64,000 nucleotides of DNA from an uncultured bacterium (lineage in GTDB: Bacteria; Babelota; Babeliae; Babelales; Babelaceae): the NCBI GenBank assembly GCA_963722385.1, contig CAVRKK010000002.1, positions 320,001 through 384,000 on the forward strand, read 5' to 3'. A model generated the notes under the pieces. It made no database searches, had not been told where the DNA came from, and was given only the letters and a program-made list of their open reading frames with translations. Of this stretch, positions 1-64,000 are shown piece after piece. The translations under genes and the position numbers were made by a program. Numbering within the stretch: position 1 is the first letter of the stretch; each line of letters opens with the position of its first letter.

Positions 1-56
1 ATATGCTAGTTTGATGGATATATTTATCTTTTATTATATAAACTGAAAGGACTTTT

Positions 57-860
57 ATGGACATGAGAAAAAGTCTTAGAATCACAGGCCTGTCTCTAAT
101 ACTCGCTCTGGGTAGCTGGCAAGCGACCGGGATGGAAGCTCCTGGGCATGAATCAAGCAGCGATGAGGAAATAAGTGCAAAAGAATACTCCCCGGAGGAA
201 GCGGAACAGGGCAAAAAGCTTACCCAAGCGATCCATTATGAAGATATGGATCTCATTTATGCCTTAATTGACGCAACACCAGCTATCATTAACTATCAAG
301 ACCCAGAAACGGGCAATACACCACTTTTAGAAGCAGTGGAAGTCTCTAGCCGTCCAATAATTAAGCTTCTCCTTCAAAAAGGTGCGGACCCCGCGATAAA
401 AAATGCTCAAGGCTTTCCGCCAATTTTCGTTATTCTTCAGAAATGGAATGAACGCGAAGGGCTTTTAAGACTGCTGATTTCTTACAATATCCAGGCTCGT
501 GATGCTCATGGTCCCAATGGTCAAACGGCATTGCAATATGCTGTTGAGCGTGATTTACCCGAAAAAAGAGTCCTTTTGAGTTTATGGGCTGATATTAATG
601 CGCAAGATAACAGAGGTTGGACTGCTTTGCATTATGCTGTAGGGCAAGGAAATAGTATAGCAGTAAGATTTTTGCTTGAACAGGGAGCGAATCCGAGTAT
701 TCGAAGCTTTGATATCGACGGCAACCGTACTGCTGAAATGGTTATTAATCCTAAAACAGTAGGAAGGAGAGCGCCAGATATTATAGAAGCTATCCAAAAA
801 GCTCAATTAAACTATGAAAAAGGATGGTTTAGCAGCCTTAAAAATTTTATCGGTCTGTAA
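57..860 (+). CDS. Signal-peptide ankyrin-repeat protein (family A, copy 1)
   Basis: Hydrophobic N-terminus ending ATG-ME; ankyrin motifs GNTPLLEAV, GQTALQYAV, GWTALHYAV; paralogues at 23371, 27955 and 45817. Confidence 0.92.
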   Translation: MDMRKSLRITGLSLILALGSWQATGMEAPGHESSSDEEISAKEYSPEEAEQGKKLTQAIHYEDMDLIYALIDATPAIINYQDPETGNTPLLEAVEVSSRPIIKLLLQKGADPAIKNAQGFPPIFVILQKWNEREGLLRLLISYNIQARDAHGPNGQTALQYAVERDLPEKRVLLSLWADINAQDNRGWTALHYAVGQGNSIAVRFLLEQGANPSIRSFDIDGNRTAEMVINPKTVGRRAPDIIEAIQKAQLNYEKGWFSSLKNFIGL

Positions 861-884
861 TTTACTCTAGATATTAACGTCTTT

Positions 885-911
885 AAGCCAGCACAGAAAT
901 GCTGGCTTTTT
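885..911 (+). terminator. Intrinsic terminator after ankyrin A1
   Basis: AAGCCAGCA-loop-TGCTGGCTT followed by a T run; conserved at 28783 and 46644. Confidence 0.75.
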
Positions 912-918
912 ATTTATA

Positions 919-948
919 TTGCAATTGATGATAAATATTGATTATAAT
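919..948 (+). promoter_or_regulatory. Putative sigma70 promoter of coiled-coil gene
   Basis: TTGCAA-18 nt-TATAAT, same boxes and spacing at 28817-28846 and 46678-46707; AGGAG RBS before the ATG. Confidence 0.5.
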
Positions 949-983
949 TATTTTAAATAGCAAATTAAAAAAAGGAGTAAGTA

Positions 984-1344
984 ATGAAGCGGCTAAACGT
1001 AATTTGCGTTTCAGCTTTCTTATGTTGCAGTTTACTGGTTGCGCTAGCATGTGCCCAAGAAGCTGAGACTCCGGAAGAGCTATCGGCTAGGAAGGCTCAT
1101 CTAGAAGAGGAACAAGGACAACTTGAGCAAAAATTACTTTTAGCTCAACAAGAAAACAATCCAGAAGAAATTTCAGCAATTGAAAGCCAGCAAAAGCAGG
1201 TTGCTCAACAGCTTAAAGAAGTCTCTCAAGAAGAATCACAAGCCATTCCTATTATCTCACCGCCCATGCCGTCTAATCAAGTGCCAATTGTAGTCACAAA
1301 AGCTGGTAGTGAACAAGATGTTCTCCAAGCATCAGATATAACAA
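984..1344 (+). pseudogene. 5' fragment of giant coiled-coil protein, truncated by IS630
   Basis: Matches the N-termini of 28882 and 46742 up to VLQASDIT, then runs into the IS inverted repeat; the remainder is absent on the far side of the IS. Confidence 0.9.
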
Positions 1345-2467
1345 TAGACATCACATTTAGGTTTTAGACTTAAAGCCCAGCAAACTGTACTCAAAGAAAG
1401 TGTTATTTAAAAATTCAGCAAAATCATTTGATATTTGCTTGATATTATCGATGAAACGATTATGTGAAACATTTTTGCGAGCAGCTTTCCAAACCTTTTC
1501 TTGCGGGTTTTCTTCAGGAGCATATGCTGGAAAGTAGATTAAATCGATGTTTTTATCTTCTTTTAAAAATTCCTGGACGGCTGACCCTCGATGCCATCCT
1601 GCATTATCCCAAATCAAAAGCAATCTGCTTTTCGGATAGTTACGTCTAAGCTGTTTTAACACATCTACCGTAATATACATGTTTTGTTTTTCTGCGATGA
1701 AAGCATGTTCTCGGCCTGTTTTTATGTTTAAAAACCCATAAAATGACCGATTTTCTCGTTTGCTTGTAACCTCAATTTTAGGGTACTCGCCGGCAGGCAA
1801 CCAAATTTTTTGGAATGTTGTTGTTGATGAAAGAATCATTTCGTCAGCAGCGAATATCTCGATCTGATCATTATTCCAAGCTTTTTTAATTACAGGCATT
1901 ACATCTTCTTTCCATTTCTGAACCTTCTGTTCATCGCGTTTCTGATAAACCTTGCCAGGCTTGTGAAATGTAAAACGCGCTTCTTTAAAAACAAGATACA
2001 ATGAGGTTTTTGATTTATATTTTACACCATATTGCTCGCGAATAAGATGTCCTAATGACCAAGTCGTCCAGTAATCCTCATCAAATCCGTAATCCCGAGT
2101 ATTATTTTTGAGCGTCTCTAAAATTTGTGTTCGCTGGCCTTTAGTCAGCAGTGATCGAATCTTTTTTTTACGTTTGTCCCTAATCCCGTCGATTCCTTTC
2201 TGCAGAAAATTGTTTCGCAATGTAAATATTGAACTTCTTTTAAACCCAGTTAGCTCTTCAATAATTCCTAAATCGAGTCTTCTATTAAGCATTAAAATCG
2301 CTTGGGTACGCAGCGATTCTTTCGTGTTTGTTTCTTTGTTTTTTAAAAATGCTTTAAGATCTTCAATTTGTGCTTGGGTTAAAACAATCTGTCTTGGCAT
2401 TTTAAAACACTCCCTTTTTGCCAAAACAGTTTACCGTTTTTAGTCTATTTTTAAAGTGTGATGTCTA
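1345..2467 (-). mobile_element. IS630-family insertion sequence
   Basis: Inverted repeats ATAGACATCACA (1344-1355) / TGTGATGTCTAT (2457-2468), extending to ~27 bp imperfect with inner TAGACT; TA at both ends (1345-46, 2466-67). Confidence 0.9.
1357..2400 (-). CDS. IS630-family DDE transposase
   Basis: N-terminal HTH regions; DDE motifs FAADE, IWDNAGWH, YAPEENPQEKVW; ATG at 2400 preferred over the ORF-track start at 2424. Confidence 0.93.
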   Translation of the reverse strand: MPRQIVLTQAQIEDLKAFLKNKETNTKESLRTQAILMLNRRLDLGIIEELTGFKRSSIFTLRNNFLQKGIDGIRDKRKKKIRSLLTKGQRTQILETLKNNTRDYGFDEDYWTTWSLGHLIREQYGVKYKSKTSLYLVFKEARFTFHKPGKVYQKRDEQKVQKWKEDVMPVIKKAWNNDQIEIFAADEMILSSTTTFQKIWLPAGEYPKIEVTSKRENRSFYGFLNIKTGREHAFIAEKQNMYITVDVLKQLRRNYPKSRLLLIWDNAGWHRGSAVQEFLKEDKNIDLIYFPAYAPEENPQEKVWKAARKNVSHNRFIDNIKQISNDFAEFLNNTFFEYSLLGFKSKT

Positions 2468-2854
2468 TATGTTTATTGCTTTATTGCTTATGCCCTGTTT
2501 GCGCATGCTTGCTTTACCCTTTTATTACCTTACTGCTTTATCGTGTTGCAGTCTTATTCTTTTATATGTTTTTAGCTTAAATTAAGAACAATATTCAATA
2601 GGATAAATCAAAACTCATATCCCTTCTACCAAGCATGCTCCTAGCACGTTAGCTTGGTACCAGCTATCCGTGTATGCTTATAACTTTGCCGCAATTGATC
2701 TTAACGAGAATATTTTTAACCTTTGACAAAAAGGATATATCTCAAGCTTAAGCAGTTTATTGATATCTTGCAATTGTCGATGCCACTCAAGAGCAGGTTC
2801 GAAAAGCTAAAAAAATGATATATTAATTATTGTAGTGCAAATGATAGAAGCCAG

Positions 2855-3682
2855 GTGAACCAGATGAGTAGATCCTTTAACATTAAATTTGAGGTAATGC
2901 ACCCCTTAACAGAACAAGGTGCGGTAAACATGCTATGGAAGGCATGGCAAATAGGTGGCATGTTCAAATACGGATTTGGCACCTTCGATAACATGCTAGT
3001 TTCTTGGCTAAAAAATCGCTCGGTCGAACTTGGCTGGCATGAAGAGGATGCTGAAGACCCCGATGCTTATTCTCCTTATGTAATAATATCTATGTACGAA
3101 AGAGATGAATCAAGTTTTGAATTTTACTTCGAGCCAAGTGGTGCTAACCGCTGGGGCCGAGGACGCACATCCATGGGCATAGACTTTTCATGGTATATTG
3201 AAAAAGGGCTCATTATTACTGAGGGACTTGAAATAGCTAGTTTACTAGCCCAAGTAGAGGATTATTACTTCAAGGAACCTGCTCAAGAATGGCAAATAGA
3301 CGTAAGATTACGTGGTCTATATTGGCCATTTGGGCCACCCTTTTTTAAAAAGCCAAATGAATTATTAGAAAAAGATTGGCAACATTTAAGAGATACGCTC
3401 GATAGATTTATAGCAAATGGCTTGTTGGCAGGGTGCATATTTGAACCTTATGTACTTGATGAAACCACTGTGTCAAAAGAATTTATTACCTTACGTGGAA
3501 AAACGGCCTGGGGTGAAGATATTTTAGTTAAAATGCAACGGGGGGGGCTTTGGCTCATGCCAGCTGATCCTGCCTATAGACCCGCCAATATACGTCCTTA
3601 CTTAGAACTGCTCAACAGTTTATTGAAAGGCTTTGAAATTAACGCACTACAGGCAGATAGTCTCGCACTCAAAAAACAATAA
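2855..3682 (+). CDS. Hypothetical protein, candidate immunity protein (paralogue 1)
   Basis: 275 aa ORF; close tandem paralogue; no signal peptide; lies upstream of a nuclease-motif protein. Function is inferred. Confidence 0.75.
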   Translation: MNQMSRSFNIKFEVMHPLTEQGAVNMLWKAWQIGGMFKYGFGTFDNMLVSWLKNRSVELGWHEEDAEDPDAYSPYVIISMYERDESSFEFYFEPSGANRWGRGRTSMGIDFSWYIEKGLIITEGLEIASLLAQVEDYYFKEPAQEWQIDVRLRGLYWPFGPPFFKKPNELLEKDWQHLRDTLDRFIANGLLAGCIFEPYVLDETTVSKEFITLRGKTAWGEDILVKMQRGGLWLMPADPAYRPANIRPYLELLNSLLKGFEINALQADSLALKKQ

Positions 3683-3924
3683 CAGAAATATTGACTTCAT
3701 ATCCCTTCTACCAAGCACGATCCTAGCACGATAGCTTGACACCAGCTATCCTCTTATAGCCAGTCGCAATCTTAACACGCATATTCTGAAACCTTTGACA
3801 AAAAAGATATCTCCACCTTAAGCAGTTTATTGGTACCTCTCAAATGTCGATGCCACTCAAAAGCAGGTTCGAAAAGTTAAAAAAATGATATATTAATTAT
3901 TGTAGTGCAAATAATAGAAGCCAG

Positions 3925-4749
3925 GTGGACCACATGAGTAGATCCTTTAACATTAAATTTGAGATAATGCACCCCTTAACAGAACAAGGTGCGGTAAACA
4001 TGCTATGGAAGGCGTGGCAAATAGGTGGCATGTTCAAATACGGATTCGGCACCTTCGATAACATGTTGGTTTCTTGGCTAAAAGATCGCTCGGTCGTACT
4101 TGGCTGGTATGAAGAAGATCCCGAAGATCCCGATAATTCTTATCCATATGTCGAAGTAGCTATGAATAAAATAAATGATACAAGTTTTGAATTCTACTTC
4201 CAGCCAAGTAATGCTAACCGCCGGGGCCGAGGACGCACATCCATGGGGATAGATTTTTCATGGTATATTGAAAAAGGGCTTATTATTACTGAGGGACTTA
4301 AAATAGCGAGTTTACTAGCCCAAGTAGAGGATTATTATTTCAAGGAACCTGCTCAAGAATGGCAAGTATTCGTAGTATTAAGAAACCTATATTGGCCATT
4401 TGGGCCACCCTTTTTTGAAAAGCCAAATGAATTATTAGAAAAAGATTGGCAAGATTTGAGAGATACGCTCGATAGATTTATAGCAAATGGTATGTCATCA
4501 GGGTGCGTATTTGAACCTTACCTACTTGATGAGGCCACCGTTTCAAAAGAATTTCTTACCTTAAGAGGGAAAACAGCCTGGGGTGAGGATATTTTAGTTA
4601 AGACGCAACGCTCGGAACTTTGGCTCATGCCAGCTGATCCTGCCTATAGACCCGCCAATATACGTCCTTACTTAGAGCTGCTCAACAGTTTATTGAAAGG
4701 CTTTGAAATTAACGCATTGCAGGCAGATAGTCTTGCCCTCAGAAAATAA
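3925..4749 (+). CDS. Hypothetical protein, candidate immunity protein (paralogue 2)
   Basis: 274 aa paralogue of 2855 with divergence concentrated in blocks. Confidence 0.75.
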   Translation: MDHMSRSFNIKFEIMHPLTEQGAVNMLWKAWQIGGMFKYGFGTFDNMLVSWLKDRSVVLGWYEEDPEDPDNSYPYVEVAMNKINDTSFEFYFQPSNANRRGRGRTSMGIDFSWYIEKGLIITEGLKIASLLAQVEDYYFKEPAQEWQVFVVLRNLYWPFGPPFFEKPNELLEKDWQDLRDTLDRFIANGMSSGCVFEPYLLDEATVSKEFLTLRGKTAWGEDILVKTQRSELWLMPADPAYRPANIRPYLELLNSLLKGFEINALQADSLALRK

Positions 4750-4849
4750 TCGCAGAAAAGAATAAAAGAAATATTTGACTTAAGTTTGCTTAAAGAATAG
4801 GTTTTTAACAAAGCTGATATTTTGCTAATCTTTAACGGACTGGAAAAGC

Positions 4850-7800
4850 ATGAGTATAGCATCTTTCTTCACCCATCATAAAATCGCAATTAGAATAACT
4901 TTATCAAGTTTTTTTCTTTATTCTGCCTTGCCTGTGGTGGCGCAGGGGCCTGGTTTTGAAAACGAACTCGAAGTTGAGCTCGCGTATCAAACATTAGTCC
5001 GCGCAACAAAAGCTTTCAAGACTGGATCCAAAGAAGCCATCAAATCAGCATGGGAACATCCTGTCAGAACTGCTTGTGGCGTTGCTGTATCATTAGCCAT
5101 CGGTGCTTTGCCTGCGCAATGTAGCAAAGCAGTCCAGACTATCTTAGTGGGAGCATTGGTTGGCGAAATAGTTACCAATAAGCAGCTCCAAGAAGAGTTA
5201 AGCAACAAATCAATGGATGAAGGTTTTGAAATACTGGTGGCACATGGCGGCTATCTGTTGACTAACATGGCATTATACCAAACGCTTGGCACCGTGTCAT
5301 CAGTGGGCTATAGAGCATCAATTTCACGTCTTGCGCCATTTCTTAAAGATGCGATCCCTCAAGGTACCTTTACCACAAGCCCTGTAAATGGCTACACTCT
5401 TGGCGCTCAAGTCAAAAATGGCGATATCACCATTGGCGTAGCGCGCCTTATAGATGAAAAATCAATACGTGTAGTCGGCTTTCAATGGGCTAAAAGCGGC
5501 CACAAAAGGTTTTTTTCTGATAGGGTGCATAAAGCTGATTTTGCGCAAGGGAACATACAAACATCCAAGCTGCCCGTTGACCTTCCTTTCTTTAAAGCGA
5601 CTCCCGAAATTACTTCAGAGATACCCTCATCAGCCAACATTTTTCGCACCGCATTTTTCACCACCATCCCTCCCAGTAAATCTTACCCCAGTGCGTCTTC
5701 TGCTAGGGATGTAAAGCCCTCTTTTACGCCAGAGCAAAAAGAGAATTACAAAACGGTCCTAGAGATGCTGAGAGAACATGACCAAAGGCTTATCAATAAA
5801 GCTCGTCACAACTTAGCAAGAAGGCCACCGCAGCCCGATTTACGTTTCAATGGATATAGACATTATCTAGGATCTGAAGAGATTAAGCAACTAAATAAAT
5901 CAACAGTTAATGAAGCAAATATTCAATTAGCGGATGAGATATTCTCAAGTATCCCAGAAGATACTATCTTTTATGGCATCGGCGATCGTTATACGCTCCG
6001 CGAATGCATTCTAAAAAATACATTCGATCTTACCAAAATCGAGTCTTTGTTAAAAGATTTAATCACTCCTGAATATCTCATAAGCGATTCGGATAGCTCC
6101 TTAAAACGTTTGCTTACAAAGGGATTTAGCGACGACAAAGGTGCTCTAGAAAGTGCTCGTGGCGCTTATGCCGAATTCCTCGCTGACTTGGATTTTCAAG
6201 CAAAGGGCTGGGATAGGCAAGCGTTCGGGGAGCTCTACCCACAGATTCTTCAGGAAAGCGATCCCATGCCACGTAGTAGATCGGAGCTTAAAGAAAAAGA
6301 CCTCGATTTGGTTTACGAAAATATTACACCTGAAGGGGAAAAGCTAAAGCTCCTGGTTGAGGTAAAAGACAAATCCTATAATTTAAACGAACAGATTTTA
6401 GCAGATGAATTTAATAAAAACATATTGCCCAAAAAAAATATAGCGAGCATGGAAAATGCAGAGTTTTTATTTTACTCGCGGCAACCTATACCTTCATACT
6501 TAAAAAACCTTATGGATGAGCATAATATTGCGTATGCAGATACACCACAAGCCATCTTTGCACCTGAAGAATTTGCTCAATTCTATGAAGGCAAGCGCCT
6601 TGCTGAGCAGCTGAAAGATCCAACTTTTATACCAGCGCAGCAATTTCCCGCTTTTGACAATGCAGGTGGTGCTGTTCCTCCTACCCAAGAGACTTCATTT
6701 GGCTATGCTGCTCATGACGAGTCATATTCGAGCAGTGATGAACAATCAACTGGCCGCCCAAACGATGCCACAGGGAGAGCTCAAGGGTTAGCTGGCGTGG
6801 TATTTGGAGAGCTTTATCCGCAGGATACTCCTGAACATGATCAGAAAAGAGGCTCTTATCAACAAGCAACGCGTGTATCGGGCTTTACAAGCGCTCCCTA
6901 TTCCACTCACGCACGCAATCAACCATTTAATGTCATGCACCCATCAGAGGATTTATCAATAAGCTTTCACGGAGGTTTGCGTGCTACCAATGAGCATAGA
7001 GCAGTTCCTAATCGGGGAACAAGCGTTGGCTGGTATACCGGCGCTACCGCGGTTTTGGGAGCACCAGTATTGAGCTCGGCCGAAAATGTGATTGCGTACG
7101 CCATGATAGGTGGTGGTACGGTGGCAATTGTTTCTTTGATTGGTTATACGGGCTATTTAATTTTCGATACCTTGAAAAATATGGATGCGCCAAATTTTAA
7201 CGGCTATATCGAAAAAGTAATCGATAGAGAAATTGGCATGTACGCGCATTCTACGATGGATCTCTTGCGCATGAATGAGAGATACCATAATGCAATAAAA
7301 CATTGCTCAAAGTTATCATCCACTATCTTGGATAAGCCATTCTATACGGTTAATGGCTATCAAGTCCCTTTTTGGCTTTATGATCCTGACAAAAAAATTA
7401 AACTTTTTGAAACACCAGAGTTGGCTCAACTCAAACAATTGGATATACCTATCAGACTCGACGTTATTCCTACGAGCGATACGCGCACGATTCTCCGGAA
7501 TCTTAATGCAGCATTGGGTGAGCGAACCTTTGAATTAGCTCGTATGTCCCTCGGCCAAATTGCCTTAAGAATCGAAAGAGAAAAGCCCCTGTTAAAAAAA
7601 GCTCAAGATACCTGCGATGAAAAACAAAGAGACCTCGAAGCTGCACTACGAAACTTCAAAAATAAGCTCGATGCTTGTAATCGGGGTAAAGCTGATGCAA
7701 GTGATGTGGACATGATGAATCAAGTTCTTAAATTCACGTATGCAGACCTTTATCATAAAGCAGCAGCAAGGTACTATTATATAAAAACGCAGGAACTTGA

Positions 7801-8734
7801 TAACAAAATTCTCCAGGCACACACCGTTGTGATGAACGAGCTCCTTAAAAAACAAAAAGAAGCTTGCCAAACGTACGAACATAAGGTTGAAGAAAGCTTA
7901 ATCAAGCAGCGCGAGGAAGCCCTCAAGCATACCTATGATAAGTACGCTCTAACACTTTATCAATTCCCGCTGCCAGAATCATCGGTTAAGTTTTTAAAAA
8001 ATCTTCACTGCAACACGGATATTTTGATGACGCTTTACGGTACCGAGATACAAAATCATTTATTTGAAGAGATCCATGCCATTATCAAAGTCGCTATTAC
8101 TACGTATGAAACCAGTAGCCGACCAGCCATTCGTTCATTATGCAAAGCCATAGTAACACTCGCTGATGAGTCAGCGTATTATGCAACGCTCGGTTATAAT
8201 ACGCAATCATTTACCATAAATGACACGCTCTATGTTTTGCTCACCTATACTGAACTGCTTAATAAAAATAATCAGGCATTAGATAACGAGCAAGCTGGCC
8301 AGATTAATAATGCCCTTAAAAAAGCTTCAGAGCTCTTGGACATATTGATTAATCGGTCACTACCGCATATCACGGCTCTTTTCTCAGGATGCAAGGCAAA
8401 AAAATTCAGTTTAGCTACCATAATAACAAAGCTGGCCGACATCCTGAAGCCTGCAGCAGAAGAAAACTGTCAAACAAAAGCAAGCTACCAAACCAGTCCT
8501 GATGGAAAAGGGTTCATTGCAGTAACACGCAATCTTTCACAGCCTCTGCGTGGCTTACAATATATAGCCCAACAAGCATTTGCTGAGCTGAGCTATATAG
8601 TGAGCTATCATTTACAAAAATTACGTGCTTGCCTTGACACAGGCGCATGTCCTTTAACCGACTATGAAAATGCCGAAGTCATTCAAAATACTCCCGCAAT
8701 GCTTTTACTCGCCAGCGTACTCAAGAACGCATAA
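4850..8734 (+). CDS. Large putatively secreted protein with internal PD-(D/E)xK nuclease-like domain
   Basis: Signal-like N-terminus; GAYAEFLA...KDLDLVYE...LLVEVKDK at ~6150-6370; hydrophobic segments; helical C-terminus. Confidence 0.7.
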   Translation: MSIASFFTHHKIAIRITLSSFFLYSALPVVAQGPGFENELEVELAYQTLVRATKAFKTGSKEAIKSAWEHPVRTACGVAVSLAIGALPAQCSKAVQTILVGALVGEIVTNKQLQEELSNKSMDEGFEILVAHGGYLLTNMALYQTLGTVSSVGYRASISRLAPFLKDAIPQGTFTTSPVNGYTLGAQVKNGDITIGVARLIDEKSIRVVGFQWAKSGHKRFFSDRVHKADFAQGNIQTSKLPVDLPFFKATPEITSEIPSSANIFRTAFFTTIPPSKSYPSASSARDVKPSFTPEQKENYKTVLEMLREHDQRLINKARHNLARRPPQPDLRFNGYRHYLGSEEIKQLNKSTVNEANIQLADEIFSSIPEDTIFYGIGDRYTLRECILKNTFDLTKIESLLKDLITPEYLISDSDSSLKRLLTKGFSDDKGALESARGAYAEFLADLDFQAKGWDRQAFGELYPQILQESDPMPRSRSELKEKDLDLVYENITPEGEKLKLLVEVKDKSYNLNEQILADEFNKNILPKKNIASMENAEFLFYSRQPIPSYLKNLMDEHNIAYADTPQAIFAPEEFAQFYEGKRLAEQLKDPTFIPAQQFPAFDNAGGAVPPTQETSFGYAAHDESYSSSDEQSTGRPNDATGRAQGLAGVVFGELYPQDTPEHDQKRGSYQQATRVSGFTSAPYSTHARNQPFNVMHPSEDLSISFHGGLRATNEHRAVPNRGTSVGWYTGATAVLGAPVLSSAENVIAYAMIGGGTVAIVSLIGYTGYLIFDTLKNMDAPNFNGYIEKVIDREIGMYAHSTMDLLRMNERYHNAIKHCSKLSSTILDKPFYTVNGYQVPFWLYDPDKKIKLFETPELAQLKQLDIPIRLDVIPTSDTRTILRNLNAALGERTFELARMSLGQIALRIEREKPLLKKAQDTCDEKQRDLEAALRNFKNKLDACNRGKADASDVDMMNQVLKFTYADLYHKAAARYYYIKTQELDNKILQAHTVVMNELLKKQKEACQTYEHKVEESLIKQREEALKHTYDKYALTLYQFPLPESSVKFLKNLHCNTDILMTLYGTEIQNHLFEEIHAIIKVAITTYETSSRPAIRSLCKAIVTLADESAYYATLGYNTQSFTINDTLYVLLTYTELLNKNNQALDNEQAGQINNALKKASELLDILINRSLPHITALFSGCKAKKFSLATIITKLADILKPAAEENCQTKASYQTSPDGKGFIAVTRNLSQPLRGLQYIAQQAFAELSYIVSYHLQKLRACLDTGACPLTDYENAEVIQNTPAMLLLASVLKNA

Positions 8735-9220
8735 ACACGGCCAAGAGGCACTAATCGCTTGTCTTTGCCGGCATAAAAAAGAGCTGTAGGTTGCCGGCTT
8801 GCTATCCAGCCGTCTTCCACCTTAGCCAGAACGAGAGTAAGGCAAAGCCCCCTTTTTCTATCAAATCCTTGTGCTGTACAACACTAACAAGCTTTCCTAT
8901 CTAAAATATTACGCAACAAGCTTTTTTTCTTAACACGCTCATGTTTTGCGGTATAACCTTGAGGCTGAGCAGCGACTCAGCAGAACTATTATGCTAGGTG
9001 AACAAAGATTAAGCTTATGCACAGAAAATAACTCTGATCCCTGAAATAAAGCGGGCTTCTCATCAAATTGCCCCTAGCTTTTCATGGAAAAAATGATATC
9101 ATGAAAACATGGGCTGAAAATTTTTGATCTGAGTTTTTAAATTTATTTTACAATTATGTTATTTAAAGATATGACTCAGCCTTAATCAATGCAAATCTGT
9201 AACCTCAAGGAGTTTTAAAC

Positions 9221-9865
9221 ATGAACAAGCTGTTCTTATGCTTATCAGCCGCCATCCTCATCGGCGCAGTATATGCGGGGGCGATGGAACAAGATAAAAC
9301 CGAGTTGAACAAAAAGCTAGCGTGGGCTATCGGAAGCGGGTATGACGAAACTGTAGAATCATCATTACGCCAAGGTGCTGATCCTAACTATATTGACTGT
9401 GGGACACCGGTTCTGGTTGATGCGATTAAATATGATAGTAGTCCGACGGTAATAAGCTTACTTTTGCAATATGGTGCAAATCCTGAAGTTTGCGAGGGAT
9501 CAACTCCTGTATTTCGCCTAGCCATACGAACTGACGATCCTGCTATCGTACGAGCTTTTCTATCAAATTTATCAGAAGAAACAACCAAAAAAGTGCTTAG
9601 CGAGCATAACGGCTACTTCGAAACAGTACTCCACCAGATTGCAAGAAGCACCGAACCAAACGCGCTTGAAATAGCTAAAATACTCGTTGAAGCAGGCGCA
9701 CTTGCTAATCAAATAGATGCATTTGATGATACCCCAGCCGCAATTGCAACACAGCATGGCTCTAAAGAATTAGCAGCATATCTTCTCGAGCAAGAGAACA
9801 AAGAAAAGGGTTGGAATTTAGGGGGCATACTTTCTGGATTACGAAATTATATCAGTGGCACCTAA
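9221..9865 (+). CDS. Signal-peptide ankyrin-repeat protein (family B, copy 1)
   Basis: Signal peptide ending AGA-ME; motifs GADPN, LLLQYGANP, TVLHQIA, DTPAAIA. Confidence 0.9.
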   Translation: MNKLFLCLSAAILIGAVYAGAMEQDKTELNKKLAWAIGSGYDETVESSLRQGADPNYIDCGTPVLVDAIKYDSSPTVISLLLQYGANPEVCEGSTPVFRLAIRTDDPAIVRAFLSNLSEETTKKVLSEHNGYFETVLHQIARSTEPNALEIAKILVEAGALANQIDAFDDTPAAIATQHGSKELAAYLLEQENKEKGWNLGGILSGLRNYISGT

Positions 9866-9882
9866 AAACGTTAAGATACCTG

Positions 9883-9911
9883 AAGGGAGCGCTTCTAAGC
9901 GCTCCCTTTTT
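9883..9911 (+). terminator. Intrinsic terminator
   Basis: AAGGGAGCGCTT / AAGCGCTCCCTT stem followed by a T run. Confidence 0.75.
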
Positions 9912-10032
9912 CGTTCAATTTTTTATTTTAAAATCTAATTTCAGTCAAAATTCTTGCTTTTTTTAATCTATTATTTGTAAATTAGAATTATTATGCCTAA
10001 TAAAGTGGATTAAAATTGGCGAGGATGTGGCT

Positions 10033-10461
10033 ATGAAAGCTCGGTATTGGTACTTATTAGCTCAATTTTTTATCGTATGTGGCCACCTAAAAGCTGGAGA
10101 GGAGCCTTATCGCGGCGCAGGAGAAATATCGAGAGAAGAGCAAAGGCTTAAACTTGAAACGGAAGAGAAAGGACTTAAGGAACAGCAAGCTAAACTATTA
10201 GAGCAATTACGAACTACTCAAGAAAAACCAGAACAAGAGCAGCTTCAAGCAGAAGAAAAACAAGTGAGCTCACAGCTTGTTAATGTCGAAGCTGAAGCCG
10301 CAGCAATTCCTGAGATTGGCGGAGGTGAAGAAGCTGGAGGAGGAGTTACTGTAGGTAAAACTACCGAGCAAAAAATGATGAGCGCTCCAACTCTTGAAGA
10401 ATGGAATAAGTATTGGCAAGAATTCGCCGAACCACTTATAAAAATTACGTGCTTGCCTTGA
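10033..10461 (+). pseudogene. 5' fragment of giant coiled-coil protein B, cut at the duplication junction
   Basis: Near-identical to 11854 plus the start of 12192 up to WQEFAEP, then joins a copy of the 3' end of the 4850 gene. Confidence 0.88.
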
Positions 10462-11045
10462 CACAGGCGCATGTCCTTTAACCGACTATGAAAATGCCGA
10501 AGTCATTCAAAATACTCCCGCAATGCTTTTACTCGCCAGCGTACTCAAGAACGCATAAACACGGCCAAGAGGCACTAATCGCTTGTCTTTGCCGGCATAA
10601 AAAAGAGCTGTGGGTTGCCGGCTTGCTATCCAGCCGTCTTCCACCTTAGCCAGAACGAGAGTAAGGCAAAGCCCCCTTTTTCTATCAAATCCTTGTGCTG
10701 TACAACACTAACAAGCTTTCCTATCTAAAATATTACGCAACAAGCTTTTTTTCTTAACACGGTCATGTTTTGCGGTATAACCTTGAGGCTGAGCAGCGAC
10801 TCAGCAGAACTATTATGCTAGGTGAACAAAGATTAAGCTTATGCACAGAAAATAACTCTGATCCCTGAAATAAAGCGGGCTTCCCATCAAATTGCCCCTA
10901 GCTTTTCATGGAAAAAATGATATCATGAAAACATGGGCTGAAAACTTTTGAGCTAAGTTTTTAAATTTATTTTACAATTATGTTATTTAAAGATATGACT
11001 CAGCCTCAATCAATGCAAATCTGTAACCTCAAGGAGTTATTAAAC

Positions 11046-11687
11046 ATGAACAAGCTGTTCTTATGCTTATCAGCCGCCATCCTCATCGGCGCAGCATATG
11101 CGGGGGCGATGGAACAAGATAAAACCGAGTTGAACAAAAAGCTAGCGTGGGCTATCGGAAGCGGGCATGACGAAACCGTAGCATCATCATTACGCCAAGG
11201 TGCTGATCCTAACTATATTGACTGTGGGACACCGGTTCTGGTTGATGCGATTAAATATAGTAGCCCTCAGGTAATAAGCTTACTTTTGCAATATGGCGCA
11301 AATCCTGAAGCCCGAAATGGATCAACGTCTGCACTTCGCCTCGCTATACGAACCAATGATCCCGCTGTTGTACGAGCTTTTTTATCAAATTTATCAGAAG
11401 AAACAGCCAAAAAAATTCTTAGCGAACAAGACTCCTTGGGAACAGCATTACATGAGCTTGCTAATCAAGGCGAAAAACCAAATGCACTTGAAATAGCTAA
11501 AATACTCATCGAAGCCGGCGCACTTGCCAGCAAAAAGGATGTCTACGATGAGACTCCAGCTGCAATTGCAACAATGCATGGCTGCACAGAGTTAGCAGTA
11601 TATCTTTTAGAGCAAGAAACCAAAGAAAAGGGCTGGAATTTAGGGGGCATACTTTCTGGATTACGAAATTATATCAGCGGCAACTAA
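11046..11687 (+). CDS. Signal-peptide ankyrin-repeat protein (family B, copy 2)
   Basis: Paralogue of 9221; start at MNKLF by homology and AGGAG RBS. Confidence 0.9.
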   Translation: MNKLFLCLSAAILIGAAYAGAMEQDKTELNKKLAWAIGSGHDETVASSLRQGADPNYIDCGTPVLVDAIKYSSPQVISLLLQYGANPEARNGSTSALRLAIRTNDPAVVRAFLSNLSEETAKKILSEQDSLGTALHELANQGEKPNALEIAKILIEAGALASKKDVYDETPAAIATMHGCTELAVYLLEQETKEKGWNLGGILSGLRNYISGN

Positions 11688-11706
11688 GGACGTTAAGATA
11701 CTTGAG

Positions 11707-11732
11707 GGGAGCGCTTCTAAGCGCTCCCTTTT
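11707..11732 (+). terminator. Intrinsic terminator
   Basis: GGGAGCGCTT / AAGCGCTCCC stem followed by TTTT. Confidence 0.72.
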
Positions 11733-11853
11733 CGTTCAATTTTTTATTTTAAAATCTAATTTTAGTCAAAATTCTTGCTTTTTTTAACTTATTATTTGTA
11801 AATTAGAATTATTACACCTAATAAAGTGGATTAAAATTGGCGAGGATTTGGCT

Positions 11854-14800
11854 ATGAAAGCTCGGTATTGGTACTTATTAGCTCAATTTTTTATCGTATG
11901 TGGCCACCTAAAAGCTGGAGAGGAACCCCATCGCGGCGCAGGAGAAATATCGAGAGAAGAGCAAAGGCTTAAACTTGAAACGGAAGAGAAAGGACTTAAG
12001 GAACAGCAAGCTAAACTATTAGAGCAATTACGAACTACTCAAGAAAAACCAGAACAAGAGCAGCTTCAAGCAGAAGAAAAACAAGTGAGCTCACAGCTTG
12101 TTAATGTCGAAGCTGAAGCCGCAGCAATTCCTGACATTGGCGGAGGTGAAAAAGCTGAGGAGTTACTGTAGGTAAAACTACCGAGCAAAAAATGATAAGC
12201 GCTCCAACTCTTGAAGAATGGAATAAGTATTGGCAAGAATTCGCCGAACCACCAGGGACCATTTGGGGAAGAGGCGGTGAATTTTTTACCCTACCGCCTG
12301 AAGATGCAGCTAAAAAGGTGATTACCATTCTTCAACAAACACCAAAAGAAATCTTTACAAATAAAGCACCAAAAGGGATTGATACTTTATTATCTCTTGC
12401 TCAACGTATTAACGATAATAAGGCTCTTCCTCAAAATAATGTTGGTAAAATTTTCAACCTCATTACTGAAAAATTAGTTGACGTTACAAAAGCTACTCAA
12501 TTTTCAGGAGAAGAGCCTCCTCAACGAATTGGTAGCTGGGATTATATTTATCGAAAAATTGGCGAATCAGTATTACCAAAATCATCAAAAGATACTATTC
12601 AAAATCTCATCATTGAGCGAGCTCGCGACATGATCTTCAAGCAAAATTTTGGTGAATTGAATCCCGCTTTCAAAGAACTCGCCGGTGGTCCAATATGGCA
12701 AGCTATCCATAGTTTAACAGATGAGCGACTAAAAGAGCCTTTAATCAAAGCTTTATCTGAAAAAATGATTGATATTTTCAAATCCAAGGCATTTTCGGGA
12801 ACTCAAGCTCTCGTCCAGTTCGCCAAACAACTTGAAAACAAGGTGGAAAAAGATCTAAAGGATACTGCTTGGCAAGTTATAGCAGACAAAACCTCTGAAT
12901 ACTTAAGAACACTTGCATCCGAGAACAATCCCAAGCAAGCCGTAACTGACATCTTATGGCAATATCAACTCCTCAAAAAACTTAATTTTCCTGAAGAACA
13001 ACGTGAACAAGTAAACAAAGCCTTCCTTAAGCATGTAGGCGATTTAATAGAAAGGATGCCTTCCAATGCTGAAAGTATTGACGCGTTGTTAGAAATAGTC
13101 ACTCAAGCGAAACGTGATCGAGATTTTCTTGTTATCGAGGTTATAGCAGAGAGAATGAATAATATAATTCTTGATACACTCGAAAATCACACCATTATGG
13201 CAGAGTCTGTCGCTGAAAAGGGCACACCAGAAGAGATTTATATAAATGCCTACAAAAAAGAAATCGGCATGCTTACTTCTTATTTAAGTGTAACTTTTGA
13301 TACAGCATACAAAATTTCCGAAAACGCTAAAGCTGGCCAACTTGCTGCGGCCAAGCGATTAACTCGATTACAAGATTTTATGAACGCACAAGAGAAACTT
13401 GCTGCAGCAGAAAAGCAGGGATTAGCTGGCTGGGCTTTCTCCAAAATTAAAGGAGTTTTGGGTGATGCCTTTAAAGCGTTTAAGGGTGAAAACACTTTAG
13501 TCGAGCTTATTAATACGCAAGACCCAGATTTTGCCAAAACACAACATATACAAAAAGAACTTTTTGCCAAAGGCCGACTGGAAGCCCTTCCTGAAGATAT
13601 GCTTGCGCGCCTTAATGCCGAGATCCACCAAACAATGAGTCAAGTAAGCGCAGCAAAAGACAAAAAAGAATTTCTGACGCTCTTTAATAAGCTGCTTGAG
13701 CTCCAAAAACGACTAGAAGAGCCACTTATCGCCGGCACTCGATATGGTTTTAAAGATTTGTTAATCGAAAAGGCAGATGAAGCAAGGTTTGCCAAGCTTT
13801 CTCAAAAACTACCAGCTCAAATGATTAAAGCTTTTGACGAGAATCTATCAAAAATTATTCCCGGCGAAGAATTAGGGAGCGCAGGTACGGAACGAACGGC
13901 GAAATTAGCAGAGCTCGATGCTATGCGTAAAAGATTACTAAGTGATCCAGCATTTAAATCTGCCTCTGGCTCGGCTGAACTATTACAGAAAATTATTAAG
14001 ATTGTTGATGTCGCCCGGAGTCGCGATAGAGCAGATATGGCGCATCTTGAGGGAGAGGTAGAAAAAATTATTCAAGATGCGGTCTCAAAACCGCTTGAAG
14101 AAATGGGATCGCTCAAGGACAGAACGGAAAGTGCTATAAAAGAATTAGAAACCTTAGGCTCCCACTCACTCGGACTTTCTGCCGCAGCCACAAACGTATT
14201 ATATGATAGGCTGCAAGAAGCGCAAGCGTGGTCAGGAATTATCGATATTGCAGACAGTTATACAGCACTACGTGCTGAAGGCTCAACCGCCGATGTTGCC
14301 CAAAAAGCTTATAACGAACTCACGCAGAAAGTACCCGAAATTGTGCACAGCTTGGATTATCGCAACAAGCCAGATACCGATCGAGCTACCTTCATGACAA
14401 AACAAGAGCGCGCTTTGCGTAAAGTGAGCGACCTTCTTAATCAAAAAGTCGGCTCTTATACCATGGTTGATCTAGGTATAGCTATGGATAATATGATCAA
14501 TGCGCTCGTTAAGCCTAAGCTGGATATGATTAAAGTATTGGAAGAACAAGGTTATATACAAGAAAAACCAGCAGGCTCAGGCTTTTTTGAACCAACGCTC
14601 AAGGGAAGCTCGCTTGCAGAAATAACCCGTGAGAACACAGATATTGTCGAGCGAAGTCAGCAACTTAAGGAATATCTCGACAAGTACGGCAAAACACTGC
14701 CGAGCCTGGTTATGGAAATCGCCGGAAAGCCTATTAAACTTGCCGAAGGGCTCAAGCTATCATGGATGATTCTCGATGACCAGCTTGATGCACTCAAGCA

Positions 14801-16655
14801 AAAATATCTCGAAAGCTTGCGAGATCCGCTTAAAGATAGAATCATCGATATTCAAAACTCAATCAGCGCGCGTGTTGATACGGTCGATAAAGGTATGGAA
14901 CGGCTTGAAAAGTTACTTGGTCTTACGGCAGAACAGCTTCAGGATCTTGGGGTTTTGGTAAAAGCATTGGGGCTTGCACCCGAGGTCATAGCAAACCCCG
15001 TTGTGCTCGCCAAACACTTTGGCATTGCTGAAGCAGACATGGATAATCCGCGTGTAATTGGCAAAAAATTTGGCTTGAGCGAGAAACAAATTGAACAAAC
15101 AGACCCATCAAAGCTGTCTTTTAATAATAAAGAAGTACAAATAGAGCTCATGCAAAGCGAGCTCGTCATGCAAAAGCTGCAGGAGCAGACAGAAAAGCGT
15201 GTAGCACCAGGCGAGGCCAAACTCTCCAATACCCTGCTCTTAGGTGATATCGCTGATATTTTAGCGGAGCAGCGAAAGCAATCTGGCAAGCGCTCGGTTG
15301 ACCCTTATTTCGAGGCATTAGTTGGCCTGAGAAGAAAATTGCTCGATATGTCCCCCGCCGAACGAGAGAAATTCAACAAAACCGAGGCATTATTAAGTCT
15401 TAGAGCTGCCGCTGATGGCAGCGTATCACTCAAGCTTGATCCGCGCGCCGTAACCGACGAGATGAAGCTTGTATTTGTTGAAATGGCACGACTGATGGGC
15501 GATGGACTTTCTGGCTTTGCCACCTATAGCCATAAGCTGTGGATTCAAGCACGGAAAGGCACCAGCTTTATAGTGAAGCTTGCAGCGCTTCCGGTAGCCG
15601 CGGTTACCTATATCTTAACAAGAATTGGCATCTCGACTGCATGGAGCGCCGGCACAACAGCAGCGACGGGCGGTGCAACAGCCGCCGGTGGTCCTATTGC
15701 CGGTCTTTTAACATATATCATGCTTCCAGGCCCCGGCTTCTTGCCCGATATTGTCGGCCTGCTGGCAGGCACTGCTGCTGGCGGTGTGTTATACTACGTA
15801 GGCAGCGAAATAAAGCCGAGCAAAGAGGAGATTGAAAAACTCAATGAAGAGTTAATTACTGGAGGTTTTGATCCCATCAAAGTACCAGAAGGCCAAGGAT
15901 GGGTTGAAGCAAGTAAAGAGTGGATAGTGAATACTTTTGCTAAAAGTGATATGGGCGTTTGGACTGCTACCGCGGCACAACAAAAATCTGCTATCGATAA
16001 CAAGGTTGTGCTCTTTGAACAAGCGCGAACCGAATTCTATCACTTGCTTGAGCTCCCACCAACAGCCAGCACGGTAGAGGTAGAAAGCGCGATTGTTCGC
16101 AAACAAGCAGAGATTGAAACAAGCTGGGGCATTAATCGCCAGCTCATAAGCCGGCGCTTTAACAATGCTTATCGCTTTGTATTGCGATCCGCTCAAGATG
16201 TTGTCGAAGCCAATGATCGCTATATGACGACACTAGCTAACATCCAAACCAAAGCACTCGCCGCACCTGCTGAACGTGCTGAAAGCGCCGGGATCAAATA
16301 TGGGTGGGAACGATTGAAAGGGGCAGCTGGCGCTTTATTTAGATGGATGACCGGCATTAAAAAGGAACCCAAAGAAGGCTTAACGCTATCTGCTGGCGAG
16401 TTCACTCAATTTAAATCGCAAGTAGATGAGTTCTTTGGACGACAAATAACTGATTTACGTGCTCTGAAAGACTTTATAACCGAAAATAAAGACCAGATCA
16501 AGAGCGCTTCACCATTTAACGATCAAACATACCTGACCACCTTCCAAAACTTGCTTGATGGTAGAATCGCCACGTTGCGCGATGAGTATGCTGAAGGAGT
16601 AAGAGCGCTGCTCAAAGAATACGGTTTCAAGACATCGGGAACAATTGGTGCGTGA
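11854..16655 (+). pseudogene. Giant coiled-coil membrane protein B, frameshifted near 12157 (body ORF 12192-16655 open)
   Basis: 4 nt shorter than the duplicate copy (GCTGGAGGAGGAGTT vs GCTGAGGAGTT); body shares motifs with 28882 and 46742 (FAE.PG..WG.GG, DFMN.Q, ALPEDMLA, ILDDQ, PYFE, EKLNE). Confidence 0.8.
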
Positions 16656-16806
16656 CACTTTGTATTTATTAATTCTCTCAAGGAAATCCGCTATGGATAA
16701 TTTCAGTAGAGCTTATATTTTTTAGGTCTGCAGCCAGCACCCGGTACCGAAGGCCATAAGAGAAATTTTTGATCACCAAAACGTTCAGCAAAGCAGTTCA
16801 TAAATC

Positions 16807-16844
16807 AAAAGGGGGGCGAAGAAAATTCTCGCCCCCCTTTTTTT
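16807..16844. terminator. Bidirectional-type intrinsic terminator
   Basis: AAAAGGGGGGCGA-loop-TCGCCCCCCTTTTTTT. Confidence 0.8.
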
Positions 16845-17428
16845 ATTAAGCATTTCTCCCCTTTCCAAATTCTCGTATTACTGCTTCCCCATTAAAATAT
16901 AAGCAAGTCTAGAAAGAAAAGATATTTTACTCAACCTTAACACAAAACTGCTACGTTTTTGCTGCCTTATTGATGAGTAATTCTTGGTTAAGATGAGATA
17001 CCAGATTTAACTGGTCGGTAGCGCAATGGCGAATTAAACGTATTATTTATTGTTAAACCGTATTCGCTCGTCTGACAATCATTACAAAAGCTCGATATCT
17101 AACCTGTTCTACCTGCCTCCCATTAAATTACTGCGTAATTGTGATCGGCGAACTCAAGCAACCAAATTAAATGTAAGCAGGGCGTTTGCTACATTGTGGT
17201 TGACAAGAAAGGTATTTGAAAGTTTGCCTACCCGCAGCAAAATTTGTGGAACTAAGAATGTCCAAAGCGCAATTTTCCGGTACTGTAATACCACCAAATT
17301 GTGAAAGCAGATTTGCTTAATTAATAAATATCTGGTAATATTCAATAAATTAAATCGAGATAGGCAAGAAGCAAGGACTCGGTAGTAATGAAGGGTGTAC
17401 GCAACCTTTTATTCCGAGGACTGGCTTT

Positions 17429-20400
17429 ATGTTTATTAAGGCTTTCATACAACGTGCTCTTGTCTTTATTTTTTCTCTATTAGCAATAATATCTTGTCGC
17501 GCAAACACGGAGCCCCGAGAAGGGTATCACGTAATTATTACGCGTGACGAACCAGCATCCCGTCACGTAACGAAGCCCCGCGGCCAAGCGAGCCCAGAAG
17601 CAGCAACGCACTGTAAGATCATCAAGAATGGTGAGCAGATTGCGCAGACTGACGTTGTACATGCGGTACGTGATACGTTCAAACCATCAGAATTAGCACA
17701 GCCTTTTTGGCTCATAGACGCTCGCAATTTACAGATACGCGTTCAAGAAGGTGATAACTGTTTTCATTTGTCGGTGGATGCCAAAGGCAATATAGCGATT
17801 CACAAGCTTGAGATGGCCGACTCATTTTCACTTGAGGTATTTGGCAGTGGCAGCATTACCTCTCAAACGCCGATTTCGCTTAAGAAAGACTTGGCGATTA
17901 GTATGCCTCGAGGTGTTTTCTGGAGCGGTGCCAAGGCCCATTGGCATGTTGGCGGCCAAGCCGATTTGTCATTTGAGGAAGGAACGGTGGCAATTGGGGG
18001 AAGGTTTGAGTCAACGGGGGATCTACGTATCAAAGCAAACAGCTATAAACAGTTCTATGGTACGGCACAAAGAACTGAGGGTAACCGATACCACGCTATC
18101 AATGATAACGGATATCCCTGGACATGTGTTGAGTATGATATGGTGTCGCCAAAGCGCTCATTGGTGAGGTCGCAAGGGAATATCTCTCTCACTGCCAATC
18201 ATGCTGGTATTTATGGCGGTATTCTACATGCAAAAGAAAATATTATTGCTGATATTGATCAAAAGTTTGAGCTTCTGACGCAATGTAATGATCATAAGCG
18301 TTGTGAGATATATGAAGAAGATACTGGCTGGATTTTCAAAAACATGGTTCCCCGAGCAGTCGTTGATTACTTTGAAAGCTGCGATGACGTAGCAATCCTG
18401 CAAGCGGGCAAAGACCTCAAGCTCACGCTTCAGGGCCAGCCGGTAAAGATACACGATATCAAGCACTATCCGGCATTTGAAGCCACGGGCCAGATTGTCA
18501 TTGGACAAGAAGCTCGTGTGTCATCATCGAACAAGCAAGGGGTCATGTATAATCATAAGCCCGATGTAGATGATCTCAGGTCATATGGACCAATTTCTCT
18601 CTCGTTTGCTCAGTATATCAATCCCGCCACTACTATTCCCTGTAATGACCCGCGCTTTATATTTACCCACCCCTCACAGAAAGAGAGCATAGAAGCATGG
18701 GAGCCTGGCAACGAGCTTGCATTTTTCTCTGGCACTTCTTTGAGTAAGCCGCCCATGCTCCTCTCTTTTAGTTCTCAGGTAGAGATACTCTCTCGGCTTT
18801 TGTTTGAGCTCGGCCTTCCCGCACTTGGAGGTGAAGGTGATTTTGTCACCCAGCTTAAGGAACTCCAACGTGCTGGCTATCTCGTAGCCCTTATTAACGG
18901 CATGGGAATAGGAAAAATGAAGAAAAGAGAGCCACTACCGCGGGGACAAAGTAAGCCGCGAAAGTCGTTGAAAGAGTCGCAAGAAACCAAGGTCGAATTG
19001 TCTGAGGAAGAAAAGCAAGAGCTCGTCGCACTTGTCAAGCGTTACAGCCATAAAATCAATGCTTCTCCTTCATACCTCAAAAGCAAAATGGCGAGAATAC
19101 AAGAAGGCCAAGATAGTGCAGTACTCACGCAAGAGCTTATACATGAGTTGCCATTTTCATTTATCTATTACCAAGTTCAAAAATTCGATGGCGTTGATTG
19201 TTTAGTCCCTGTCCTTCACGTAAGCGCAGCGGACCGTGATGCCAATAAGCGTATGGGCTCTATTCTCGCTCATGATGTTACTATTGATAAGATGCATCGA
19301 GTCGTCAATAAAGGCATGATTCGTGCAATTAATCGTGTCAAGATACAGGCAGATACGATTATTAACAAGGCCAATAAAGTCAAAAAGTACTCTGTACACA
19401 CGCTCTTAGACGGCGGTGATATTATTGGCTTTGATATCGAGCTTGAAGTTCCCCAAGATGCCGTTGGTAAAGCGGGTATTAAGAACATTGGTGGCTCTAT
19501 TGTGGGCAAGCAGAAAGTATCGTTCTATGCCAAGCAGGGAGACATCACCAACACGGTTCTTTTGGGAAGCCGTACGGTAAGGTGGGACCCTGGCTTTTTT
19601 GGCAGGCTCTTTGGTCATCGAGATTCTTCGGAAGTCGTAGATTTCTACCCAGGCAACATTACTTCTGAGGGCAATATTGAACTCATAAGCGAGGCGGGCA
19701 CGCTGCTTAATGAGGGATCAAAGATCTTTGGTGCTCAGGATGTTAATTTGAAAGCGTATGCTGATGTTGTTTTCAAAACACTTACCGACAAGCATACATC
19801 ATATAGCGGCGCGTCGCTGCAGGGCTTTTCGGTTAAGCAGGTGGTCCAAGAGGCCATGACTATGGAGCGCTCAGAGGTCGCTGCTGGACAGAATCTTACT
19901 ATTGAGTCCACCAATGGTTCAATCAGAAGCTATGGCGCTTCTTTTATTGCCATTCGTGATGCCTTGTTCAAGGCAAAAAAGAGTAACGATCTTGCCGTAG
20001 TGACCAAAACGCTCAAAGGCGAGCAGAAGCAGCTGGGGCTTAATTTGTTTTGGCTCTATGCTACCAGCAAAAAGCATCTGAAGGACCATATAGTCAAAAC
20101 AGAGATTAATGTTGGTGGCAAGGTAACCTTTGAGTCGGGCGAGGACAATGTGCTTGAGGCAGTGGTTGTGTATGCAGGTCAATCTATTCACTTAATCGCC
20201 AAGCGCAATAATATTATCAAAGGCGCCAAAGAGCGCTCATCATCAATGACTGATAGCTGGTCATTCGGTGTGACCTTTTTTGGCTCAGATGCTCTCGGTT
20301 TGCTTGCCGACGAAGAATATCGCAGAGCTTTGTGGGCGCTCAATGATGAGGACCCACTGATTGCCTCTATTCACCGACTTGCCAGTTCGGCAAGCACTGC

Positions 20401-22756
20401 TGACACCCTTGCAAGCACAACGATGATGGGTATTGAGGCTTTGCGCTTGTTTAATCAGTACAAGCAGAAAGAAGGAAGCACCGGCAAGTTCTTGGCCGTG
20501 CGGTTGGGTATTGCCGATGCACAAGGCTCCTTCGCGCCTGATTTATATTTCAATATTGCACATGATACCATACGCCGCGAGCAAACCATTACGGTGCCGA
20601 GCCATATTTCTGGTCAAGAAGTCCATATCGAGAGTGGCGATGATGTTCAGCTTGACGGAACAACCCTGGAGGCCGAGAAAGCGACCATTAAGGGACAGAA
20701 CTTCCAAGCAACTGCAGCACAACATACGGTCACCGTTAATCAACAATCACAAAGTGTTGGTGTAACGCTTAGTGGTACCGTTGACGCATCAAAGCAGACA
20801 AGCACTTCATATACGGTGACGCATGATAATGCGCAGATAAACGCCGATACCATTGTCATTGATGTCAAGAATGCAGAGCTCAAAGGAGCCCGGGTACAGG
20901 GCATCTCTACAACCATTAATGTTGAGCATAACCTGATGGTGGAATCAGTTGAAGATACGCACGATAGCTTTTCGAGTTCTGCTAGTGCTTATGTGGGATC
21001 AGCGGCTGGAGGCGCTCATTATGCTCAAAAAGAGACCAATGAACATAAAATTAGCCAAGCTTCAGGTATTGAGGGTACCGAGCATCTTGAGGTGCGCGTC
21101 GGCGATACGCTCGATCTCACGGGTGCTTATATAAGCAGTGAATCAACGAATGCCACCATCAAAGCTCGCCACCTTGTTTCTGAAGATATTCATGAAGGCA
21201 AAGAAACGCGCGGCTTTAGTATTGGCGGCAGCTTTATACCTAACGGTGATGACCTTGGTATCTATGGTATGGTTGATGGGCGCTATGTTTCGAAGTCGAA
21301 AGACGGTATTACACGGGCAACCATTTCTGAAAATATTGATCTTGATATTTTGGGTGCCGCGATTGCCGAGTTAAATCGCAATATGCGCATGTTGCAAGAG
21401 ACCTATGTTGAAGATGAAACCGTTCTACGCTTGGTGATACCAATCATTAATCCGTCAAAATTTGCCCAGAAGATGCAGCGTATTAAAGAGTTATTTGCTG
21501 AAGGCGGTGATAACCGCGATGCCATCAATCAAACAATGAAAGAGGCTGCAGAGGAACAACGAGAAGAGATTAAGCAGCAAGCGCAGGTTGCTGAGGAGAA
21601 GCTTCTTAATGAGTACCTTAAGCAGAAAAAGAAGCAAGAACAGCCGCTTACACCTTACGAAGCAGAGCTTGCCGAAAACATGGCATCAGGGCAGCCTGCA
21701 GAAAAAACTGAAGAACTTAAGGATGTGCTCAGGGAAAATTTTGATCAAAAATATCCTGGTACTCAGGGATATGCTGCACAACACGAAGACGAGGACTTCG
21801 AAGAGATTAATCTTGATGATCAAGCAGATGAACATACTTGGGAGCGGCCCTTTGAATCAGCCACATCAGAAGAAACAGCAGATTTCGTAGAACTAAACGA
21901 CTTGTATGACATCTATGAGTTCAACACGCAAGACGGCGATACCAGCGAAACGATCATAACAACAGATGTTACTCAAGCTGATTCACCAATCATGGTTAAT
22001 GATCAGCAATCGGCAGACGACTTAGATGCTTCTGAACAAATTTACCAAGAGCTCGAAGATATTTTTCAAGCGGAAGCGAACCAAGAAATGCTTTATGATG
22101 AATCAGCTTCATTCGTTCGGCCTTTCGTATCGACTGTGCTCGACTTCGTACCGATTGTAGGCAATGTTAAGTCTGCTGCTGAGCTTGGTCTGGGTCGGGA
22201 TTATATAAGCGGACAAGACATTGGATACGGCGAACGCGCCTTGCGCACTGCTGCTGTTATATTCCCCTATGTAAAACACTTAAAATTTGTTAGAACAATA
22301 CTGTGGCCCGTCAAATTTTTAGCAAACAAGACCGGCAGGAAACTAAAAAGTCTGAAGGATAAGGCTTCTGCTATCCTAAAGCCATTGGCAATAAATGCCG
22401 CTCGCCCGGGCTTTATTGAGCTCGGTGGAGAAGCTGGCGATATCGCAACAAAAGAAGCAGCTGAAAAAATTGCTACTGCATTTAAGGGAGCAATATTAGA
22501 AGAGGCGTGGAGCGAAAAGGGATGGAGAATCTATATCCCAAATGGTAGAAGAAGGCTTGTTGTTAGAATTATGGAAGCCGGCTCTGGCGAGCGAAAAAAA
22601 CCCTATTTTAGAATCAGTCTAGATGGCAAAGGAGCTTTAACTTCAGCTGGAAAACTTAGCACAGAGCATGTAGTAACCCACATCGATTTGACAAGTGCTT
22701 ATCTTAGCCAAATTAAAGAAATGATTTCACAATACAATATAAAGTATCAAAAATGA
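17429..22756 (+). CDS. Haemagglutinin-repeat polymorphic toxin 1 (PT-TG-like pre-toxin motif, C-terminal putative RNase tip)
   Basis: Signal peptide; DGVDCLVPVLHV followed by FHA-like beta-helical repeats; acidic linker; LDFVPIVGNVKSAAELGLGRDYISG; tip VRIM..GSG.R..PYFRIS...THIDL; overlapping small downstream gene. Confidence 0.85.
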   Translation: MFIKAFIQRALVFIFSLLAIISCRANTEPREGYHVIITRDEPASRHVTKPRGQASPEAATHCKIIKNGEQIAQTDVVHAVRDTFKPSELAQPFWLIDARNLQIRVQEGDNCFHLSVDAKGNIAIHKLEMADSFSLEVFGSGSITSQTPISLKKDLAISMPRGVFWSGAKAHWHVGGQADLSFEEGTVAIGGRFESTGDLRIKANSYKQFYGTAQRTEGNRYHAINDNGYPWTCVEYDMVSPKRSLVRSQGNISLTANHAGIYGGILHAKENIIADIDQKFELLTQCNDHKRCEIYEEDTGWIFKNMVPRAVVDYFESCDDVAILQAGKDLKLTLQGQPVKIHDIKHYPAFEATGQIVIGQEARVSSSNKQGVMYNHKPDVDDLRSYGPISLSFAQYINPATTIPCNDPRFIFTHPSQKESIEAWEPGNELAFFSGTSLSKPPMLLSFSSQVEILSRLLFELGLPALGGEGDFVTQLKELQRAGYLVALINGMGIGKMKKREPLPRGQSKPRKSLKESQETKVELSEEEKQELVALVKRYSHKINASPSYLKSKMARIQEGQDSAVLTQELIHELPFSFIYYQVQKFDGVDCLVPVLHVSAADRDANKRMGSILAHDVTIDKMHRVVNKGMIRAINRVKIQADTIINKANKVKKYSVHTLLDGGDIIGFDIELEVPQDAVGKAGIKNIGGSIVGKQKVSFYAKQGDITNTVLLGSRTVRWDPGFFGRLFGHRDSSEVVDFYPGNITSEGNIELISEAGTLLNEGSKIFGAQDVNLKAYADVVFKTLTDKHTSYSGASLQGFSVKQVVQEAMTMERSEVAAGQNLTIESTNGSIRSYGASFIAIRDALFKAKKSNDLAVVTKTLKGEQKQLGLNLFWLYATSKKHLKDHIVKTEINVGGKVTFESGEDNVLEAVVVYAGQSIHLIAKRNNIIKGAKERSSSMTDSWSFGVTFFGSDALGLLADEEYRRALWALNDEDPLIASIHRLASSASTADTLASTTMMGIEALRLFNQYKQKEGSTGKFLAVRLGIADAQGSFAPDLYFNIAHDTIRREQTITVPSHISGQEVHIESGDDVQLDGTTLEAEKATIKGQNFQATAAQHTVTVNQQSQSVGVTLSGTVDASKQTSTSYTVTHDNAQINADTIVIDVKNAELKGARVQGISTTINVEHNLMVESVEDTHDSFSSSASAYVGSAAGGAHYAQKETNEHKISQASGIEGTEHLEVRVGDTLDLTGAYISSESTNATIKARHLVSEDIHEGKETRGFSIGGSFIPNGDDLGIYGMVDGRYVSKSKDGITRATISENIDLDILGAAIAELNRNMRMLQETYVEDETVLRLVIPIINPSKFAQKMQRIKELFAEGGDNRDAINQTMKEAAEEQREEIKQQAQVAEEKLLNEYLKQKKKQEQPLTPYEAELAENMASGQPAEKTEELKDVLRENFDQKYPGTQGYAAQHEDEDFEEINLDDQADEHTWERPFESATSEETADFVELNDLYDIYEFNTQDGDTSETIITTDVTQADSPIMVNDQQSADDLDASEQIYQELEDIFQAEANQEMLYDESASFVRPFVSTVLDFVPIVGNVKSAAELGLGRDYISGQDIGYGERALRTAAVIFPYVKHLKFVRTILWPVKFLANKTGRKLKSLKDKASAILKPLAINAARPGFIELGGEAGDIATKEAAEKIATAFKGAILEEAWSEKGWRIYIPNGRRRLVVRIMEAGSGERKKPYFRISLDGKGALTSAGKLSTEHVVTHIDLTSAYLSQIKEMISQYNIKYQK

Positions 22757-23196
22757 ACAATTTAAGCTTAAGAAACGAATTAAACAAGCTCGAGGAAGGC
22801 AGAATTTTAAATCTTGCATTTGACATTCTCTATCACAGCATAAATCTTAAAGTAAAGGTATATCAATTAGAGGAAAAGTTCGAAACATTCAACGTAATTT
22901 TTTCTCATGTATCTTCTTTTTATTTTGTAAATGATATAGGAGAAGAAAGATTTAATATGTGGGAACCTGATCCAGACGATACTAAAGAGTTAACTTCAAT
23001 AGGTTACTATAAATCAGGGATTGGTAATATTAAGGTTATTGCTCATAAAGGTATCGAAGGAGAAAATTGGGCAAACTATTGGTACTCATCAGCGAATTTC
23101 GCTCTAGATCTTCTCGTAGGGGTGTTATTTATCGAAGCCAGAAGCATAACCATAAATGATAAGACATATGAAGTCGGTTATCCAACAGGTGAATGA
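22753..23196 (+). CDS. Cognate immunity protein, YxiG-like
   Basis: ATGA overlap with the toxin stop; AT-rich; ELTSIGYY..GIG...YSSANFAL...FIEA..I.IN...EVGYP resembles the Bacillus YxiG family from recall. Confidence 0.75.
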   Translation: MNNLSLRNELNKLEEGRILNLAFDILYHSINLKVKVYQLEEKFETFNVIFSHVSSFYFVNDIGEERFNMWEPDPDDTKELTSIGYYKSGIGNIKVIAHKGIEGENWANYWYSSANFALDLLVGVLFIEARSITINDKTYEVGYPTGE

Positions 23197-23370
23197 TTAT
23201 GTGAATTTTGATTAATATCGCGAAAAGTTTCATCTGGTTAGCATCTGATAAAAAATCTGTTATTATCAGAAATAATATGGATAGATTATTTAAAAAATTG
23301 CCAAATGCTAATAAACATGTTAATTTGATGGATATATTTATCTTTTATTACATAAAGTGAAAGGATTTTT

Positions 23371-24198
23371 ATGGACATGAGAAAAATTCTCGGAATCATA
23401 GGTCTGTCTGTGGTGCTCGCTCTCGGTAGCTGGCAAGCGACCGCGATGGAAGCCCCTGGTCGGGAATCAAGCAGTGATGAGGAAACAAGTGCAAAAGAAT
23501 ACTCTCCCGAGGAAGCGGAACAGGGCAAAAAGCTTATCCAAGCGATCCATTATGAAGATATGGATCTCATTTATGCTTTAATTAACGCGACACCTGGTAT
23601 CATTAACTACCAAGACCCAGAAGGCAACACACCACTCTTAGAAGCAGTAGAAGGTTCTAGCCGTCCAATAATCAAGCTTCTCCTCCAAAAAGGTGCTGAT
23701 CCCTCGATTAAAAACGCTCAAGGCTTTCCACCAGTTTTCATTATTCTTAAGAAGTGGAGTGAACGTGAAGAGCTTTTAAGGTTACTGATTTCTTATAATA
23801 TACAGGCTCGTGATGCACGTGGTCCTAATGGTCAGACAGCATTGCAACATGCTGTTGAACGTGATTTGCCTGAAAAAAGAGTCCTCTTGAGTTTATGGGC
23901 AGATATTGATGCACAGGATGACAGAGGCTAAACAGCTTTGCATTATGCTGTTGATTCAGGCAATAGCATAGCGGTAGATTTTTTGCTTGAGAAAGGGGCA
24001 AATCCTCATATCAAGAGCTTTGATAGCGATGGTAATCGTACAGCTGATATGGTTATTAATCCAAGTACAGCAGGTAAGACAGCGCCTTGTATAACGCGTG
24101 CTATCCAAAGGGCTCAATTAAGCTATGGAAAGGGATGGTTTAGCGGCCTTAGAAGCTTTTTTAACCTGGAATTCACCCAAGTCTTGAGCGAATTGTAA
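23371..24198 (+). pseudogene. Ankyrin family A copy 2 with in-frame stop
   Basis: TAA at 23929-23931 where paralogues have TGG (RGWTALH); the paralogues' stop codon reads GAA here, extending the tail. Confidence 0.88.
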
Positions 24199-24277
24199 AA
24201 TTAACAAAGTATAGAAAAAAGAATAGGCTGTCTCTGATCAAAAAAAGGGGGCAGTTTTCTGGTTTTTTCGTTTTATT

Positions 24278-24837
24278 CAAGAGACCAGAAAACCCCAGGG
24301 TTTTAAACCTGGGGATGAATGGTCTACCGCATAAGGCGCGGAACGAGATGGCATTGCTCGAAGTGGAGCGCCGTCACAAGTTATGGCATACTAAGCGTAT
24401 GTATTGGAAAGGTTCACAAACGACGCATAGGCTTATGTATCACCTGGTATGGATTCCTAAATATAGAAGACGTATATTGCAAGGGAAAATAGCTGAGCGA
24501 ATTGCAGAGCTACTGCATGAATGTGCGGATATAAATCGATGGAAAATAGAAGAGCTGAATATACAAAAAGATCATGTACATGTACTTGTGCAAATGAGGC
24601 CTGAAATAAGCGTAAGCAAAATGGTGCAGCTATTCAAAGGTAGTAGCAGCAGAGTAATTCGAGAAGAATTCCCTGAATTAAAAGAATTTTTGTGGGGTAA
24701 AAGCTTTTGGGCAGATGGATATTTTGCTGAAACATCGGGTCAAGTTAGCGAAGACAAAATCAGAGAATACATTAACAATCAATAGAGCCTCAATCTCGAA
24801 GCAGAAAGCGCCGGCTTTTAAGCCGGCCGTGCTTTAC
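24278..24837 (+). mobile_element. IS200/IS605-family element (tnpA only)
   Basis: Subterminal hairpins CCCCAGG-GTTTTAAA-CCTGGGG (24293-24314) and GCCGGCTTTTAAGCCGGC (24810-24827); flanks rejoin into an immunity-gene-like sequence. Confidence 0.85.
24399..24785 (+). CDS. tnpA: Y1 (HUH) transposase TnpA
   Basis: YHLVWIPKYRR, DHVHVL, FWADGYF, IREYINNQ; start uncertain (ORF track gives 24315). Confidence 0.93.
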   Translation: MYWKGSQTTHRLMYHLVWIPKYRRRILQGKIAERIAELLHECADINRWKIEELNIQKDHVHVLVQMRPEISVSKMVQLFKGSSSRVIREEFPELKEFLWGKSFWADGYFAETSGQVSEDKIREYINNQ

Positions 24838-24972
24838 TATGTAAATCACATTGCAAAAGAAGATTTAATATGTGGAGCGTGAACCAGGCGATACTCAAGA
24901 ATCAACTTCTATAGGTTACTATCAATCAGCGATAGGCAGTATTAAGGTTACTGCCTATAAAGAAATCGAAGA
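24838..24972 (+). pseudogene. Degraded fragment of YxiG-like immunity gene
   Basis: Aligns by eye to 22925-23060 (AGATTTAATATGTGG...ATAGGTTACTAT...ATTAAGGTTA...ATCGAAG) with indels. Confidence 0.75.
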
Positions 24973-24980
24973 CGTCGAAT

Positions 24981-25780
24981 GAGCAAGTTTATCAAGAATT
25001 CGAAGACATTTTTCAAGCGCAGGCGAACGAAGAAATACTCAATGATGAGTCAGGTTCATTCGTTCGGCCTTTTGTCTCGGCCGTACTCGACTTTGTTCCG
25101 ATTGTCGGCAATGTTAAGTCTGCTGCTGAGCTTGGCCTTGGTCGAGATTATATAGGCGGACAGGATATTGGATATGGTGAACGGGCTTTGCACGCAGCTG
25201 CCGTTATATACCCCTATGTAAAATACCTAAAATTCGTTAGAACAATACTGTGGCCCGTCAAATTCTTGGCAAACAAGACCGGCAAGAAACTAAAAAATCT
25301 GAAAGATAAGGCTTCTGCCATCGGTCCCTCATTAGCAAATTATGCTTTGCCAGAACTCCGAGCCTGTACAGCAGCTGGGGAATTAATAAGCAAGGCATCT
25401 ACCACTCGTTTCGTAACGACCCCAGCAAAGCTCATCAAAAATGCAAGAGCAACTGCAGGTGCTGGTAGAGAGATAATCTTAGACAAAGTAAAATCTTTTG
25501 AGCAAGCTAGAAATATTGCGCTTGAAATATTGGGGAATTTGGGGCCTGATTCACTGCCTAAATTTGGGAAGCATGAGCTATTTAAAGGAAAAATTGTGGG
25601 AAGAGAACTCGCAGGTCGCAAAGCTCATTTTAGGCTTGATTGGGATCCTACGAAAGGGCCTCATATCAACGTAGGGGACTTTAGGATTGGCAAAAGAGGA
25701 ATGGCGGTGTAAACATTGCTATTCCATTCGAAGGAGACTTAAACACTGTTCTTAATTTATTAACGCATCTTAATAAATAA
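24981..25780 (+). pseudogene. Orphan toxin tip 1 (PT-TG-like motif plus a different RNase-type tip), frameshift near 25701
   Basis: Start-less frame EQVYQEFEDIFQ...LDFVPIVGNVKSAAE continuous with ORF 25188; tip FEQARN...RLDWDPTKGPHINV; the shifted frame continues GGVNIAIPFEGDLNTVLNLLTHLNK*. Confidence 0.8.
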
Positions 25781-25808
25781 TTAAAAAAATTAGTTATATA
25801 AGGAGCTG

Positions 25809-26582
25809 ATGATGTCCACTTTGTGTGAGGATTATATGAATGAAATTGATCCGAGAAAAAGAACGATACTTTCGCAATCAAGCACAAATGAAATCGATGA
25901 AGTTTTAACCAAAATGTTCCCTTTTGTTTTATGGGGAAGGGTAAATTGGGAAAAAGTGAATGAGAAAACATTGATTGATCTTGAAAAACCCCTTCTAGAA
26001 CCAATATATCAATTTCTAAATCAGCACGGTATCAACATTGCGGAAGCAAACAATTGCGTATATATAATTTGGGATAACGGTTCTTTACCAGCTGTAAAAA
26101 CAGAAACGAAAGATGCTATTATCTTTCTACAAAATACCCTTGATTACCAGGGAGATAATGTTTGGATATTTTCACCTAGCAAAAGATATGTCATAGAGTT
26201 TTTTCATGAAGGAGAAATCGTAGCAGGAATCGCACCAGAATTAATTATTAAACTAGAAGCCGCTTATAAGAATTTTTTACAAATCAAAATCAAAAAAGAA
26301 GAATTTCCTTTGGAATATAGCAATATTATCGCTGACATTATAAGCGTGGGTGAATATATAGCCAAGCTAGCAAGACGTATTCTTGCTCATGAAGAAATAG
26401 AAGATGCTGATAAGCTTGTTCTACAAAAAGAGTACTTGACTAAATCTGCTTGGCGTGTTCCTCTTGCTAACCCTTACCCTCTTGTAAAAATTCCACCTAT
26501 TTTAGACTATGCGCGAAAAACAGAAGAATTGAGGAGCCTTTGTGCTAACGTGCTCCTGCACAGAGAAGTTTTAAAGCTCTAA
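25809..26582 (+). CDS. CdiI-type immunity protein with C-terminal extension
   Basis: FPFVLWGRVNW...VYIIWD..SLP...WIFSP...YVIEFFHEGEI resembles a CDI immunity family from recall; directly follows the orphan tip. Confidence 0.72.
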   Translation: MMSTLCEDYMNEIDPRKRTILSQSSTNEIDEVLTKMFPFVLWGRVNWEKVNEKTLIDLEKPLLEPIYQFLNQHGINIAEANNCVYIIWDNGSLPAVKTETKDAIIFLQNTLDYQGDNVWIFSPSKRYVIEFFHEGEIVAGIAPELIIKLEAAYKNFLQIKIKKEEFPLEYSNIIADIISVGEYIAKLARRILAHEEIEDADKLVLQKEYLTKSAWRVPLANPYPLVKIPPILDYARKTEELRSLCANVLLHREVLKL

Positions 26583-26632
26583 TATCATCCTTCTTTTTTA
26601 GAATTATAAACAGTTGGCTCTTGGCTTAAGTA

Positions 26633-27319
26633 GTGGGTACCGATAACCTGCTAGCAATGTATTTCTCAGATGAATCTTATCGATCTGAATTTTTGCCAAT
26701 ACTTGCGTCAATGGCACTCGATATCGTACCTGTCGTTGGTAACATTAAATCTGCGGCTGAGCTTGACCTTGGACATGATTACATAACCGAACACGACTTG
26801 AGCACGGAGGAACGAGTTTTGCTCGCTGCTTGCTTGCTTTTACCCTTGGTAAAACACCTAAAATCGGTTAAAGTAATCGCAAAGTCGATCTATCAAGCAT
26901 ACTGGTGAGTTTGCTGCCAAGCAAGCACTTAAAACTGCAAAAATCGGGGAGTTGCTGAGAGGGGCCAAACTGGCTTTATCGAGCTTGGTGGAAAAGCTCG
27001 TCATATCGCAACAAAAGAAGCTGCTCAAACGATTGCTGCTGCGTTTAAAGGAGCAACATTAATCGGGGCTAATAACAAGAAGGGATGGAAAGTCTATGTT
27101 TCAAATGGGAAAAAAGAATTTACTGTTAGAATTATGGAAGCCGGCTCTGGTGGGAGAATGGAACCTTATTTTAGGATTGGCATCAGTGGCGAATCAGCTT
27201 TAACTTCAGCCGGACAGCTTATGGCAGATCCTAAATTAACTCACTTCGATTTGACAAGTAATTATCTTATCCAAATTCAAGAAATGATTTCACAATACAA
27301 GATAAGGTATAAAAAATGA
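26633..27319 (+). pseudogene. Orphan toxin tip 2 (divergent PT-TG-like motif, broken linker, same tip family as toxins 1 and 2)
   Basis: LDIVPVVGNIKSAAELDLGHDY (26633-26908), then GFIELGG...KGWKVYVSNGKKEFTVRIMEAGSG in frame with ORF 27134. Confidence 0.82.
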
Positions 27320-27777
27320 ACAATTTAAATCTAACTAATGAACTAAATAAACTTTGGGAAGGCAGAATTCTAAATCTTGAGTTTGATATCCTTCACCATA
27401 AAATTAAGTTCAAAATAAAAGTATATAGACCAGGAACAAGGGATGAACAATTTGATATCTATAACGTTGTTTTTTCTGGGGTTTCATCTTTTTACTTTTT
27501 GCAAAATACAGATGAAGATAGATTTAGGACATATGATCCAGATCCGGGAGATACAACGGAACTGACCACCATAGGTTACTATAAAGATGGTATTGGAAAA
27601 ATTAAAATCGTGACTCGTGAGGGAGATGAAGATGCTGGATGGGCAAGCCAGTGGTACTCATCGGCAAATTTTGCCCTAGAGCTCGATCCATCAGCATTAT
27701 TTATCGAAGCCAGAAGTATAACCATAAATGATAAAACCTATGAGGTAGGCTATCCCCTAGATGAAGGAGGTTTGTAA
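27316..27777 (+). CDS. YxiG-like immunity protein (identical to 45178)
   Basis: ATGA overlap with the tip; homologue of 22753; protein identical to 45178..45639. Confidence 0.8.
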   Translation: MNNLNLTNELNKLWEGRILNLEFDILHHKIKFKIKVYRPGTRDEQFDIYNVVFSGVSSFYFLQNTDEDRFRTYDPDPGDTTELTTIGYYKDGIGKIKIVTREGDEDAGWASQWYSSANFALELDPSALFIEARSITINDKTYEVGYPLDEGGL

Positions 27778-27954
27778 CGTCCAATAAAACGAGCTTCTGA
27801 CTATTACATGCTTCATTTTGTTGGTATCTGACAAAAAATTTGTTATTATCAGAAATAATATCACTAGATTATTTAAAAAATTGTCAAATACTAATAAACA
27901 TGCTAGTTTGATGGATATATTTATCTTTTATTATATAAAACTGAAAGGATTATT

Positions 27955-28758
27955 ATGGACATGAGAAAAAATCTTAGAATCACAGGCCTGTATCTAGTAC
28001 TTACTCTGGGTAGCTGGCAAGCGACTGGGATGGAAGCTCCTGGTCATGAATCAAGCAGCGATGAGGAAACAAGTGCAAAAGAATACTCGCCCGAGGAAGC
28101 AGAACAGGGCAGAAAGCTTATCCAAGCGGTTAAAGATGAAGATATGGATCTCATTTATGCCTTAATTGACGCAACACCAGCTATCATTAACTACCAAGAC
28201 CCAGAAACGGGCAACACACCACTTTTAGAAGCAGTGGAAGACTCTAACCGTCCAATAATCAAGCTTCTCCTTCAAAAAGGTGCTGACCCTTTGATTAAAA
28301 ACGCTCAAGGATTTCCGCCAATTTTCATCATTCTTCAGAAGTGGAGTGAACGTGAAGAGCTTTTAAGACTGCTGATTTCTTACAATATACAAGCTCGTGA
28401 CGCTCCTGGTCCTAATGGGCAAACAGCATTGCAATATGCTGTTGAACATGATTTACCTGAAAAAAGAGTTCTTTTGAATTTATGGGCTGATATTAATGCA
28501 CAAGATGACAGAGGCTGGACAGCACTGCATTATGCTGTAGCGCAATGCGATAGCATAACGGTAGATTTTTTGCTTGAAAAAGGGGCAAATCCTAATATTA
28601 AAAGCTTCGATAGCGACGGCAACCGTACAGCTGATATGGTTATTAATTGTGCTAGAGCTGGGAGAAGGGCGCCTGATATAGTTGGTGCTGTCCAAAGAGC
28701 TCAATTAAGCTATGGAAAAGGATGGTTTAGCAGCCTTAAAAGTTTTATCGGCCTGTAA
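27955..28758 (+). CDS. Signal-peptide ankyrin-repeat protein (family A, copy 3)
   Basis: Paralogue of 57..860. Confidence 0.92.
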   Translation: MDMRKNLRITGLYLVLTLGSWQATGMEAPGHESSSDEETSAKEYSPEEAEQGRKLIQAVKDEDMDLIYALIDATPAIINYQDPETGNTPLLEAVEDSNRPIIKLLLQKGADPLIKNAQGFPPIFIILQKWSEREELLRLLISYNIQARDAPGPNGQTALQYAVEHDLPEKRVLLNLWADINAQDDRGWTALHYAVAQCDSITVDFLLEKGANPNIKSFDSDGNRTADMVINCARAGRRAPDIVGAVQRAQLSYGKGWFSSLKSFIGL

Positions 28759-28782
28759 TTTACTCTAGGTATTAACGTCTTT

Positions 28783-28809
28783 AAGCCAGCATCTTGTGCT
28801 GGCTTTTTT
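28783..28809 (+). terminator. Intrinsic terminator
   Basis: AAGCCAGCA / TGCTGGCTT stem followed by a T run. Confidence 0.75.
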
Positions 28810-28881
28810 ATTTATGTTGCAATTCATGATACATATTAATTATAATTATTTTTAAATAGCAAATTAAGGCAGGAGTAAGTA

Positions 28882-31800
28882 ATGAAGCAGCTAAACGTAA
28901 TTTGCGTTTCAGCTTTCTTATGTTGCAGTTTACTGGTTCGGCTAGCACATGCCCAAGAAATTGAAACTCCAGAAGAGCTATCGGCCAGGAAAGCTCATTT
29001 AGAAAAGGAACAAGGGCAACTTGAGCAAAAATTACTTTTAGCTCAACGAGAAAACAAACCGGAAGAAGTTTTAAAAATTGAAAACCAGAAAAAGCAAATT
29101 GCTCAGCAGCTTAAGAAGATAGATGAAGAGGAATCACGAGCAGTTCCCGTTGTCTCCCCAACAACACCGTCTAATCAAGTGCCAATTGTAGTCACAAAAG
29201 CTGGTAGTGAACAAGATGTTCTCCAAGCACCAGATATAATAAGTTGGCAAAAAGCTTGGGAAGCATTTGCTGAACAACCTGGCAGACTTTGGGGCAAAGG
29301 CGGCGCTTTGTTTGCCGCTACTTCCCCTGGAGAAAGAGCACAGAATATTGTTGAAATTATAAAGAAATTACCTGATAACTTTACTGCTAATCAAAGTATT
29401 GATGCGCTCTCTCTTATAGCTCAGCAAGCGCTTGACATGAAAAATAAGAATTATTTTACGCCAGATGAAGCTAATCGTGATTACGGCCGAATAATCAAAG
29501 CTCTAGCTAAAAAGCTAGGCCAAGTCATCGAAAATGCCCATTATCAAGATCAAAGTCCTGAACAGGTAAATCAGTTACTTATGACAATCCTCAAAAAAAT
29601 TAAGGCAGACCCTCAATTTGAAAGACTGATACAAACTACCATTGTTACTAAGATGGTTGAATATTTAAAGACTATGCCATTACAAGGAGATTCTGCAAAT
29701 ATCTTAAGTAGTTTTAAAGATATAATAGACACTTATCTTACACTCTCAAAAGGTATTGTTCTGGCTGAAATACATAATCACGCAATTCAAACTGCTTTGG
29801 CGGAAATCATTGAAAAAATAACTGAGCCTGTAGCTAACCTATCTTTTGAGCAGGGACTAAATACGCTCAAGGATATAGCGGAAAGTGAGAAAGCTAAAGC
29901 ATTATCCAAGAAGATGCCACAGCTTTCCCATATATTTGTTATTACTGCGAATCGACTTTTATCGAACGAATTAAGCAATCATAGTTTAACACGCGATATT
30001 TCACCGCTTACGCAACCTGGCCAAACAGAAGAGCAGAAAGAAGCATTATACCTGAATGCTTATGTTAAAGAAGTGGACTTGCTCAATAAATATTTAATTT
30101 TTACCAAGAAGAATGGCGCCAGCAAAACAGACCCAGAATTTCAAGCAGCGGCACGAAGGCTTTCTCGCATTAACGATTTTATGAATGAACAAAAGGACTT
30201 GCCAGAAACGCAAGCCAATAAGCAACTTTTTAATAATCTCAATAAGGCTATTTTTAAGGTGCTCGACACGCTGGTCGATGAAGGCGGCATCATGGGTGTT
30301 CTCGAGCATGATACAGAATTTGAGTCAAAAGAAGAGGAACAAAGCAAGCTTTTCAATCGACTGTCGGCGCTTCCTGAAGATATGCTTGCCGGCATGGATC
30401 AGGAAGCTAAAAACGTACTTGAGCAAATGAGCAAAACGACTGATCAAAAGAAGCTCAAAGAGCTTTATGATAATTTAGAAGCTATCTATGTAAACCTGAC
30501 CGAGCCACTCATCGAAGAAAAAGATAAAAGTTATAGCTTAAAAGATTTACTGAGCGAATCAGCTGATCTTACAAACTTAAATAGTCTCACCGAACAAATC
30601 GAAAAAGCCCTTGGGCCTCGAAAAGAAGTACTCCAAAAGAATGTTAAACGTCTCATAACGATAAGAGACCGCTTCAATGAGATATTGCCCGAGCTTACAA
30701 AGTCTGATCTCGCCAATATCACGGCCCATGGCAAAGAACTTGGTCAGCAAAAGCAGGATCTTGAGCAAATAACAGAACATGCAGTACCAGAAGGGATGGT
30801 GCCCGAGTTTCAACGCACCTATGGACAGGTAGAGGCGTGGACGGACATTATCGATGCAGCTGAAGCATATAATGCATTAACCAAGGCGCCTGCTCAATTA
30901 ACCGAGCAAGAAAAAGAAACTATTGGCCAAGTTTACGTAACGGTAACCAAAGCTTTTGCTGGCATTCCTGTTTCCCTCGATTATGATCAAGAAAAAATAT
31001 TTACCGATCGTCTTGAGGCTATGAAGAAGCAACAAGAAGCATTGGATAAGCTTACGAGTCTCGTGCGTGAGCCAAAAGCAACTATCGGTGGCAAAGAGTA
31101 CGATTTGCTGCAGGTGGCGGACTTTATTAAAAAGCTTGCTTATCATTTTGAGAAACTTTCGTCACAGCAGCTTGATGATTTAGAAAAAAGTGGCTTTTTG
31201 ATTCATGACGTACGAGAGGGTCAAACATATTATAGGCCAAGTGATCGTGGCCTTTATTTAGTCAGCATTGCTGATACGCTTAATGACGTTGAACGCCGCG
31301 CAAAGCAGCTTGACGAATATCAAAAGCAGCATGCTTCTGGCGTAGAGCCAAGCCTCCAGATGCTGAGTCCAACGGGGCGACCTATCGAAATTGCAGAGGC
31401 TTATAGATTGCAGTTGCTTATTCTTGATGATCAGGTTGATGTTTTGCAATATCTCTATCGTAGAAACATTCTCGAAAACAAAGTTGAAGAAGCAATCTCT
31501 GGTGTTGTTAATACCACTGCTATCGATAACCCCCCACCGCTGGCCAAAATTGATAAAACAGAATTACTCAATGATATAAGTGATCTGCTCTCCGTAAGAG
31601 AAGAATCAGTTAATCCCTATTTTGAGGCACTTATTGAAAGTGAAGCTTATATCGAGTCGTTACCTCAAAAAGAGCAGGCGGAGGCACGCAAGGCAGCTGG
31701 CTTAACAACCTGGGTTATGCGCATTATTGGCCTCTCTGATCCTGAGGCAGTGTTTTCCGCTGATGAGGCAACGATTACGCAAGAGGTCAAAGAAATCTAT

Positions 31801-32925
31801 ACCAAGTTGAATAGTGCCGTTAATGCCAGCTTAGCTGATCTTGCTGCTCGCTGGAAGCAAGCGATGATTGCTGGTAAAGAGACTGCCAGTAAAGTAGCAT
31901 GGTACAGCGCAATTCCCGCTGCTGTTGTTGCTTTCTTTGCCACTAAAATAACGGTACAGGCGGGAGCGCCGATAATTGGCGGAACTATAGGCAGCGCCAT
32001 TGGACCCGTAGGTACCGTAGCAGGCGCAACTATAGGAAGCATGGTGGGCGGTGTGACCGGCGACGTTGCTGCTCTCTTTACTGCTGCTGGTGCAGGAGCA
32101 AGCTTGTACCTCCTTTATGCAACCTTAAAGCCAACCGAGCAAGACTATGAAAAATTAAACGAGCTTCTTTTTAAAGCGGGCTATGTGCCTGAATATATTC
32201 AAAAAGACCCGGGACTTTGGAATAAGGCGGTGGAGAAAATGAAAAGCTTGTTTTCATCTGAGGTCACTAATATGGTCAGGAATGCAGAAAAAGTAAAAGA
32301 GGGCGTTGATCAAAAAATAGCTTGGGCCAATAAAGCACAAGAAGAGCTTTATGCGCAGCTTGGCCTTGAACCCAATGCGCGAGCCGCCGCGGTTGAAGCT
32401 GGCTTTAAGCAAAAAGAAGAAGCGCTCAAAGGTCGGCTTTTCTTAAATCGGTGGCTTACCAAAAAGAACTTAACGCGAGACTATCGCCGTATGCTTAAAT
32501 GCCATATCGAAGCACGCCGCGCCCAAATAGAATACAACAGTGTTCTTGTTGACATAGCTACTAAAATTATGGCTGATGTAGCACGGGAAAATACCGGCAT
32601 CCTCGATGGCATCTGGAATTTAATTTGGGGTGCTAAAGAGGGAACACAAGAGAAACCAACCGCTGACAAATTGATCCAAACGGCGCGCGACACTATCGAT
32701 GTATATCGCCGCCAAGTGGCCGATCTTATAGCTCTTGAAGCAATGATTGAAAAGGAGGCGGAGGACATTGGCAAAGCTGATCCTTTTGGTAAAGGAAACA
32801 CGTTAATTGACGCATTTAGAGATCAGTTTAATAGTAGGGTCAGCAACTTAGAAATATCATACGTCGATAACGTTAATCTTCTGCTTGAGTCTCAAGGTAA
32901 GAAAACGCTCAGCCTCCCTACCTAA
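28882..32925 (+). CDS. Giant secreted coiled-coil protein with C-terminal Gly-rich hydrophobic hairpin (family A)
   Basis: Signal peptide (AHA-QE); E/K/Q/L-rich helical composition; AIPAAVVAFF...GGTIGSAIGPVGTVAGATIGSMVGG...LYLLY. Confidence 0.85.
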   Translation: MKQLNVICVSAFLCCSLLVRLAHAQEIETPEELSARKAHLEKEQGQLEQKLLLAQRENKPEEVLKIENQKKQIAQQLKKIDEEESRAVPVVSPTTPSNQVPIVVTKAGSEQDVLQAPDIISWQKAWEAFAEQPGRLWGKGGALFAATSPGERAQNIVEIIKKLPDNFTANQSIDALSLIAQQALDMKNKNYFTPDEANRDYGRIIKALAKKLGQVIENAHYQDQSPEQVNQLLMTILKKIKADPQFERLIQTTIVTKMVEYLKTMPLQGDSANILSSFKDIIDTYLTLSKGIVLAEIHNHAIQTALAEIIEKITEPVANLSFEQGLNTLKDIAESEKAKALSKKMPQLSHIFVITANRLLSNELSNHSLTRDISPLTQPGQTEEQKEALYLNAYVKEVDLLNKYLIFTKKNGASKTDPEFQAAARRLSRINDFMNEQKDLPETQANKQLFNNLNKAIFKVLDTLVDEGGIMGVLEHDTEFESKEEEQSKLFNRLSALPEDMLAGMDQEAKNVLEQMSKTTDQKKLKELYDNLEAIYVNLTEPLIEEKDKSYSLKDLLSESADLTNLNSLTEQIEKALGPRKEVLQKNVKRLITIRDRFNEILPELTKSDLANITAHGKELGQQKQDLEQITEHAVPEGMVPEFQRTYGQVEAWTDIIDAAEAYNALTKAPAQLTEQEKETIGQVYVTVTKAFAGIPVSLDYDQEKIFTDRLEAMKKQQEALDKLTSLVREPKATIGGKEYDLLQVADFIKKLAYHFEKLSSQQLDDLEKSGFLIHDVREGQTYYRPSDRGLYLVSIADTLNDVERRAKQLDEYQKQHASGVEPSLQMLSPTGRPIEIAEAYRLQLLILDDQVDVLQYLYRRNILENKVEEAISGVVNTTAIDNPPPLAKIDKTELLNDISDLLSVREESVNPYFEALIESEAYIESLPQKEQAEARKAAGLTTWVMRIIGLSDPEAVFSADEATITQEVKEIYTKLNSAVNASLADLAARWKQAMIAGKETASKVAWYSAIPAAVVAFFATKITVQAGAPIIGGTIGSAIGPVGTVAGATIGSMVGGVTGDVAALFTAAGAGASLYLLYATLKPTEQDYEKLNELLFKAGYVPEYIQKDPGLWNKAVEKMKSLFSSEVTNMVRNAEKVKEGVDQKIAWANKAQEELYAQLGLEPNARAAAVEAGFKQKEEALKGRLFLNRWLTKKNLTRDYRRMLKCHIEARRAQIEYNSVLVDIATKIMADVARENTGILDGIWNLIWGAKEGTQEKPTADKLIQTARDTIDVYRRQVADLIALEAMIEKEAEDIGKADPFGKGNTLIDAFRDQFNSRVSNLEISYVDNVNLLLESQGKKTLSLPT

Positions 32926-32942
32926 AAATTTGACTCTTAGAG

Positions 32943-32969
32943 GGGAGGTGCGATTATAACGCATCTCCC
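32943..32969. terminator. Hairpin between convergent genes
   Basis: GGGAGGTGCG / CGCATCTCCC; homologue at 50859-50885. Confidence 0.55.
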
Positions 32970-33002
32970 GGTAAGTTTTTGCTGAATTTAGAATTTAGCT
33001 TC

Positions 33003-36000
33003 CTAAAGCTCTGCTGGAACTGGTGCTGTCGCATAATTCACCGAGCCACCCGTGCGATGACGGTTAACAAAATATTTATAGGCAAAATAACCAGCGATAC
33101 CAGCTACAACTAACCCAGTAAGACCAGCAACCCCACCTACAATAGGTCCTGCGATTATAGCGATATTGGTCGAACCGCCATCACCTGAATTTTCTTGGCC
33201 CGCATTACTCAACCCAAAGACTTGGGCAATTGATACGTCATCAGAGTAAAAATTAGCAGTAGCAACAAGCGAGCTTCCATCTTCGGCGAGTTGCGGTGAA
33301 AAGACTATTGATACGCAATCCATGGAATCGCCTGGCAGAACATATGATGTACTGTTATGTATTATGCCGTTTGTTGTTTGCAAAAGAGCAATGGTACTCG
33401 AGCCACTGTTAGCGGTGGCAAACTGCGAAGCATCGGGCGAAAGAGCAATTGAACCAGGTTGGGCATTGCCTTGCGGTAGCTGGCGAGACTGGCCGTCGGA
33501 CAGCGAATTTCCTTGAACAAGGAAAAGAGAAATATCATCTGACCCACTGTTTGCGGCAACAACCACCGTGTTGCCATTGCTGTCCAAGAAAGAAATAACA
33601 GAAGCGGGGACGGAAGACCCGGTTGGTAGTGGCTTTGAACCGCTGTAATCTAACAGCCCATTTACAAGCTTAAAAAGCGAGATATCGTGCGACTTCGCAT
33701 TGGCAGTAACAAGGAAGTTGCTATCGGGTGTAAAGGTCAAAGCTACCGGTTGCGTAGAATTTATCAAAGAGTAAGAGAGGGGATTCTGCGGTGTTCCTGC
33801 AACTACTTTAAAGATTGTTACATCACTCGAGTTGCTGTTGGCGGTTGCAAGATAGGCATCATTTGGCGAAAAAGCAATTGCAACGGGAACGGTAGAGCCA
33901 GCGGGTAGTGTATACGAGCTAGCGTCAGCAAGCTTTCCAGCTACCATGTTAAAAAGAGTCACATCGCTCGAGTTACTATTAGCCGTTGCTAAGTAGCTGC
34001 TATTTGATGAGAAAGTTATCCCCTTAGGGTTTAACGAGCCGCCAGGGAGCGGATACGAAATACCCGGCAAGAGAGTGGTTGATTGAGCAGTTGCATTTAT
34101 TGCAAATAACGTCACATCATGTGAGTTATAGTTTGCTGTTGCTAAATATTGACCCTTGTTTGAAAATACAAGTGCATTAGGGCCTTGAGACTCTGGTGGT
34201 AAAGAAATAGAAGTTAACGGACTTTGAAAGCTACCGCACGTAAAAATTGTTATCACATAGGGGTTGTAGTTAGCCGTGGCAAGATACGAACCGTCTGATG
34301 AAAAGGCTAAGGATTTAGGGGTACTATAACCACCGGGTAAAGCATAAGAAGCGCTTTCTGACAATATTCCTGCTGCTCCCACGCTAAATATTGTTATATT
34401 GTTTGAGCTATTAGCAGTAACGAGATATAAACCATTTGGCGAAAATGCAATTGAGGTAGGCGCAAAAGAACCATTCGGTAAGGTATAAGATGTTTGTCCT
34501 GACAATATTCCTGCTGAGCCTACTTGAAACATTGTTACATCATGTGAGTTGTCATTAGCAGTAGCAAGATATAAACCATTTGGCGAAAATGCTATTGATT
34601 CAGGTTGAGCTGAGCCACTCGGTAAGGCATACGTGGTTCCTCCTGATAACCCCCCATTTGTCCCAACCTCAAAAATTGTTACGCTACTTGAGAGATAATT
34701 AGCAGTAGCGAGATAGGAACCATCGGGTGAATATGCAACTGAATAAGGGCCTGAATTGATTGTGGGCAAGGCATAAGAAATTGCCCCCGATAATGCCCCG
34801 TCTGGTCCAACCTGAAATATTGTTACATCATTTGAACCAAAGTTAGCACTGGCGAGATATAAACCATTCGGCGAAAATGCCACTGAGTATGGTTCAGAAG
34901 AACCTGAAGGCAGTGCATAAGAGATAGCATTACTCAGAGCACCCTCTGCCCCAACGGTAAATATTGTTACATCATTTGTGCTATGATTAGCAGTGGCAAG
35001 ATATGAACTGCTTGGAGAAAATGCTATTGAATAAGGATAACTATAAGCATTTGGCAAGCTATAAGATGTTCCTCCTGATACAACTCCATCCGTGTCTACC
35101 TGAAATATACTTACATTATCGGGAATACTATTAGCAGTAGCAAGATACAAACCGTTTGGTGAAAATGCGATTGAATAAGGATACGTAGGGCCGCTTGGTA
35201 ATGAATAAGAAGTTGCTCCAGATAATGTCCCTCCTATTCCCACTCGAAATACTACTACATCGTCGGCATCAGGGCTGGCAACAGCAAGATATAAGCCATT
35301 TGGTGAAAAGGCTATTGAATCACCATCATTGATGTATGGTAAGGAATAAGAGCTGCTCATTGATAAAGCTCCATTCGTACCTACTTGAAAAATGGTTACA
35401 TTTGAGGTATCAACAACGGCAAGATATGAGCTGTTTGGAGAAAAGGCCAATGAAGAAAGCCAACTGCCTGATAAAGCATACGAGGTTCCTCCTGATAATG
35501 CGCCTCCTGTTCCTACCTGAAAAATTGTTACATCATTTGAGTTATTACTCGTAGCAAAATATGAACCATTTGGAGAAAACACCAATGAAAGAATGCCAGA
35601 AGAACCACTTGGTAAAGCATAAGAAGCTCGGCCAGATAATGTTCCATCTATACCTACTTGAAAGATCGTTACAGCGCTCGAGTAATTATCAGCAGCAGCA
35701 AGATATAAACCGTTGGGAGAAAATGTAACTGAATAAATATAGCCAGAACCAGATGGCAAAGCATAAGAAGTTCCTCCCGATAATGTTCCTCCCATATCTA
35801 GTTGAAACACGGTTACATCATTTGAGGCATTAGCAGTAACAAGATGTAAACCATTAGGCGAAAATGCTATTGAAGAAGGCGATACAGAACCGAGCGGCAA
35901 AGAGTAGGAAACAGCATTTGATAACACTCCAGCATTTACCTGAAATAACGTAATATTGTTTGAAAAGGTATTAGCAGTGGCCAGGTAAGAGCCATTAGGC

Positions 36001-36278
36001 GAAAATGCTATCGATGCAGGGCTGCTGGCCCCAAATGGCAAGATATATGAAGTGCCATTTGACAAAGTGCCTCCTGCGCCTACAGCAAATACAGTTACGC
36101 CCCCGGTGGCAGTAACAACATAAGAACCATCAGGTGAAAACGCTATAGATTGAGGAGCTAGTCCCGCAGGGGAAGCATAGCTTGTTCCCGTTAGCCTGCA
36201 GATAGCCTGCATAGCAGGGCTAGAGAGGATAACAAAAGCTACCAGTAAAGCGGGGCACTTAAGGAAAAATTTAGGCAT
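33003..36278 (-). CDS. Surface beta-propeller repeat protein (21 blades) with C-terminal TM anchor
   Basis: Signal peptide from MPKFF (GGAG RBS); ~45 aa repeats SIAFSPNG.YLATAN..SNDVTIFQV; C-terminal TM IAIIAGPIVGG...YFAYKYF. Confidence 0.9.
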   Translation of the reverse strand: MPKFFLKCPALLVAFVILSSPAMQAICRLTGTSYASPAGLAPQSIAFSPDGSYVVTATGGVTVFAVGAGGTLSNGTSYILPFGASSPASIAFSPNGSYLATANTFSNNITLFQVNAGVLSNAVSYSLPLGSVSPSSIAFSPNGLHLVTANASNDVTVFQLDMGGTLSGGTSYALPSGSGYIYSVTFSPNGLYLAAADNYSSAVTIFQVGIDGTLSGRASYALPSGSSGILSLVFSPNGSYFATSNNSNDVTIFQVGTGGALSGGTSYALSGSWLSSLAFSPNSSYLAVVDTSNVTIFQVGTNGALSMSSSYSLPYINDGDSIAFSPNGLYLAVASPDADDVVVFRVGIGGTLSGATSYSLPSGPTYPYSIAFSPNGLYLATANSIPDNVSIFQVDTDGVVSGGTSYSLPNAYSYPYSIAFSPSSSYLATANHSTNDVTIFTVGAEGALSNAISYALPSGSSEPYSVAFSPNGLYLASANFGSNDVTIFQVGPDGALSGAISYALPTINSGPYSVAYSPDGSYLATANYLSSSVTIFEVGTNGGLSGGTTYALPSGSAQPESIAFSPNGLYLATANDNSHDVTMFQVGSAGILSGQTSYTLPNGSFAPTSIAFSPNGLYLVTANSSNNITIFSVGAAGILSESASYALPGGYSTPKSLAFSSDGSYLATANYNPYVITIFTCGSFQSPLTSISLPPESQGPNALVFSNKGQYLATANYNSHDVTLFAINATAQSTTLLPGISYPLPGGSLNPKGITFSSNSSYLATANSNSSDVTLFNMVAGKLADASSYTLPAGSTVPVAIAFSPNDAYLATANSNSSDVTIFKVVAGTPQNPLSYSLINSTQPVALTFTPDSNFLVTANAKSHDISLFKLVNGLLDYSGSKPLPTGSSVPASVISFLDSNGNTVVVAANSGSDDISLFLVQGNSLSDGQSRQLPQGNAQPGSIALSPDASQFATANSGSSTIALLQTTNGIIHNSTSYVLPGDSMDCVSIVFSPQLAEDGSSLVATANFYSDDVSIAQVFGLSNAGQENSGDGGSTNIAIIAGPIVGGVAGLTGLVVAGIAGYFAYKYFVNRHRTGGSVNYATAPVPAEL

Positions 36279-36522
36279 GTATTGATCTCCTGTTAGAGCT
36301 TGTCTGCAAATCGAAAGAAGAAAAAAGCTCATTTTTTCTTTCGAGAACATTATCGCTCATTTTTTTAATTTTTTATAGGGTACATTTGCTAAGTTGCATG
36401 AGGTACTGATGAGACTCAGAAGTGATTAAAAGCATATCACGAGCTATATAGTCATGCTAAATTGGTAGAGCGTCAAAGAAATGCAACATTAATGCTGTTA
36501 TTTTTGTATGGTGAAGGCACGC

Positions 36523-36552
36523 AGGGTCGGTCGGGATCAACCGACCGACCCT
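36523..36552. terminator. Stem-loop downstream of collagen-like gene
   Basis: AGGGTCGGTCGG-GATCAA-CCGACCGACCCT, perfect 12 bp stem. Confidence 0.6.
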
Positions 36553-36583
36553 ATCTTATGATCGCATTGAGTGCTTGATGGCC

Positions 36584-38800
<2,217 letters not shown>

Positions 38801-39334
38801 CTGCCTCTCCTTTTTTGTAAATTGTTTCTTGGCTTCATCAACGATTGAGCTTGCCTCAAAAATAGCTGATCGGGATCTCCTCTGTTTTTAAAAATTCTAC
38901 TTCATGCAGCAGAAGTATTTCAAATATCTCTTACGGTACTTTAATGCTTTGTTGCTATTTTCGCTCATATTACTTCCCGTATTTCTCATAACTAGGAGTC
39001 AACTGCCAAACGGCCTAAAAGTCGTGGCTTGCAGCTAAACACAGATGTTTGCTACGATAGGCTCATTGACTGATCCGGCCTTCGTAGCCTTACTCAGTAA
39101 TACACCAGTATTCTCTTATATAAGCTTTAAATATAGACATGCTTATCTCTCCTTAGCGCCAGCCTGCAACTGGTGCTTCTTATCTGCTTAATGATCCCTA
39201 GATTATCAGCTTTATTTTTTTTGACTAGGAGCAGGTTGCTTCTTTAAACAAGCGAATGCTCAGCGTATTGATAGTGTTTAAGCCAAAAAAAGAGAATATG
39301 CACAATTACTTGTTTTTAAGATATAGTAAGCTTT

Positions 39335-39371
39335 AAAAAAAGAGCCCAGTAGAGCATTGAGCTCTACTGGG
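39335..39371 (-). terminator. Intrinsic terminator (minus strand)
   Basis: CCCAGTAGAGC / GCTCTACTGGG stem with an A run on its left. Confidence 0.7.
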
Positions 39372-39385
39372 GTTAAAATAATGAA

Positions 39386-39606
39386 TTAACCTATTCTTAT
39401 GATTGAGACAGTAGCTATAGGCGCATCTGCTGAAGTGCTATCTACATTTGGTATTTCACACAAAGATATACCTGTTGTTGAGAAGCAGCCCCATTGGAAG
39501 GTAAGGTCTGTTCCTCCTGTGTAATTGAGAATAAAGGTGTTTGATATCTCGGCTCCTCCTATATTTGACTCTGCTGAAGGAATATTTATGGATATCTGGC
39601 TTCCCG
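39386..39606 (-). pseudogene. 3' remnant of a second collagen-like gene (C-terminal domain)
   Basis: Minus-strand translation GSQISINIP...EISNTFILNY...DLTFQWGC...PIATVSIIRIG* parallels [10 protein letters not shown]...ELFFEFAC...GVSIIRMA* of 36584. Confidence 0.75.
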
Positions 39607-39865
39607 AATAGGTAGTACTCCTTTGCTCTCTCTTTTCGATGGAACTATATTACTAATAGTGATTTTGATAAAATGATAGATGTCCGGTTCGAGTTCTCAG
39701 AAGTTGTGCACACCATCAAGAATCGAGAATCGTTGCTGATGAAAATAATTTGCTTAATCAATAAATATCGGGTAATATTCAATAAATTAAAGCGAGATAG
39801 GCAAGAAGTAAGGACTCGGTAGTAATGAGGGGTGTACGCAACCTTTTATTACGAGGACTGGCTTT

Positions 39866-42800
39866 ATGTTTATTAAGGCTTTCATACGGCATGCTCTTGT
39901 CTCTATTTTTTCTCTATTAGCAATAATATTTTGTCGAGCAAGCACGGAGCCCCGGGAGGGCTACCACGTAATTATTACGCGTGACGAACCGGCATCCCGC
40001 CACATACCTAAGCTGCGCGGCCAAGAGAGCCCAGAAAAAGCAACACACTGCAAGATCATGAAGAATGGTGAGCAGATTGCGCAGGCTGATGTTGTACATG
40101 AGGTGCGCGGTAAGTTCAAACAAACGGAAATGGCGAAGCCTTTTTCGCTCATAGACGCTCGTAATTTGCAGATACGCTTTCAGGAAGGTGATAACTGTTT
40201 TCATTTGTCGGTGGATCTCAAAGGCGATATCGCGATTCACCAACTTGAGATGGCTGATTCATTTTCGCTTGAGGTATCTGGCAGTAGCAGCATTACCAAC
40301 CAGACGCCGATTTCGCTTAAGAAAGACTTAGCGATTACTATGCCTCGAGGTGTTTTTTGGAGCGGCAGTAAGGCCCACTGGCATGTTGGCGGCCAAGCTG
40401 ACCTATCGTTTGAAGAGGGAGCGGTGGCGATTTGGGGAAGCTTTGATTCAACGGGTGATCTACGTATCAAAGCAAACCGCTATACACAGCCCTATGGCAA
40501 AGCGCAAAGAACTGAGGGTAACCGATACCGTGCTACCAATAGTAACGGATATCCCTGGACATGTGTTGAGTATGATATGGTATCGCCAAAACGCTCATTG
40601 GTGAGGTCGCAGGGGAATATCTCCCTTACTGCCAATCATGTTGGTATTTACGGCGGTATTCTGCATGCAAAAGAAAATATTATTGCTGATATTGACCAAA
40701 AGTTTGAGCTTCTAACGCAGTGTAATGATCATAAGCGTTGTGAGACCTATAAAGAAGATACTGGCTGGATCTTCAAAAACATGGTTACCCGAGCAGTGGC
40801 TGATTACTTTGAAAGCTGCGACGATGTAGCAATCCTGCAAGCGGGCAAAGATTTCAAGCTCATGCTTCAGGGCCAGCCGGTGAAGATACATGATATCAAG
40901 CACTATCCGGCATTTGAAAGCACAGGCCAGATTGTTATTGGGCAAGAGGCTCATGTCTCATCATCAAACAAGCAAGGGGTTATGCATAATCATAAGTCCG
41001 ACGTAGATGATCTGAGATCTTATGGCCCAATTTCTCTCTCATTTGCTCAGTTTATCGATCCCACCACTACCATTCTCTGTAATGACCCGCGCTTTATCTT
41101 TACCCATCCTTCACAAAAAGAGAGCACAGAAGAATGGCAGCCTGGCAATGAGCTTGCATTTTTTCATGGCACAACTTTGAACAAACCAGCTATGCTTCTC
41201 TCTTTTAGTTCTCAGGTAGAGATACTCTCTCGGCTTTTATTTGAGCTCGGCCTTCCCGCACTTGGGGGCGAAGGTGACTTTGCTACCCAACTCCGGGAGC
41301 TCCAACGTGCTGGCTATCTCGTAGCCCTTGTCAATGGTAGGAAAATAGGAAACATGAAGAAAAGGGAGCCGCTACCACGGGGACACAATAAACCGCGAAA
41401 GTCGTTGAAAGATCAGCCGCAAGAAACCAAGGTCGAATTGGCTGAGGAAGAAAAGCAAGAGCTCGCCAGACTTCTCAAGCGCTACAGCCATAAAATTAAT
41501 GGTTATCCTTCATGGCTCAAAAGCAAAATGACGGACGTACAAGAAGGCCAAAATCTTGGAATACTCACGCAAGAGCTTATACATGAGTTGCCATTTTCAT
41601 TTATCTATTACCAGGTTCAAAAATTCGATGGTGTTGATTGTTTAGTCCCTGTCCTTCATGTGTGTGCAGCAGACCGTGATGCCAATAAGCGTATGGGCTC
41701 TTTTCTTGCTCATGATGTTACTATTGATAAGATGCATCGAGTCGTCAACAAGGGCATGATTCGTGCCATTAATCGTGTAAAGATACAAGCAGATACGATT
41801 ATTAACAAAGCCAATAAGGTAAAAAAATACTCCGTGCGCACGCCGTTAGAAGGCGGTGATATTATTGGCTTTGATATCGAGCTTGAAGTTCCCCAAGATG
41901 CCGTTGGTAAAGCGGGTATTAAGAACATTGGTGGCTCTATTGTGGGCAAGCAGAAAGTATCGCTCTATGCCAAGCAGGGAGACATCACCAACACGGTTCT
42001 TTTGGGAAGCCATACCGTAACGTGGGACCCTGGCTTTTTTGGCAGGCTCTTTGGCCATCAAAGCTCTTCGGAAATAGTAGATTTTTATCCAGGAAACATT
42101 ACTTCTGAGGGCAATATTGAGCTTATAAGCGAGACGGGCAAGCTGTTTAATGAGGGATCGAAAATTATTGGCGCTCAGAATGTCCAGTTGAAAGCATACG
42201 GTGATGCCGTCTTTAAAACACTTACCAACAAGCATACATCATATAGCGGTACATCGCTGCAGGGCTTTTCGGTTAAGCAAGTGGTCAAAGAGGCGATGAC
42301 TATGGAGCGCTCAGAGATAGGTGCTGGAAAGAATCTTACGGTAGAGTCTACCAATGGTTCAATCAAAAGCTATGGTGCTTCTTTTACTGCCATCCGTGAT
42401 GCCTTGTTTAAGGCAAAAAAGAGTAATGATCTTGCCGTAGTGACCACAACGCTTAAAGGCGAGCAGAAGCAGCTGGGGCTTAATTTGTTTGGGCTCTATG
42501 CTACCAGCAAAAAGCATCTGAAGGACCATATAGTCAAAACAGAGATTAATGTTGGTGGCAAGGTAACCTTTGAGTCGGGCGAGGACAATGTGCTTGAGGC
42601 AGTGGTTGTGTATGCAGGTCAATCTATTCACTTAATCGCCAAGCGCAATAATATTATCAAAGGCGCCAAAGAGCGCTCATCATCAATGACTGATAGCTGG
42701 TCATTCGGTGTGACCTTTTTTGGCTCAGATGCTCTCGGTTTGCTTGCCGACGAAGAATATCGCAGAGCTTTGTGGGCGCTCAATGATGAGGACCCACTGC

Positions 42801-45181
42801 TTGCCTCTATTCACCGACTTGCCAGTTCGGCAAGCACTGCTGACACCCTTGCAAGCACAACGATGATGGGTATTGAGGCTTTGCGCTTGTTTAATCAGTA
42901 CAAGCAGAAAGAAGGAAGCACCGGCAAGTTCTTGGCCGTGCGGTTGGGTATTGCCGATGCACAAGGCTCCTTCGCGCCTGATTTATATTTCAATATTGCA
43001 CATGATACCATACGCCGCGAGCAAACCATTACGGTGCCGAGCCATATTTCTGGTCAAGAAGTCCATATCGAGAGTGGCGATGATGTTCAGCTTGACGGAA
43101 CAACCCTAGAAGCCGAGAAAGCAACCATTAAGGGACAGAACTTCCAAGCAACTGCAGCACAACATACGGTCACCGTTAATCAACAATCACAAAGTGTTGG
43201 TGTAACGCTTAGTGGTACCGTTGACGCATCAAAGCAGACAAGCACTTCATATACGGTGACGCATGATAATGCGCAGATAAACGCCGATACCATCGTCATT
43301 GATGTCAAGAATGCAGAGCTCAAAGGAGCCCGGGTACAGGGCATCTCTACAACCATTAATGTTGAGCATAACCTGATGGTGGAATCAGTTGAGGATACGC
43401 ACTATAGCTTTTCGAGCGGTGCTAGTGCCTATGTTGGTTCAGCGGCTGGTGGCGCATATTATGCTCAAAAAGAGACCTATGAACATAAAGTTAGCCAAGC
43501 TTCAGGTATTGAGGGCACCGAGCATCTTGAGGTGCACGTCGGCGATACGATAGATCTCACGGGCGCTTATATAAGCAGTGACTCAACCAACGCCACCGTC
43601 AAAGCTCGCCACCTCGCTTCTGAAGATATTCATGAAGGCAAAGAAACGCGCGGCTTTAGTGTTGGTGGTAGCTTTATACCTAATGGTGATGACCTTGGTC
43701 TCTATGGCATGATCGATGGGCGCTATACTTCTAAGTCGAAAGACGGTATTACACGGGCAACCATTTCCGAAAACATAGACCTTGATATTTTGGGTGCCGC
43801 GATTGCCGAGTTAAATCGCAATATGCGCATGATGCAAGAGACATATGTTGAAGATGAAACAGTTATGCGCTTGGTGATACCAATCATCAACCCGTCAAAG
43901 TTTGCCCAGAAGATGCAGCGCATTAAAGAGTTATTTGCTGAAGACGGCAATAACCTCGACGCCATCAATCAAACAATGAAAGAGGCTGCAGCGGAACAAC
44001 GAGAAGAGATTAAGCAGCAAGCGCGGGATGCTGAGGAGAAGCTTCTTAACGAGTTCCTTGAGCAGAAAAAGAAGCAGGGAGAGCCGTTTACGTCACATGA
44101 AGCAGAGTTCGCCGAAAACATGGCATCAGGGCAGCCTGCAGAAAAAAGTGAAGATCTCAAGGACGTGCTCAGGGAAAATTTTGATCAAAAATATCCTGGT
44201 ACCGAGGGATACGCTGCACAACGTGAGGATGAGGACCTCGAAGAGATTAATCTCGATGACCAAGCAGGTGAGCGAACTTGGGAACAGCCGGTTGAATCAG
44301 CCGCATCAGAAGAAACAGCAGATTTCGTAGAACTAAACGACTTGTATGACATCTATGAGTTCAACAGGCAAGACGGTGATACTACCATAACAACAGATGT
44401 TGCTCAAGATTCACCGGGAATGGACGATCAGGAATCATCGGATGCTTCAGACGTTGCTGAACAAATTTACCAAGAGCTTGAAGATATTTGCGAATCGCAG
44501 GCGAACCAAGAAATGCTCTATGATGAGTCACCCTCATTCGTTCGACCATTCTTATCGACCATGCTCGACTTCGTACCGATTGTAGGCAACGTTAAATCTG
44601 CCGCTGAGCTTGGCCTTGGCCGGGATTATATAGGAGGACAAGATATTGGCTATGGCGAACGCGCCTTGCGCACCGCTGCTGTTATATTTCCCTATGTAAA
44701 ACACTTAAAATTTGTTAGAACAGTACTGTGGCCCGTCAAATTCTTGGCAAACAAGACAGGCAAGAAACTAAAAAATCTGAAAGATAAGGCGGCTTCTGCC
44801 ATCCTAAGGCCATTGGCAATAAATGCTGCTCGCCTGGGTTTTATCGAGCTTGGTGGAGAAGCTGGCCATATCGCAACAAAAGAAGCCGCCGAAAAAATTG
44901 CTGCTGCATTTAAAGGAGCAACTCTAAAAGGAGCTCAAGGAAAAGGATGGAAGGTCAAGATTCCAAACGGGAAAAAGGAATTTACTGTTAGAATTATGGA
45001 AGCCGGCTCTGGTGGGAGAATGGAACCTTATTTTAGGATTGGCATCAGTGGCGAATCAGCTTTAACTTCAGCCGGACAGCTTATGGCAGATCCTAAATTA
45101 ACTCACTTCGATTTGACAAGTAATTATCTTATCCAAATTCAAGAAATGATTTCACAATACAAGATAAGGTATAAAAAATGA
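39866..45181 (+). CDS. Haemagglutinin-repeat polymorphic toxin 2
   Basis: Close paralogue of 17429 with a divergent tip of the same family. Confidence 0.85.
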   Translation: MFIKAFIRHALVSIFSLLAIIFCRASTEPREGYHVIITRDEPASRHIPKLRGQESPEKATHCKIMKNGEQIAQADVVHEVRGKFKQTEMAKPFSLIDARNLQIRFQEGDNCFHLSVDLKGDIAIHQLEMADSFSLEVSGSSSITNQTPISLKKDLAITMPRGVFWSGSKAHWHVGGQADLSFEEGAVAIWGSFDSTGDLRIKANRYTQPYGKAQRTEGNRYRATNSNGYPWTCVEYDMVSPKRSLVRSQGNISLTANHVGIYGGILHAKENIIADIDQKFELLTQCNDHKRCETYKEDTGWIFKNMVTRAVADYFESCDDVAILQAGKDFKLMLQGQPVKIHDIKHYPAFESTGQIVIGQEAHVSSSNKQGVMHNHKSDVDDLRSYGPISLSFAQFIDPTTTILCNDPRFIFTHPSQKESTEEWQPGNELAFFHGTTLNKPAMLLSFSSQVEILSRLLFELGLPALGGEGDFATQLRELQRAGYLVALVNGRKIGNMKKREPLPRGHNKPRKSLKDQPQETKVELAEEEKQELARLLKRYSHKINGYPSWLKSKMTDVQEGQNLGILTQELIHELPFSFIYYQVQKFDGVDCLVPVLHVCAADRDANKRMGSFLAHDVTIDKMHRVVNKGMIRAINRVKIQADTIINKANKVKKYSVRTPLEGGDIIGFDIELEVPQDAVGKAGIKNIGGSIVGKQKVSLYAKQGDITNTVLLGSHTVTWDPGFFGRLFGHQSSSEIVDFYPGNITSEGNIELISETGKLFNEGSKIIGAQNVQLKAYGDAVFKTLTNKHTSYSGTSLQGFSVKQVVKEAMTMERSEIGAGKNLTVESTNGSIKSYGASFTAIRDALFKAKKSNDLAVVTTTLKGEQKQLGLNLFGLYATSKKHLKDHIVKTEINVGGKVTFESGEDNVLEAVVVYAGQSIHLIAKRNNIIKGAKERSSSMTDSWSFGVTFFGSDALGLLADEEYRRALWALNDEDPLLASIHRLASSASTADTLASTTMMGIEALRLFNQYKQKEGSTGKFLAVRLGIADAQGSFAPDLYFNIAHDTIRREQTITVPSHISGQEVHIESGDDVQLDGTTLEAEKATIKGQNFQATAAQHTVTVNQQSQSVGVTLSGTVDASKQTSTSYTVTHDNAQINADTIVIDVKNAELKGARVQGISTTINVEHNLMVESVEDTHYSFSSGASAYVGSAAGGAYYAQKETYEHKVSQASGIEGTEHLEVHVGDTIDLTGAYISSDSTNATVKARHLASEDIHEGKETRGFSVGGSFIPNGDDLGLYGMIDGRYTSKSKDGITRATISENIDLDILGAAIAELNRNMRMMQETYVEDETVMRLVIPIINPSKFAQKMQRIKELFAEDGNNLDAINQTMKEAAAEQREEIKQQARDAEEKLLNEFLEQKKKQGEPFTSHEAEFAENMASGQPAEKSEDLKDVLRENFDQKYPGTEGYAAQREDEDLEEINLDDQAGERTWEQPVESAASEETADFVELNDLYDIYEFNRQDGDTTITTDVAQDSPGMDDQESSDASDVAEQIYQELEDICESQANQEMLYDESPSFVRPFLSTMLDFVPIVGNVKSAAELGLGRDYIGGQDIGYGERALRTAAVIFPYVKHLKFVRTVLWPVKFLANKTGKKLKNLKDKAASAILRPLAINAARLGFIELGGEAGHIATKEAAEKIAAAFKGATLKGAQGKGWKVKIPNGKKEFTVRIMEAGSGGRMEPYFRIGISGESALTSAGQLMADPKLTHFDLTSNYLIQIQEMISQYKIRYKK

Positions 45182-45639
45182 ACAATTTAAATCTAACTAA
45201 TGAACTAAATAAACTTTGGGAAGGCAGAATTCTAAATCTTGAGTTTGATATCCTTCACCATAAAATTAAGTTCAAAATAAAAGTATATAGACCAGGAACA
45301 AGGGATGAACAATTTGATATCTATAACGTTGTTTTTTCTGGGGTTTCATCTTTTTACTTTTTGCAAAATACAGATGAAGATAGATTTAGGACATATGATC
45401 CAGATCCGGGAGATACAACGGAACTGACCACCATAGGTTACTATAAAGATGGTATTGGAAAAATTAAAATCGTGACTCGTGAGGGAGATGAAGATGCTGG
45501 ATGGGCAAGCCAGTGGTACTCATCGGCAAATTTTGCCCTAGAGCTCGATCCATCAGCATTATTTATCGAAGCCAGAAGTATAACCATAAATGATAAAACC
45601 TATGAGGTAGGCTATCCCCTAGATGAAGGAGGTTTGTAA
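45178..45639 (+). CDS. Cognate YxiG-like immunity protein
   Basis: ATGA overlap with toxin 2; protein identical to 27316. Confidence 0.8.
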   Translation: MNNLNLTNELNKLWEGRILNLEFDILHHKIKFKIKVYRPGTRDEQFDIYNVVFSGVSSFYFLQNTDEDRFRTYDPDPGDTTELTTIGYYKDGIGKIKIVTREGDEDAGWASQWYSSANFALELDPSALFIEARSITINDKTYEVGYPLDEGGL

Positions 45640-45816
45640 CGTCCAATAAAACGAGCTTCTGACTATTACATGCTTCATTTTGTTGGTATCTGACAAAAAA
45701 TCTGTTATTATCAGAAATAATATCGCTAGATTATTTAAAAAATTGCCAAATGCTAATAAACATGCTAGTTTGATGGATATATTTATCTTTTATTATATAA
45801 AACTGAAAGGACTTTT

Positions 45817-46617
45817 ATGGACATGAGAAGTCTTAGAATCACAGGCCTGTCTCTCGTACTCGCTCTTGGTAGCTGGCAAGCAACCGCGATGGAAGCTCCT
45901 GGTCACGAATCGAGCAGCGATGAGGAAACAAGCGCAAAAGAATACTCCCCCGAGGAAGCGGAACAGGGCAGAAAGCTTATCCAAGCGATTCATTTTGAAG
46001 AGACGGATCTTATTTATGCCTTAATTGGCGCAACGCCAGCTATCATTAACTACCAAGACCCAGAAACGGGCAATACACCACTTTTAGAAGCAATGGAAGT
46101 CTCTAGCCGTCCAATAATTAAGCTTCTCATTCAAAAAGGTGCTGATCCTTCGATAAAAAACGCTCAAGGCTTTCCGCCAGTTTTCATTGTTCTTAAGAAG
46201 TGGAGTGAACGTGAAGAGCTTTTAAGGGTACTGATTTCTTATAATATACAAGCTTGTGACGCACGTGGTCCTAATGGCCAAACAGCATTGCAATACGCTG
46301 TTGAACATAATTTACCCGAAACAGATGTCCTCTTGCGTTTATGGGCTGATATTAATGCGCAAGATGACAGAGGATGGACGGCTTTGCACTATGCTGTGGC
46401 ACAAGGCAAGAGCATAGCCGTAAAATATTTGATTGAACAAGGTGCCAACCCTAATATCCGGAGCTTTGATGGCGACGGAAATCGTACAGCTGATATGGTT
46501 ATTAATCCTGATACAGCAGGGAGAAGAGGTCCTATTATGGCGAGGGCCATCTTGGCAGCCCAACAAAGCTATGGAAAAGGATGGTTTAGCAGTATTAGAA
46601 GCCTCGTTGGTTTGTAA
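45817..46617 (+). CDS. Signal-peptide ankyrin-repeat protein (family A, copy 4)
   Basis: Paralogue of 57..860. Confidence 0.92.
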   Translation: MDMRSLRITGLSLVLALGSWQATAMEAPGHESSSDEETSAKEYSPEEAEQGRKLIQAIHFEETDLIYALIGATPAIINYQDPETGNTPLLEAMEVSSRPIIKLLIQKGADPSIKNAQGFPPVFIVLKKWSEREELLRVLISYNIQACDARGPNGQTALQYAVEHNLPETDVLLRLWADINAQDDRGWTALHYAVAQGKSIAVKYLIEQGANPNIRSFDGDGNRTADMVINPDTAGRRGPIMARAILAAQQSYGKGWFSSIRSLVGL

Positions 46618-46643
46618 TTTACTTCAGGTCTTAGTTAATCTTT

Positions 46644-46670
46644 AAGCCAGCACCTTGTGCTGGCTTTTTT
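46644..46670 (+). terminator. Intrinsic terminator
   Basis: AAGCCAGCAC / GTGCTGGCTT stem followed by a T run. Confidence 0.75.
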
Positions 46671-46741
46671 ATTTATATTGCAATTCATGATACATATTAA
46701 TTATAATTATTTTAAATAGCAAATTAAATCAGGAGTAAGTA

Positions 46742-49700
46742 ATGAAGCAGCTAAACGTAATTTGCGTTTCAGCTTTCTTATGTTGCAGTTTCCTTGTTCC
46801 TCTAGCATATGCCCAAGAAGGTGAAATTCCAGAAGAGCTATCGGCTAGGAAGGCTCACTTAGAAAAGGAACAAGGACAACTTGAGCAAGAATTACTTTTA
46901 GCTCAACGAGAAAACAACCCAGAAGAAATTTCAGCTATTACAAGCCAGCAAAATCAGGTTGCTCAACAGCTTAAAGAAGTAGCTCAAGAGGAATTACAAG
47001 CAGTTCCTGTTATCTCCCCACCAATACCATCTGACCAAGTGCCAATTGTAGTCACGAAAGCGAAAACTATTACTGAACAAAATGTTCTTCAGGCATCTGA
47101 TATAACAAGCTGGCAAAAAGCTTGGGAAGCATTTGCTGAACAACCTGGCAAGCTTTGGGGCAAAGGTGGCGCTTTGTTCACAGCGGTTCCTGCTGAAGAG
47201 AGAGCTCAAAATATGATTAAAATTATAGAGAAATTGCCTGAAAGCTTTAGCGCTAATCAAACTATTGATGCTCTTTCTTTTATAGCTCAGCAAGCCTTGG
47301 ACATGAAAAATAAGAATTATTTTACGCCTGGCGAGGCTGACCATGATTATGGCCAAATAATGAGAGCTTTATCTAATCAGCTAGGCCAAGTTATCGAAGA
47401 CAGCCAGTTTAAAAATCATGACCCTGAGCAAGTGAATAAATTGCTTATAACGATTCTCAAAAAAATTAAGGTAGCTCCTCAATTTAAAAATTCAATAGAA
47501 GTTATGATTGCTCGTAAAATAATTGATTACTTAGAGACTGCTGGATTTAAACAAGGGACCTCAAATGTTTTACAAAGTTTTACCGACATAGTAAATGATT
47601 ACTTGGAAATCTTGAATGGTGTTGCTTTATCCGAAATTCATAATCACGCGATTCAGAATGCTTTGGTGGAAATCATTGAAAAGAGAACAGAGCCTCTTGC
47701 TGACCTATCTTTTGAGCAGGGACTAAAGATTCTTTTTGAGATGGCCGAAGATAAAGATGCCAAAGCATTATCCAAAAAGATGCCACAGCTTTCCCATATA
47801 TTTGTTATTACTGCGAATCGACTTTTATCGAACGAATTAAGCAATCATAGTTTAACACGCGATATTTCACCGCTTACGCAACCTGGCCAAACAGAAGAGC
47901 AGAAAGAAGCATTATACCTGAATGCTTATGTTAAAGAAGTGGACTTGCTCAATAAATATTTAATTTTTACCAAGAAGAATGGCGCCAGCAAAACAGACCC
48001 AGAATTTCAAGCAGCGGCACGAAGGCTTTCTCGCGTTAACGATTTTATGAATGAACAAAAGGATTTGCCAGAAACACAAGCCAATAAGCAACTTTTTAAC
48101 AAGCTCAATAAGGCTATTTTTAAGGTGCTCGACACGCTGGTCGATGAAGGCGGCATCATGGGTGTTCTCGAGCATGATACAGAATTTGAGTCAAAAGAAG
48201 AGGAACAAAGCAAGCTTTTCAATCGGCTGTCTGCGCTTCCTGAAGATATGCTCGCTGGGATGAATCAAGAAGCTACCAGCGTACTTGAACAAATGAGCAA
48301 AACTACTGACCCAAAAAAGCTCAAAGAGCTTTATGATAACTTAGAAGCTATCTATGTGAATCTCACCGAGCCACTAATCGAAGAGAAGGGTAAAAGCTAT
48401 GGCTTAAAAGATTTGCTTACTGAATCGGCTGATCTTGCAAACTTAAGTAAGCTTACCGAACAAATCGAAAAAGCCCTTGGGCCTCGAAAAGAAGTACTCC
48501 AAAAGAATGTTAAGCGCCTCGTAACGATAAGAGACCGCTTTAATGAAATATTGCCAGAGCTTAAAGAATCTTCTCTTGCAAATATCACCGCCCATGGCAA
48601 AGAACTTGGTCAGCAAAAACAGGATCTTGAGAAAATAACAGAATATGCAGTACCCGAAGGGATGGTGCCAGAGTTTCAACGTACCTATGGGCAGGTAGAG
48701 GCATGGACGGACATCATCGACGCAGCTGAAGCATATAAAGCGTTAACTAGTGCGCCTGCTCAATTAACCGAGCAAGAAAAAGCAACTATTGGCCAAGTGT
48801 ATGTAACCGTAACCAAAGCTTTTGCTGGCATTCCTGTTTCTCTCGATTATGATCAAGAAAAAATATTTACCGATCGTCTTGAGGCTATGAAGAAGCAACA
48901 AGAAGCATTGGATAAGCTTACGAGTCTCGTGCGTGAGCCAAAAGCAACGATTGATGGCAAAGAGTACGATTTGCTGCAGGTTGCGGGCTTTATTAAAAAG
49001 CTTGCTTATCGTTTTGAGAAACTTTCGTCACAGCAGCTTGATGATTTAGAAAAAAGTGGCTTTTTGATTCATGACGTACGAGAGGGTCAAACATATTATA
49101 GGCCAAGTGATCGTGGCCTTTATTTAGTCAGCATTGCTGATACGCTTAATGACGTTGAACGCCGCGCAAAGCAGCTTGATGAATATCAAAAGCAGCATGC
49201 TTCTGGTATAGAGCCAAGCCTTCAGAGACTCAGCCCTACGGGGCGACCTATCGAAATTGCAGAGGCTTATAGACTGCAGTTGCTTATTCTTGATGATCAG
49301 GTTGATGTTCTTCAGTATCTCTATCGTAGAAACATTCTCGAGAACAAGGTTGAAGAAGCAGTTTCTGGTGTTGTTAATACTACTGCTATCAATAACCCGC
49401 CGCCACTGGCCAAAATTGATAAAACAGAATTGCTCAATGATATAAGTGATTTGCTCTCCGTAGCACGTGCCGAGTTAAGAAAGGAATCAGTCAATCCCTA
49501 TTTTGAGTCACTTGTTGAAAGTGAAGCTTATATTGAGTCGTTACCTCAAAAAGAGCAGGCGGAAGCACGCAAGGCAGCTGGCTTAACAACCTGGATTATG
49601 CGCATTATTGGCCTCTCTGATCCTGAGGCAGTTTTTACCGCTGATGAGGCAACTATTACTGAAGAGGTCAAAGATATCTATACCAAGTTGAAAAGTGTTG

Positions 49701-50803
49701 TTAATGCCAGCTTAGCCGATCTTGCTGCTCGCTGGAAGCAAGCGGTGATTGCAGGCAAAGAGACAGCCAGTAAAGTAGCATGGTACAGCGCAATCCCCGC
49801 CGCTGTTGTTGCTTTCTTTGCCACTAAAATAACGGTACAGGCGGGAGCGCCGATAATTGGCGGAACTATAGGCAGCGCCATTGGACCCGTAGGTACCGTA
49901 GCAGGCGCAACTATAGGAAGCATGGTGGGCGGTGTGACCGGCGACGTTGCTGCTCTCTTTACTGCTGCTGGTGCAGGAGCAAGCTTGTACCTCCTTTATG
50001 CAACCTTAAAGCCAACCGAGCAAGACTATGAAAAATTAAACGAGCTTCTTTTTAAAGCGGGCTATGTGCCTGAATATATTCAAAAAGACCCGGGACTTTG
50101 GAATAAGGCGGTGGAGAAAATGAAAAGCTTGTTTTCATCTGAGGTCACTAATATGGTCAGGAATGCAGAAAAAGTAAAAGAGGGCGTTGATCAAAAAATA
50201 GCTTGGGCCAATAAAGCACAAGAAGAGCTTTATGCGCAGCTTGGCCTTGAACCCAATGCGCGAGCCGCCGCGGTTGAAGCTGGCTTTAAGCAAAAGGATG
50301 AAGCGCTCAAAGGTCGGCTTTTCTTAAATCGCTGGCTTACCAAAAAGGACTTAACGCGAGACTACCGTCGTATGCTTAAGTGCCATATCGAAGCACGCCG
50401 TGCCCAAATAGAATATAACAGCGTTCTTGTCGACATAGCTACCAAAATTATGGCTGATGTAGCACGAGAAAATACCGGCATCCTTGACAATATCTGGAAT
50501 TTCATCTGGGGTGCTAAAGAGGGGACAGAAAAACCAACCGCGGACAAGCTGATCCAAATGGCGAGCGACACCATCGATGTGTACCGCCGCCAAGTGGCCG
50601 ATCTTATAGCTCTTGAAGCAATGATTGAAAAGGAGGCGGGGGACATTGGCAAAGCTGATCCTTTTGGCAAAGGAAACACGTTAATTGACGCCTTTAGAGA
50701 TCAATTTAATAGCAGGGTTAGCAACTTAGAAACCTCATATGTCGACAATGTTAATCTTCTGCTTGAGTCTCAAGGTAAAAAAACGCTCAGCCTGCCTACC
50801 TAA
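46742..50803 (+). CDS. Giant secreted coiled-coil protein with Gly-rich hydrophobic hairpin (family A, copy 2)
   Basis: Close paralogue of 28882. Confidence 0.85.
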   Translation: MKQLNVICVSAFLCCSFLVPLAYAQEGEIPEELSARKAHLEKEQGQLEQELLLAQRENNPEEISAITSQQNQVAQQLKEVAQEELQAVPVISPPIPSDQVPIVVTKAKTITEQNVLQASDITSWQKAWEAFAEQPGKLWGKGGALFTAVPAEERAQNMIKIIEKLPESFSANQTIDALSFIAQQALDMKNKNYFTPGEADHDYGQIMRALSNQLGQVIEDSQFKNHDPEQVNKLLITILKKIKVAPQFKNSIEVMIARKIIDYLETAGFKQGTSNVLQSFTDIVNDYLEILNGVALSEIHNHAIQNALVEIIEKRTEPLADLSFEQGLKILFEMAEDKDAKALSKKMPQLSHIFVITANRLLSNELSNHSLTRDISPLTQPGQTEEQKEALYLNAYVKEVDLLNKYLIFTKKNGASKTDPEFQAAARRLSRVNDFMNEQKDLPETQANKQLFNKLNKAIFKVLDTLVDEGGIMGVLEHDTEFESKEEEQSKLFNRLSALPEDMLAGMNQEATSVLEQMSKTTDPKKLKELYDNLEAIYVNLTEPLIEEKGKSYGLKDLLTESADLANLSKLTEQIEKALGPRKEVLQKNVKRLVTIRDRFNEILPELKESSLANITAHGKELGQQKQDLEKITEYAVPEGMVPEFQRTYGQVEAWTDIIDAAEAYKALTSAPAQLTEQEKATIGQVYVTVTKAFAGIPVSLDYDQEKIFTDRLEAMKKQQEALDKLTSLVREPKATIDGKEYDLLQVAGFIKKLAYRFEKLSSQQLDDLEKSGFLIHDVREGQTYYRPSDRGLYLVSIADTLNDVERRAKQLDEYQKQHASGIEPSLQRLSPTGRPIEIAEAYRLQLLILDDQVDVLQYLYRRNILENKVEEAVSGVVNTTAINNPPPLAKIDKTELLNDISDLLSVARAELRKESVNPYFESLVESEAYIESLPQKEQAEARKAAGLTTWIMRIIGLSDPEAVFTADEATITEEVKDIYTKLKSVVNASLADLAARWKQAVIAGKETASKVAWYSAIPAAVVAFFATKITVQAGAPIIGGTIGSAIGPVGTVAGATIGSMVGGVTGDVAALFTAAGAGASLYLLYATLKPTEQDYEKLNELLFKAGYVPEYIQKDPGLWNKAVEKMKSLFSSEVTNMVRNAEKVKEGVDQKIAWANKAQEELYAQLGLEPNARAAAVEAGFKQKDEALKGRLFLNRWLTKKDLTRDYRRMLKCHIEARRAQIEYNSVLVDIATKIMADVARENTGILDNIWNFIWGAKEGTEKPTADKLIQMASDTIDVYRRQVADLIALEAMIEKEAGDIGKADPFGKGNTLIDAFRDQFNSRVSNLETSYVDNVNLLLESQGKKTLSLPT

Positions 50804-50918
50804 AAAAATGTTTAAGAAAGGCTTTCTTTAGAGAATACTATTTTTTTAACTCTTAAAGGGGAGATGCGCTCATAACGCACCTCCCGGTAAGTTTTTACTG
50901 AATTTAGAATTTAGCTTC

Positions 50919-50986
50919 CTAGAGCTCTGCTGGAACTGGTGCTGTCGAATAATCCACCGAGCCACCCGTGCGATGACGGTTATCAA
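50919..50986 (-). pseudogene. 3' remnant (~22 codons) of beta-propeller gene
   Basis: Near-identical to 33003-33070 (RHRTGGSV.Y.TAPVPAEL*). Confidence 0.8.
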
Positions 50987-51213
50987 GGGCCGGTAGGTCA
51001 TCGTTGACCTGCCGATCCCTATGCACTAGGTATGAAGCTGCTCGAATCCGACGTAGTCTTTTCTAACTTCCTGAACACCTTAGCAGCACATAGAATGTGC
51101 CCTTCCAGGGAAGCGCCCACGCAAAGGTTGTAAATATTTATCTTTTTTTGCTACAATATAATTACGATTAATATTATATTAACTAAAAGAAAATTAAGTA
51201 TCAAGGAGGTACT

Positions 51214-51744
51214 ATGAAAAGAGAAAACAACGCTACCTATGCTGGCAAAAGCACATCAATCCTCTTCATTTCTTTAGCCTGCCTCAGTATCATAGGATCA
51301 TTGGCCAAGGGACGTTGTCCTTTAAAAGAATATTTTATTGATACCTTTAAAGAGAATAACATTAATAATGTAGGCAGAATTAATGTAGATCTACTAGTAA
51401 AGCTAGGTTGCGCTATATGCGGTAGAGATAAGGATGAGAATACTCTTCTTCATACTGCTGCTGTACTCGTAGAAAAACCAGCTGTTTCTAAGTTAATAAA
51501 GTTACATTGCGACGTTAACGCTCAAAATGATGTAGGAATGACTCCTTTGCATTTTGCTTTTATGCGCAAATACACAACAAAAGACAGACAATTAGCAAGC
51601 AAAGCTTCAGAAATAATCGATTTATTAGTTGGAGCAGGCGCTAACTTGAATCTGAAAAATAAGCTGGAACTGACTCCTCAAGAATTTGGCGAATTTACGA
51701 GTACCATGATGCCTGAATTCAACGAAAAAGAACTCTTTACCTAA
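51214..51744 (+). CDS. Ankyrin-repeat protein with N-terminal hydrophobic segment
   Basis: NTLLHTAA, DVNAQNDVGMTPLHFA, LVGAGANLNLKN; AGGAGG RBS. Confidence 0.88.
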   Translation: MKRENNATYAGKSTSILFISLACLSIIGSLAKGRCPLKEYFIDTFKENNINNVGRINVDLLVKLGCAICGRDKDENTLLHTAAVLVEKPAVSKLIKLHCDVNAQNDVGMTPLHFAFMRKYTTKDRQLASKASEIIDLLVGAGANLNLKNKLELTPQEFGEFTSTMMPEFNEKELFT

Positions 51745-51882
51745 ACATCCCCTTAACGCGTAAACTTTTAGGCAATGAGAGCCAGAGTTCTGGCTTTCAT
51801 TGCTTCCAACGTATCAAAAGAAAAATTAAACTAAGCAGAACACTATTAGGAAAATTAATATAGGTTCAAAAAAAGTCAGCCT

Positions 51883-53334
51883 TTAGACAAATGCTTGACC
51901 GCACGTATCATCCGAGCACCATATTAGATCGTTATCGTTCGTTAACCGCATCAGTATAAAATCAGTATCCGCTAAACGCTTGGCATAACCGCCGATAATA
52001 ATTTTGCCATCGCTTTGTAAAGCAATATCAGTGGGCACCGTTGAAAAATGACCCTCTTTGTTGAGCAGCATAACACCAGGAATCGCGCCATGGGGATTAA
52101 AAGAAGAATCGAGTTCACCTGTTGCTGTATAGCGAGCAATCACGCTTATTATGTCTTGACCCAAAAACACCATGGCCGCAGCAAGGATCTTTTCATCAGG
52201 CTGTACAACGATAGCTTCTACTTGAGCAGGCCCTTCAGGAAGTGCCGTTACGACCATGCCCGGATTTTTGCCGAGAGCATTGAATGACCTATCGCGCGTG
52301 CCATTGCCCAAATAGCGAGCAATAACAAGGGCTGGCTTGCCATTCTCAATCGTAGAACCTGCCACCATAATATTCTCACCTTGGAGCGCAAGGGAGCGTG
52401 CGCTATCGTGACTACTCGCAAACGAATCGATTAAAATTCCTGGTTGTGGACCTAATGGGTGAAAGCTGCTGTCTAATTGGCCATCAGGAAGATAGCGAGC
52501 AATAAAGAATTTTTGTGGCTCAGTAAAGGTCCCCGCGACAAGCAATTTACCATCGGCTTGTACAACAAGGCCACTCATGCGATAAACGGCTATGATTTTT
52601 GGCGTTGCCCACGCTAATAAGCGATTACGAGTAGGACTGAGATTTTTTGGCATTTGATCGCTGCTTGGTAGCGTAAAGCGATAAATCAAAGTCCCCTGCT
52701 TTGCAAATGACGCATCAAGAGATCCGTCGCTATTGTAGCATACCAATGCTAAATTGCCATCGCTCATGCCAGCAACATAGGTCTTATTATTTTTGACGGC
52801 AACCTTATAGGCTACCTCGTCATGACTGCCTAAAGGCGTAAGAACTATACCATTCTTATTAAACGAAGGGTCGAGCGTACCTTGAGGGGTAAGACGCAAT
52901 GCAAAAAAATGCGTTGTTGCATTTATATGAGCAGCACCCACACCAATAATTTTTTCTTGATCATCCATCGCAATGCCAAAGCCTTCGGCGCCATCAACAC
53001 CTGCTGTTGCTAAAAACAGCCCCGGCACCCGACCATGAGCATTAAAAGTTGTATCGAGAACACCATTTGGTTCATAACAAGCAATGCTCAACGCAGCAAC
53101 TGATTGCTCATGAGTAGTTCCTAAAACACATATCCTATTTGCTTGGTTAATACTGAGCGAGTGGGCAGTATTTTCAAAGCTATTAAAATTTGAAGTGACA
53201 ATACCTTGATTGCCAAATGTTATATCAAGTTCACCATCATCAGCATTTGCGCGAATTAAGTTATCAAATAAGCAGCCAAGCATTACAAAAGATACATACG
53301 ATATTTTTAGGCGATAGCCGAGCTTAATATTCAT
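51883..53334 (-). CDS. Delta-60-type repeat beta-propeller secreted protein
   Basis: Repeated G.LD.(T/S)F..G and VQ.DGK(I/L) motifs; signal-like N-terminus. Confidence 0.85.
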   Translation of the reverse strand: MNIKLGYRLKISYVSFVMLGCLFDNLIRANADDGELDITFGNQGIVTSNFNSFENTAHSLSINQANRICVLGTTHEQSVAALSIACYEPNGVLDTTFNAHGRVPGLFLATAGVDGAEGFGIAMDDQEKIIGVGAAHINATTHFFALRLTPQGTLDPSFNKNGIVLTPLGSHDEVAYKVAVKNNKTYVAGMSDGNLALVCYNSDGSLDASFAKQGTLIYRFTLPSSDQMPKNLSPTRNRLLAWATPKIIAVYRMSGLVVQADGKLLVAGTFTEPQKFFIARYLPDGQLDSSFHPLGPQPGILIDSFASSHDSARSLALQGENIMVAGSTIENGKPALVIARYLGNGTRDRSFNALGKNPGMVVTALPEGPAQVEAIVVQPDEKILAAAMVFLGQDIISVIARYTATGELDSSFNPHGAIPGVMLLNKEGHFSTVPTDIALQSDGKIIIGGYAKRLADTDFILMRLTNDNDLIWCSDDTCGQAFV

Positions 53335-53405
53335 TACTACCCTCGAAGCGTAGACAGTCCTTTACCTAGAGGATACCAAGATTTGGCAATGATACCAAGC
53401 ACAAG

Positions 53406-53443
53406 AAAAAACTGAATAACGCCAACACTGACGTTATTCAGTT
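53406..53443 (-). terminator. Intrinsic terminator (minus strand)
   Basis: AACTGAATAACG / CGTTATTCAGTT stem with an upstream A run. Confidence 0.65.
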
Positions 53444-53464
53444 CATTATAGATCAAAAAGCTTT

Positions 53465-53689
53465 CTAATCTTCTTCTTCCTCTTCTTCACAATAGCAGTG
53501 CTCATCTTCTTCTTCGCCTTCTTCCTGTTCTTCTTCTTCCTCTTCATTTTCTTCTTCATCTTCTTCGAGCAGCTCTAAAAGATAAAAGCGCAACTCATCA
53601 AGGCTTTCTTCAATATTACGTAGCGAGCTTACTGCTTGATAAAGCAGTTTAAGACCTTCATGGTCATGCTTGTGGTGATGATGGCACAT
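53465..53689 (-). CDS. Small His-rich / Glu-rich protein
   Basis: AGGAG RBS before MCHHHHKHDH; poly-Glu tail with HCYC; own terminator. Confidence 0.6.
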   Translation of the reverse strand: MCHHHHKHDHEGLKLLYQAVSSLRNIEESLDELRFYLLELLEEDEEENEEEEEEQEEGEEEDEHCYCEEEEEED

Positions 53690-54148
53690 GGTCGTCTCCT
53701 TTTTATAAATACTATTATAAATCTGACTGTAATAAAGATAGCAATACTTTAATTCAAAATGCAATAATTATGAAAATTATGTAAATATGCACGATGGCAA
53801 GGCGATTTTCGCTATACTGCAATATTGCTTATGCGATAAACCCACGAGATTAAAAAATTGCTGCCCGCTTTTTTCTTCAAAGCATTGTGATTGAGCTCGT
53901 TTTTAGCAATGTTTAATCAACATTAATAATGCAAGAAAAAAAATATTTTTTTCACGACTATGTTCAAACGTTATTTAAATACTTGAACAAAACCAAAGAA
54001 TGTCTATACTAAAAATATAATTATTAGAAGATGTAATAAAAAAAACAATTTATTGGACTGTTATTTATTTTCTAGAAAGGTATCAAGCAAACAATTCATT
54101 ATCTATTTAAATTTCTATTTAATATACATAGCCAACAAGTGAGAATTT

Positions 54149-54868
54149 ATGAATATTCTTAAAAAATCAATCGCTGTATTCTTCGCTGCTGTATGCGTAA
54201 CCAATCTTTCTGCTAAAAATAAAAATTTTGATGCAGAGAACAAAATAAGTGAGCTTGCTGAATCATCCATCGTCAAAATGCCACGCAAGACACATACACG
54301 GCGCGTTTTGCATGAAATAAGCAGAACACAAAGGAAAACACGGAAAGCAATGAAGCGTTATTTGTCTGCTGCTTCTGGTTACGGCATTAACCATGCGAGA
54401 ACCAAGCGTGCTCAGCATGCTGTTGATGAGACAGCCACTGATTACTGCGAATTGCTTCGTGACATCAGTGAGCGTGTTGAAGAAGGCTCAATGTCATTGC
54501 CATCATTCAAAAGCATTCATGGCATCGAGCTCGTCGCCTTAAAAGGCATGGCACCAAGTAAGCTATGGCCTACGTTAGGTGGTGCCGGACTCGGTTTCCT
54601 TGGGGGCGCAGGACTTGGCGCGGCTTTCAAATATTTCTTCGTGCCAACACTGGTTCCCTTTAATATAACGGCTTTACCTGTCTATGCTACTTATGCACTT
54701 ACCGCAGGCGTTGCTGGTGCTGTTTTGGGTGGTATTTGCGGTCTTGTCGGCGCTTGCATTGGTCGAGCATCAGTTGATGAAGAATCACTTGAACAAGCAG
54801 AAGAATATCTTGAAGCAGTCACCGAAAAAATCACGGCTGCTGAAAATGCTATTACAGCATATCTCTAA
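54149..54868 (+). CDS. Signal-peptide protein with glycine-zipper hydrophobic hairpin
   Basis: Signal-like N-terminus; GGAGLGFLGGAGLG and GVAGAVLGGICGLVG segments. Confidence 0.75.
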   Translation: MNILKKSIAVFFAAVCVTNLSAKNKNFDAENKISELAESSIVKMPRKTHTRRVLHEISRTQRKTRKAMKRYLSAASGYGINHARTKRAQHAVDETATDYCELLRDISERVEEGSMSLPSFKSIHGIELVALKGMAPSKLWPTLGGAGLGFLGGAGLGAAFKYFFVPTLVPFNITALPVYATYALTAGVAGAVLGGICGLVGACIGRASVDEESLEQAEEYLEAVTEKITAAENAITAYL

Positions 54869-54876
54869 ATCTAATT

Positions 54877-54901
54877 GCTGGAAGGGCTCTGCCCTTCCAG
54901 C
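54877..54901. terminator. Hairpin between convergent genes
   Basis: GCTGGAAGGGC-TCT-GCCCTTCCAGC. Confidence 0.6.
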
Positions 54902-54942
54902 CCCTTTGCTAAGATCTCTTCTTGAAATTATACAAGAAATTT

Positions 54943-57900
54943 TTATAACTCTTGCCCTACCGCTATCGTTTCCATTTCCGGCGAGTAATTAACACTGCCT
55001 ATACCATGATGGCGAGCGAAATATTTCCAGGCAAAATAAGCGGCTATGCCAATTACCACAGCACCAGTCAGAGCACCAACGCCAGCGATAATAGGCCCTA
55101 CAATGATACCAATGTTTGTAGAGCTACCACTGCCATCACCCGAATATCCTCCTGTGCTACTTGCTCCAAAAATTTGGGAAATTGATACATCGTCAGAATA
55201 AAAGTTAGCAGTAGCAAGGAGAGAATTACCTGTATCAGATAAAATAGGAGAAAAAGCTATTGATACACAGTATGTTGAATTTCCTGGCAATATATGTGTT
55301 GTTCGATTGCCTAAAATGGCGTCTTTTGAAAACTCAATAAGAGCAACGGTATCAGAACCGCTATTGCTTGCAGCAAGGAAAGAACCATCGGCTGACAGGC
55401 CTATAGATCCTGGCTGGGCATTGCCTTGGGCAATTTGGCGTGATTGCCCTTCTGATAAAGCGCCATTTATAATCGCAAAAAGAGTAATATCATCAGAACC
55501 ACTGTTTGCAGCAACAACAACGGTGTTTCCATTATTATCTACGAAAGAAACAACTGAACTAGGAACTGATGATCCTTTTGGTATTGGCTTCGACATACTA
55601 TTGCTCAGTACACCATTTGTTAATTCAAAAAGTGTTATATCATATGATTTGGCATTGGCCGTAACGAGGTAGCTATTGTCTGGCGTGAAGGTTAACGCTA
55701 CGGGCTGAGTCGAGTTAGCTTGGTAAGCGGTATGAAAGAGGGTTATTGAGAGCCCCTGCTATAAAGTTAAAAAGAGTAACATCATTTGAGCCGCTGTTAG
55801 CTGTCGCAAGGTAGCTATCATCTGAAGAAAAGGCAACGGCATGAGGGTTTATAGAGCTACTTGGTAAAGGATAAGAGGTCGCTCCTTGTAGTTGGCCTAT
55901 TGATACTTTAAAAAGAGTAACATCACTTGAGTTGCTGTTTGCCGTTGCAAGATAAGTACTGTTTGATGAAAATGTAATTCCTACAGGACCAAGTGAACCT
56001 ACTGGCAGCGGATAGGACACACCAGGAAATAAAGGTGCTGTAAAATTGCCTGTGTTTACTTGAAAAAGCGTTGCGTCATTTGAGTTATAGTTTGCTGTTG
56101 CTAAGTACTGTTCATTGTCCGAAAATGCTATTGCTGCTGGATTTTGGGATTCTGGAGGTAATGGTACAGATACGAGTGAAGTTGAAAAGGTGCCACAATT
56201 AAATATCGTTACTATATACGGATTATTATTGTTGGCAGTAGCAAGATATAAGCTGTTTGGCGAAAATGCTACCGAAGCAGGACAACTATAGCCGCCAGGA
56301 AAGCATAGGAAGCTGGTCTTGTTAGAACACCTCCTGCCGCTACATTAAAAAGTGTTACTGAGAAGAGTTTTCATTAGCAATGGCAAGATGTAACCCGTCA
56401 GGTGAAAAGGCTACCGATTGAGGGTTGCTAAAACCGCTTGGTAACGCATATGACACTGCTCCCGACAACACTCCTCCTACTCCAATCTGGAATATTGTTA
56501 CATCATTTGAGAATATATTAGCGATAGCAAGATATAACCATCAGGCGAAAAGGCTACTGAGTATGGAGAACTAGAGCCGCTGGTAATGCATATGATATTG
56601 CTCCCGATAATACGCCCCCTGCTCCCAACCTGGAATAGTGTTACATCATTTGAGCCGTTATTAGCGGTGGCAAGATAGGACCCATCTGGTGAGAATGCTA
56701 CTGAGATAGCGATCGTCTGAACTGGAAGGCAATGCATAAGTTACAGCTCCCGATAATATTCCTCCTGCATCCTACTTGAAACATTGTTACGTCATTTGTG
56801 CCTGGGGTGGCAATAGCAAGATATAAACCATTGGGAGAAAATGCTACTGAAGCATGGGCTCGAACTAGAGCCGCTCGGTAATGACATATGAGATTGCTTG
56901 CGATAATACTCCTCCTGATCCTACTTGAAATATTGTTACGTCGTTCGAGAATATAATTAGCAGTAGCAAGATACGATCCATTAGGTGAAAATGCTACTGA
57001 GAAAGGATGTGTAGAACCGAGGGTAATGCATACGAAGTCCATTCCTGATGATACTCCTCCAGCTCCTACCGTGAAATATAGTTATATCATTTGAATAGAA
57101 ATTAGCAGTAGCAAGATATGAGCCATTAGGTGAAAATGCTATTGATCGAGGATCGATAGGACCGTTCGGTAATGCATATGAAGTTGCTCCTGATAATGCT
57201 CCTCCTACACCTACCTGAAATACCGTTACATCATTTGAACCATTAGCGGTAGCAAGATAAGCCCCATCAGGTGAAAAAGCTACTGAATTAAGGGTATAAG
57301 AACCGCTTGGTAATGCATAAGAAGTTCCCTCTGATAGCACACCTCCGGCTCCTACTTGAAATACCGTTACATCATTCGACAAATTAGCGGTAGCAAGATA
57401 AGCCCCATCAGGTGAAAAAGCTACTGAATTAAGGGTATAAGAATCGCTTGGTAATGCGTATGATGTTCCCCCTGATAGCGCTCCTTCCGCTCCTACTTGA
57501 AATATCGTTACATTATCTGAACCATAATTAGCAGTAGCAAGATAGGATCCATCAGGTGAAAATGCTACTGATTGAGGGTAGAAAGAAACACTTGGTAATG
57601 CATAAGAAGTTCCCTCTGATAGCACACCTCCTACACCTACCTGAAACAATGTTACATCACTAGAGTTATAATTACCTGTAGCAAGATATGATCCATTAGG
57701 TGAAAACGCTATTGAAGTAGGATTAATAGAGCCGCTCGGCATGACATATGAGATTGCTTGCGATAATACTCCTCCTGATCCAATTTGAAATATTGTTACG
57801 TCGTTCGAGTTACAATTAGCAGTAGCAAGATACGATCCATTAGGTGAAAACGCTACTGAGAAAGGATTGATAGAACCGCTTGGTAATGCATACGAAACCG

Positions 57901-58276
57901 CTCCCGATAATACTCCTCCTGATCCAATCTGAAATATAGTTATATCATTTGAATAGAAATTAGCAGTAGCAAGATATGAGCCATTAGGTGAAAACGCTAC
58001 TGACTCAGGACCACTAGAACCAAGGGGTAACGTATATGAATTTTGGCTACTTAGCACACCTCCACTTCCTATCGTAAAGAATGTTATACTAGCTGAGCCA
58101 CTGTTAGCTGTTGCTATGTAAGATCCATCAGGGGAAAATGCTACTGAAATTGGATTTAATTGAGCAAGTGAAGCATAACTTGTGCCTGTAAGCCTGCAGA
58201 GAGCAGATACCTTAGCAGCGACTAAAAAGAAAACCGCTAACAAAAAAAAGAGGTATTTATTGTAATACAGAGCCAT
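54943..58276 (-). pseudogene. Multiply frameshifted paralogue of the 33003 beta-propeller
   Basis: ORF pieces 56981-58276, 56698-57042, 56498-56737, 55715-56020 and 54943-55596 are colinear with 33003..36278 from CRLTGTSYAS to the TM anchor. Confidence 0.88.
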
Positions 58277-58567
58277 CTCATTTCTCCCTTTGAATTTTTA
58301 AACGATTCTATTTTACAAAGGATTTTAGTCAAAGTCAATTTGAGCAAATAAGCTTTTTCCCCAATTAGATGATTGTCAAAAATCCATCGCCTTCAGGCCG
58401 AAAGTGATGATACGACAATACCGAATAGGACCTTATACAAAAAACTTGGTACAGAATAGCTCAGCAATAATTCACAATGCACTTACCAAGAATTTGCGTT
58501 GACAAAAATGACGGCCCGGCCGTAAGCTATCTTTATTTACAATTACTTTTATCAACATAGGCATATC

Positions 58568-59947
58568 GTGAATACACCACAGTGGACATTGTTGCTTTTT
58601 GGCATGACGGGCGACCTGAGTAGGCACAAAATCATTCCAGCCTTGTATGGGCTTATTCGAAAAAATGCTCCTATTGGGCTTATTATCGGCACGGGCCGCG
58701 AGGAGGTTTCGGTTGCCGAGATACTGGAGCCCGCGCGCGCGTTTATCGATAATTTTGATGAAAATACTTGGCGACAATTTGTTGAGCTTATACGATATCA
58801 GCCCTTAAGCGCGGACAAGAGTGCTGACTATGATGCCCTTGCAAAGCTTTGTAACGATGAGCAACAAAAGCGAGGCTTAACCAATAGCCCTCGCTTGGTC
58901 TACTTAGCAGTACCGGCTGACTTTTTTTGTACTATTACCGAAAATCTTGTAAAGGCCAACGTAATACTTCCTCACCATCCTGAGCACCGCATCGCGTATG
59001 AAAAGCCTTTTGGCTGGAGCTTGGCATCTGCTATGAGCATTAACCAATGCGTTAAAAAATTTCTTGCCGAAACGCAGGTTTTTCGCATAGATCATTATTT
59101 AGCTAAAGACTTTGTCAGCAATCTCTTGCTCACCCGCTACTCAAATACACTCTTTAAAGCTGTCTGGAATAATACCTATCTTGAGGCGGTCAAGATATTC
59201 TTTGACGAAACAGGCGGCGTTGAAGGCCGGGGTGGCTTTTATGACCATTATGGTGCTCTCCGTGACGTTATGCAAAATCATGTCTTACAAATTTTAGCCA
59301 TGGTAACGATGGACAGCCCGACATCACTTGATAGCGAAGCAATTCGTGACAAAAAAGCTGAAATTCTCCATGCGGTACGCATCGTTAACGGCGTGCTTGG
59401 CCAATATGAAGGCTATCTGGATGAGCCTGGTGTCAAACCAGCATCACAAACCGAAACGTATGCGGCACTTAAGCTCTTTATCGATCACCCACGATGGTAT
59501 GGTGTACCATTTTACCTTGAGACCGGAAAAAAAATGGCACGTAAAACAACAGAAGTCCAGCTTATTCTAAAGCCTGTTGATCATTGTCCGTGGAGTGACG
59601 ATGGCATATGTACCGCTAACATGCTCACCATACGCATTAATCCCCAGGAAGGGATTTCATTGCAGGTTAATACAAAAAAGCCAGGGTCAACACACCACAC
59701 AACAACGGTCAATCTTAATTTTACGTATGCAGCAACCTTTGGTCCGATAAGCTCACAAGCATATGAAGTAATACTCCAAGAAATAATCACGGGGCAGCAA
59801 TACTCAGCGGTACGCTTTGACGAAATCGAGTATCAATGGGACATTATTGAAAAAGCATATGCTCTCAACCTCCCTGTCTGCACCTATCCTGTAGGTTCTC
59901 TTGGCCCACAACAGGGCCAGGCGCTTATGAACGAAAGGAGCGCATAA
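58568..59947 (+). CDS. zwf: Glucose-6-phosphate 1-dehydrogenase
   Basis: FGMTGDL, EKPFG, FRIDHYLAK, GALRDVMQNH, TETYAA. Confidence 0.97.
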   Translation: MNTPQWTLLLFGMTGDLSRHKIIPALYGLIRKNAPIGLIIGTGREEVSVAEILEPARAFIDNFDENTWRQFVELIRYQPLSADKSADYDALAKLCNDEQQKRGLTNSPRLVYLAVPADFFCTITENLVKANVILPHHPEHRIAYEKPFGWSLASAMSINQCVKKFLAETQVFRIDHYLAKDFVSNLLLTRYSNTLFKAVWNNTYLEAVKIFFDETGGVEGRGGFYDHYGALRDVMQNHVLQILAMVTMDSPTSLDSEAIRDKKAEILHAVRIVNGVLGQYEGYLDEPGVKPASQTETYAALKLFIDHPRWYGVPFYLETGKKMARKTTEVQLILKPVDHCPWSDDGICTANMLTIRINPQEGISLQVNTKKPGSTHHTTTVNLNFTYAATFGPISSQAYEVILQEIITGQQYSAVRFDEIEYQWDIIEKAYALNLPVCTYPVGSLGPQQGQALMNERSA

Positions 59948-60915
59948 TGGTCGGCTTGATCGGTTTAGGTCGCATGGGTCAATCTATAGCGGCGCGCCTT
60001 CTTTACGGAGGTTTTGACGTCATTGGTTACGATAAGTATCCCCCACAAGAACTCGATACCAACATACCGGGCGAATCTCGCAGCAAGCAGGCCCATTTTA
60101 TTCAAGCTACGAGCATCGAAGAGCTTGCCCATAAGGCCACGCTCATATGGCTTATGGTACCTGCAGGCAAGCCAGTCGACGATGTCATTCAAGAAATACA
60201 TCCGCATATCGTGCAGAAAGATAAAGAGCAGCGAGCGGTAATTGTTGACGGCGGGAACAGCTTTTTTAAGGATTCGCTTCGCCGCTTTGCATTTTTAAAG
60301 CAACAGGGCATTGAATTTGTTGATTGCGGCACATCGGGCGGTCTTCATGGACGCATGCATGGGTTTTGCCTCATGGTTGGGGGCACCCACGAAAGCTACC
60401 TCAAGTGCGAGCCGGTGCTGCGCGCTCTTGCAGCCAAGAATGGGCATGCGCATGTTGGGCCCGCAGGAGCTGGCCATTACGTGAAGATGGTACATAATGG
60501 CATTGAATATGCCTTACTCCAGGCCTACGCGGAAGGCTTTCAGATTTTGAAAGAAGGACATTACAAAAATCTCGATTTAGCAAATATAGCCGATCTGTGG
60601 AATCATGGGAGTATTATCAGGTCATGGATATTAACATTGACAGAAGAAATCTTTCAGCAGAATCAGGAACTTGAACATGTTGTTGGCACCATTCAGGAAA
60701 GCGGAACCGGCTTATGGACCGTCGAGGAGGCCAAAGAGCAGGCAATTCCCGTTCCGGTTATTGAACAAGCGCTGCACATTAGAGCCGAATCACGAAGAAC
60801 GGGCGGCACGTATGCAACCAAATTAGTATCGCTGTTACGCCAAGCGTTTGGTGGTCACGCGGTAACTTTTGTTTCAGACAAGATGCAAGCCACGAGGAAA
60901 CCAGATAACGAGTAG
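59947..60915 (+). CDS. gnd: 6-phosphogluconate dehydrogenase, decarboxylating (short type)
   Basis: GLGRMG, MVPAG, DGGNS, GTSGG, GHYVKMVHNGIEY, LRQAFGGH. Confidence 0.96.
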   Translation: MVGLIGLGRMGQSIAARLLYGGFDVIGYDKYPPQELDTNIPGESRSKQAHFIQATSIEELAHKATLIWLMVPAGKPVDDVIQEIHPHIVQKDKEQRAVIVDGGNSFFKDSLRRFAFLKQQGIEFVDCGTSGGLHGRMHGFCLMVGGTHESYLKCEPVLRALAAKNGHAHVGPAGAGHYVKMVHNGIEYALLQAYAEGFQILKEGHYKNLDLANIADLWNHGSIIRSWILTLTEEIFQQNQELEHVVGTIQESGTGLWTVEEAKEQAIPVPVIEQALHIRAESRRTGGTYATKLVSLLRQAFGGHAVTFVSDKMQATRKPDNE

Positions 60916-60919
60916 CATT

Positions 60920-62062
60920 ATGCTGAACTTGAAAAAAACGGTACTTTTGCTCTGCTGGGCAAGCGCCTGGTTTGGGCTTAGTGAGTATGCCCAAGGAGTT
61001 CATGACAAAAAAAAGCTTACCTTGCTCATCTATATGGCAGATGATGAGCAAGCACATCCCTACATCGGATTTAGCTGGCGCCAACTTGAGCTTGAGGGAG
61101 CGCCCAAGCGCATGAACGTGTTGGTCTTTGCCGTCAGGCAAAAGGAAAATAAGTACGTTGCCTCGCCATACATACTGCAAGGGCATCAGCTCATTGAGGA
61201 CCAAAAGCGCGCAGCAACCGCGCTAACCGAAAAAGACATGCTCGCTCACGCGTTAGCATGGGCAAGAACATTCAGCGCTGAGCGATATGGCCTCATACTG
61301 TGGAGCCATTACTCGTCTCCTAGCTCGCAAGATAGTACGGCGGGTATACGACTCGGGCCACAGCGCTTTCTTGCAAGTAAAACCCTCGCCGAAGCCTTGA
61401 CCCTTCGCTCCCTTGATTTCATTGGACTTGATGCATGTTCAACGGCAACCGTTGAGCTTGCTTGTACGCTCAAGCCTTATACACGCTACCTCATCGCTGG
61501 TGGTCCCGGCCAACGGGAAGCCCATTGGCCTTATCACTGGCTGCTTAAGGTCTTTAAGGCGGGTGCAAAAGAAGTGCGCCCATGGGCGCGTTCGCTCGTA
61601 AAAGCATATTCTGCTTATTATAGCCCATTACTTGACGAGTACAGTCTAGCGCTTTTTGATATGGAGCTGCTTGAGCTATTACTTGAGAACATTAACCATA
61701 TCGGCTCCAACCTGTACGAGCTTTTAACAAGCACCTCGCGCAATAAAGCGCGACAAGCACTTGTGAAATCGATCAAAAGCGTATCTTGGAAAGGAAGTGC
61801 TTATGGTGACCTCGTAAATTGGTATAGGCAACTGCTTGCCAGTAATCTGGCGGGTACGTCGTTGCAGTCGCGAATTGCCCAGGGACTTGAGTTAGCCAAG
61901 CAGTTCATACTTGAATCAGCGCGACCTCCAGGGCTTTTTAAGCAAGGACTCGGTATATTTTTTGGCCAAGCACGTAATTACCAGGAATCATGTTCGCAGA
62001 GCGATAAGCGTTGGGAAAACTTTTTAAAGGCGTTAGATTATGATGAAAATTATCGACATTAG
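60920..62062 (+). CDS. Clostripain (C11)-related secreted protein
   Basis: Signal peptide; LLIYMADD, YGLILWSH, LDFIGLDACS; degenerate relative to the canonical W.HG. Confidence 0.7.
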   Translation: MLNLKKTVLLLCWASAWFGLSEYAQGVHDKKKLTLLIYMADDEQAHPYIGFSWRQLELEGAPKRMNVLVFAVRQKENKYVASPYILQGHQLIEDQKRAATALTEKDMLAHALAWARTFSAERYGLILWSHYSSPSSQDSTAGIRLGPQRFLASKTLAEALTLRSLDFIGLDACSTATVELACTLKPYTRYLIAGGPGQREAHWPYHWLLKVFKAGAKEVRPWARSLVKAYSAYYSPLLDEYSLALFDMELLELLLENINHIGSNLYELLTSTSRNKARQALVKSIKSVSWKGSAYGDLVNWYRQLLASNLAGTSLQSRIAQGLELAKQFILESARPPGLFKQGLGIFFGQARNYQESCSQSDKRWENFLKALDYDENYRH

Positions 62063-62663
62063 TTGGCCGCTTATAAGCGGCATAACAACGTACAAAAATA
62101 AAGAGGACTTTGTTGCTTATCCTTTAAAAGAATGGCAAAAGGACGGCTTTAGGGAGTCGCGACTTGTATGCGGCGCTCATGTCGGCACCCACATTGATGC
62201 TCCTTCCCATTTTATTCAGGATGGCGTATCTATTGATAGCATTAGTCTGAACCAATTATGTGGCCCTTGCATTGTTCTTGATATGACGCAGGTCAAAGAC
62301 GCCATTACAGCGCAGGATCTTGAGAAGCATGAACTCAAGGCCCCGCGCGTGCTCTTTAAGACACGCAATAGCAAACTGGCACCCATAGACCCGTTTGATC
62401 CGGACTTTATTTATCTTGATGCGTCAGGCGCTGCCTATTTGCAAGCAAAGAAGATCGTGGCGGTGGGTATCGATTATTTGGGGATCGAGCGCCAACAGCA
62501 AGATCATCCTACGCATCGTTCACTTTTTAACGCAGGAATCGTCATTATTGAGGGACTTCGTTTGACTGATGTGGAACCGGGATTGTATACGCTTATCTGT
62601 TTACCCTTGGCGTTAGTTGGCGTTGAAGCAGCGCCCGCTCGCGCCGTGTTATTACCGGCGTAA
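62040..62663 (+). CDS. Cyclase-family metal-dependent hydrolase (kynurenine formamidase-like)
   Basis: HVGTHIDAPSH, VGIDYL, IIEGL, APARAVL. Confidence 0.92.
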   Translation: MMKIIDISWPLISGITTYKNKEDFVAYPLKEWQKDGFRESRLVCGAHVGTHIDAPSHFIQDGVSIDSISLNQLCGPCIVLDMTQVKDAITAQDLEKHELKAPRVLFKTRNSKLAPIDPFDPDFIYLDASGAAYLQAKKIVAVGIDYLGIERQQQDHPTHRSLFNAGIVIIEGLRLTDVEPGLYTLICLPLALVGVEAAPARAVLLPA

Positions 62664-63693
62664 TTTCGAGAGGAAGCAGAGGGTTTGTGCTCACGGCCGC
62701 CAAAAATGGGTGCATGAATTTTGTGGTGCGAGGCAGGAAGCCGCGGCTTTCGATGCACATCTCAATTGGCCCGGCAAGCTTAAATGAGCGATCAGATGGC
62801 AAAATTATAAGCATATGTCCTTGCTTTCGAGCCCATTCTTGGAGGTTACTGATAGCGACACTGACAGCCGGGGAAGCCCTGTAGAGAGTAGGCATGATAA
62901 TAGTGCAGGAGTGGGACGTTGCTAAGAGCTGGCGAGCTAGGTCGTATGAGCTCGCTGTTGGTTTGAGCAGAATCAATAGATCGAGAGCAGTCGAGCCAAG
63001 CTGCTGCCTAAGCGCTGCAAAAAAGCGATTGCCGAGCTTTTTGACCCCCGATCGGCCATTCACCCCTTGGTCTATGCCGACGATTTTGTTATTAAACCTC
63101 ACCAAGATGAGCGGAATATTTTTTTGTGGCTTGGCCTGCGCGTAAGCGGGTGTACACCAGAGACGGACAAAGAAGCACGAAACTGCTATGAAAAGGAGAA
63201 TATACGCACACCGCACCGGCATAGGTACCGCCGTTTTGTAATGGAAAAACATACAGATTGCAATACCCAGGATGCTTAATATACAATAAGAGGGCTGCGC
63301 GACCTCGAACATAAAACATGGACTCACGTACGAGGTTGTGAAACACCAGAAATTGACGACCTGTTCTATCAACCATGCGAGCGGGCCAAGAGGGAGATGA
63401 AAAAGTTGAGCAATAACCATGCATGATGCAAGGAAAAGAAATATGAGCAAGAAAGGAGCAAAAATAATATTGCCAAAGATACCAAGGAGCGGCAAAGGCA
63501 TGCCCCAAGCCAACATGAGAGGCAATGAGCACGCCATTAAAGCACAATGGATATGGGCAGTACGCCAAAACCCATGCAAAAAACGTGAAAAAATTGAGCG
63601 ACGAGCAGCTGCTTCCATAAAAATCAGCCTCGATACATATTCCGTTTCCGTGTGATAGGGTACGTGTTTTATAAAATTAAGGCAATTTTTCAT
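62593..63693 (-). CDS. ComEC/Rec2-related membrane protein (C-terminal part, degenerate MBL motif)
   Basis: Several TM segments incl. LLGIFGNIIFAPF, then GIDQG and LDLLILLKP lacking the HxHxDH motif; start uncertain. Confidence 0.55.
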   Translation of the reverse strand: MKNCLNFIKHVPYHTETEYVSRLIFMEAAARRSIFSRFLHGFWRTAHIHCALMACSLPLMLAWGMPLPLLGIFGNIIFAPFLLIFLFLASCMVIAQLFHLPLGPLAWLIEQVVNFWCFTTSYVSPCFMFEVAQPSYCILSILGIAICMFFHYKTAVPMPVRCAYILLFIAVSCFFVRLWCTPAYAQAKPQKNIPLILVRFNNKIVGIDQGVNGRSGVKKLGNRFFAALRQQLGSTALDLLILLKPTASSYDLARQLLATSHSCTIIMPTLYRASPAVSVAISNLQEWARKQGHMLIILPSDRSFKLAGPIEMCIESRGFLPRTTKFMHPFLAAVSTNPLLPLEITPVITRRERALLQRQLTPRVNR

Positions 63694-63781
63694 CTTGAAT
63701 TTTTAAAAACTGTTGAGTTTTGGTAATTTTTTATAATATATTAAATATATAATGATATTTTGACACAAAAAAGGAGGACCT

Positions 63782-64000
63782 ATGAAAAAGAGTATAATTT
63801 TATTAGTGAGCATCTTCTTGGGCTTCACAGGCCATTGCTTGGCCAATGGCAACGTACCGGGAGCACCTAAGGCAACCAACCATGAGCTCGCTAAAGTTAT
63901 GCCGCCAGCACCTGCACCCCTTACTCCGGCGCCTGTCAAAAATGCTGAAATCAGTGAGGAATCATTGACCAAGGCGCTTGAAGAGGCACTTGAAGAACCA
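63782..64000 (+). CDS. Partial secreted hypothetical protein (runs off the window)
   Basis: AGGAGG RBS; MKKSIILLVSIFLGFTGHCLA signal; open to the window end; not in the ORF track. Confidence 0.75.
   Translation, partial: MKKSIILLVSIFLGFTGHCLANGNVPGAPKATNHELAKVMPPAPAPLTPAPVKNAEISEESLTKALEEALEEP

Follow-up and report, generated by a model that had tools for sequence, protein, structure and literature searches.

The locus at positions 39748..50986 of the window (the whole 64,000-nucleotide stretch of DNA analysed here) carries genes for a CdiA-like toxin, its immunity protein, a secreted ankyrin protein (ank1) and a large helical secreted protein (CC1). We give a probability of roughly one half (about 0.52) to the reading that it joins a CdiB-less polymorphic toxin to a separately expressed, membrane-inserting pair of secreted effectors, the two having been duplicated together as separable units. 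The ankyrin and the large protein are probably not the delivery machine of the toxin, since the pair sits apart from the toxin in the two relatives with genomic context (G001 and G008) of the genome carrying the window (G000). The four-gene order would represent a lineage-specific duplication unit within a conflict and effector region, maintained by selection acting on its genes, rather than a conserved delivery operon. The organism itself, inferred to belong to the Babelota (TM6), has a small genome and is probably a parasite of protists.

Composition and duplication of the four-gene unit

All four open reading frames in the order toxin, immunity protein, ankyrin and coiled-coil protein, as proposed by a sequence-only reading, were verified; these genes, like the leader, terminator and promoter site, copies A and B with their cassettes and the paralogous set, lie on the + strand. 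A conserved leader/promoter region of approximately 120 nt (39748..39865), which forms the 5' end common to all five toxin copies, precedes the toxin gene (39866..45181; 1771 aa). Downstream follow the genes for the YxiG-like immunity protein (45178..45639; 153 aa; YxiG-like match at E 5e-38) and for ank1 (45817..46617; 266 aa), whose N-terminal hydrophobic signal is of the 'AME' type. The terminator and separate promoter claimed between the ankyrin and coiled-coil genes were confirmed as an intrinsic-terminator-like hairpin with a T run (46644..46666; -15.7 kcal/mol) and a sigma-70-like promoter site for the large gene (46678..46707; TTGCAA-18-TATAAT), the latter a consensus match only (10/12). 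The unit is completed by CC1 (46742..50803; 1353 aa), comprising a signal peptide, helical bundles, a hairpin and a J-like segment.

A second complete copy with inserted orphan cassettes was found, as claimed, at 17429-32925. It consists of toxin copy B (17429..22756; 1775 aa, 87% identical), its YxiG-like immunity gene (22753..23196), an ank1 copy interrupted by an in-frame stop (23371..24198), an IS200-like transposase gene (24315..24785), two orphan cassettes, and the ank1 (27955-28758) and CC1 (28882-32925) genes of copy B (27955..32925). The first cassette (24981..26582) combines a broken tip of a second class with a CdiI_ImmP-like immunity gene (25809-26582), and the other (26696..27777) a broken YxiG-class tip with a YxiG-like gene (27316-27777) whose product is identical to that of 45178-45639. 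Protein identity between this copy and the locus at 39748..50986 amounts to 87% for the toxin, 64-100% for the immunity protein, 81% for the ankyrin and 88% for the large protein. A further toxin had been predicted upstream of the window and was located at G000:C2:314192-319429, together with a YxiG-like gene (319426-319878). Its downstream part opens the window as copy A (57..1367); of the ankyrin/coiled-coil pair claimed at 57/984, ank1 is present (57-860), but CC1 (984-1367) retains only the N-terminal ~120 aa and is directly followed by a DDE_3 transposase gene (1357-2424), which we take to be of IS630 type.

Two additional pairs, at 9221/10027 and 10980/11848, do exist, but they are distant paralogues and follow a 1294-aa gene, not a toxin-immunity pair. 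This paralogous set (9221..16655) contains two ank2 genes (9221-9865 and 10980-11687), a 144-aa CC2 fragment (10027-10461) and a second CC2 that a frameshift near 12170-12192 divides in two (11848-12171 and 12192-16655). The ank2 products gave no BLAST match to the 45817 ankyrin at E 1e-4, and CC2 is 25-27% identical to CC1. Near the toxin, both G000 and G001 also carry another toxin-like pair of genes (275 aa and 1294 aa).

The four-gene unit occupies three widely spaced sites in G000. The repetition noticed earlier is real, but the copies are duplicates of one unit (83-97% DNA identity) and not independent occurrences. The duplicated segment begins ~120 nt 5' of the toxin, and one copy stops at the CC1 stop codon. 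An ank1 gene and at least a partial CC1 follow 4/5 toxin genes in G000, toxin F being without the pair, and 5/5 ank1-CC1 pairs are preceded by an immunity gene or its remnant.

Toxin, immunity genes and candidate export routes

The toxin half of the module, CdiA-like and predicted to be antibacterial, is well supported at the sequence level. The protein matches Fil_haemagg_2 (E 3e-23, best stretch aa 1101-1183) and PT-TG (E 1e-8, aa 1562-1616), and its predicted layout comprises a signal peptide, an FHA-like N-terminal region, Fil_haemagg_2 repeats, an acidic spacer, PT-TG and a ~110-aa tip, so that haemagglutinin repeats and a pre-toxin domain precede the tip as in CDI toxins. Judged by Atlas features, the closest clusters to residues 30-640 are proteobacterial and FHA-like (score 0.92-0.93), which is compatible with a divergent TPS domain; PF05860, the TPS domain family, had no match in the toxin protein or in the three genomes, and the control genomes were likewise without match. 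In the alignment, the N-terminal scaffold is conserved and the C-terminal tips are exchangeable, as expected of polymorphic toxins. Three tip classes share this scaffold: the YxiG class (toxin copies A, B and C) and an unrelated second class with CdiI_ImmP immunity (E and F) in G000, and an Ntox35 tip paired with TPR-like proteins in G008. The tip encoded at 39866-45181 is 40% identical to that of an RHS protein from a Bacillus cereus plasmid, where a YxiG-like gene also follows; searches of this tip yielded no Pfam family, no solved structural relative (best E 0.71) and no phage match.

A predicted cognate immunity gene lies directly 3' of the toxin, as polymorphic toxin loci require. The YxiG-like protein (45178-45639) lacks a signal peptide, and its start overlaps the toxin stop by 4 nt. 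Pairing of a YxiG-class tip with a YxiG-like gene recurs in G000, G001, G008 and the B. cereus plasmid, and a CdiI_ImmP-like gene follows the second-class tip. Orphan tip/immunity cassettes occur in the window (24981-27777), in copy E of G000 and in an array in G008. The toxin and immunity identities originally assigned are supported by the Fil_haemagg_2/PT-TG and YxiG-like matches, the exchangeable tips and these cassettes.

Searches for CdiB/TpsB (PF03865, ShlB) gave no match in G000, G001 or G008, whose genomes are 90-93% complete, nor in the control genomes; elsewhere, weak PF03865 matches, mostly to BamA-sized frames of 820-900 aa, were obtained in 25/261 genomes. G000 encodes two Omp85 frames (833 and 955 aa) and two secretins. 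The type III export gene FHIPEP was found in 0/3 genomes (the control matched in 4/14). We infer that the toxin would be exported by Sec through its signal peptide and would pass the outer membrane by housekeeping machinery, with the two Omp85 proteins and the two secretins as candidates. Its own haemagglutinin-repeat/pre-toxin region would then mediate entry into neighbouring bacteria, as in CdiA, and the immunity protein, whose translation is coupled to that of the toxin, would neutralise the tip in the cytoplasm. Related bacteria within a shared protist host are the likely targets.

The ankyrin protein, the large helical protein and their linkage to the toxin

CC1 matched no Pfam family above cut-off, and its family (38 matches at E<=0.001 and 22 at 1e-30 among 50%-identity representatives, about 15 of the other clusters being near full length; 1200-1550 aa) has no curated Pfam or NCBIfam match. 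Its hairpin (aa ~1012-1088) is an uncharged, Gly/Ala-rich stretch of ~77 residues, and a conserved hydrophobic hairpin is kept in 17/19 records covering the region, although such hairpins are common to many unrelated membrane-inserting proteins. This hairpin agrees with the earlier prediction of a membrane protein. The label 'coiled-coil' was only partly borne out: in a crude scan, heptad patterns show up at aa 734-764, 797-825 and 1122-1169, but the structure models, of moderate confidence (pLDDT 62 and 66), show helical bundles. Foldseek searches with both models returned no match at E<=0.001, the non-significant rows including the ClyA (E 0.65) and SmhB (E 1.2) pores. VIA-align gave generic helical proteins as best hits (Z 10.9 and 9.1), with the IpaB N-terminal region at a non-significant Z of 7.3, and all Atlas look-alikes of aa 600-1353 scored below 0.8. 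Residues ~1160-1215 align to two J domains of G000 (hhalign 72%; non-overlapping windows <=2.2%), and the HPD motif of J-domain co-chaperones is absent from every alignment row at this segment. The C-terminal part of the protein is conserved among copies and carries no cassettes, several relatives start with the same 'ME' signal motif, and the family comprises at least three old lineages that differ in their neighbours. Neither the toxin nor CC had a relative in pattern scans of metagenome contigs (196 and 600 candidate stretches); in genome contigs, such scans yielded nothing for CC (168 stretches) and two toxin loci but no additional genome. Word-based protein searches returned near-identical copies only.

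Ankyrin proteins account for 108/1285 open reading frames in G000, and a crude prediction assigns a signal peptide to 86/108. The same prediction supports secretion of ank1, as claimed earlier; the cytoplasmic chaperone role also considered for it was rejected because of this signal peptide. In G001, an ank1 orthologue immediately precedes the large gene. None was found in G008, where the only ankyrin gene upstream of the two CC genes is divergent and non-orthologous. A co-oriented ankyrin gene directly upstream of CC occurs at three loci in two lineages (ank1-CC1 in G000 and G001; ank2-CC2 in G000); the base rate is 71/1283 open reading frames (5.5%). A terminator is present in 8/8 ankyrin-to-large-gene spacers examined, whereas no strong terminator was detected in any of the five immunity-to-ankyrin spacers (0/5). 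A complex prediction of ank1 with CC1 aa 25-780, run without folded controls, scored 0.00.

Among the 261 genomes of the phylum survey, in which as few as two candidates were scored per genome and distant relatives can escape, strong toxin and strong CC matches fell in the same three (G000, G001 and G008). These counts leave out weak matches in G021 (repeat region only, in a 1862-aa protein without tip or YxiG), in G172 (tip only, E 7e-5), and in G156, G020, G120, G236 and G245 (short CC matches, E 3e-5 to 1e-3). Since G000, G001 and G008 group in a single clade (SH-aLRT 100), the co-occurrence of toxin and CC counts as one event. The four-gene order is found in G000 only (1/3 genomes); order, orientation and neighbours differ in 2/2 relatives, where about 28-30 kb of unrelated genes separate a toxin from a full-length large gene. 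The gap in G001 (~30 kb) includes ~17 kb of core genes, for which a syntenic stretch exists elsewhere in G000; in G008, one toxin end is separated from the large genes by 27.5 kb of other genes, the complete toxin being on another contig. Each relative nevertheless has a large gene or its remnant no more than ~30 kb away from a toxin-tip/YxiG pair. A rough simulation puts the chance of this at 0.002 for both G001 CC loci (30 kb limit), at 0.045 if the full gene is taken by itself, and at ~0.07 for G008.

These results speak mostly, though not fully, against a delivery module: the order is not kept in either relative, and a loose linkage stays. Since the linkage is loose and the transporter is missing, we keep some weight, well short of even odds, on the proposal that CC1 works as a dedicated part of an export apparatus or translocon, replacing CdiB or carrying the toxin across vacuole or target membranes, with ank1 as a periplasmic or extracellular adaptor, in an undescribed toxin-delivery system. 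This proposal draws on the missing CdiB and TPS-domain matches, the shared presence in 3/261 genomes, the 4/5 toxins and 5/5 pairs linked in G000, unit ends near gene boundaries, the five immunity-to-ankyrin spacers, the loose linkage in both relatives, and the translocator-like outline of a long helical hairpin that is hydrophobic at its tip. It is weakened by the single clade, the altered order, the failure to find ank1 in G008, toxin F without a pair, the terminator and promoter-like site in front of CC, the old CC lineages with differing neighbours and the lack of a type III export gene match. Moreover, the toxin retains the repeat and pre-toxin region, which in CdiA moves the tip, according to the relevant excerpts of PMC9086364. 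The wider scenario, in which obligate intracellular bacteria kill co-infecting competitors in one protist with a CdiB-less toxin carried by a hairpin protein with a J-like segment and an ankyrin partner, appears similarly improbable.

Equally doubtful is the suggestion that CC is a membrane-damaging weapon, a pore former against bacteria or host, in a conflict island, with the upstream secreted ankyrin as its periplasmic immunity protein or partner. The uncharged Gly/Ala hairpin, the recurrent co-oriented ankyrin above its base rate, the predicted export of both proteins, the nearby 275-aa and 1294-aa pair and the ankyrin immunity proteins described for Tox-AHH in part of PMC3482391 would suit it. 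Against it stand the non-orthologous ankyrins in G008, the terminator between the two genes, the conserved, cassette-free C-terminal part of CC and the fact that ankyrins with such a signal are the bulk effector class of G000. A reading of the repeats as functionless copies, left by recent neutral segmental duplication or by faulty assembly, is highly improbable: several copies are disrupted by stops, frameshifts or IS elements and some share tracts of 100% identity, but dN/dS of 0.16-0.31 (about 0.2) at dS 0.11-0.61 in 22/22 copy pairs tested shows purifying selection and largely refutes this reading, the flanks differ between copies, and toxin and CC variant pieces also occur in sequencing runs of two further studies (4 DNA runs; contigs too short for linkage). 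None of the 9 runs listed as carrying the sequence is an RNA run.

Under the preferred reading of a toxin beside a separable effector pair, ank1 and CC1 would derive from the secreted effector pool of the lineage, with the terminator and promoter-like site between them. The hairpin of CC1 would most likely be inserted into a membrane, probably that of a host vacuole or organelle by analogy to Inc/LegC-type effectors, and ank1 may be its partner.

Significance and comparison with known systems

Read conservatively, the locus is a CdiA-like toxin-immunity-cassette system, with no CdiB found, in presumed obligate intracellular parasites of protists; our search of the open-licence literature found no published account of Dependentiae polymorphic toxins, Dependentiae hemagglutinins or Babelota effectors. 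Such CdiB-less arrays suggest bacterial warfare inside a shared host and raise the question of how an FHA-type protein passes the outer membrane without TpsB. CC1, for its part, defines a family outside curated Pfam/NCBIfam whose membrane hairpin and J-like segment are open to direct testing.

Type III translocators (IpaB/YopB), ClyA-family pore formers, chlamydial Inc proteins and Legionella LegC proteins have long helices around a hydrophobic Gly/Ala-rich hairpin. CC1 resembles them in its long helices beside such a hairpin, and differs in its Sec-type signal, its family length of 1200-1550 aa and its J-like segment, and our searches gave no significant sequence or fold match to them. Secreted ankyrin effectors are described for Dependentiae in excerpts of PMC6561590, where Chromulinavorax has 98 ankyrins, 78% with a signal, and of a TM6 genomics study (PMC4776705); ank1 is likewise a signal-peptide ankyrin, as are ~86 others here, but its neighbour is constant: CC1 stands beside it in two genomes, the CC1 proteins of the two sharing only 38% identity.

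Compared with the CdiB/CdiA/CdiI systems covered in sections of PMC9086364, the toxin likewise has a signal peptide, haemagglutinin repeats, a pre-toxin domain and a variable tip, and both have an adjacent immunity gene and orphan tip/immunity modules. In contrast to CDI, searches of the three genomes revealed no CdiB, the toxin gave no match to a Pfam TPS domain, PT-TG takes the place of VENN, and 1771 aa falls at the small end of CdiA sizes; the accessory genes named in those sections are BcpO and CdiC, whereas here they are an ankyrin and a helical membrane protein. Polymorphic toxins join constant trafficking N-termini to exchangeable tips that different phyla share, as the relevant parts of Zhang et al. 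2012 (PMC3482391) state, and the tip and YxiG-like gene of the B. cereus RHS locus and the Ntox35 tip of G008 provide examples of such cross-phylum tips. The same parts of that source describe toxin-like proteins of amoeba endosymbionts as mostly without immunity genes and read them as host-directed, whereas the presumably obligate intracellular lineage studied here carries full toxin-immunity-cassette arrays.

Gene order in the window and in relatives

The window corresponds to C2:320001-384000 of its source genome (G000; 1.60 Mb, 43% GC, two contigs), which carries two neighbouring secretin genes, tandem ATP/ADP translocases and 108 ankyrin proteins among its 1285 ORFs, and all listed members of the 261-genome phylum set are small. 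From genome size and these features, we infer that the lineage is Babelota (Dependentiae/TM6) and, from this placement only, that G000 parasitizes protists. PMC4776705 records two gspD copies in TM6. Glucose-6-phosphate dehydrogenase, 6-phosphogluconate dehydrogenase and a clostripain-family peptidase are encoded consecutively at 58568-62062 (+).

The four ORFs proposed by the sequence-only reading were borne out in copy C (39748-50986) as toxin (39866-45181), YxiG-like gene (45178-45639), ankyrin gene ank1 (45817-46617) and large-protein gene CC1 (46742-50803). The second copy claimed at 17429-32925 (copy B) was recovered, and the toxin foretold just upstream of the window was located at C2:314192-319429, which together with 57-1367 forms copy A. 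Ankyrin/large-protein pairs do exist at 9221 and 10980, but they belong to a distant paralogous set, ank2/CC2. Three further copies lie outside the window. Copy D (C2:836-846 kb) has ank1 and CC1 together with remnants of a tip and of an immunity gene; copy E, on the minus strand at C2:864-877 kb, has a toxin with a frameshift, cassettes, ank1 and CC1; copy F (C2:1242-1249 kb) has the toxin and its immunity gene and lacks ank1 and CC1. Of the five toxin genes in G000, four have ank1 and a whole or partial CC1 behind them, and all five ank1-CC1 pairs come after an immunity gene or its remnant.

Strong matches to the toxin and to the CC family were confined to G000 and two relatives, G001 and G008, among 261 phylum genomes, a count that leaves out weak matches in other genomes. 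An RpoB tree covering 31 genomes of the family, built by a quick method, unites these three in one clade (SH-aLRT 100), so the co-occurrence counts as one event. The order toxin, immunity, ankyrin, CC is kept in neither relative (0/2). In G001, an ank-ank-CC1 group (790-797 kb) lies about 30 kb upstream of a toxin-YxiG pair (755-760 kb), with core genes in between, and a CC2 remnant is found on the opposite strand 2.8 kb beyond the immunity gene. In G008, the complete toxin sits on contig C4, where the 46 kb inspected on and around its locus contain no CC gene; C1 carries two CC genes, separated by 27.5 kb from the 3' end of another toxin that is cut by the contig start. Loose toxin/CC linkage is thus kept in both relatives, with rough chance values of 0.002 (G001, both loci), 0.045 (G001, full CC gene alone) and ~0.07 (G008); descent from a common conflict region would account for it as well as joint function would.

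We favour, at a probability of roughly 0.52, two separable units co-duplicated in G000: a CdiB-less CdiA-like toxin, and a secreted ankyrin with a membrane-inserting effector. That CC is a dedicated delivery component of the toxin would suit the gene order in G000 and the loose linkage, and is unlikely given the order found in both relatives.

The large protein and its ankyrin neighbour

CC1 matched no Pfam or NCBIfam family above its cut-off. A profile built from the last 756 aa recovered 38 representatives at E<=0.001, of which 32 reached 1e-10 and 22 reached 1e-30, counting the query's own. The hairpin region (aa 1012-1088) is covered by 19 of 22 aligned CC records. Among these 19, the hydrophobic hairpin is uncharged and rich in Gly/Ala in 17, and the N-terminus is hydrophobic in 15, the four misses being N-terminally cut pieces. 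AlphaFold models of CC1 (pLDDT 62 and 66) display helical bundles and a long helical hairpin, at whose tip, modelled with low confidence, the hydrophobic stretch is located. The segment C-terminal to the hairpin aligns to J domains (hhalign 72%, versus at most 2.2% for non-overlapping windows), with no HPD motif in the alignment. In the CC tree (19 of 29 rows used), three lineages separate: CC1 is found in G000 and G001, CC2 in G000 and as one of the two G008 genes, and the remaining G008 gene stands for the third. One CC-family record, P0029, couples a CC fragment with a PD-(D/E)XK nuclease domain (PDDEXK_9, E 2e-19), and may represent a fusion or an assembly artefact.

A crude signal peptide was detected in 86 of 108 G000 ankyrin ORFs, a bulk class that includes ank1; a comparable bulk is described for Chromulinavorax in PMC6561590. 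Orthologues of ank1 lie directly upstream of CC1 in G001 (38% and 29% identity), and G008 yielded only generic ankyrin matches. Since a co-oriented ankyrin precedes 71 of 1283 G000 ORFs, the pairing of ank with CC in two lineages of G000 and in G001 exceeds the base rate. In line with the terminator that the sequence-only reading places between the ankyrin and large genes, 8/8 ankyrin-to-CC spacers hold a terminator-like hairpin (stability between -13.6 and -19.5 kcal/mol) and a T run, and the five immunity-to-ankyrin spacers contained no hairpin stronger than -6.9 kcal/mol. Consequently, CC is probably its own transcription unit, and toxin-immunity transcription may extend into ank1.

The hairpin and the adjacency would also accommodate CC as a pore-forming weapon and the ankyrin as its immunity protein, an arrangement we consider unlikely for a member of the bulk signal-peptide class separated from CC by a terminator-like hairpin. 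In the favoured two-unit reading, the putative functions of ank1 and CC1 would be those of a secreted ankyrin and of a membrane-inserting effector.

Divergence of the copies

The copies arose by duplication of a single unit (DNA identity 83-97%); about 120 nt upstream are common to 5/5 toxin copies, with divergence beyond, and copy E extends as far as the CC1 stop codon. With dS of 0.11-0.61 and dN/dS of 0.21-0.31 for the toxin (six pairs from four intact copies), 0.17-0.27 for ank1 (ten pairs from five copies) and 0.16-0.27 for CC1 (six pairs from four copies), the copies are diverged and under selection, and neutral duplication is highly improbable.

Tracts of 99-100% identity between copies suggest gene conversion. 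Toxin copies C (39866-42500) and A (G000:C2:314192-316900) are 100% identical across the first ~800 codons and ~76-90% identical near the tip, a pattern pointing to recent gene conversion between old copies. At 10027-10555 (+), a CC2 N-terminal fragment precedes 41 codons that repeat the end of the 1294-aa gene described below, which marks a small tandem duplication that copied ank2 too. Between copies B and C, 33003-38800 (-) encodes a beta-propeller protein (1115 aa) and a collagen-repeat protein (738 aa), shorter copies of which also occur downstream of copy D. The 233 nt at 38699-38931 (+), 98.7% identical to G000:C2:639137-639368, are a possible small mobile element.

Toxin, immunity and export

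The toxin combines a hydrophobic N-terminal signal, an N-terminal region that falls closest to clusters of proteobacterial FHA-like proteins in the Atlas (0.92-0.93), Fil_haemagg_2 repeats and PT-TG. Its tips are exchangeable: class 1 tips occupy copies A, B and C (65-75% identical to one another), class 2 tips, with no BLAST match to class 1, occur in copies E and F and the 25188 cassette, and a G008 relative has an Ntox35 end followed by TPR-like proteins and cassettes. The tip of the window toxin shares 40% identity with that of an RHS gene carried by B. cereus plasmid CP128120.1, where the next gene is likewise YxiG-like, and the pairing recurs in G001 and G008; these occurrences argue strongly that toxin and immunity gene are a genuine pair.

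At G008 L029:3884-15461 (-), the toxin relative with the Ntox35 end precedes an array that comprises TPR-like putative immunity genes, Ntox35 cassettes and a class 2 tip cassette with a CdiI_ImmP-like gene. In another phylum genome (G021 L031:7238-12826, +), a 1862-aa signal-peptide protein with C-terminal haemagglutinin repeats, without toxin tip or YxiG gene, is possibly an adhesin relative.

At 2855-8734 (+), two 275-aa genes precede a 1294-aa signal-peptide protein with a hydrophobic stretch (aa 747-765); further loci lie at G000:C2:1248.9-1251.2 kb and G001 L018:6219-10845. The large protein is a candidate for a second toxin, with its immunity genes upstream. Its conserved motifs ARG..E, D and E.KD (aa ~436-507) form a restriction-endonuclease-like set; they were compared with the Tox-REase table of PMC3482391. 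Of the 261 genomes, G000 and G001 have the family, with a single weak match besides, each time within ~10 kb of the haemagglutinin toxin.

A ShlB/CdiB profile searched against the 261 genomes gave no match in G000, G001 or G008 (nor in the control genomes). It weakly picked up 25/261 genomes, mostly 820-900-aa BamA-like frames, which suggests that a real CdiB would have scored. G000 contains two Omp85 frames (833 and 955 aa). No TPS domain was matched in the toxin protein scan or in the genome search, whose control also matched nothing. The toxin would be exported by Sec, cross the outer membrane through housekeeping machinery and target related bacteria.

Our search of open-licence literature found no paper on a Dependentiae polymorphic toxin or hemagglutinin or on a Babelota effector, and nothing on this system; supplements of related papers may list such genes. 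CC may resemble IpaB/YopB, ClyA, Inc and LegC. In CdiA, according to PMC9086364, the tip is moved into the target by FHA-2 and the pre-toxin region; the window toxin keeps this FHA-2/pre-toxin region.
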